Below are positions 1-32,000 of a stretch of 32,000 nt of DNA, in pieces. Made by a program: the position numbers and the translations under genes. Position 1 is the stretch's first letter. Every line of letters begins with the position of its first letter. The notes below the pieces were generated by a model. The model was not told where the DNA came from. It saw nothing but the letters and a program-made list of their open reading frames with translations, and made no database searches. The stretch covers positions 41,508 to 73,507 of the forward strand of contig JBAZYK010000010.1 of the NCBI GenBank assembly GCA_041659405.1, written 5' to 3'. Source of the stretch: Candidatus Altimarinota bacterium. GTDB taxonomy: Bacteria > Patescibacteriota > Gracilibacteria > UBA1369.

Positions 1-645
1 GTTAATCCGCTTTATACTGCCGGTCATGCTGCTTTAACGGCTCCTATTGAAACGGTTAAAGGAACTTTTTCGGCAGTTTTGGAAGAGGGGGTTCTTGGGA
101 CTGTGGCCCAGACCGTGGAAGGTACAAAAGAGATAATTATGGGGCCGGGTGAATTGATTTTGGGTGTGCGGGATGGCGTTTGGCGGGCTTTAATCATGGA
201 TGGAATTGTTAATAATATTTTTAAAACGAGTACGTTAAATCCTTTAAATTGGCCAAAAGTGTTGAAAAAACTGGGAGGGAATTTGTTTTTGAATATGCCG
301 AAAGAGGTTATAGTTGGGGCATTAAAAGGCACAAAACGTCTTTTATGGAATGCTCCTAAACATTTGGTTTGGGGGATTCCAACGTCGTTATTGCGTGGTT
401 TAAGTGGAACGGTTGAATCGGTTTTAGGTGGAGCTGCGATTTTAATTGGTGGTGGCTCCGATAAAGGCCTTTCCGGCGTGCTGGTTGAAACCAGGGATGC
501 CTTAAATCGCATTACAAAAGGTTTGGTTCCAAAAACTACGATCATACCAATTGGGGGAGGGTCGGCTTCTGCTGAGCCAGTGCACATGGAGGCTCCTGTT
601 GCGGAAGCGCCTCATGCGGCCATGGTTCCTGCGGCAGCTCATTAA
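1..645 (+). CDS. Hypothetical Gly-rich protein, 5' end truncated by the window edge
   Basis: Frame 1 is open from base 1. The track start at 79 is a TTG inside that open frame. Stop TAA at 643-645. Same strand as the next gene and 35 nt upstream of it. The antisense ORF 24-587 looks like a Pro-rich mirror artefact. Confidence 0.55.
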   Translation, partial: VNPLYTAGHAALTAPIETVKGTFSAVLEEGVLGTVAQTVEGTKEIIMGPGELILGVRDGVWRALIMDGIVNNIFKTSTLNPLNWPKVLKKLGGNLFLNMPKEVIVGALKGTKRLLWNAPKHLVWGIPTSLLRGLSGTVESVLGGAAILIGGGSDKGLSGVLVETRDALNRITKGLVPKTTIIPIGGGSASAEPVHMEAPVAEAPHAAMVPAAAH

Positions 646-680
646 TTTAAAAATTATAAATTTTATAAAACAAAAACAAT

Positions 681-3542
681 ATGATTAAGCAAAATTCAGT
701 TAAAAAAACTTCCGGCACGCATGAAGTGCCTATTTCTACCGCGAGTGGAGCGAACTCCAATAATTTTTTAGGTGCTATTTGGGGCCAGGGAATCGGCTTT
801 TTGACGATTTTTTCTTTGGCGATTTTGTTCGCTTCTGTGATTGCTGCAACCGCGAACGTGCAGGGAGCTAAGGCGGCGCCAGCGTGTTATCTATTGAAAG
901 GAACAGGACAATCTGTACTTGTTTCCGGTGTGGCAAATTCCGGAGTCTTGAATTTTGGTTTGCCGGCTAATTATCAGGCTTATAATTCTTGTGCGAGTGA
1001 TGCCGGTGGTGGCAATACCAGTTTGCAAGGTTGGGCTTGGAATACCAATTTGGGATGGGTAAGTTTGTATTGTCCCGCAGGCGCGAATCAAATAAATCTT
1101 GGAAGACAATGTTCAAATGCGGCTTATACTGATGGATATGGCGTAACTGTTGATGTAAATGGTGTTTTAGGTGGATATGCCTGGAGTGATAACGCAGGAT
1201 GGATTAGTTTTGATAATGGAGCTTTTAGCAAAGTGAGAGTTGATGTAAATCCAAATAGTAAATGTGTGGGTAAAGTTTATGGATATACTCCTCCAAATGT
1301 GGCTTGTAATCCTAATGGTGGAAATGTTGATCAGGGGCATCAATTTACTTTTGCCTGGAGTGACAGTGTTGGCTGGCTCGATTTTTCAGGTTTAACTTTT
1401 CCGGTTGGAAAACCATTGTCAGCTTCTTTGACGGTGACGGCTGCGGTTTTTAATAAAGGCGATAATATTGATTATGCGGCTTTTTCGAATGCTGTTGATT
1501 TGACGAGTATTACCAAAACAAAGGCGCCGGTTGCAAATGGGCAGGCCGGTTATACTTTGGTTGTTAAAGTGACTAATGATCAAGGGCAAACAGTAGTTGT
1601 TCCAGATGGTTCAATGAAGATTTTAAATGTTTGGAATGATACGGTGAAGAAGATTCAAACTTATGATGGTTCTCCACAGAATTTGGGAGAAGATCAGTGT
1701 TTGGCTGGTTTAGCGGTGACTAAGCCTTGTGTTTATAATTCAATGCAAAAGCAATTTGCCAATCCCTATCCGGGAATTTATCAGGCAAATATTACGTCTG
1801 TAGCGCCTACTTCCAACATGAATGGTTTGGATACTCAGAATAATGGCATTGTTGATTTTCCGTATGAAAGTTTTGTTTTTGGGCCACCTATAACAAAACA
1901 GCCACTTCAGTCGAATGATCTTGTTTTAAAGCAAATTCTGGTGACAATTTCTGATCCAAATACTCCAGGAAAATGTATTTATCCGGATGTTAACTGTTCT
2001 ACTGTCCCGGTGAATGCATCTGATTATACTTTTAAGTTTAAGCCATCTACAGAAATGACAAAGTTGGAAAGTCCCGATAAAGATAAGATAGTTTATTCTA
2101 ACAATGTTCAGCAATTTGGTGCGACTATTACCGATAATTCCGGTGGTACGGATAAGGGGATTGTTAATTTGTATTCGGGAATTGATGCAACGGGGCAGGT
2201 TGTGCCACCTGAAACGGATTTTAGATTTGATAACGATAATGCTCCACAGATGTCGGATGGTGTTATTGATGGTAAAGATTCAGCTGTTTGGAATGATGTT
2301 GGTTTGTTTTTAAATCCAGATACTCAGCCTTTCTTTAGTGCAGGAATGCTTAATCCAGTAGGACCTCTTTCCGGTCTTTATATCTACAGTGTGGTTAGTG
2401 AGCAAGGTGCTCAGGTTCAATACTATTCAAATAAATTGACCCGCAGTGTTGATCTTTGGGGCAATGGCAAATATATTATTCCGCCGGTTGCGGTTTTCCG
2501 TGGAAATGTTTATTCAGGTTCGCTTTCTTCCGGAACTGCCTCAAGCCAGGCACTTCGTTCGATTGGTGATCCAAGTACCAAAAAGTTTAAGGATTCCGTT
2601 GTAAAGAACGTTTATAAGATTATTGGGGGCATTACAACTCCGCCTTTCGGTAATGTGAATTTGAGTTCCGGTTCGACAGGAATTAATGTGAATGGTAGTG
2701 CTGTTAAACTTATGAATGATAATGTTTATTACGCAAAGGGAAATGTTCATATTAGTGGTAATCCATTTAGCTGGACTGGTGAAAAAACGATTATTGTTAT
2801 AGGTGGCAGTGTGTTTATTGATGGCGATCTTAAGCCACAATCAACGAGTAGCAGATTGGGAATAATTGTTTTGAAGGATCAGGCGGCTTCGGTTGCTGAT
2901 CGCGCTAAACAGGGAAATATTTATATCAATAAAAACGTAAAACAAATTTATGCGAATATGGTCGCTGATGGGGCGGTTTTCCCTTATGATGCAGCGGCGG
3001 GCGTTAGCGAAAATGGAGAACCTAACTTTGCGAGTGTGGATGCCAAACGTTTGGCTTTGAATAAACAACAGCTCTTTATGCAGGGAAACATCGTTTCTAT
3101 GAATACGATTGGCGGGGCGGTTTTGAATAATGGAAAATATGTTTTGGGGAATGGGAAAATTTTGGCTCAAGGTGATCAAAATGCTCAATTACGTGCAGAG
3201 CTTTATGATTTGAATTATTTAAGGCAATTTACGGGGTATTTGAATGTTGATCAAAATGGTATGGCTAAAAGTGATCATAATCTTGCTCTAGTTGATGCGA
3301 CTACTTTGTTAAGTTTGAGTAAGATTATTAATCTTCAGGATGGAACTCCAAAAACGAATTATGCTTTATCTTATGGTTACCTTTATGATCCCGTTTTAGC
3401 TCTTCCTGGAATTTATTTCCATGCACCTACTTTAGCGGCAAAAGATTTGGCGGCGACTTATATTTATTTTGATCCGCCAACATCAACATTGCCGGGATTT
3501 GGTGTAAATGGAGCCTCTTTCTTCCAGAATTTGGCACAGTAA
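681..3542 (+). CDS. Large (953 aa) membrane-anchored or secreted surface protein, family unknown
   Basis: ATG start. Hydrophobic segment at about aa 36-57 (GIGFLTIFSLAILFASVIAATA) followed by NVQGAKA. Three Trp-rich repeats. Cys-containing N-terminal modules. C-terminal Gly/Asn/Val-rich strand-like segments. Confidence 0.8.
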   Translation: MIKQNSVKKTSGTHEVPISTASGANSNNFLGAIWGQGIGFLTIFSLAILFASVIAATANVQGAKAAPACYLLKGTGQSVLVSGVANSGVLNFGLPANYQAYNSCASDAGGGNTSLQGWAWNTNLGWVSLYCPAGANQINLGRQCSNAAYTDGYGVTVDVNGVLGGYAWSDNAGWISFDNGAFSKVRVDVNPNSKCVGKVYGYTPPNVACNPNGGNVDQGHQFTFAWSDSVGWLDFSGLTFPVGKPLSASLTVTAAVFNKGDNIDYAAFSNAVDLTSITKTKAPVANGQAGYTLVVKVTNDQGQTVVVPDGSMKILNVWNDTVKKIQTYDGSPQNLGEDQCLAGLAVTKPCVYNSMQKQFANPYPGIYQANITSVAPTSNMNGLDTQNNGIVDFPYESFVFGPPITKQPLQSNDLVLKQILVTISDPNTPGKCIYPDVNCSTVPVNASDYTFKFKPSTEMTKLESPDKDKIVYSNNVQQFGATITDNSGGTDKGIVNLYSGIDATGQVVPPETDFRFDNDNAPQMSDGVIDGKDSAVWNDVGLFLNPDTQPFFSAGMLNPVGPLSGLYIYSVVSEQGAQVQYYSNKLTRSVDLWGNGKYIIPPVAVFRGNVYSGSLSSGTASSQALRSIGDPSTKKFKDSVVKNVYKIIGGITTPPFGNVNLSSGSTGINVNGSAVKLMNDNVYYAKGNVHISGNPFSWTGEKTIIVIGGSVFIDGDLKPQSTSSRLGIIVLKDQAASVADRAKQGNIYINKNVKQIYANMVADGAVFPYDAAAGVSENGEPNFASVDAKRLALNKQQLFMQGNIVSMNTIGGAVLNNGKYVLGNGKILAQGDQNAQLRAELYDLNYLRQFTGYLNVDQNGMAKSDHNLALVDATTLLSLSKIINLQDGTPKTNYALSYGYLYDPVLALPGIYFHAPTLAAKDLAATYIYFDPPTSTLPGFGVNGASFFQNLAQ
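1029..1385 (+). repeat. Three protein-level Trp-rich repeats: GWAWNTNLGWVSL, GYAWSDNAGWISF and FAWSDSVGWLDF
   Basis: Motif [GF][WYF]AW-x4-GW-[VIL]-[SD]-[LF] at aa 117-129, 165-177 and 224-235 of the 953-aa ORF, by hand count. Confidence 0.6.
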
Positions 3543-3581
3543 AAAAGTTCATAATGTCTTGGTGGGAAATTCATACTTTAT

Positions 3582-3624
3582 AAAAAATACTCTGCTGACT
3601 TGGCTGGCAGGGTATTTTTATTTT
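3582..3624. terminator. Bidirectional intrinsic terminator between convergent genes
   Basis: AAAAATAC (3583-3590) plus TCTGC (3591-3595) pairs with GCAGG (3607-3611) plus GTATTTTT (3612-3619), about 13 bp including one G-U pair. An A-tract lies 5' and TTTTTATTTT lies 3', so it reads as hairpin plus U-tract on both strands. It overlaps the stop codon of the minus-strand GT2 gene. Confidence 0.7.
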
Positions 3625-5255
3625 CTGGCTTTTTCGGTTACGCGGTATTCAAGATATTTGCCGAACATTAGGCGGGTTTGGGCGTCCAAGGCGGGGATCG
3701 CACTTAAAATAATGCTTACTACAGGCACTAAAAGCCATTGAATAATCAGGGAGATTTTTCCAAATAAGCTGCGTTTTGTATTTTCCGGAATCAAAACCAG
3801 ACTGATGATGGCGCAGACAATAATACCGCCTGAACTGAAAGTGAGGATGCTGCTCATGATTTTTGGCAGGTTGTAGGCGAGCACGGTGTCGCGGAAACTT
3901 GGGTTTACCATGCCGGGAAGAAAGCCCATGAACGTAATTAAAATCGGGCCGGTTGCCCAGAAGAAGCTGTTTTTTAGGAATTCATAAATGCGATAAATTT
4001 TGTCGTATAAACTTATGCGCGGGTGTTTCCAAAGGTTGATAGCCATAAATGGGAAGTCGCAAACGCCCCAGGCCCAACGCCTTAATTGATTATATTGGCT
4101 TTTGAAGGTTTTAATGTAGGTTTCGGAAAGAACCGCGTCCATGTAAATCGGACAGTAAATAGGCACAAGTTTGTGGCGTCCATCATAAATTAAATAGGCC
4201 GACCAGTATTGGCGTGAGTCTTCGGGAATAACGGAAGGATCCCAATAATCCACATCGACAACTGTTTTAAAACTTAGCGCTCGGCTGGAAAAACTTTTGT
4301 ATTTGTCCTGTTCCATACTTTCGGCCATGCGCCAAAAAGTGCATGAAAGAGCCACCATGCGGATCATCATGGGCACATCCCAAATATTATTATGGAACAT
4401 GTGTGTTGGCTGATAAGCCATTTCCGTGCGATCTAAGGTCGTTAAATATTTGAAGGTGAGTTCGGAAAAATATTTTGGGTTCACGACCGTATCCGCATCA
4501 AAATTGGAAATTATTACGTTTTCGTAAGGAATATTTTTTTCGTCGAGGTGTTTTTTGAGTTGTTTGGCGGCATGTGTGGCATTGGCGCTTTTGCCTTTTA
4601 TTTCTCCGGGGAGATTTTTTGGATGAATGGTGGTAATAAATTTATGGAATTTATCGCCAAATTCTTTTTCGAGTTTGTGGCTTATAGCCAGGGCATTTTC
4701 CTTGTCGGCTTCTTCAACGGCAAAAACAAAAATAATTCCGGAAGGATCATATTCACTTAAAGTGTAAGATTTAATTGATTCTCTGACGATTTGGTAGGAT
4801 TCTTTGTAGGTTACAAAAATAATCGCGTGGATAATATCTTTGGATTTTTTATATTGTTGTTTTTGTTTGAGAAGGTTGATTTTTGCCTTTAAATCCCTGT
4901 AAAAATGGATGGTGGCTTTTTTCTTTTTGGGATTTTTTTCCTGGATTCTTTTGATTTCATAATCGATTTTTTCGGGATGATCAAGCAGAATTGTTAATTT
5001 TTCCCAGTCGGTTTTGAGAGCTTCTTTGACCAGATTGAATGAACGATAAAGATTGATGGACAGCTTGATGGAGCGGAAAAGCCAAGTGATTGTGTAAACG
5101 ATAATAAAACTTGCGGCTACGGCCGGGAAAAAAGCTGAGAAAATGATCGGGAAAAAAATTCCGGTCCAGGTGAGTGCGCCGGGCACTACTTCAAGCACTC
5201 TCCACAGTGGATGTTTTTTGATTAGGGTCAAATTTTGAGTGGTGGCGGTGGGCAT
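3618..5255 (-). CDS. Processive family-2 glycosyltransferase (cellulose/chitin/hyaluronan-synthase-like), polytopic membrane protein
   Basis: NFDADT (DxD), IPEDSRQ (ED) and QLRRW (QxxRW, aa 390-394, about nt 4074-4088). Two N-terminal and several C-terminal hydrophobic helices. ATG start. Confidence 0.75.
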   Translation of the reverse strand: MPTATTQNLTLIKKHPLWRVLEVVPGALTWTGIFFPIIFSAFFPAVAASFIIVYTITWLFRSIKLSINLYRSFNLVKEALKTDWEKLTILLDHPEKIDYEIKRIQEKNPKKKKATIHFYRDLKAKINLLKQKQQYKKSKDIIHAIIFVTYKESYQIVRESIKSYTLSEYDPSGIIFVFAVEEADKENALAISHKLEKEFGDKFHKFITTIHPKNLPGEIKGKSANATHAAKQLKKHLDEKNIPYENVIISNFDADTVVNPKYFSELTFKYLTTLDRTEMAYQPTHMFHNNIWDVPMMIRMVALSCTFWRMAESMEQDKYKSFSSRALSFKTVVDVDYWDPSVIPEDSRQYWSAYLIYDGRHKLVPIYCPIYMDAVLSETYIKTFKSQYNQLRRWAWGVCDFPFMAINLWKHPRISLYDKIYRIYEFLKNSFFWATGPILITFMGFLPGMVNPSFRDTVLAYNLPKIMSSILTFSSGGIIVCAIISLVLIPENTKRSLFGKISLIIQWLLVPVVSIILSAIPALDAQTRLMFGKYLEYRVTEKARK

Positions 5256-5319
5256 GGGAGAGAGCGATTTTTGCGGTTACACGGGGTCAAAGTTGTGCTT
5301 ACAATTTCAAAGTTTGCGG

Positions 5320-6816
5320 TTATGTTGTTTTGTGCCAGGAAAGATCTACTTCGGGATATTTTTTGAGTTCTTCAACCATGATGTTTTGGATTTGGGCGAG
5401 CTTTTCGGCGGTTTCGGCTTCAAAACGAAGAGTTAAATTTGGGCTTGTGTTAGAGCAGCGGATGGCTCCCCAGGCAAGGGTGTCAAAATTAATACGAACA
5501 CCGTCGATGGTGATGCAGTCATATAATTTTGTGAAATGGTCGGTGACTTTTTTGACGATTTCGAATTTGAGATTGTCGGGGCAGTGAGCCTTAAATTCAG
5601 GAGTTGTGAAAAGTGTTGGAAGTCCGTTGAATTGTTCCGAAAAAGATTTTTGTGTTTTTGATAAAATTTCCAGCAATTTGCATGCGGCAAAGAAAGCGTC
5701 ATCGAAGCCGTAATAATCATAATAGGTTTTTCCAAAAAACATGTGGCCGCTGATTTCTCCGCCGAGTGGAGCGTTTAATTCGTGCATGCGGGCTTCAATA
5801 AAAGAGTGGCCGGTTTTGCTCATGACAGGAGTGCCACCTAATCGAGTGATTTCATCAATCAAAATTTTGGAAACTTTTACATCAAAAACAATTTGTTTGG
5901 CTGAGTTTGATGCGAGATTGTTGTTGGGTGTTGTGTCGGAAGCAGATGCCTTTGCAACCTTCGCGCTGTTCACGTTTTCCAATAAATCACGAACGAGGAG
6001 AAGTAATAAATAATCTGCGGAATAATGTTTGCCGTTTTCATCGACTATTCCAACGCGATCGCCATCACCATCAAATCCAATTCCCAAATCTGCTTTGTTG
6101 ATTCTGACTTGTTCTGCCAAGTCCAGCATGTTTTTTTCTTCTTCGGGATTTGCTTCGTGGTGAGGAAAGTTCCCGTCCAAATCGCAATAAAGTTCAATTA
6201 CTTTGCAACCAATGGCTCGCAAAAGTTTGGGAGCGAAGGGCCCTGTGACGCCATTTCCCGCATCTACAACCACTTTTAAAGGTTTAGCGAGTTTGATGCG
6301 TGCTTGAATGTCTTTTAAATAATCATCAAAATTGTCGGATTTGGTGGTGTGCTCGGCCTGTTGCTCATCCTGTCGTTCAAAATCATTCGCTAAAATCAAT
6401 TTTACAATTTCCTGCAACTCATCTCCACAAACAGAGTGCGCGTTTTTGCCGACAATTTTTACGCCATTATATTCCTTGGGATTATGGCTTGCGGTAATGT
6501 TTACGCCGCTGTCCATGCCATAACGACAAACCGCATAATAAATTAGCGGAGAGGTGGAAATTCCCACATCAACAACATCAATTCCGGTGGAAAGCACACC
6601 TTCAATAAAGGCTTTTTGCAAATCGGGGCTGTGCAAGCGGTTATCGCGGCCAACCATCATATTGCGCGTGCCGTATTTGCGCTTCATATATGTTCCTGTG
6701 CCCTGGCCGATCAGTTTGACTGTTTCCGGTGTTAAGTCAGCTATTTCGCCAGCTTCGGGAATGGCAATTCCGCGGATGTCGTATGCACGAAAAATGAGGG
6801 GATTGATAGTTGTCAT
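5320..6816 (-). CDS. Phosphomannomutase/phosphoglucomutase (alpha-D-phosphohexomutase family)
   Basis: Active-site loop TASHNPKEYNGVK, metal loop GFDGDGDR and sugar loop GGEISGH. The TASHNP form favours PMM/PGM over GlmM (SASHNP). Confidence 0.85.
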   Translation of the reverse strand: MTTINPLIFRAYDIRGIAIPEAGEIADLTPETVKLIGQGTGTYMKRKYGTRNMMVGRDNRLHSPDLQKAFIEGVLSTGIDVVDVGISTSPLIYYAVCRYGMDSGVNITASHNPKEYNGVKIVGKNAHSVCGDELQEIVKLILANDFERQDEQQAEHTTKSDNFDDYLKDIQARIKLAKPLKVVVDAGNGVTGPFAPKLLRAIGCKVIELYCDLDGNFPHHEANPEEEKNMLDLAEQVRINKADLGIGFDGDGDRVGIVDENGKHYSADYLLLLLVRDLLENVNSAKVAKASASDTTPNNNLASNSAKQIVFDVKVSKILIDEITRLGGTPVMSKTGHSFIEARMHELNAPLGGEISGHMFFGKTYYDYYGFDDAFFAACKLLEILSKTQKSFSEQFNGLPTLFTTPEFKAHCPDNLKFEIVKKVTDHFTKLYDCITIDGVRINFDTLAWGAIRCSNTSPNLTLRFEAETAEKLAQIQNIMVEELKKYPEVDLSWHKTT

Positions 6817-6823
6817 TATTCAA

Positions 6824-6880
6824 AAAATGAGAGTTTAAAACGGGTATCACCGGTGTGACCCCGGTAAGCCCGCTCATTTT
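6824..6880 (-). terminator. Terminator-like hairpin or possible attenuator immediately upstream of the mutase start codon
   Basis: On the minus-strand RNA: CGGG-C-UUACCGG, loop GGUCACA, CCGGUGA-UA-CCCG, followed by UUUU. The hairpin is nested inside an outer AAAAUGAG/CUCAUUUU pairing that is followed by UUG. It ends about 7 nt before the ATG at 6816. Confidence 0.5.
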
Positions 6881-6941
6881 AGACTAAAGTGGCTTTGGAC
6901 TCAACTGTACTCATGTTGACTCTTAGATTGCCCAATAAATT

Positions 6942-7520
6942 TCATTTTTCGGATTCCTGGATATTTTTTAGGCGATTGGTTGCCTTCCAACTTTGAAGAA
7001 GTTTGGTGACGGATTTTGGCACAAGCTGTTCCCATTTTTGAGCGTTGGCTGAAGGGTCGTTTTTTGAATTGGATTTTGAGCCGGAGAGTGCGGATTTGAG
7101 CATTTCTTCACGCACAATTGTGCTGGAAATTTTGAGATGTTTTTTAATGTCGATGATTTGATATGGCTTTTTAAGCTGTAGATTGGCGTTTTCAAAAAGT
7201 TCCTTAACCACATCGGAACCGGTGTAGATTTTTTGGAATGGTGGTAAATAAAGTTGAACATGCGCAACCCAAAGTGCGTAATTATCAATATTTGGAATTG
7301 TAACAATGTTGTATTTGGAGCGGGGGATTTTGGCTTCTTCAAGAGCAGCTTCCAACATTTGAAAACGTTCGCCGGCTGTGAATGGATTGTTTGGACGAAA
7401 ATTATTTTGAGTGCTGCCGATGGCGATGTAAAGAAAATCGCTTTCTTTGAGCGCTTGTTTTATGGCATCTATATGACCTAAATGAACTGGTTGAAAGCGG
7501 CCGATGAAGAGTGATTTCAT
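6942..7520 (-). CDS. nadM: Nicotinamide-nucleotide adenylyltransferase, archaeal (NadM) type
   Basis: N-terminal GRFQPVHLGH cytidylyltransferase (H/T)xGH motif in the context typical of archaeal-type NMNAT. Ends ISSTIVRE. Lies 11 nt downstream of nadE. Confidence 0.72.
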   Translation of the reverse strand: MKSLFIGRFQPVHLGHIDAIKQALKESDFLYIAIGSTQNNFRPNNPFTAGERFQMLEAALEEAKIPRSKYNIVTIPNIDNYALWVAHVQLYLPPFQKIYTGSDVVKELFENANLQLKKPYQIIDIKKHLKISSTIVREEMLKSALSGSKSNSKNDPSANAQKWEQLVPKSVTKLLQSWKATNRLKNIQESEK

Positions 7521-7531
7521 TTTAATTAGTT

Positions 7532-8347
7532 TTACAGAAGTGACGTTTGATTTTCCGGTACCTCTTCAAATTTTTGGGTTTCTCCTTTTCCAATTTTAAT
7601 GATCGGTGGCATTTCCGATTTGTGTTTGTTGGCTTTAACTCGGCGAATAACGGAATGGACGAGCAGGGGATTCATGCCTTTTTGAATCAGGTCTTCTTCA
7701 CTGAAATTTGCTTTTTCCAGATCGATTTTTTTAAGAATTGGATCGAGTTCGCTGTATTTTGCGCCAAGTTCCACTTCATCGGTTTGGCCGGAAAAAAGTT
7801 CGGCAGTTGGTGCTTTTTCAATGATTTCTTTAGGCAATCCCACAAAATCGGCAAGGGCAAAAACTTCTTCTTTTAAAAGATCACCAATAACTTCCAAATC
7901 GGCAGCCAGATCGCCATATTTTGTGCCGTAGCCAAGTAAAATTTCGCTTTTATTGGAGGTTCCAAGTACTAAAGCTTCGGTAGTATTGGCGTAGTTGTAG
8001 AGCAAAACGGCGCGGATGCGGGCTTTGGTGTTTTGTTGGGCCAGTTTGCTTGGCTTCCATGGTAATCGCGCAAAATCGATCAAAAATGGATTGATTGGTT
8101 GCGAGAAAAACGTTACTTCAAGCGCTTCACATAATTTGTACGCGTGTTCAATGTTGATTTGTGCGGAAACGCCAAGTTCGGGCATGGAAAGAGCGGTGAC
8201 TTTTTCCGGTCCAAGCGCGTCTACGGCAAGCTTTAAGGTAAGCGCGGAATCGATCCCTCCACTTATACCAATTACAACGTGTGAAAGGCCGGTTTTAGCG
8301 AAATATTCCTGAATTCCTTTGATGAGTTGTTGATAAATTTGTTCCAT
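7532..8347 (-). CDS. nadE: NH3-dependent NAD+ synthetase
   Basis: PP-loop GISGGIDSA. Size of 271 aa. Conserved YGTKYGD and PTAEL segments. Confidence 0.85.
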   Translation of the reverse strand: MEQIYQQLIKGIQEYFAKTGLSHVVIGISGGIDSALTLKLAVDALGPEKVTALSMPELGVSAQINIEHAYKLCEALEVTFFSQPINPFLIDFARLPWKPSKLAQQNTKARIRAVLLYNYANTTEALVLGTSNKSEILLGYGTKYGDLAADLEVIGDLLKEEVFALADFVGLPKEIIEKAPTAELFSGQTDEVELGAKYSELDPILKKIDLEKANFSEEDLIQKGMNPLLVHSVIRRVKANKHKSEMPPIIKIGKGETQKFEEVPENQTSLL

Positions 8348-8390
8348 GAAATCGAGTCGTTACTGGATATTTTCTTCGGGAATGCTAACC

Positions 8391-8738
8391 TTATGAAAGT
8401 GCTTTTTTGATGGTGAATGCGCAAATAACTATTCCGGCAAGAATAAAAAGTGCAGGAACTACGAATACAACCCAATAAGTGGAAATATTGTCGGCTGTAA
8501 GGGTTGCCGGTTTTTTATTGTAACTGATTTCGACTTTACCTTCTTTGATGAGTGGCCCCAAAATTGCGTAGGCCATAATTATTCCAAAAACCAGGAAGGC
8601 AAGCCCCAAAAGCATTGGCAGAATAACGCTGACGGCAAAAGAGTAGATTTTATCGATGCTGTCTAAAGCTGATCCGGATTTGTCTTTTAAAGACTCTAGG
8701 GCATTTTTGGTGGAAGAAGGGAGGTCGTTTTTATCCAT
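8391..8738 (-). CDS. Small membrane protein, hypothetical (two predicted TM helices)
   Basis: ATG start. Hydrophobic stretches VSVILPMLLGLAFLVFGIIMAYAIL and YWVVFVVPALFILAGIVICAF. Sits within the co-directional gene string. Confidence 0.55.
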   Translation of the reverse strand: MDKNDLPSSTKNALESLKDKSGSALDSIDKIYSFAVSVILPMLLGLAFLVFGIIMAYAILGPLIKEGKVEISYNKKPATLTADNISTYWVVFVVPALFILAGIVICAFTIKKALS

Positions 8739-8758
8739 GCCGGATGGGGGTTAGTTTG

Positions 8759-9268
8759 TTAATATTTTTTTAATGCTCTACTGATTTCCAGATTTTGGGC
8801 TTTCTTTTTTAATTCGTTGCGGCGGTCATGTTTTTTCTTGGATTGGCAGATGCCCAGCTGCATCTTAATGTGGTTGTGGCTTAAATGAAAGTCCAAGGGC
8901 ACAATGGTTGTTCCCTTAGTATCCAGGTGATTTTTTAGTTTGAGGATTTCTTTGTGATGAAGCAGCAACTTTCGTTTTTGAGTTGGACTGTAGCCGAGTT
9001 GTGGAGCTTGTTTGTACGGTGAAATGTGCACATTGCGGACAAGGGCTTCCAGCGTGATTGCCGAGGGCGCGTTTTTGTTGATGTTTTTCGTGTTTTTATG
9101 ATGTGCTGTAACTTCAACAAAACTGCCTTTTAAATTGGCATGACTGGCGCGAACGGATTTAACTTCCGCACCGGACAAAACAATTCCGGCCTCGAATTTT
9201 TCAAGAATTTCATATTCGGCAAAGGCCTTTTTGTTCTGCGCTAAAATTGAGTTTTTACCTTTTTCCAT
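8759..9268 (-). CDS. smpB: SsrA-binding protein SmpB
   Basis: NKKAFAEYEILEKFEAGIVLSGAEVKSVR plus RKLLLHHKEI and a basic C-terminal tail. Carries an insertion of about 20 aa (HHKNTKNINKNAPSAITLE) relative to E. coli SmpB. Confidence 0.9.
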   Translation of the reverse strand: MEKGKNSILAQNKKAFAEYEILEKFEAGIVLSGAEVKSVRASHANLKGSFVEVTAHHKNTKNINKNAPSAITLEALVRNVHISPYKQAPQLGYSPTQKRKLLLHHKEILKLKNHLDTKGTTIVPLDFHLSHNHIKMQLGICQSKKKHDRRNELKKKAQNLEISRALKKY

Positions 9269-9327
9269 TAGGGTTTTTTATGCTTTGAGCGTGGGTATTA
9301 TAGTGGAGATGGTTTTTAGAGGATAGT

Positions 9328-9356
9328 TTGACATATCTTGATTTTTATTATATTAC
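9328..9356 (+). promoter_or_regulatory. Putative sigma70-type promoter
   Basis: TTGACA (9328-9333), 17-nt spacer, TATTAC (9351-9356). An alternative TATATT lies at 9349-9354. Confidence 0.35.
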
Positions 9357-9472
9357 GGTGTCCCTTAATGAAAGATGGGCAAAACCCACGATTATTTGTG
9401 GTGGATTGGGAGGAGGGCGAAATGGATGGTAATAAAGTTTAGAAATTTTTTATGTTTTTGTAATCTCGTTGC

Positions 9473-9498
9473 GGTACATTAATCAAAAATAATGTACC
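9473..9498. promoter_or_regulatory. Perfect 9-bp inverted repeat GGTACATTA-N8-TAATGTACC ending 3 nt before the ATG at 9502
   Basis: Read directly from the sequence. Left arm 9473-9481, right arm 9490-9498. Either an operator-like palindrome or an RNA hairpin occluding the initiation region. Confidence 0.5.
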
Positions 9499-9501
9499 AA
9501 T

Positions 9502-9795
9502 ATGATTTTAATTTCGATTGATGACGCGAAGAAGAGTATTGAAGGATACGACCCAAATAAGGCCGAGGTATTTCATAATTTTTATCGAACGCATGCTGGT
9601 TCAAGAAAAATTTTACTATATGTCGCTGAAAATTTTCCAAACATTGAAATTTTGTTATATGAAAGTTCGTATAACAAAGTTCAAGAACTGATTTATAAAA
9701 AGCTCAAATTTGGTTTAAAGGGAAACCAAATTGAGTTTTTGAGAAAAAATCAATATACTGAAAATGAAGTATTAAATTTAGTAAAAGTTTTATGA
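9502..9795 (+). CDS. Hypothetical protein (97 aa)
   Basis: ATG start. 4-nt ATGA overlap with the next ORF. No motif I recognise. Confidence 0.5.
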   Translation: MILISIDDAKKSIEGYDPNKAEVFHNFYRTHAGSRKILLYVAENFPNIEILLYESSYNKVQELIYKKLKFGLKGNQIEFLRKNQYTENEVLNLVKVL

Positions 9796-10058
9796 AAAAA
9801 ATCCTTTTGCCTCGAAGAGATCCTAATAATCCTCAGGTTAGAGAATATGTTGATGCTCTTAAAAGGGGTTATGCCAGTCAGCATGTATTGTTTTTTAATT
9901 CTGGTTGGGTTGTTAAAAAGCCTGGTTCTGCGAGAGCTACAAAATTTTTTTCTACCAAACGGGCAGCTGTTTCTTATGGTAAAGAGATTGCTAAAAACAA
10001 AGGTACAGGCCTCTTTATTCATTCAAAAGATGGTAGGATCCAGGAACGGTTTAACTAA
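9792..10058 (+). CDS. DUF2188-like small protein (88 aa)
   Basis: GWVVKKPGSARATKFFSTKRAAVSYGKEIAKNKGTGLFIHSKDGRIQER resembles the DUF2188 pattern (W-V-K-x-G..., then A-x-x-x-A-x-x, then I-H-x-x-D-G-x-I-Q-E). Recalled, not searched. Confidence 0.5.
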   Translation: MKKILLPRRDPNNPQVREYVDALKRGYASQHVLFFNSGWVVKKPGSARATKFFSTKRAAVSYGKEIAKNKGTGLFIHSKDGRIQERFN

Positions 10059-10060
10059 CT

Positions 10061-11356
10061 TTATGGCGTCAGCCTGTAGATTGTTCGTGGGAATGGAATT
10101 GATTCGCGGACGTGTTCAAGGCCGCAGATCCAGGTGACAAGGCGTTCCAGGCCATAACCAAATCCGCTGTGTGGCACGGAGCCGAATTTGCGGAGATCCA
10201 AATACCACTGGAAGGCTTCAACCGGCAATTTGTGTTCCTGAATTTTTTTGAGGAGTTTGTCGTAATCGTCTTCACGCTGGCTTCCACCAATAATTTCGCC
10301 ATAGCCTTCCGGGGCTAGTAGATCAGCACAAAGGGCGCGAGTTGGATCTTTAGGGTCCGGTTTCATATAAAACGCTTTTACAATTGCAGGATATTTTTCC
10401 ACAAAAATTGGTTTGTCATATTTTTTAGTGAGCATGGTTTCGTCATCGGCGCCAAGGTCGTCCATATCGCCAATATCCGAGCCCATTTCACGCAGTTCTT
10501 TAATTACTTCCGCATGAGTTTTGCGAATGAAAGGTGCTTCAATTTTTTGGAGAGGTTCAATGTTGCGTTCCAAAATCTTGAGTTCGTTAGCGTTTTTTGC
10601 GAGCACGGATTTTACAATGTGGGTGATCAATTGTTCCTGAATTTCCATATTTTGTTCGTGTTCCACAAAAGCGGCTTCGGCATCCAGCATCCAGAATTCC
10701 GTTAAATGACGGCGAGTTTTGGATTTTTCAGCGCGGAAAACCGGTCCAAAATCAAAACATCTTCCAACTGAAAAAATTGCCGCTTCAATGTATAATTGTC
10801 CGGATTGGCTTAGATAAGCCTGGCCCATGTCAAAATAATCCACGCCAAAAAGTTCGGTGGTGCCTTCGCAGGCATTTGGAGTCAGAATTGGCGCATCAAT
10901 TTTAATGTAATCGTTGTTGTTCAACCATTCAAAACTGGCGTTGATAATTGTGTTGCGGATTCTTTGAATTGCCCATTGGCGGCTGGAACGAAGCCATAAA
11001 TGGCGCTGGTCCATCAAAAATTCAATGCCGTGATCTTTTTTGGAAATTGGATATTCTTCTGTGACCAACTGCACGATCTCGATATTTTTTACCTGAATTT
11101 CATAAGTATCGGCCTGCTTGGGATGTTTTGTGACCATGCCGGTAATTTTCACCGAAGATTCCGCGGTGAGTTTTTCGGCTTCAGCAAGAGTTTCCGGGCT
11201 GACGCTAGAAGCTTCTACAATTCCCTGAATAATGCCGGTTCCATCACGCAATTGCAGAAAATAAATTTTTCCGCTGCCGCGTTTGTTGAACATCCAACCT
11301 TGAATCGTGGCCTCCTGATCTACGTAATCTTTGATTTTGGAAATGGTGGTGAGCAT
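10061..11356 (-). CDS. asnS: Asparaginyl-tRNA synthetase
   Basis: Class II motifs FRAEKSKTRRHLTEFWMLDAE, GGSQRE and GFGYGLERLV...IPFPR. The track start at 11413 is a TTG; the ATG at 11356 (MLTTISKIKDY) fits the family N-terminus better. Confidence 0.85.
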   Translation of the reverse strand: MLTTISKIKDYVDQEATIQGWMFNKRGSGKIYFLQLRDGTGIIQGIVEASSVSPETLAEAEKLTAESSVKITGMVTKHPKQADTYEIQVKNIEIVQLVTEEYPISKKDHGIEFLMDQRHLWLRSSRQWAIQRIRNTIINASFEWLNNNDYIKIDAPILTPNACEGTTELFGVDYFDMGQAYLSQSGQLYIEAAIFSVGRCFDFGPVFRAEKSKTRRHLTEFWMLDAEAAFVEHEQNMEIQEQLITHIVKSVLAKNANELKILERNIEPLQKIEAPFIRKTHAEVIKELREMGSDIGDMDDLGADDETMLTKKYDKPIFVEKYPAIVKAFYMKPDPKDPTRALCADLLAPEGYGEIIGGSQREDDYDKLLKKIQEHKLPVEAFQWYLDLRKFGSVPHSGFGYGLERLVTWICGLEHVRESIPFPRTIYRLTP

Positions 11357-11431
11357 GGGGTTCGTTTTAAAATAAGCCGCAAACAACATACTAAAATGTA
11401 GTTTGGCGGGCAAGGGCTGGATTGGATGAAT

Positions 11432-12193
11432 TTATAGACCGGGTTCTTCGTCCCAGCCTTTTGGAGTTACAATTTCGCCGTTGTTATAATTGTTGGAATC
11501 ATCGCCCTTGGTTCCTGGGTGGCGTTGTCTTGGTGCGCGCGGTGTTTTAGTTTTAGGATTTGACGTTGCGGATGTAGCTGGAGCGGCCGTTTTGGAAGGT
11601 GCAACATTTGCGCTAGCAATTGGAGCTTGGCTTGCACTGGCGCTTGGTGTTGCTTGCTTCGTTACTGTGCCTGAATCAGTCCCGGCATCAGCGGGATTTG
11701 GAACTTTTACACTTGGAGTTGTTGCGGAAATGTCCGGTTTTGATGGAGTTTTAAATGCTTTTTGTACAACGTATAAGGTTGTCAACGCAGTGATAGCAGC
11801 TATGGCAATAGTTGTTCTAGTCCCAAGAATAGGATTTTTAGGAATTTCGTCTGAAGCAGGCTTTTTGTCCGGGGTAGTTTCCGGTGGTCTCCATCCTGGA
11901 TGTGGAATGATTCTACGTACGGTTGGGGTAAGTGGTTTTTGCGCCAGCTTAAAAGGTGAAGTGTTTTCTGGTTGAGCTGCTTGCTCGGGTGCTTCAACGT
12001 TAACGATAACTCTGGCTATGGCTGTGTTTGTTTCTGCATCACCTGAATTAGGGACTGTTGTTGAAGCCTCTGGATTTTCCGTGCCTAAATCCGGAGTTGT
12101 TGGAGTTTGTTCAGTTTCCGGTGGTGGTGGGCTGAGCCAGCCGTCGGTAAGAGTGTCATTTTCTGAAGTGGATGGTCTTTCTCTTGTTCCCAT
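11432..12193 (-). CDS. Pro/Thr/Ala-rich single-pass membrane protein, hypothetical
   Basis: ATG start. One hydrophobic helix (TTIAIAAITALTTLYVV). Low-complexity flanks. GW-Pro/acidic motifs. The antisense ORF 11490-11975 is judged a compositional artefact. Confidence 0.6.
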   Translation of the reverse strand: MGTRERPSTSENDTLTDGWLSPPPPETEQTPTTPDLGTENPEASTTVPNSGDAETNTAIARVIVNVEAPEQAAQPENTSPFKLAQKPLTPTVRRIIPHPGWRPPETTPDKKPASDEIPKNPILGTRTTIAIAAITALTTLYVVQKAFKTPSKPDISATTPSVKVPNPADAGTDSGTVTKQATPSASASQAPIASANVAPSKTAAPATSATSNPKTKTPRAPRQRHPGTKGDDSNNYNNGEIVTPKGWDEEPGL

Positions 12194-12341
12194 AATTATT
12201 TGATTAAAAGGTTGTCAATGTATCAATTTGTGGTTGTTTCATCAAGCGAAACTTACTAAAGTTAGATCGGAATTGATCTGAAATGTGAATTCAAAATTGG
12301 AAGAGAAGTGCTGGAATATGAGCTATAAAGGCGGAATTTAG

Positions 12342-12370
12342 TTGACAAAGTGTAAGAATTTACGTATAAA
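12342..12370 (+). promoter_or_regulatory. Putative sigma70-type promoter for the 12400 gene
   Basis: TTGACA (12342-12347), 17-nt spacer, TATAAA (12365-12370). Lies about 30 nt upstream of the ATG. Confidence 0.5.
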
Positions 12371-12399
12371 TTAGTACTCAATATTTTTTGTAGAATATT

Positions 12400-13950
12400 A
12401 TGCTAAATGGTGTACCTGATTCGGATCAAAATTTGGATGGAGTTGATTCTGTTGTGGGATCTGAAAAGTCGGTGGATTTTCAAGCGTTGGCTAAATCAAT
12501 TGTTTCCAAACTTGATGCTGCCGGATTGAAAAATAAAGTTGAAGAAATTTATATGGGTGCAAGTTCGGAAATTCTGCAGGATAATCCAAAAATATTTTTT
12601 ACTTTTATGCAGAGTGTTTTTGAAGTTGCCGGTGAAGTAAGCTATTTAAGGGATGAACTTGCCAGATTTGGTAAAGAAGCTGGTGTTTTAGACAAAAAAT
12701 CGTCTAGGGATGATGATGCAACCAAATTTTTAGTTAGAGGAGTTGATAAACTTTCGAGATTGGGATTAGAGGAAGGGAATCTCCAAGGGAGCAAATCAGC
12801 CGGTATGTCGCAGCAACTTCAAGAAAAACAATTTGTTGAGGCAAAGGAAAAATTAGCCGCTTTACAAAGTGTTTTAGGTCAAGAAGGGGATTTGGAATTG
12901 GCGCAGAAATATTATTTGAGTAGAATTGTAGGATTTTTTAATCAAGTTCAATCTTTCTTGGATGAGGTGGAATTATTTAAAACAGCAGCTGAAAAGCGTT
13001 TTGCCAAAATTGACAGAGGGACTCCGGAAGGGCAGGGGATACTTGTTTCATTGACTAGTCTTAGGGGGAGAGTTGAAGAATTGATTGTGTCGGAAAAATC
13101 TTTATTGGCTTGGCTTGAAACTTTTTTGAACGTAAATAAAGGATATATTGATCCGGGGATTCGAAGCGTGATTGAAGGACTCATTGGGGTAAAAGGGCCC
13201 GGGCGTTCGCGTGTGTCATTAGTGCCTAAGGAGCCTTTATTTGGGAGGGGTGCGGTTGGTTTGACTCCGACTCCGGGAGCGGTGGCGGTTGATTCCGAGA
13301 GTGGGCATGGGCGGTCGGCGCAAAAAAAAGCGGCTGGTGGAGGTGAAAAAGTTGGTAGTGTAACAGCTATGGTTAAGGCTAATTCCCAAAGAATTGGAGT
13401 CTTGAAGGCTATGGCGGCTGGAACAGCTTTGGCGGTGACTGTGGCACTTGGAATCGTGGGCGCAAGAAAAATGTTTTCCGGGGATCCGGTTTCTGCTCAG
13501 GCTGCCGGGCAAAATGGGAAGAGCAATGCCAAGGTTGCCGGATCACAAAATGTTGATGCCGGAATTGGTGTTGGTGAGCTGGCAAAGGCGGTTGAATCTG
13601 CGGGGTCGTCGATTGAAACAGCAAAACCAGCAATTGAACCGATTGTTGAACCGATTGCGGCGGCTTCTGCGGAGGTCATACAAGAAATTCCGGCAAAAGA
13701 TGCAGGTGCGGTTTTAATTGATGCTGGTACTGTCTTGGGAGTTGAATCTGCGGCTCAGCATAAAAATTCACCAGTGGCTTCTGCTAAAGTTCCCGGAGCG
13801 GTTTCTTCAATCCCGGTTGCTCCTTCGTCAGCTGCTTCCTCAATTCCTGCGGCCGGTGTTTCGGCTGCACCTACGGCAAAACCGGAAGACGTTCCAATCA
13901 AACCAAAGGGGGACGTGGTTAATCCTTGGGGTGAACCTGAAGAAAAATAA
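12400..13950 (+). CDS. Hypothetical protein (516 aa): helical N-terminal domain, one TM helix, Ala/Ser/Pro-rich tail
   Basis: ATG start. TM helix AMAAGTALAVTVALGIVGA. Tail ends KGDVVNPWGEPEEK. Locally GC-rich. Confidence 0.7.
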   Translation: MLNGVPDSDQNLDGVDSVVGSEKSVDFQALAKSIVSKLDAAGLKNKVEEIYMGASSEILQDNPKIFFTFMQSVFEVAGEVSYLRDELARFGKEAGVLDKKSSRDDDATKFLVRGVDKLSRLGLEEGNLQGSKSAGMSQQLQEKQFVEAKEKLAALQSVLGQEGDLELAQKYYLSRIVGFFNQVQSFLDEVELFKTAAEKRFAKIDRGTPEGQGILVSLTSLRGRVEELIVSEKSLLAWLETFLNVNKGYIDPGIRSVIEGLIGVKGPGRSRVSLVPKEPLFGRGAVGLTPTPGAVAVDSESGHGRSAQKKAAGGGEKVGSVTAMVKANSQRIGVLKAMAAGTALAVTVALGIVGARKMFSGDPVSAQAAGQNGKSNAKVAGSQNVDAGIGVGELAKAVESAGSSIETAKPAIEPIVEPIAAASAEVIQEIPAKDAGAVLIDAGTVLGVESAAQHKNSPVASAKVPGAVSSIPVAPSSAASSIPAAGVSAAPTAKPEDVPIKPKGDVVNPWGEPEEK

Positions 13951-14898
13951 TTATTTTTCGGCTGATGAATCGGGCGTAATGCCTACCAAAGCATTAATTT
14001 TTGCGTCAGTGGCGATTGCTAAGTTAGTCAACTCTTCCGTGCAGACATGATGTGCGGCAACGGCGTCTTTTAGAGCTGCGTCCGGGTCGTTTTTATCTGC
14101 CGATGCTTCCATTCCCACTTGTGTGAAAGAGTGCGCTTTTGATCCGTGAATTCCGGCGCGATGTTTCTGAATAGCTTGGTCTGGAATTTGCAGGGGGCCG
14201 CTATATTGTTGTCTTGTTTCAATAAAACGACCGATTTTGGTTCCTTCTTTTGATTTTTGTTGGCATGATTCCATTACGCTTTCCAGGTTTCTGATTGTCG
14301 CTTCAATTTCTTCCAGATGTTTTAACAATTCTTTTATTTCAAGGACTTTTTGCAATGTTTCTTTGTTTGTACTAAGACCTTCAAAAAATAATTTTACAGT
14401 TGTTAAAGCGCCCGGCAGATGTTCGAGTTCTCTTAGTTTATCAAATAGTTCAGCATGGGTTTGGTCCGGTTGGGGTGTGTTTGCCAGTGTTCTGTTTCCG
14501 GTTTGAATAAAAGGTCCTACAGCTCTGAGCCAGTCGAATGTTAAAGATTTTATTTTTGCTTCTGCCGCGGTGATGATTTTTTGAGCTGCGGCATCTATTG
14601 CTGCTCTTGAGTCATGACCTGCTAAGACCAAATCTGCCAATCCCGGTCTTTTTAATAGGGTTGCGCTTCCTACTTGTTCTCCGGGGCTAAACCTAATAGT
14701 TCTTTTGAATGCTGGAGGTGCCGCTCGTTCTACGGCAGCACGCGTTTCTACTCGTGGGGTTTTTATGGCAGGGGGAACTAGTTGGTCGTGTTGTTCCGGT
14801 TGTTTGTCTAATTCAATTACGAATCCTTCATTTTTGGTTACCAATCCATCATCTTCGGGTTCCGGTCGTCCATTTGCGTCAATCTTTTCTACTGACAT
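13951..14898 (-). CDS. Hypothetical protein (315 aa), probably helical
   Basis: ATG start. Its stop codon abuts the stop of the convergent 12400-13950 gene with a 0-nt gap. No motif recognised. Confidence 0.65.
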   Translation of the reverse strand: MSVEKIDANGRPEPEDDGLVTKNEGFVIELDKQPEQHDQLVPPAIKTPRVETRAAVERAAPPAFKRTIRFSPGEQVGSATLLKRPGLADLVLAGHDSRAAIDAAAQKIITAAEAKIKSLTFDWLRAVGPFIQTGNRTLANTPQPDQTHAELFDKLRELEHLPGALTTVKLFFEGLSTNKETLQKVLEIKELLKHLEEIEATIRNLESVMESCQQKSKEGTKIGRFIETRQQYSGPLQIPDQAIQKHRAGIHGSKAHSFTQVGMEASADKNDPDAALKDAVAAHHVCTEELTNLAIATDAKINALVGITPDSSAEK

Positions 14899-14952
14899 AA
14901 AGAAAAATTAATTTGTAAGAGGAGGTCAATGTAGTGTTTTGACTTTGTTTCG

Positions 14953-15633
14953 TCAAATATTTTTCAGCATTTCTTTAACTTTAAACATTGGCAGGCCGAT
15001 CACGTTGTCGTAATCGCCGTCGATTTTTTTGATCATTTTGCCGCCGCTGCCTTCAATCGAAAAAGCTCCGGAGATTTTTAGGGCTTCCGGGGCGCTCGCC
15101 AGCAGGTCAATTTCTGCCCGGGTCATTTTTTTGATTTTGAGTTTTGTGAGCACGCACGAAGTGCGCTTGCGCATGACTTTGCCGTTTATGTCAGTTTTTA
15201 AAATTGCCAATCCGGTGTAGACGCGAATGGTTTTTCCGCTCATGGAGCCAATAATTTGCTGGGCTTCTTTGATGTTTTTGGGTTTGCCGATTTTTTTTGT
15301 GCCAACCATGATAAAAGTGTCTGCGCCAATGATGATTGCGTTAGGCCATTTTGGGGCAACCGTTAGTGCTTTTCCCAAAGCCAAATGCGTGGCCAGTTTT
15401 CGTGGATGGCCGTGCGATAGCATGTCTTCGTCAAAATCGCTTGTGCACCAGGTAAAAGGTTTGTGCAGTTTTTTCATGAGCTGACGCCTTGCCAAAGATG
15501 CGGAGGCAAGAACAATTTGAGGGCTTGGGGAAAGCGAGCGATTCTTTGAAACTTCGTCATGATTCGTCGTTTCCTTTCGACCGCGAACCGTTTCCTTTTT
15601 ACGGCTTGTTTTAGAGCTTTTTGTTGACATCAT
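14953..15633 (-). CDS. maf: Maf-like nucleoside-triphosphate pyrophosphatase with a basic N-terminal extension
   Basis: IVLASASLARRQLM...SDFDE and GAFSIEGSGGKMIKKIDGDYDNVIGLP. About 38 Lys/Arg/Ser-rich residues precede the conserved core. Confidence 0.8.
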   Translation of the reverse strand: MMSTKSSKTSRKKETVRGRKETTNHDEVSKNRSLSPSPQIVLASASLARRQLMKKLHKPFTWCTSDFDEDMLSHGHPRKLATHLALGKALTVAPKWPNAIIIGADTFIMVGTKKIGKPKNIKEAQQIIGSMSGKTIRVYTGLAILKTDINGKVMRKRTSCVLTKLKIKKMTRAEIDLLASAPEALKISGAFSIEGSGGKMIKKIDGDYDNVIGLPMFKVKEMLKNI

Positions 15634-15680
15634 TCTTGTTTTAGGGTAATGTGCTATCTCTGTATATACAAATCACAAAG

Positions 15681-17462
15681 ATGCGACAACTAAAATCTTA
15701 TCTGAAATATACGTTCGGACTCGTTTGGCGTCAAAAAAAACAAGTAATTTCCTTGGTGCTTTTGATTGTGTTCGCGACTGCCGTTCGCTTGGTGCAGCCA
15801 TATTTTTATAAGGTTTTGGTGGATACTCTTACAAACGGTGCGGCAAATAAATTTTTTACGAACGATCAGACCGGCTTTATGATCACGATTGTGCTTGTAT
15901 GGTTTCTTTTTGCGGTTGCCAGTAATTTGCTGAATGCCCAGCTGAATTATGTTGTTTGGACGATTGGAAATCGCAATTCACAGTGGGTGCACGTTGATGG
16001 TTTTCGCAAATTATTAAAGATGGATTATGCCAAGCATACACTTAAACACTCCAGTAAATATGCCAAAATTGTGGATGAAGCCGATACCTCCATGTGGGAA
16101 ATGACCAACTGGTGGCTGGGAAGATTTTTCCCGGGCGTGATTGGTTTTGTGGCGATGTTGGCGATTGCCTTTAGTACAAGCGTAGAAATGACTTTGGTTT
16201 CACTCGCGGTGGTGCCTTTTGGTTTGGGGATAATTTTTTTCATGTTGAATAAATATGATGATGATCAGCGCAAAGTTAATAAACTTTGGAATCGGAAACA
16301 TGAACATTTGAGTGACCAGATTTCCAATATCATTACTTATAAATTAAATCAGAATGAAAAACTTTTTGTGGAAGTGCAAAAGGATTTTAGTGATCGGGCC
16401 ACAAAAGCCCAGCATGCTTTAAATCAAAAATGGCGGCTTGTGGACATGCTTAATCCGGATGCGATTGCCAGGTTTTTGGTGATGGGTGTTGGTGTTTTTT
16501 TGGTTCAGCAGGGCAAAATTGGCCTGGGAACTCTTTTTATGTTTTTGGGTTTGTTGAATGAAATTTTGTCACCACTGCATTTTCTTGGAGATATCTTGCC
16601 GCAATATAGCCGTCGTGCGCGTCATATTGATCGTTATCTGCAACTTTTGAATGATCCTGATGGAATTATCGATCCGGAAGATCCCAAGCCTTTAAAACAG
16701 GTTAAAGGCAAGATTGAATTTAAAAATGTCAGCTTTGCGTATCCCGGGAAAAAAGCGGAGGCGGGTTTTATAATTAAAGATTTATCTTTTGTGATTGTTC
16801 CGGGTGAACACATGGCGATTGTTGGTCATTCCGGAGCAGGGAAGTCCACAATCATGGCATTACTTACACGTTTGGTTGATCCCGTTTCCGGCCAGGTTTT
16901 GTTGGACGGTGAAGATATTCGCAATTTTAAATTGGAAGAATATCATAAAATTATTGGAACTGTTTTGCAGGAACATTCTTTGTATGATGAAACGATCGCC
17001 CAAAATATTGCCTATGGAGAGCCAAAAGCAACTCGTGAGGAAATTATTCAAGCGGCAAAAAAAGCGGCTGCGCATGAATTTATTGATGTGCTTGTTGAAG
17101 GCTACGATACTTTAATCGGCGAAAAAGGCGTGCGACTTTCCGGTGGTGAAAAGCAGCGAATTTCAATCGCGAGGGCGGTTTTAAAAGATCCGAAAATTGT
17201 GGTTTTGGACGAGCCGACCAGCGCTTTGGACAGTATCACCGAATCCAAAGTGCAAAAGGGTTTGGACACTTTGTTGAAGGGGCGAACGGCGATAGTTATT
17301 GCGCATCGACTTTCCACTGTTCGTGAATCGGATAAAATTCTGGTTTTGGAAAAAGGCCGACGGGTTGATCTTGGCTCACACGCGGAGTTAATGAAAACCT
17401 GTAAAGATTATCAGGAAATGGTTAAATTGCAGACCAGCGGTTTTTTGGCTGATGAGGTTTAG
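15681..17462 (+). CDS. ABC exporter, fused permease and ATPase (MsbA/type I exporter-like)
   Basis: Walker A GHSGAGKST, signature LSGGEKQRISIARA, Walker B VVLDEPTSALD and an N-terminal six-helix-like TMD. The track start at 15651 is a GTG; I prefer the ATG at 15681 (MRQLKSY). Confidence 0.85.
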   Translation: MRQLKSYLKYTFGLVWRQKKQVISLVLLIVFATAVRLVQPYFYKVLVDTLTNGAANKFFTNDQTGFMITIVLVWFLFAVASNLLNAQLNYVVWTIGNRNSQWVHVDGFRKLLKMDYAKHTLKHSSKYAKIVDEADTSMWEMTNWWLGRFFPGVIGFVAMLAIAFSTSVEMTLVSLAVVPFGLGIIFFMLNKYDDDQRKVNKLWNRKHEHLSDQISNIITYKLNQNEKLFVEVQKDFSDRATKAQHALNQKWRLVDMLNPDAIARFLVMGVGVFLVQQGKIGLGTLFMFLGLLNEILSPLHFLGDILPQYSRRARHIDRYLQLLNDPDGIIDPEDPKPLKQVKGKIEFKNVSFAYPGKKAEAGFIIKDLSFVIVPGEHMAIVGHSGAGKSTIMALLTRLVDPVSGQVLLDGEDIRNFKLEEYHKIIGTVLQEHSLYDETIAQNIAYGEPKATREEIIQAAKKAAAHEFIDVLVEGYDTLIGEKGVRLSGGEKQRISIARAVLKDPKIVVLDEPTSALDSITESKVQKGLDTLLKGRTAIVIAHRLSTVRESDKILVLEKGRRVDLGSHAELMKTCKDYQEMVKLQTSGFLADEV

Positions 17463-18214
17463 ATTTTGCCTTTAAGATAAGCCTGGCGAAGTTCTTCCGG
17501 AAAGCGTTCAATGGCATAGCGAAGCATGGTTCGCGGCATTTTTTTGTAATGCAGTTTCAAAAAATATTCTTCGGCTTCCTGTGATCTTTTGCCAATTTCC
17601 CGCAGCATCCAGCCAACAGCCTTATGAATTAAATCGTGCTTATCTTTTAAAAGCATGGTGGCAATTTGAAAAGCGTAAACAAATTGATTTTTTTTGATGA
17701 AATAAAAAGTTGCGAGCACGCTGATTCGGCGATGCCACATATTTTTAGAATCGGCCAGCTCTTCCAGGAGTTCCGTTGGTTTAAAGGAGCGGATGCCAAC
17801 TTGAAAAATAGGTGCATGTTCAAAAAGATATGCTCCGATAATTTTATCGGCGGAAAGATCAACCAAATCCCAATTATTGATGTAATCAAGATGCATCATG
17901 TAAAAATCAAAAACGGCTTTCTGTACACTTTCTTGGCCTTTTTCATATTTGGCAACAAGAATTAGCAGTGCGGCTAGCCGTTCTTCGTGAATTGTGCTTT
18001 TGATAATCACATCGATCTCATCAAAAGTAAGATCTTGATATTTTTGGGCGATTTGACGAATTATTGGCACGTTGATGCCTGCGAATTTATCACCTTCGCC
18101 ATATTGTCCCGGACCGGTTTTAAAGAACCGTTGCAATAATGTGGCTTTAACAGGATTGGCATGAAGCATGATTTCCTGTTTGAGTTCTTGAACTTTGGGG
18201 CTGTGTGTAGTCAT
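17459..18214 (-). CDS. DNA alkylation repair protein (AlkD/AlkC-like HEAT-repeat family)
   Basis: LQRFFKTGPGQYGEGDKFAGINVP, NNWDLVD and HDLIHKAVGWMLRE are typical of the DNA_alkylation family (recalled). The track start at 18259 is a TTG; I prefer the ATG at 18214. Confidence 0.7.
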   Translation of the reverse strand: MTTHSPKVQELKQEIMLHANPVKATLLQRFFKTGPGQYGEGDKFAGINVPIIRQIAQKYQDLTFDEIDVIIKSTIHEERLAALLILVAKYEKGQESVQKAVFDFYMMHLDYINNWDLVDLSADKIIGAYLFEHAPIFQVGIRSFKPTELLEELADSKNMWHRRISVLATFYFIKKNQFVYAFQIATMLLKDKHDLIHKAVGWMLREIGKRSQEAEEYFLKLHYKKMPRTMLRYAIERFPEELRQAYLKGKI

Positions 18215-18291
18215 GGTGGAGGTTTTTATTTTGGAGTCGAAAAAGGGGAGTGTCAGCAAATAGATGTTTGTTGATCAACTGAACTTGGTTT

Positions 18292-19044
18292 TTATAAATA
18301 ACTGATGGCTTTGATAACAAAGATGTGCCCTATGTATATGTAAAATGAGTTGCGGCCCAGAAAAGAGAGCATCTGGTTTTTAGGGAGGACTCTGGCGATT
18401 AAGAAGTATACTGCAAAAACTTGTGGAATAAAAATGAAATCATAAAAGTTTCCAAATGCCAAAATGATAAATGGGATAATGCAGGTTAATAAGGCAAAAA
18501 TTGATTGTCTGTTTTTTAGGTTTGTTGCCGTGGAGTGAAGATCCCAATTGAGTGATAAAAAATATCCGACAAGTCCGTAAAGAAGAAAGGCGAGGTTATA
18601 GCTGTAAAAACCGCTCAAGTTAAGGATAATAATTGCAATTAAGCTGATTAATCCGCTGTAGATGGAATTTTTAATCAGTTTATCCATGGGAATACTGATC
18701 AGGATAAGCAAAGACATTGGCAGCAGAATTTCAAAAGAGAAAATTACTTGATTGCCTTTGATCAGTTCAAAAAGATTGAAATCGCTTTTTAGATAGTTTG
18801 GAATGTTGAATATTAAAAAGCAGGCCAGAATTTTAAGCGCAAGAATGAGTTTTTTATGGGTTTTGTTCTGCAAAAATCTTGCCAAGATAACTCCCAGGAA
18901 AATAACAAAGCCCATTGGTATCCAATAAAAAAACCGTTGATCAAATTGCAGTGAAGTAAGGTTGGTGATGATATGAAAAATCACCATGCCTGTTAGCAGC
19001 AGTCCGCGGTAAATGTCATAAGATTGGATTCGTTGTTTTTGCAT
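18292..19044 (-). CDS. Polytopic membrane protein, possibly DUF1624/acyltransferase-like
   Basis: About 8 hydrophobic helices. N-terminal SYDIYRGLLLTGMVIFH resembles the D-x-x-RG...H start of DUF1624 / heparan N-acetyltransferase-like proteins (weak). Its start overlaps the upstream stop as TAATG. Confidence 0.55.
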   Translation of the reverse strand: MQKQRIQSYDIYRGLLLTGMVIFHIITNLTSLQFDQRFFYWIPMGFVIFLGVILARFLQNKTHKKLILALKILACFLIFNIPNYLKSDFNLFELIKGNQVIFSFEILLPMSLLILISIPMDKLIKNSIYSGLISLIAIIILNLSGFYSYNLAFLLYGLVGYFLSLNWDLHSTATNLKNRQSIFALLTCIIPFIILAFGNFYDFIFIPQVFAVYFLIARVLPKNQMLSFLGRNSFYIYIGHIFVIKAISYL

Positions 19045-20951
19045 TAAGGTGTGCCCGGCACGCTGAGAGTAATAGATTTTATGCCGCCTGCATATCCCAC
19101 AGTTATGATAGTGTCGGTGGCGTTTGAAGTTGATTGAGATTGCACGCTCTGGCCATTAACGGAAGATGTGAAGTTCCCGCTGATGAGCGTTTTTGGTATG
19201 GTTATCACGGCATTGCCTGTTGTTACATTGGAGTCAGCAACCGTGAAGGTGATTGCGTGTGTAGTTGGGTTGAATGTCAGGGCCGAAACAGAAGACTCCG
19301 AACTTACGGAAATAGAATAACACTGGCCATTGGCCGGAACTGAATAATTGTAGAGAGGTTTTTGTTGTTTCAAAAAGAGTTTTTTGGAATTTGCGCTTAA
19401 GATGTTGCGGGCGGCGTTTGGGTCCAGATAAGCCAGGAGAGATTTCCAGTGTCCAACGGCATCAGCCGGGGCCCCATTAGAGATGTTGCCCGTATAGTTG
19501 AGCCATCTTTCCAGACCATTTGAGCCACCTCCGGCATCTGAACCGAATAAAATGCGGGAGTTCCAGGTTTCAAAGAATCGCTTCCACTCTTCTTTTATTT
19601 GGCCATTATTAGATTGATCTGCGAGCAACGCCCAATTAGAGTTGGGTTGAGGCAGAGGGTTTTGCATGTTCTGAATCCCGGCCGTGTCTAAGTACAGATT
19701 AGGATGTCGTAAGAGGAAGTCGTTGAGCGTTGCGCTGTTGAGCGGCATATTGTTGAATCCGAGATGGGCCCAGATTAAAATAGCGTCTTTGTTGTAACTC
19801 AACATTTTTTCGAAGGCGGTGTTCGCAACAGTGTCGTCAGGTACGAAGTGAAATGAGATTGGGCCGTGATATTTAGCGGACAGATTTACCAACTGAAGCC
19901 AGAGTGGAGAATCTGCCGGAACATAGATGTTCGGCGTACCAGGGGGATAGTTATTGCCACCATAGTACCTTAGATTAGTTTCGCCTATGCCGGAAAATTT
20001 TCCTGTTTTCAATTGTGCTTCGGCAGAGGTGACGAATGTTTGACCTTGTGTGAGCCAGGTAGAGGCTTGTGGTTGGTCGGGAGTATCTGCGAATGTTATA
20101 AATCTACCGGGGTATTTTGATATGGCGTCGAGCGATGTGAGCGAATCCGTATACAGGTTTGTCATGCTCACACCGGCCTTATTCATCTCTGAAATTATCT
20201 GAGATGCGGTAATTGTGGATGGTACGTGGGCATGAGAATCGAAAATATCCATATGCGATGTGTCGGTAGGGCCGGTGCATGAAGTGTTTGGGGTGGATGG
20301 GGAGGTTGGGTTGGTTGGGCTGGTTGGGCTGACAATTGTGCGATAAATGATTCCGCTGATACTGCCGCGCGTCATTAAATCTGTCGGCGAGAAGATTGGC
20401 CATTTTTCTTCGAGATAGTTATTTGACTGCGCATATTTGACGTATGGTTCATACCAGCTGCCCTTTTCGACATCTTGAAAAACCGCCTGAACATCGAAAG
20501 ATTCCGTACTTTGCAGCTGCCAATTTTGGGCTTTGCCAATCATTTTTAAAGCTTCTACCTTGTTAACTGTTTGGCCAGGTTTAAAAGTACCGTCGGCGTA
20601 ACCGCTAATCCAGCCTGAGGCATAAGCTTTTTTGACGTATGGTGCGTACCATTGGGCGTAATCAATATCTTTGAAGGGAGTGACGGTCGAGACATCCAAA
20701 TTTATTTTTGATCCTTCAATAATTATTTTTAATAATTCGGCACGATTTACGGCTTTTTCCGGTTTGAATGTTCCGTCATCATAGCCTTTTATAATACCGT
20801 GATCCTGTAAGTAGAGAATCGCTTCACTGTTTGGGGTGGTTGCTGATACATCTAAAAAACCGCTGGCGTAAGCCGTAGATCCAGCCAGGTTTAAGATGAT
20901 TGCTACCAGTAAAATTCTTGCGAACGATTTTTTGGAAGGTTTATTTTTCAT
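19044..20951 (-). CDS. Secreted SLH-domain protein fused to an amidohydrolase-like TIM-barrel domain and a C-terminal beta-rich domain
   Basis: Signal peptide MKNKPSKKSFARILLVAIILNLAGSTAYA. Three SLH-like repeats (for example GIIKGYDDGTFKPEKAVNRAELLKII and GWISGYADGTFKPGQTVNKVEALKMI). PTSPTNPTSPSTPN linker. DSHAH...AHLG...FGSD metal-hydrolase-like motifs. Confidence 0.75.
   Translation of the reverse strand: MKNKPSKKSFARILLVAIILNLAGSTAYASGFLDVSATTPNSEAILYLQDHGIIKGYDDGTFKPEKAVNRAELLKIIIEGSKINLDVSTVTPFKDIDYAQWYAPYVKKAYASGWISGYADGTFKPGQTVNKVEALKMIGKAQNWQLQSTESFDVQAVFQDVEKGSWYEPYVKYAQSNNYLEEKWPIFSPTDLMTRGSISGIIYRTIVSPTSPTNPTSPSTPNTSCTGPTDTSHMDIFDSHAHVPSTITASQIISEMNKAGVSMTNLYTDSLTSLDAISKYPGRFITFADTPDQPQASTWLTQGQTFVTSAEAQLKTGKFSGIGETNLRYYGGNNYPPGTPNIYVPADSPLWLQLVNLSAKYHGPISFHFVPDDTVANTAFEKMLSYNKDAILIWAHLGFNNMPLNSATLNDFLLRHPNLYLDTAGIQNMQNPLPQPNSNWALLADQSNNGQIKEEWKRFFETWNSRILFGSDAGGGSNGLERWLNYTGNISNGAPADAVGHWKSLLAYLDPNAARNILSANSKKLFLKQQKPLYNYSVPANGQCYSISVSSESSVSALTFNPTTHAITFTVADSNVTTGNAVITIPKTLISGNFTSSVNGQSVQSQSTSNATDTIITVGYAGGIKSITLSVPGTP
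20304..20330. repeat. Tandem 9-mer GGTTGGGYT x3, encoding the PT(S/N)P linker
   Basis: ggttgggtt, ggttgggct and ggttgggct, read directly from the sequence. Confidence 0.7.
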
Positions 20952-21166
20952 ATTTTTTTAGGGTAAAGTTGTTAAACTTTTTGATGTAAATATTGGCGAA
21001 GCGTACCACTTCTGGACTCTGTGAGCCTATTGTAGCAGAGTTAAAAAATGAGACAAATGAGACAGTGGCGCGACTATCATAGAACATCCCATGGAAATGT
21101 AATTATCGAAAATCCACGTTAGAAACTAATTTTAATGCAGTATCCTCTTGGTGTGTATAAAAAACA

Positions 21167-21195
21167 TTGACATTGATTTTATCATGCAGTATAAG
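21167..21195 (+). promoter_or_regulatory. Putative sigma70-type promoter at the head of the R-M island
   Basis: TTGACA (21167-21172), 17-nt spacer, TATAAG (21190-21195). The ATG at 21202 lies 7 nt after the -10 box. Confidence 0.4.
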
Positions 21196-21201
21196 GGAAG
21201 C

Positions 21202-21774
21202 ATGCACAACAAATCCTTAAAAGAAATTTCGGAAATTATAGCCGGTTTTACCTTTCGTGAAGCGTTAAAAAACGATTCCAATGGTGAAACTCAGGTTTTG
21301 TTGGCAAAAAATATAAATGTCGATGGAACCATAAATTATCCTGAATTAACACGGATCAATCTTGTTGCGCCCCGCACGAATGCATTTGTCGCAAAAAATG
21401 ATGTACTTCTCTCCTCTCGTGGAATTTTTAGAGCAGGAGTTTTTGATAAAGAGGCGAAAAATATTATAGCTGCGTCTTCTCTCTTTATCTTAAGAATCAA
21501 AGACAGTAATGTGATCCCCGAATATTTATCCATTTATTTAAATTCAGAAGCTGGTCAAAATAGTATTCAGAAAATTCTGACCGGCAGTACAATCAAAACC
21601 GTTTTACGGGGAGCTTTAGAGGATTTATCAATTCCGGTTCCGTCATTGGCCGTCCAAAAAACGATTATTGAAATCAGTGTTAATTGGCAAAAAAGACAAA
21701 CCCTTCTAAATCAAAAAATAAATCTCAGCAAGAATATTGCTGAAGGAGCAATAAAACAACTTTTAACAACATAA
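21202..21774 (+). CDS. hsdS: Type I R-M specificity subunit, half-size (single target-recognition domain plus one conserved helix)
   Basis: LKEISEIIAGFTF...SSLFILRIKD...LSIPVPSLAVQKTIIEI is typical TRD plus conserved-region architecture. The track start at 21148 is a TTG. ATGs occur at 21184 and 21202; I chose 21202 because 21184 falls inside the putative promoter spacer. Confidence 0.7.
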   Translation: MHNKSLKEISEIIAGFTFREALKNDSNGETQVLLAKNINVDGTINYPELTRINLVAPRTNAFVAKNDVLLSSRGIFRAGVFDKEAKNIIAASSLFILRIKDSNVIPEYLSIYLNSEAGQNSIQKILTGSTIKTVLRGALEDLSIPVPSLAVQKTIIEISVNWQKRQTLLNQKINLSKNIAEGAIKQLLTT

Positions 21775-21778
21775 AATT

Positions 21779-23287
21779 ATGAATGAAACAACTCAAGAAC
21801 ATTTGAATAAAGTCCTCTGGAATGCTGCGGATTCATCACGCACTTCCCTGGATGCCGCAGTGTACAAAGATTATGTTTTGGCGATGCTTTTCTTTAAGTA
21901 CCTGAGTGATCTTGCAAAAAAGGAGCATCAAAAACTTCAAGAACGGCTTGGTAATGACGAAGATCGCATCCAGGAAAAAATGAAATCCGGGCGTTTTTAT
22001 CTGCCTCCAAATTCTTCCTTTGATTATATTTATTCGATTCATGAAAAAGATAATATTGGGGAGGAAATGAACAAAGTGATGCACCAAATAGAAGAAAACA
22101 ATAAAGAAAAACTTGAAGGTATTTTTAGCGGGCTGGATTTTAATTCTGAATCAACTTTAGGAAGAGTTGAACAGCGTAATAAGATGATACGCCACCTTAT
22201 AAATGATTTTCGCAATATTGATTTAAGTAAAATGGATGACGATGTTATTGGAAACGCTTATATGTACATGATAATGCAATTTGGGTCGCAAGCGGGGAAA
22301 AAAGCGGGAGAATTTTTTACGGTACGTCATGTTGCAAGATTATTGGCAAAACTTGCACAACCAAAGGAAGGAGCTCGTATTTGTGATCCGGCTTGTGGAT
22401 CGGGAGGACTTCTATTATTAGCTGGGGAAGAAATTGAAAAACATGGTTCAAAGAATTACGCCTTATACGGGCAAGAAAGTACGGGTTCTACATATCAATT
22501 GGCGCGCATGAACATGTTTCTGCATGGCAAAGATGGGGCGCGACTTGAATGGGGAGACACTTTAAACAACCCCCTGCTTGTTGAAGATGATCGTCTAATG
22601 AAATTTGATCTGGTAATTGCAAATCCGCCATTCAGTTTAAAAAAATGGGGCGCCGAGAATGCAGAAAATGACAAATATAATCGTTTCTTCCGTGGCATTC
22701 CACCAAAAGATAAAGGCGATTTTGCTTTTATTTCACACATGGTGGAAACAGCCAAAACCAAAAGTGGCAGAGTTGCTGTAATAGTACCGCATGGAGTCTT
22801 GTTTAGGGGAGGAGCAGAAGGTAAAATCAGGCAAGCACTTTTAGAAGAAAACATTATTGATGCCGTAATCGGCCTTCCTGCCGGACTTTTCCAAACTACC
22901 GGCATTCCCGTGGCAATTTTAATTATCGATAGATCACGAGAAGAAGGAGGGGCAAGCGAAAGTAAAAAGGACATATTATTTATAGAAGCATCCAAAGAAT
23001 TCAAGCAGGGTAAAGCCCAAAACACATTAAGCGCAGAAAATATCGAAAAAATCTACAACACGTATGCAAACCGTGAAGAAATCGATAAATTTTCCCGCAA
23101 AGTGATGCCGGAAGAGATTAAAGAAAACGATTACAACCTCAACATTACAAGATATGTGGATACCTTCGTGGAAGAGGAAGAAATTGATATATCAGCAAAC
23201 CTGGCTGAGTTGAAAAAACTCGAACCGGAACTGGAGAGGCTGGAAAAAGAGATGGAGGGGCACTTGAAGACGTTGAATATTTCATAG
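21779..23287 (+). CDS. hsdM: Type I R-M N6-adenine DNA methyltransferase subunit
   Basis: HsdM_N-like LWNAADSSRTSLDAAVYKDYVLAMLFFKYLSD, motif I DPACGSGG and motif IV NPPFS. Confidence 0.9.
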   Translation: MNETTQEHLNKVLWNAADSSRTSLDAAVYKDYVLAMLFFKYLSDLAKKEHQKLQERLGNDEDRIQEKMKSGRFYLPPNSSFDYIYSIHEKDNIGEEMNKVMHQIEENNKEKLEGIFSGLDFNSESTLGRVEQRNKMIRHLINDFRNIDLSKMDDDVIGNAYMYMIMQFGSQAGKKAGEFFTVRHVARLLAKLAQPKEGARICDPACGSGGLLLLAGEEIEKHGSKNYALYGQESTGSTYQLARMNMFLHGKDGARLEWGDTLNNPLLVEDDRLMKFDLVIANPPFSLKKWGAENAENDKYNRFFRGIPPKDKGDFAFISHMVETAKTKSGRVAVIVPHGVLFRGGAEGKIRQALLEENIIDAVIGLPAGLFQTTGIPVAILIIDRSREEGGASESKKDILFIEASKEFKQGKAQNTLSAENIEKIYNTYANREEIDKFSRKVMPEEIKENDYNLNITRYVDTFVEEEEIDISANLAELKKLEPELERLEKEMEGHLKTLNIS

Positions 23288-23295
23288 AGTAAGAT

Positions 23296-23312
23296 GGTTA
23301 CAAAATGTAACC
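23296..23312. promoter_or_regulatory. Inverted repeat GGTTACA-aaa-TGTAACC just after the hsdM stop
   Basis: 7-bp arms with a 3-nt loop, read directly from the sequence. No U-tract follows. Confidence 0.4.
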
Positions 23313-23338
23313 GACTGAAATTATAACTAAACTTAATT

Positions 23339-24778
23339 ATGGATGAATTTATCAAAAAAATACTGGAAATCCCTGAAGAAACCCAGACCCTTGAGTTCAA
23401 AAGATTACAGGGGGATAAAGTCGTTTCTAAAACAGTGGAAACAATAGTATCGATGGCAAATACGGACGGAGGAACCATTATATTTGGCGTTGATGATCCT
23501 GAGAAAACAAAATTAAAAGGTTTAGCTAGGATTTTTGGGATAGAAGAAAATAAAGAACTTTTCGATGCAATAGGCAGAGAAGTTCAAAAGATAATTCCTC
23601 CCATAGGGAATATTTGGAATCCCGAAGTTTTTGAAATTAAAGAGATAGGAAAAAGCATAGCCCTACTAAGAATTAATAAAGGTGTACAGCAATTTCATGC
23701 TTTCAATAATCATGTCTATGTCCGCCAGTTAAAAAGCAATAAAAGACTTACCCCCCAGGAGGTAGTCAAATTTAGCTACGCCAAAGGTTTTGAAAAAGCG
23801 GATAAAGAGCTTGTAGATGTTGATTTCGACTTGCTAAAAACGGATAATTTTGAAAACTGGAGAAAGTCTAGAAATATCGCTCAGGACACACCACCGAAAA
23901 TTCTATTCAACGTTGGACTGGCAAGAAAAAATGAATCTGGACAACTTAAACCGACCCGTGCCGCAGTACTATTGTTTGCTCAATACCCAACCAATTTAAT
24001 GTCAACAAAGTGTGCAATAAGAGTTTTCCAATATTCAGGAACAATCGAAGCTTTCAAGGATGTCCCAAATTTGATTGGAGTTCCCAGAACTATTGATGGT
24101 CCAATCATAAAACAGATTAAAGACGCTCATGAATATGTTTTAACATTATTAAGATCCGGCATTGAAATACACTCGGGATTTGTAACTAAATATCAGATAC
24201 CGGAAAGAGCTATTAAAGAGGCCATTACCAACGCCGTTATTCACAGGGATTATCACATAAAGCGCGACATTGAAATCAGTATTTTTGAAGACCGGGTAGA
24301 AGTATTGAGTCCGGGACTATTTCCATACAATATAACCAAGTCGAATATTGGGTATGTAAGAGCTGATGGGTATAGAAATGATTTACTGGTTAAACATCTT
24401 AGAGAATTCCCAGAACAGCCAAATTTGGATAGAAATGAAGGCGTTCAGGCTATGAGGAATGAAATGAGAGCTCAAAATTTATATGATCCAATTTACTTTA
24501 CGTACCCTATATACGAAGATTCCGTTAAGGTTTTATTGTTAAATGAAAAAAGAGCGAGCGAATGGGAGAAAGTGAAGGATTATTTGATAAAACAAAGATA
24601 TATTACCAATTCGGAAGCTCGGGAAGTTACTGGCATAGTACAACTCTACAAAATGTCGCGTTTATTGAAAAAATGGGTAAATCAAGGGTTATTACTTAAG
24701 ATTTTACCTGAAAATGGTGCTCCTAAGTTTATAAAATATAAATTATCGAATACGGAGGATTTTAACCAAAAAGGTTAA
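23339..24778 (+). CDS. Schlafen/AlbA_2 domain plus HATPase_c_4 domain protein with C-terminal wHTH (COG2865-like)
   Basis: ETQTLEFKR...ANTDGGTIIFGVDD (AlbA_2), ITNAVIHRDY (HATPase_c_4) and a C-terminal ITNSEAREVTG...LLKKWVNQGLL HTH-like segment. Confidence 0.75.
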   Translation: MDEFIKKILEIPEETQTLEFKRLQGDKVVSKTVETIVSMANTDGGTIIFGVDDPEKTKLKGLARIFGIEENKELFDAIGREVQKIIPPIGNIWNPEVFEIKEIGKSIALLRINKGVQQFHAFNNHVYVRQLKSNKRLTPQEVVKFSYAKGFEKADKELVDVDFDLLKTDNFENWRKSRNIAQDTPPKILFNVGLARKNESGQLKPTRAAVLLFAQYPTNLMSTKCAIRVFQYSGTIEAFKDVPNLIGVPRTIDGPIIKQIKDAHEYVLTLLRSGIEIHSGFVTKYQIPERAIKEAITNAVIHRDYHIKRDIEISIFEDRVEVLSPGLFPYNITKSNIGYVRADGYRNDLLVKHLREFPEQPNLDRNEGVQAMRNEMRAQNLYDPIYFTYPIYEDSVKVLLLNEKRASEWEKVKDYLIKQRYITNSEAREVTGIVQLYKMSRLLKKWVNQGLLLKILPENGAPKFIKYKLSNTEDFNQKG

Positions 24779-24854
24779 TTTTACTTGCAATAATCAATGC
24801 AAGTAAAGGCTGACTCCGCATCAGATAAAGCTTTAAGAGGTGTTTTACTTGCAA
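24779..24854. promoter_or_regulatory. Three copies of a TTACTTGCA half-site: a 10-bp inverted repeat plus a 12-bp direct repeat
   Basis: TTTACTTGCA (24780-24789), N8, TGCAAGTAAA (24798-24807). TTTTACTTGCAA occurs at 24779-24790 and again at 24843-24854, 25 nt upstream of the ATG at 24879. Confidence 0.5.
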
Positions 24855-24878
24855 AGTTCATTAATAATTTAAACAACC

Positions 24879-25370
24879 ATGAAAATAAATCTAACCAAAG
24901 CACAGTACGAAAACCTGATTCTTATGAGCAGCTTGACCAGCAGTATTTTTGGAATCCTAAAAGATTCATTGGATGATGAGGAATATTCATCTCAATCAAA
25001 AAAAATGGATGACTTAGAAGAGTATCTACTACAATTCGCTCATGAATTTGACTGCGACGAATTTGTGGAGAAAGATGACGGGAAAAATGTTTTGAAAGAC
25101 GCTCAATATGAAAAAATGACAATGCCAATTCTGGAAGAGTACGGCGAGTGTGAAGCCTTTGATACCCTGGCCAACAAGCTGGCTTGGCGCGATTTTAAAC
25201 GAGATCATTCCCAAGAAGAAATAGAGAAAATGGCCAAAAAGAACGGTGGCTATTTCGGCGTAGCACTACACCCATACGAAAAAAAATATTGGGACGAGTT
25301 TGAGAAAAACGGGTATGAGAGGGTGGAGATTGTGGCTGGAGATGTAGTAAAAAAATTAAATCTTAATTAA
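24879..25370 (+). CDS. Hypothetical acidic protein (163 aa)
   Basis: ATG start. Hand count gives 36 Asp+Glu against 22 Lys+Arg. Its stop overlaps the next start as TAATG. No motif recognised. Confidence 0.6.
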   Translation: MKINLTKAQYENLILMSSLTSSIFGILKDSLDDEEYSSQSKKMDDLEEYLLQFAHEFDCDEFVEKDDGKNVLKDAQYEKMTMPILEEYGECEAFDTLANKLAWRDFKRDHSQEEIEKMAKKNGGYFGVALHPYEKKYWDEFEKNGYERVEIVAGDVVKKLNLN

Positions 25371-26743
25371 TGTTTTTAGAAAAAATGGCAAATTTTAACG
25401 CATTTTTACAGATAATCGAGGGGAAGTTGCATACCATAATTGCACTTGCTGCTGGCCTTATTTTTGAAATTCTTTTTTTTGCTTCAATTGATGGTTTCGT
25501 TGAAAAATTTATCCCGTTAAGAGGGGCACTTTATTTAATATTCATCTTGGGGTGGAGCGCATTTTGGCTTTTTAACAAATCCCACCTTCCTCAAAACAAC
25601 AAGAAAAAAAGAAAAGTAGGTATTGTCATAGCGATATTTTCAGAAAATGAGATTGAAAGACAAAAACTGAAAGCCGACTTTATGTCAAAATTAAAGGAAA
25701 TGTTGTCGCAAGAAAAAATTACGGATTTTGCAGAGATTTTTTTCCTGAAAAATCATTTTGCAGAAGAGATCCTTGAGTCAAATTCTTCAATGCAAAAAAT
25801 CGAGGAAATAAATAAAAAAATAGGAGCCCATTTTTATGTATGGGGAAGAATAAAAAAACGACCGAACGACGAGAAAGGAGAAAAATACTTTTTAACTTTC
25901 CAGGGATATGTATTTCATAACCCGATTACTCGTGAATTAAGCAATGAAATCGCTAAGGACTTTTCGGCTGTCCTGCCAAGAGAAATTAGCTTCCTTGAAA
26001 GAGAATTTCGAGGATTTGAAGCTTCTGCGAAAATATTGCATTTAGCGATAAAATATATTGTTGGATATGCAGCATTCGTTTCTCAAAATCCTATAATTGC
26101 TTTTCGTCTACATGACGGGCTTCGAGAAGCGTTTAATGTATATAGGCCACTCCCAGTTTATTTGCAAGATATAAGGAATAAAATTCCTATACTTATCTCA
26201 GAGGAAACTGGATGGATTGCACGATGGCATTTTCAAAATAACAGGTTAATAGAAGCAAAAGAATTCCTTACTAGGTCTCTTTATGAAAACAATAAGAACT
26301 ATAGCAGTTTGCTTTTTAAAGCTATTATAGATTTTAATGACAATAGAATTCATGATTCTATCAATAGCATAAGCAATGCAGAGAAATATTCGGGTGGAGA
26401 TTTTACGTGGATTTACAGCAAGGCGTTCCACTGTTTTTGGCAAGAAGACTATGCAAAGGTGCTAAAATTATGCCAAAAAATAAAAAATCAATCGCATCCT
26501 AATGAAGAAGCAATATGTAGAGAGATAAGAGAATTTAATTTAAAAATACTAGAAACCGATACTTCAAAGCCGCAATTGTACTTCTGGATTGGATTTTTAA
26601 GTTACTTTAAAGATAAAAATATCCCACAGGCGCTAGAAGATTTTGAAAAATTTGAGCAATTATCCAATGAATCTGTGGCTCTTTTAAAGAATAAATCGAG
26701 TGCGTATTTAACTGAAATCAAACGACAAATGAATCTTAAATAA
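25370..26743 (+). CDS. Hypothetical 2-TM protein (457 aa) with a cytoplasmic alpha/beta-like region and a TPR-like helical C-terminus
   Basis: Hydrophobic helices LHTIIALAAGLIFEILFFASI and GALYLIFILGWSAFWLF, then KKKRKVGIVIAIFSENE. The C-terminal region has repeated amphipathic helices (EAKEFLTRSLYEN..., YAKVLKLCQKI..., IPQALEDFEKFEQL). Confidence 0.65.
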   Translation: MFLEKMANFNAFLQIIEGKLHTIIALAAGLIFEILFFASIDGFVEKFIPLRGALYLIFILGWSAFWLFNKSHLPQNNKKKRKVGIVIAIFSENEIERQKLKADFMSKLKEMLSQEKITDFAEIFFLKNHFAEEILESNSSMQKIEEINKKIGAHFYVWGRIKKRPNDEKGEKYFLTFQGYVFHNPITRELSNEIAKDFSAVLPREISFLEREFRGFEASAKILHLAIKYIVGYAAFVSQNPIIAFRLHDGLREAFNVYRPLPVYLQDIRNKIPILISEETGWIARWHFQNNRLIEAKEFLTRSLYENNKNYSSLLFKAIIDFNDNRIHDSINSISNAEKYSGGDFTWIYSKAFHCFWQEDYAKVLKLCQKIKNQSHPNEEAICREIREFNLKILETDTSKPQLYFWIGFLSYFKDKNIPQALEDFEKFEQLSNESVALLKNKSSAYLTEIKRQMNLK

Positions 26744-26752
26744 TTATTATTC

Positions 26753-27904
26753 ATGCCAAATAAAACAACAATACCAGCTGGTTGGAAAATCGCGAAAGCC
26801 TTTGAGTGTATCGATGTTCGCGACGGTACACATGCTACACCGAAACCAGTAGTAGATGGAATTCCTTTGATTACATCAAAAAATATCATTGAAGGAAAGT
26901 TAACTCTAAGTGATTTTTATAATGTTAGTAATGAGGATGCTCGTGAAATAAATAAAAGATCTCAAGTTGTTATTGGAGATATTTTAATTTCAATGATTGG
27001 CACCGTTGGTGCGACTGCTATCATAAAAAATGAACCTAATTTTGTAGTTAAAAATGTTGGAATTTTCAAAACAGGAAGCAAAGCAATTTTATCTAGTTTT
27101 TTAATAAAGCAATTTCATTCAAAATATTTGCAAAATAAAATTCAGTCACTTTCGAGTGGGGGGATTCAAAAATTTATTTCACTAGGACAACTTAGAAAGC
27201 TGCCAATTTTATTCCCCCCTCTTCCCGAACAGGAAAAAATTGTTGAAGTGCTTGAGGCTTGGGACAGCTATCTTGAAAAACTTTCGAACACGATCAAACT
27301 AAAAAAGAAAATCAAAAAAGGATTGATGCAGAAGTTGTTGGCGGGAAAAATTAGATTGAAAGGATTTAGTGAGTCATGGAAGACAGTTAAGATTGGAGAT
27401 TGTTTAAAGATTAAACATGGAAAGTCACAGAAAGCTGTGGAGGATCCAAATGGGCAATATCCGATATTAGGAACTGGCGGAGAAATGGGTAGAGCTACAG
27501 CATTTCTTTATGATAGACCTTCTGTTTTGATTGGGAGAAAAGGTACAATAAATAAGCCAAAATATATGGAAACTCCATTCTGGACGGTGGATACGCTTTT
27601 TTATAGTGAAGTTAAAGATAATTGTTATCCAAAATATCTCTATTATCATTTCTTGATGATTAATTGGAAACAATACAATGAAGGTTCTGGAATTCCAAGT
27701 CTATCTGCCTCAACTATTTCATCTATAAAAATAGAAATTTCAAAAAGTTTTGAGGAACAAACCGCCATCGCCCAAATCCTAACTACCGCCGACCAGGAAA
27801 TCGAAGCGCTCGAAAAGAAAAAAGCTATCATTGAACAACAGAAAAAATACCTATTAAATAACCTGATTACAGGGAAGATAAGACTTCCGGAATTCATCGA
27901 ATAA
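26753..27904 (+). CDS. hsdS: Type I R-M specificity subunit, full length (two TRDs)
   Basis: IPAGWKIAKAFECIDVRDGTHATP. Central conserved region LPPLPEQEKIVEVLEAWDSYLEKL. C-terminal conserved region EEQTAIAQILTTADQEIEALEKKK...LITGKIRL. Confidence 0.9.
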   Translation: MPNKTTIPAGWKIAKAFECIDVRDGTHATPKPVVDGIPLITSKNIIEGKLTLSDFYNVSNEDAREINKRSQVVIGDILISMIGTVGATAIIKNEPNFVVKNVGIFKTGSKAILSSFLIKQFHSKYLQNKIQSLSSGGIQKFISLGQLRKLPILFPPLPEQEKIVEVLEAWDSYLEKLSNTIKLKKKIKKGLMQKLLAGKIRLKGFSESWKTVKIGDCLKIKHGKSQKAVEDPNGQYPILGTGGEMGRATAFLYDRPSVLIGRKGTINKPKYMETPFWTVDTLFYSEVKDNCYPKYLYYHFLMINWKQYNEGSGIPSLSASTISSIKIEISKSFEEQTAIAQILTTADQEIEALEKKKAIIEQQKKYLLNNLITGKIRLPEFIE

Positions 27905-27909
27905 TCATG

Positions 27910-27937
27910 ATCATTTTGTTAACGTCAACAAAATGAT
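27910..27937. promoter_or_regulatory. Perfect 11-bp inverted repeat ATCATTTTGTT-aacgtc-AACAAAATGAT between hsdS and hsdR
   Basis: Read directly from the sequence. No U-tract follows. Lies 49 nt upstream of the hsdR ATG. Confidence 0.45.
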
Positions 27938-27985
27938 AATAATGCCTATTTAAGCCAAAAACAGTCAATCTAAACCAATAAAACT

Positions 27986-30900
27986 ATGATCCAAGCAAAT
28001 TTTGATGAGGCCAAACAATCCCAGCTGCCTGCGGTGGAGCTGCTTATTAATATGGGCTACAAGTACCTTTCTCCTGCGGAAGTTGATGTGCAGCGCAATA
28101 AGGATCAGTCCAAGTTTATCTTGCAGGATATTGCTTTCAAAAAGCTGATGGAAATCAACTGGTATAACGACATGGGGATTAATTGCCGATTCAGTGAGAA
28201 AAATGTCCATACCGCCATCCAGGAGCTCGAGAATATACCTTTAGAAGGTCTACTTGATACTTCACGCAATGTTTACCATACTTTGATGTCTTCAAGCGGA
28301 AAAACGCTCAAGGAACTTTGTGATGGGAAATTTGAATCTTTTGACTTTAAATTTATCGATTTTGAAAATATTGAGAATAATAACTTCCATGTGACTGTGG
28401 AATTTACCGCTGAAGGAAGGCAAAAAATCAGGCCGGATATTGTGCTTTTTGTGAATGGCATCCCTTTCGCTATCATTGAGAATAAAAAATCAGGCACAAA
28501 AATTGATGAAGCTTTAACACAAATGAATAGAAATCAGGGGCCGGAATATTGCCCAAAGCTTTTTGTTTATCCCCAGCTTTTAATTGGCACGAATAAGACC
28601 GAACTTTTATACGGGACTACCGGAACGCCAAATAAGTTTTATGCGCGTTGGAAAGAAAAGGAAAATCCCAAGTTTGAAGAGAAAATTAATGAACTTATTT
28701 CCAAGCCTATTGAAAGTGCTCTTTATACGCAAATTTGCGCCGATTTAAACGGGGCAACCTTAAATCATGAGCAAATAACCGATAGACTGCCTACGGAGCA
28801 GGATAGAGGCATTGTGGCGCTTTTGGAGCCTAATAGGATGCTTGATCTCGCCAAGAATTTTATTCTTTACGATGCGGGAATTAAAAAGGTTTCCCGTTAT
28901 CAGCAGTATTTTGCCATTCAAAAGAGTTTGAAAACCATTGAAATAGAAAAAACCGGGCCGGTAGGTCTAAGAAGAAATGGTGGTTTGATCTGGCATACGC
29001 AAGGTTCGGGCAAATCTCTGACAATGGTCATGTTTGTCAAAGCCCTGATTGAGGATGAGCGCATTCAAAATCCCCGCATTATTATTGTTACCGATAGAAA
29101 AGACCTGAATAAACAAATCTCGGATACATTTCGGGATTGTAAGCTCAAAAAAGGCGTAGTGGAAGCGACAAGCGGCCAAGAACTTTTAAAACTGATCAAA
29201 GAAAAAAACTTAAATGTTATTACCACTTTGGTTCATAAGTTTGAAAGTGCAAAAAAACACCGTGCCGGGTTTGTTGATGATTCAAAAAACATCTTTGTCC
29301 TGATTGACGAGGCTCATCGAACACAAGGAGGTATGGCCAACGCGGAAATGAATCGAACTATTCCCAACGCCTGCTACATCGGATTTACGGGAACTCCGTT
29401 AATGAAAAAAGAAAAAGCCAGTTGGCTTAAATTTGGTGGATATATAGATAAATATACGATTGATGATGCTTTAAGTGATGGGGTGATTCTGCCGCTAATT
29501 TATGAAGGTCGTTATGTGGAATTAACCCAAAACAAGGAACAAATTGATCGACAAGTTGATCGCATTACAAAAGAGTTGAATCAGGAGCAAAGGCGTGAAC
29601 TTCAAAAATTTGTGGATAAACGCGTTATTCGCAATAATCCGCAAAGAATTGCGGAAATCGCTTACGATATTCAGGAACATTATATTAGAACATTCCAGGG
29701 AACAGGGCTGAAAGCTCAAATTGTTGCTCCTTCAAAATATTCAGCGATTTTATTCCAAAGATTTTTTGAAAGTTTTGGAGAGAAAATCAATACCGCGGTG
29801 ATAATTTCCGAAACTACAACGGATGAGGACGAAAAGGATACGCATAAAAAAGAGGTTTCTGACTTTATTAAAGCGATAAATCACAATTTTAGAGATCTGG
29901 CTTCTTACGAGAAACAAAAGATCAACAGCTTTAAAAAAGGTGATGGCGGGGTTGAAATTTTGATTGTTGTGGACAAACTGCTTACCGGCTTTGATTCACC
30001 GAGAAACACGGTTCTTTATTTGGCCAAAGACCTCAAAGATCATAACTTGCTCCAGGCAATCGCCAGAGTGAATCGAATCTATGAGAATAAAAATATAAAA
30101 TTTCCAAAAACGGCAGGTTTTATCATTGATTATTCCGAAAATGCAAAAAACATCGATACGGCAATGAAATTGTTTGGAAATTATGATGATGCAGACATTA
30201 AAAACACTTTGATTGATGTAATAGCTAAAAAAGTTGAACTTGAATCCAGTTATGAGGCGTTGCACGAGATGTTCAAGGAACTTAAAGGTTCAAAAGACGA
30301 TGAAGCTTATATTCAAAAGTTGGCTGATGAACAGGAACGCACACTTTTTTATAAAGCATTGAACACATTTATACGGCAATTTAATGAATGCCTTGCTCTT
30401 CAGGACTTTTCAATCGGTTTTCCTCATCTGGATACATACAAAATGGATCTTAAAAAGTTTTTGGAACTTAGGAAAACGGCACATCTGAAATATGCCGATA
30501 CGGACGACTTTTCCGAGTATAAATTGCAGCTCGTTAAAATCCTGGACCAATTCATTGATGCAAAAGAAGTTGAAGTGCTGACAAAGCAAATCAATATTAA
30601 TGATGCAGAGGCATTTGCCGAGGCTATAGCCAATTTGGGCTCAAATAAGTCAAAGGCGGAAGCAATAGCGGCACAAATTCAAAGAACAATTACGGAAGAA
30701 GCAGAGAAAGATCCTGAATTCTATAATCGTTTTTCGGAAAAGGTTAAAAAGCTTTTAGAGAAATTAAGAGAAGGGAAAATTGCCGATATTGAAGCCTTAA
30801 ATGGAATCAAAGAAATTAAATCACAAGTATTAGCTAAAGAAGATGATGAAATTCCTGCAAAAATTCGTGAGAAAACCGGTGCGGATATTTTTTATAGGAA

Positions 30901-31171
30901 TCTAAAAGACATTCTGCTGAGATACAATGTGGGGGAAGAAGAGATTGTTGATATTATTTTGGACATATTCAACATTCTGAAAGCTGAAACGATTGTAGAT
31001 TGGCATAAAAATAACGAGGTCAAAAGAGTCATTACGAACAAACTGGACGATTACCTATATGACATCGTAAAGCTAAAAAAGGGCGTTGATCTGAGTAATG
31101 AGGATTTACAAGGTCTTCTTTCAACAATTATTGATCTTGCCTGTAATAACAATGGAATTTTCCAAGCATGA
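27986..31171 (+). CDS. hsdR: Type I restriction enzyme R subunit (endonuclease/translocase)
   Basis: N-terminal PD-(D/E)xK region RPDIVLFVNGIPFAIIENKK, SF2 motif I HTQGSGKSLTM, motif II LIDEAHRTQ, FTGTP and QAIARVNR. Confidence 0.92.
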   Translation: MIQANFDEAKQSQLPAVELLINMGYKYLSPAEVDVQRNKDQSKFILQDIAFKKLMEINWYNDMGINCRFSEKNVHTAIQELENIPLEGLLDTSRNVYHTLMSSSGKTLKELCDGKFESFDFKFIDFENIENNNFHVTVEFTAEGRQKIRPDIVLFVNGIPFAIIENKKSGTKIDEALTQMNRNQGPEYCPKLFVYPQLLIGTNKTELLYGTTGTPNKFYARWKEKENPKFEEKINELISKPIESALYTQICADLNGATLNHEQITDRLPTEQDRGIVALLEPNRMLDLAKNFILYDAGIKKVSRYQQYFAIQKSLKTIEIEKTGPVGLRRNGGLIWHTQGSGKSLTMVMFVKALIEDERIQNPRIIIVTDRKDLNKQISDTFRDCKLKKGVVEATSGQELLKLIKEKNLNVITTLVHKFESAKKHRAGFVDDSKNIFVLIDEAHRTQGGMANAEMNRTIPNACYIGFTGTPLMKKEKASWLKFGGYIDKYTIDDALSDGVILPLIYEGRYVELTQNKEQIDRQVDRITKELNQEQRRELQKFVDKRVIRNNPQRIAEIAYDIQEHYIRTFQGTGLKAQIVAPSKYSAILFQRFFESFGEKINTAVIISETTTDEDEKDTHKKEVSDFIKAINHNFRDLASYEKQKINSFKKGDGGVEILIVVDKLLTGFDSPRNTVLYLAKDLKDHNLLQAIARVNRIYENKNIKFPKTAGFIIDYSENAKNIDTAMKLFGNYDDADIKNTLIDVIAKKVELESSYEALHEMFKELKGSKDDEAYIQKLADEQERTLFYKALNTFIRQFNECLALQDFSIGFPHLDTYKMDLKKFLELRKTAHLKYADTDDFSEYKLQLVKILDQFIDAKEVEVLTKQININDAEAFAEAIANLGSNKSKAEAIAAQIQRTITEEAEKDPEFYNRFSEKVKKLLEKLREGKIADIEALNGIKEIKSQVLAKEDDEIPAKIREKTGADIFYRNLKDILLRYNVGEEEIVDIILDIFNILKAETIVDWHKNNEVKRVITNKLDDYLYDIVKLKKGVDLSNEDLQGLLSTIIDLACNNNGIFQA

Positions 31172-31872
31172 AAATAAATATATTTAAATTTGGGAAATAT
31201 TCATACGAGTACTATTTGGTGCTGCAGGATCGTAAAACCGTTGCACTAACGGTTCAACCAAGCTTAAATATTATTTTAAAATGCCCATTTGGGTATGATG
31301 CTGCTAAAATTGAAAGATTTTTAAAAAGAAAATGGCTATGGCTAGAGAAACAAGTGCAGTATTTTAGAAAATACAGGAAGGATACAAGTAAAAAAGAATA
31401 TGTTTCGGGCGAAAGTTTTTTATACTTGGGACGACAATATAAGCTTTTGATAAAAGCAGGCAAGAGTCCAGAAGTTAGGCTTGAGAAAGGGAAAATTACG
31501 GTATTTACAAAACAAATTTCTCAAGATCGAACCGCAAACAAAAAACTTCTTGATAAGTGGTTTGAGGAACGAACCAAATCAGTCCTTACGTTACGATTTA
31601 AAGAGATGATAAGAAAATTTAACTATGACTTCGTTCCTCACCTTACGACCAGAAAAATGCCAAAACGATGGGGCAGCTATTTATCAAGTAAAAAAATCAT
31701 CCTAAACCCATTGTTGATAAGGGCATCCAAGGATTGCATCGATTACGTCATTGTGCACGAGCTATGCCACATGAAATACAAGCATCACGATAAGAATTTC
31801 TTTAAATTGCAGGAGTCAATCATCCCTAATTGGAAAGGAGTAAAAGAGAAACTTGAATTGAGATTTTTGTAA
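31168..31872 (+). CDS. DUF45 / YgjP-like HExxH metallopeptidase
   Basis: RWGSY...VIVHELCHMKYKHHDKNF (HExxH). 4-nt ATGA overlap with the hsdR stop. This family often follows hsdR. Confidence 0.8.
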   Translation: MKINIFKFGKYSYEYYLVLQDRKTVALTVQPSLNIILKCPFGYDAAKIERFLKRKWLWLEKQVQYFRKYRKDTSKKEYVSGESFLYLGRQYKLLIKAGKSPEVRLEKGKITVFTKQISQDRTANKKLLDKWFEERTKSVLTLRFKEMIRKFNYDFVPHLTTRKMPKRWGSYLSSKKIILNPLLIRASKDCIDYVIVHELCHMKYKHHDKNFFKLQESIIPNWKGVKEKLELRFL

Positions 31873-31879
31873 AATATAA

Positions 31880-32000
31880 TGGTCCCGCAAAATCGGACAG
31901 AAAAATGGGGTATGCTAAGAGAGGTTTTTAACCCCAAAAATTATGCCAAAAGGTATACGGAAACAGTACGATGGAGCGTTCAAACTTAAAGTTATCCTGG
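31880..32000 (+). mobile_element. Possible left end of an IS3-family insertion sequence (terminal TG... plus the start of an OrfA-like transposase), truncated by the window edge
   Basis: The ATG at 31943 opens MPKGIRKQYDGAFKLKVIL, which resembles IS3-family OrfA N-termini (basic patch, then F-K-x-x-V). TGGTCCCGCAAAATCGGACAG at 31880 resembles TG-initiated IS3 terminal repeats. Only 19 codons are visible. Confidence 0.3.

Follow-up and report, generated by a model that had tools for sequence, protein, structure and literature searches.

Genes A and B of a CPR Type I restriction-modification operon are very probably independent cargo, and B is a candidate defence-associated family

Two genes of a Type I restriction-modification (R-M) operon in Candidatus Altimarinota bacterium, referred to here as A and B, are in all probability independent cargo genes embedded in the operon and not a pair. 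A preliminary description of this DNA had proposed them as a coupled module and asked whether the pair travels together; a gene-neighbourhood survey found A and B together in none of the related loci fetched. On balance we favour a fuller reading in which both are independent cargo of a Type I operon that is mobile among CPR bacteria, and B is most likely an R-M-linked second-line or guard factor. CPR bacteria (Patescibacteria) account for a large share of bacterial diversity. They are mostly without CRISPR, and reports describe a reliance on R-M and heavy exchange of defence genes among them (PMC12455944; PMC12259885). The B family, with at least 719 sequence clusters and a recurrent position in R-M operons of several types, is a candidate for a missing layer, either of immunity or of R-M regulation, in CPR bacteria.

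Organization of the operon

Within the 32-kb stretch of DNA analysed (the window), the operon has the order half-hsdS, hsdM, a Schlafen-like gene, A, B, hsdS, hsdR and a gene for a YgjP-like peptidase (Table 1). The GC content of this island is 0.361, and that of the remaining window is 0.419. Parts of the frame recur in related loci (numbered with the prefix L). The beginning with a half-size hsdS and hsdM is also present in L011 and L085, and half-hsdS is a component of the conserved R-M frame; the L011 homologue of the window hsdR contains HSDR_N, ResIII, SWI2_SNF2 and T1R_D3-like domains, and homologues of the YgjP-like gene lie downstream of hsdR in L024, L026 and L028.

Table 1. Features of the operon and of genes A and B, in window positions
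Feature	Positions	Strand	Basis or description
half-size hsdS, single target-recognition domain	21148-21774	+	Pfam Methylase_S 1.6e-10; PADLOC Specificity_I 3e-20
hsdM, Type I methyltransferase subunit	21779-23287	+	Pfam N6_Mtase 1.5e-101; HsdM_N 1e-23
Schlafen-like AlbA_2 + HATPase_c_4 protein	23339-24778	+	Pfam SLFN_AlbA_2 1.9e-16; HATPase_c_4 4.7e-11
TTTACTTGCA copies	24780-24789, 24798-24807, 24844-24853	+, -, +	100-nt gap preceding A
gene A, 163 aa	24879-25370	+	acidic helical protein, stand-alone
gene B, 457 aa from first ATG	25370-26743	+	membrane hairpin + alpha/beta domain + TPR
B two-helix hydrophobic hairpin, residues ~22-68	25433-25573	+	Kyte-Doolittle 19-mers; AF2 helices 23-39, 49-71
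B alpha/beta domain, residues 83-212	25616-26005	+	AF2 order b1-a1-b2-a2-a3-b3-b4(hairpin)-a4-b5
B linker helix, then TPR-like solenoid, residues 213-457	26006-26740	+	AF2, Foldseek
hsdS, full-length, two target-recognition domains	26753-27904	+	Pfam Methylase_S 3.9e-35, two stretches
hsdR, Type I restriction subunit, 1061 aa	27986-31171	+	ORF; L011 homologue at phmmer 6e-236
YgjP-like metallopeptidase	31168-31872	+	Pfam YgjP-like 1.2e-49; start overlaps hsdR stop (ATGA)

The interval between hsdM and the full-length hsdS is variable in content and holds known defence systems in related operons. One example is L085, where it contains a complete Pycsar system (PycC 6e-52 and PycTM 5e-31). A second example is L011, in which it contains a PD-Lambda-2_B/RmrA-like gene together with a Schlafen-like gene. 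We note that the Schlafen-like gene of the window is the first cargo gene in this slot, that its homologue in L011 lies within the same operon type, and that PADLOC pAgo-associated models match it at 1.9e-23. In our preferred explanation the slot, carried by a horizontally mobile operon, receives unrelated and independently inherited accessory genes, among them A and B.

Genes A and B in related loci

The last base of the A stop codon TAA is also the first base of the first ATG of B (TAATG at 25368-25372), a junction given in the preliminary description and confirmed here, with both ORFs placed as in Table 1. The two genes had been read as a translationally coupled defence or toxin-antitoxin-like module, in which an acidic regulator or antitoxin would act with a membrane effector, perhaps licensed by the R-M complex. 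The genes do adjoin on the same strand, a small acidic protein (A) is followed by a basic, membrane-anchored one (B, pI 8.9), and a repeat array lies upstream of A. However, start-stop overlap and adjacency are in themselves insufficient for inferring a functional pair in compact CPR operons, and the distribution of the two genes makes a module of this kind very unlikely.

No A homologue was found in the B loci L001-L007 and L014-L042 by phmmer and by hmmsearch with an A profile, or in L086-L090 by inspection of gene lists and checks. Conversely, hmmsearch with a B profile found no B homologue in 42 metagenome A loci, and none is present among the called genes of L008-L013, L085 and L091-L095. 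This absence of co-occurrence in the fetched loci, in both directions, largely refutes the module, with the proviso that some co-occurrence may be missed where metagenome contigs are short or locus scans are pattern-seeded. Three candidate homologues were considered and rejected: a 460-aa protein before hsdS in L011 as B (20% identity and a misalignment), and, as divergent A, the 179-aa and 338-aa proteins encoded just before B in L006 and L001, respectively (BLASTP E >=0.4).

The nearest relatives of each gene also have different neighbours. In L085, whose A is 82% identical, the order is half-hsdS, hsdM, Bro-N, A, PycC, PycTM and hsdS. L086 and L087, in which B is 70-72% identical, retain B-hsdS(-hsdR) and have a different upstream gene, which in L087 is PDC-S21/DUF4917. 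Nor is the close spacing specific to A: B is packed equally tightly against hsdS, a Type II REase, DUF4145 and TyrRS genes, and this general habit of B gives no sign of a partnership with A. The overlap itself may not be used, as the three B homologues nearest in sequence begin MENLKA..., in line with the second ATG of B, at 25385; B may thus truly start at M6 (452 aa), 14 nt past the A stop, and this probable start also speaks against the module.

The array preceding A was described as operator-like. Three exact copies of TTTACTTGCA are present in the window, every one inside 24780-24853; the first two face each other across an 8-nt spacer as a perfect 10-bp inverted pair, and the third copy is in direct orientation. 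There is no T-run 3′ of the stem at 24780-24807, and the hairpin does not appear in the terminator scan output. The repeats are real and a putative operator is a possible reading of them, but TTTACTTGCA is not present at two or more copies in any of the related loci scanned (L001-L087), and this lack of conservation is a further point against the module. We conclude that the adjacency and co-transcription of A and B here are very probably a local accident of cassette shuffling and not a two-component system.

The A and B proteins and their genomic contexts

Each gene taken singly does lie in a genuine defence context, as the preliminary description had held for the pair: both are conserved and uncatalogued, both are recurrently embedded in multi-gene defence operons of independent lineages, and B recurs in or beside R-M operons of many lineages. 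Neither protein has a recognisable family, also as described, since scans of Pfam, NCBIfam, PADLOC and PHROGs gave no match reaching threshold for either; B has a sub-threshold TPR match in Pfam, and neither A nor B has any match in the other three. The PADLOC comparison that had been called for places both outside the models of PADLOC v2, including its PDC models. Both families have been seen almost exclusively in CPR metagenome assemblies, and homologues of neither were found in the viral-contig, phage-record or plasmid-record collections searched.

The layout first suggested for B, with two transmembrane helices and a basic patch leading into a beta-alpha segment and TPR-like helices, is borne out by hydropathy, AF2 and Foldseek. 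Hydrophobic 19-mers lie at residues ~22-40 and ~50-68 and are followed by a basic patch, NNKKKRK, from which the positive-inside rule predicts that the remainder of B is cytoplasmic. The AF2 model (pLDDT 88.7) has an alpha/beta domain at residues 83-209 and twelve helices at 213-453. A profile of the alpha/beta domain matched nothing at E<=10 among PDB sequences, and no described family is matched by sequence; the strand order (b1-a-b2-a-b3-b4 antiparallel-a-b5) may resemble a flavodoxin-like or anticodon-binding-domain-like topology. The TPR region is the most confidently modelled part (pLDDT ~85-97) and contains many conserved aromatic residues. By Foldseek, the C-terminal helices match a consensus TPR (8chy, E 8e-4, probability 1.00) as well as 9qhc, OGT, APC3 and IFIT, and the Pfam TPR_2 model scores 17.4 bits in B (cut-off 27 bits) versus 32.4 and 32.8 in the relatives P0214 and P0207. 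By these structure and profile comparisons, the C-terminal part of B belongs with the TPR repeat proteins.

A search of 1.84 billion representatives with the B domain profile found at least 719 clusters (50% identity, E<=1e-3), which almost without exception have one architecture, and in the same set essentially no instance of the alpha/beta domain in a different architecture. The annotation of this family has so far been nothing beyond 'TPR'. Even members whose records carry the names of different CPR lineages share 54-58% identity with B of the window, which, like the GC difference between the island and the remaining window, points to mobility. Among distant relatives, seven residues (G84, D103, H154, G159, R164, V181 and H183) are conserved at 85% or more at a median identity of 27%; D103, H154, R164 and H183 form the invariant set of the alpha/beta domain. 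The hydrophobic N-terminus is more variable: of 116 distant relatives, 84 contain a pair of hydrophobic segments, 19 a single one and 13 no such segment. The absence of the hairpin from these 13 indicates that the alpha/beta and TPR unit is the functional core of B, and that the hairpin is unlikely to be a killing device. We considered whether relatives without the hairpin encode it separately in a small ORF preceding B, and rejected this, as the two small upstream ORFs of L088 encode Cys-rich soluble peptides.

The genomic contexts of B were sampled by a pattern-seeded scan of 185,579 species genomes, which gave 29 loci (a lower bound). The order hsdM-hsdS-B-hsdR is present in eight independent operons (L024-L028, L034, L035 and L037), with B separated from hsdS and hsdR by gaps of 2-9 nt or overlapping them. 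Elsewhere B is downstream of hsdR-hsdM-hsdS (L014) or of hsdR-hsdM/S-DUF4145 (L018), or it neighbours an Mrr_cat endonuclease (L016), a Type II methylase and REase (L020, 6e-72), C5 methylases (L001, L017 and L004) or an MmeI-like, i.e. Type IIL-like, enzyme (L029). An R-M gene lies within 5 kb of B in 18 of 29 loci. The share of bases covered by R-M genes falls from 39% at 0-2.5 kb from B through 12% at 2.5-5 kb to 0% at 5-10 kb, where the query set was drawn from the same B loci and the comparison is an internal one of near with far, not one with a genome-wide background.

About one third of the B loci have no recognised R-M gene nearby, and in some the neighbours are housekeeping genes: TyrRS (L021), ATP synthase (L031), PspC (L030) and, upstream, ftsZ (L090). 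This counts against the explanation that we favour. With tyrS, atpD, pspC or ftsZ adjoining some loci, and a family that is very large and well conserved, B could be an ordinary membrane or housekeeping protein of CPR bacteria that lies near R-M genes by coincidence. We regard this as highly improbable, given the steep fall of the R-M signal with distance, the insertion of B into operons of several unrelated R-M types, a context that differs even between close relatives, and the fact that the scan returned only a small set of loci, itself a lower bound, from so many species genomes.

A different proposal is that B is no defence effector in its own right and serves R-M as an accessory or scaffold by which restriction complexes are tethered, assembled or regulated at the cytoplasmic membrane, for instance at sites of DNA entry, with docking through the TPR. 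The position of B between hsdS and hsdR at such close spacing agrees with this, as does the predicted cytoplasmic juxtamembrane topology, and high conservation of the TPR is what a conserved partner would lead one to expect. Type I enzymes can associate with the membrane, as in work on EcoKI. However, the R-M types concerned (several Type I families, Type II, Mrr, and C5 methylase with REase) are unrelated and have no common docking subunit, the hairpin is missing from some members, some loci have no R-M gene nearby, and the invariant D/H/R/H cluster resembles an active site or ligand site more than it does a scaffold. A scaffold role thus seems unlikely; if B were a tether, restriction would be tied to the membrane site of DNA entry.

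We infer from these contexts that B may be a single-gene R-M-linked factor with a second-line or guard function, a reading that we put forward tentatively, and it is a credible candidate for a new defence-associated family. In such a factor, the alpha/beta domain would be the effector, either as an enzyme or by binding a ligand, the strongly conserved TPR would recognise a ligand or partner that is itself conserved and not a phage protein that evolves fast, and the hairpin would merely anchor the protein at the inner membrane face, where incoming DNA arrives. Were the alpha/beta domain catalytic, it would represent a new effector chemistry. We note that so strongly conserved a TPR is unusual in a phage-sensing domain, which counts against our preferred explanation. 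A bolder version, which we think doubtful, makes B a widespread single-gene immune or guard family, mainly of CPR bacteria, that plugs into any R-M type through an undescribed membrane-held, TPR-gated D-H-R-H enzyme domain acting upon failed restriction or foreign DNA entry, with A as an independent Type I regulator of unseen fold. If true, the B guard family would be the main second-line defence of bacteria largely without CRISPR.

Gene A encodes an acidic protein, with 36 D+E and 22 K+R residues and a pI of 4.65; the computed net charge of -14 equals the approximate value first reported, and among nine members sampled the charge ranges from -8 to -21. The N-terminus MKINLTK is conserved among homologues, and we therefore consider the 163-aa start correct and the 148-aa JGI call wrong. 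A single query identified 74 homologues and a profile search 222, seen solely in CPR records; none of the 120 profile matches listed is a fusion, and all of them stand alone at a length of 138-180 aa. Residues L101, D105, F106, E134, Y137 and E140 are invariant in the homologue alignment. The AF2 model (pLDDT 92.0) consists of helices and a beta-hairpin at 63-72, and Foldseek found no match to it among known structures (best E 0.79 in PDB and 1.2 in BFVD).

The most common place of A is directly past hsdM (L051, L057 and L091-L094) or one gene further on (the window, L011, L044, L046, L055, L066 and L085). Our best guess is that A modulates the Type I methylase or restriction complex or the neighbouring cargo genes. 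A narrower proposal is that A is an endogenous Type I modulator, either a DNA mimic or an HsdM-binding protein, that would hold restriction or methylation in check, perhaps while the system becomes established in a new host, with B as unrelated cargo. The position relative to hsdM fits, as do the family-wide acidity and the stand-alone form, at ~150 aa, of all listed members. The likeness to DNA mimics raised in the preliminary description holds for charge but not for structure, as Foldseek matches A neither to ArdA or Ocr nor to any other PDB or viral structure. Moreover, the A gene of L008 stands in the order KilA-N, A and DpnI, that of L073/L074 adjoins a 2-hydroxyacid dehydrogenase/ACT-domain gene and that of L078/L081 adjoins pilin-like genes, all apart from Type I genes, and the partner of A is frequently a Bro-N, KilA-N, RhuM or Fic protein. 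We therefore consider the narrower proposal improbable.

These pairings raise another possibility, that A is a promiscuous small partner, antitoxin-like or an adaptor, of toxin-like proteins (Bro-N, KilA-N, RhuM, Fic, PemK, AbiEii and NYN) and is beside B by chance. The genes that A follows at 100 nt or less are KilA-N (with a 4-nt overlap), Bro-N, RhuM, RhuM-N+Fic, Fic, PemK and AbiEii; an NYN gene precedes it at a distance of ~670 nt; its small size and acidity are also as expected of such a partner. Against this, many loci have no toxin-like neighbour, including those where A directly follows hsdM, and PemK and AbiEii normally have cognate antitoxins of their own. A role of this kind appears quite unlikely.

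Comparison with known systems

For both proteins, a biochemical activity and an anti-phage role are what we infer, and no homology ties either to a characterised activity. The closest parallel to B in genomic position is PrrC, a guardian triggered upon inhibition of an R-M enzyme (reviewed in PMC12707154). PrrC and B are each a single accessory gene between Type I hsd genes, B being embedded in this way in the window and in the eight operons with the hsdM-hsdS-B-hsdR order. However, B differs from PrrC and RloC in having no ABC-type ATPase or anticodon-nuclease domain (with no match in PADLOC, Pfam or NCBIfam), in being mostly membrane-anchored, and in accompanying R-M genes of Type II, Type IV and Type IIL as well.

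The genomic logic of A and B is identical to that of the HECs and PDCs and of TgvAB of Vibrio cholerae VPI-2 (PMC11411939), and agrees with guilt-by-embedding, whereby genes that interrupt multi-gene immune operons are often independent defences (Payne et al. 2024, bioRxiv 10.1101/2024.01.29.577857). A PDC-S21 gene and a complete Pycsar system occupy the same slot in relatives, although A and B themselves match no PDC model. The two genes of TgvAB are both required, a further difference from A and B, which do not co-occur in the loci fetched.

With PycTM, the CBASS 2TM effectors and SLATT proteins, B has in common its defence context and a membrane hairpin of two helices at the N-terminus. It matches none of their PADLOC or Pfam profiles, however, in a test in which the L085 PycTM is recognised (5e-31), and it differs from 2TM effectors in its ~380 additional cytoplasmic residues, the absence of a partner cyclase and a hairpin that is dispensable in the family. 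The TPR solenoid recalls IFIT proteins, the TPR arms of STAND/Avs and Rap/AimR, and IFIT1, IFIT5 and Rap are weak Foldseek matches (E ~1e-2). These matches reflect generic TPR similarity; unlike those sensors, B has no NTPase or HTH output domain, and its TPR is highly conserved and not diversifying. Gene A, for its part, resembles ArdA and Ocr in its similar size, strong acidity and linkage to Type I R-M genes; it differs from them in having no Foldseek match to any PDB or viral structure and in being host-encoded within an R-M operon, and the phage, plasmid and viral-contig collections searched contain none of its homologues.

Operon layout and the A–B junction

Genes A and B lie between hsdM plus a Schlafen-like gene and hsdS-hsdR of a Type I restriction-modification (R-M) operon, and the ORF coordinates, placement and TAATG junction in the preliminary description are all confirmed, with one base common to the TAA of A and the first ATG of B. 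The 163-aa start of A is backed by a conserved N-terminus (MKINLTK). The annotated first-ATG start of B (25370, in the overlap) is probably wrong; because the three closest homologues begin MENLKA..., in register with the second ATG (M6) at 25385, the functional start may be this codon, 14 nt past the stop of A, instead of the TAATG overlap. The second ATG has AAAAAATGG context both here and in a close relative (L087).

Coordinates of features in the window and in related loci fetched for comparison (A loci L011, L043, L057, L085 and L091; B loci L088 and L090)
Locus	Feature	Coordinates	Strand	Remark
Window	half-size hsdS	21148-21774	+	upstream of hsdM
Window	hsdM	21779-23287	+	
Window	Schlafen-like AlbA_2/HATPase_c_4 gene	23339-24778	+	
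Window	TTTACTTGCA array	24780-24853		
Window	ORF A	24879-25370	+	163 aa
Window	ORF B	25370-26743	+	457 aa
Window	full hsdS	26753-27904	+	
Window	hsdR	27986-31171	+	
Window	YgjP-like metallopeptidase	31168-31872	+	
L011	half-size hsdS	4791-5357		
L011	Schlafen-like gene	10191-11621		
L085	half-size hsdS	2434-3006		
L085	Pycsar	5879-7106		
L043	PRiA4_ORF3-like	1454-1891		
L057	PRiA4_ORF3-like	2084-2530		
L091	PRiA4_ORF3-like	6480-6926		
L088	soluble B	7572-9236		
L090	soluble B	8001-9260		

The R-M island (window 21100-31900) has a GC content of 0.361 vs 0.419 for window 1-21000, with B lowest at 0.328, a difference that fits horizontal acquisition; the window yielded no tRNA gene. The repeat array proposed 5′ of A is present as three exact copies of TTTACTTGCA in the 100-nt gap before the gene, with exact copies nowhere else in the 32-kb window. 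Two make up a perfect inverted repeat (10-bp arms, 8-nt spacer) whose stem has no T-run after it, and the third is a direct copy 25 nt 5′ of A's ATG. None of the related loci scanned (L001-L087) has at least two copies, and the array may mark an operator or the junction of a cassette.

A half-size, single-TRD hsdS 5′ of hsdM accompanies the full hsdS 3′ in the window, L011 and L085, and its conservation across these three related operons suggests two alternative specificity subunits. The Schlafen-like AlbA_2 + HATPase_c_4 gene is cargo in the same operon type twice (window and L011) and matches PADLOC pAgo-associated models (1.9e-23), despite which no Argonaute was detected. The YgjP-like (DUF45/SprT/WLM-related) metallopeptidase gene starts within the hsdR stop codon (ATGA), so that TGA is a stop here and the code is standard, despite the 'Gracilibacteria' label; such a gene is directly 3′ of hsdR again in L024, L026 and L028, which are unrelated CPR Type I operons.

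The A and B protein families

As first proposed, neither protein belongs to a recognisable family. No Pfam match reaches threshold (B has a sub-threshold TPR_2 match only), and there are no NCBIfam, PADLOC or PHROGs matches at all; both are undescribed families without a model in the four libraries searched. Neither was detected in the viral-contig collection, GenBank phage records or PLSDB plasmids, and both are confined almost wholly to CPR metagenome assemblies. Every named member of the 105 B homologues (E≤1e-3; most 444–472 aa and 37–73% identical) is from Patescibacteria/CPR. The MAG contigs of nine B loci (L016, L017, L020, L024, L026, L027, L037, L039 and L042) bear the labels Gammaproteobacteria, Methanoregula, Verrucomicrobia, Brocadiaceae or Gemmatimonas, with B proteins 23–58% identical to the CPR ones; wrong labels or contamination of these bins would account for this, as would an occasional occurrence of B outside CPR.

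The anticipated architecture of B, two N-terminal TM helices and a basic patch followed by TPR-like repeats, is well supported. Two hydrophobic 19-mers (residues ~22–40 and ~50–68) precede NNKKKRK, and the AF2 model (pLDDT 88.7) has an N-terminal helix, two long hydrophobic helices, an alpha/beta domain (residues 83–209; order b1-a1-b2-a2-a3-b3-b4(hairpin)-a4-b5) and twelve helices (213–453) that match TPR solenoids in Foldseek (consensus TPR 8chy, E 8e-4, then OGT, APC3 and IFIT). The basic patch past the second hydrophobic helix predicts, by the positive-inside rule, that the bulk of B is cytoplasmic. A profile of the middle domain, which lacks sequence relatives of known function, was run against 1.84 billion representatives and identified 719 clusters (E≤1e-3), nearly all of them 400–490 aa long and with the domain near residues 70–215, and this near-uniformity indicates an essentially fixed architecture. 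In an alignment of 116 distant full-length relatives (median identity 27% to the window protein) the alpha/beta residues G84, D103, H154, G159, R164, V181 and H183 are at least 85% conserved, H183 being kept in 99%. Two hydrophobic segments are present in 84 of the 116 and none in 13, which are ~410 aa long; together with the conserved domain residues, the latter identify the alpha/beta domain and TPR as the conserved core and the hairpin as an anchor. Examples of this soluble ~410-aa subfamily are in L088, where two small Cys-rich (zinc-ribbon-like) ORFs lie 5′ (one with a 4-nt overlap) and a 914-aa SIR2_2 protein is encoded ~6 kb away, and in L090, where B sits after ftsZ.

Protein A contains 36 acidic against 22 basic residues (pI 4.65), and the net charge of −14 agrees with the earlier hand count. 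A single query retrieves 74 homologues and a profile 222, and all of the 120 profile matches listed are stand-alone proteins of 138–180 aa. The AF2 model (pLDDT 92.0) is a bundle of helices plus a single beta-hairpin, for which Foldseek gives nothing significant, the best E being 0.79 in PDB and 1.2 among BFVD viral structures; the likeness to DNA-mimic proteins had been drawn on charge, and a DNA-mimic fold has no Foldseek support.

Genomic neighbours of A and B

The proposal that A and B form a translationally coupled two-gene module is not sustained. Neither phmmer nor an A-profile hmmsearch detects A in the B loci (29 species-representative genome loci and three contexts from contig look-ups), and a B-profile hmmsearch detects no B in 42 metagenome A loci. 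Even the closest relatives have other neighbours. The closest A relative (L085, 82% identical) shares the window's operon frame around A, with the order half-hsdS, hsdM, Bro-N, A, PycC, PycTM, hsdS, and the closest B relatives (L086 and L087, 70–72% identical) keep B-hsdS(-hsdR) with a different gene 5′ of B (PDC-S21/DUF4917 in L087). In L011, A is inside a closely similar operon (its hsdM matches at phmmer 1e-246); a 460-aa protein there in the place of B is unrelated to it. B is 2–9 nt from, or overlaps, neighbours on either side (hsdS, hsdR, a Type II REase, DUF4145 or TyrRS), and since it is equally tight to any neighbour, close spacing is a trait of compact operons and uninformative about A. 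On the loci compared, the proposed A+B system very probably does not exist. We note that in L085 a CPR-type Type I operon carries a complete Pycsar (PycC 6e-52, PycTM 5e-31) in its hsdM-hsdS gap, starting directly 3′ of the A homologue.

R-M genes are enriched near B: a recognised R-M gene is within 5 kb in 18 of 29 non-redundant loci (directly adjacent in 11), and in four of the R-M-negative loci the contig breaks off at B. R-M genes account for 39% of bases at 0–2.5 kb from B, 12% at 2.5–5 kb and 0% at 5–10 kb. The order hsdM-hsdS-B-hsdR recurs (L024-L028, L034, L035 and L037), and B also follows hsdR-hsdM-hsdS (L014), hsdR-hsdM/S-DUF4145 (L018), an Mrr_cat endonuclease (L016) or a Type II methylase and REase (L020; PADLOC 6e-72). 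C5 methylases, with or without Vsr, adjoin it in L001, L004 and L017 and a LexA-fused N4/N6 methylase in L019, and an MmeI-like enzyme is 4.9 kb away in L029. Loci without an R-M neighbour have B beside tyrS, atpD or pspC, or after ftsZ. The main rival to an immune role is that B is a non-immune accessory, for example one tethering or regulating R-M enzymes, but B accompanies R-M systems of diverse types and has soluble variants, both of which argue against this, and we consider it unlikely.

A lies directly 3′ of hsdM in six loci (L051, L057 and L091-L094) and one gene past it in seven (the window, L011, L044, L046, L055, L066 and L085), and elsewhere adjoins DpnI and an MmeI-like enzyme. A Bro-N, KilA-N, RhuM, RhuM-N+Fic or Fic protein is often encoded 5′ of A (L008, L044, L055, L061, L064, L071 and L085; downstream in L048), sometimes with a 4-nt overlap. 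The RhuM and RhuM-N+Fic proteins have a common N-terminal region, which the L085 Bro-N protein matches weakly (E 6e-4), and A may have a true class of partners in these proteins. Two options are left for A: it may be a small, promiscuous partner to the cargo proteins encoded around it, or it may modulate the Type I methylase or restriction complex, for which its position beside hsdM and its acidity speak. A PRiA4_ORF3-like protein of ~148 aa is encoded directly 3′ of A repeatedly (L043, L057 and L091), the L043 and L057 copies being 67% identical.

A variable cargo slot

In this operon type the gap between hsdM and hsdS serves as a slot for variable cargo. Established defence systems occupy it in relatives, namely Pycsar in L085 and PD-Lambda-2_B/RmrA-like, Schlafen-like and HigB-like genes in L011, and A and B are two further cargo genes that are neighbours here by chance. 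The favoured reading of B, possible if somewhat short of probable, is a single-gene, R-M-associated second-line or guard factor. As such, the hairpin would hold B against the cytoplasmic side of the membrane, the conserved D/H/R/H residues of the alpha/beta domain would form an active or ligand-binding centre, and the highly conserved, aromatic-rich TPR would recognise a ligand or partner that is itself conserved. That R-M operons harbour embedded accessory genes is already known, and it is the A and B families that are new; the repeated embedding of B with several R-M types in many lineages is a strong, experimentally testable lead in poorly understood bacteria. Payne et al. 2024 (bioRxiv 10.1101/2024.01.29.577857) reported that BREX, DISARM or Type I R-M systems contain embedded genes of 3,231 families, 17,432 non-redundant genes in all, and the placement of A and B as cargo fits this 'guilt-by-embedding' principle, as it does the precedents of PrrC (PMC12707154) and TgvAB (PMC11411939).
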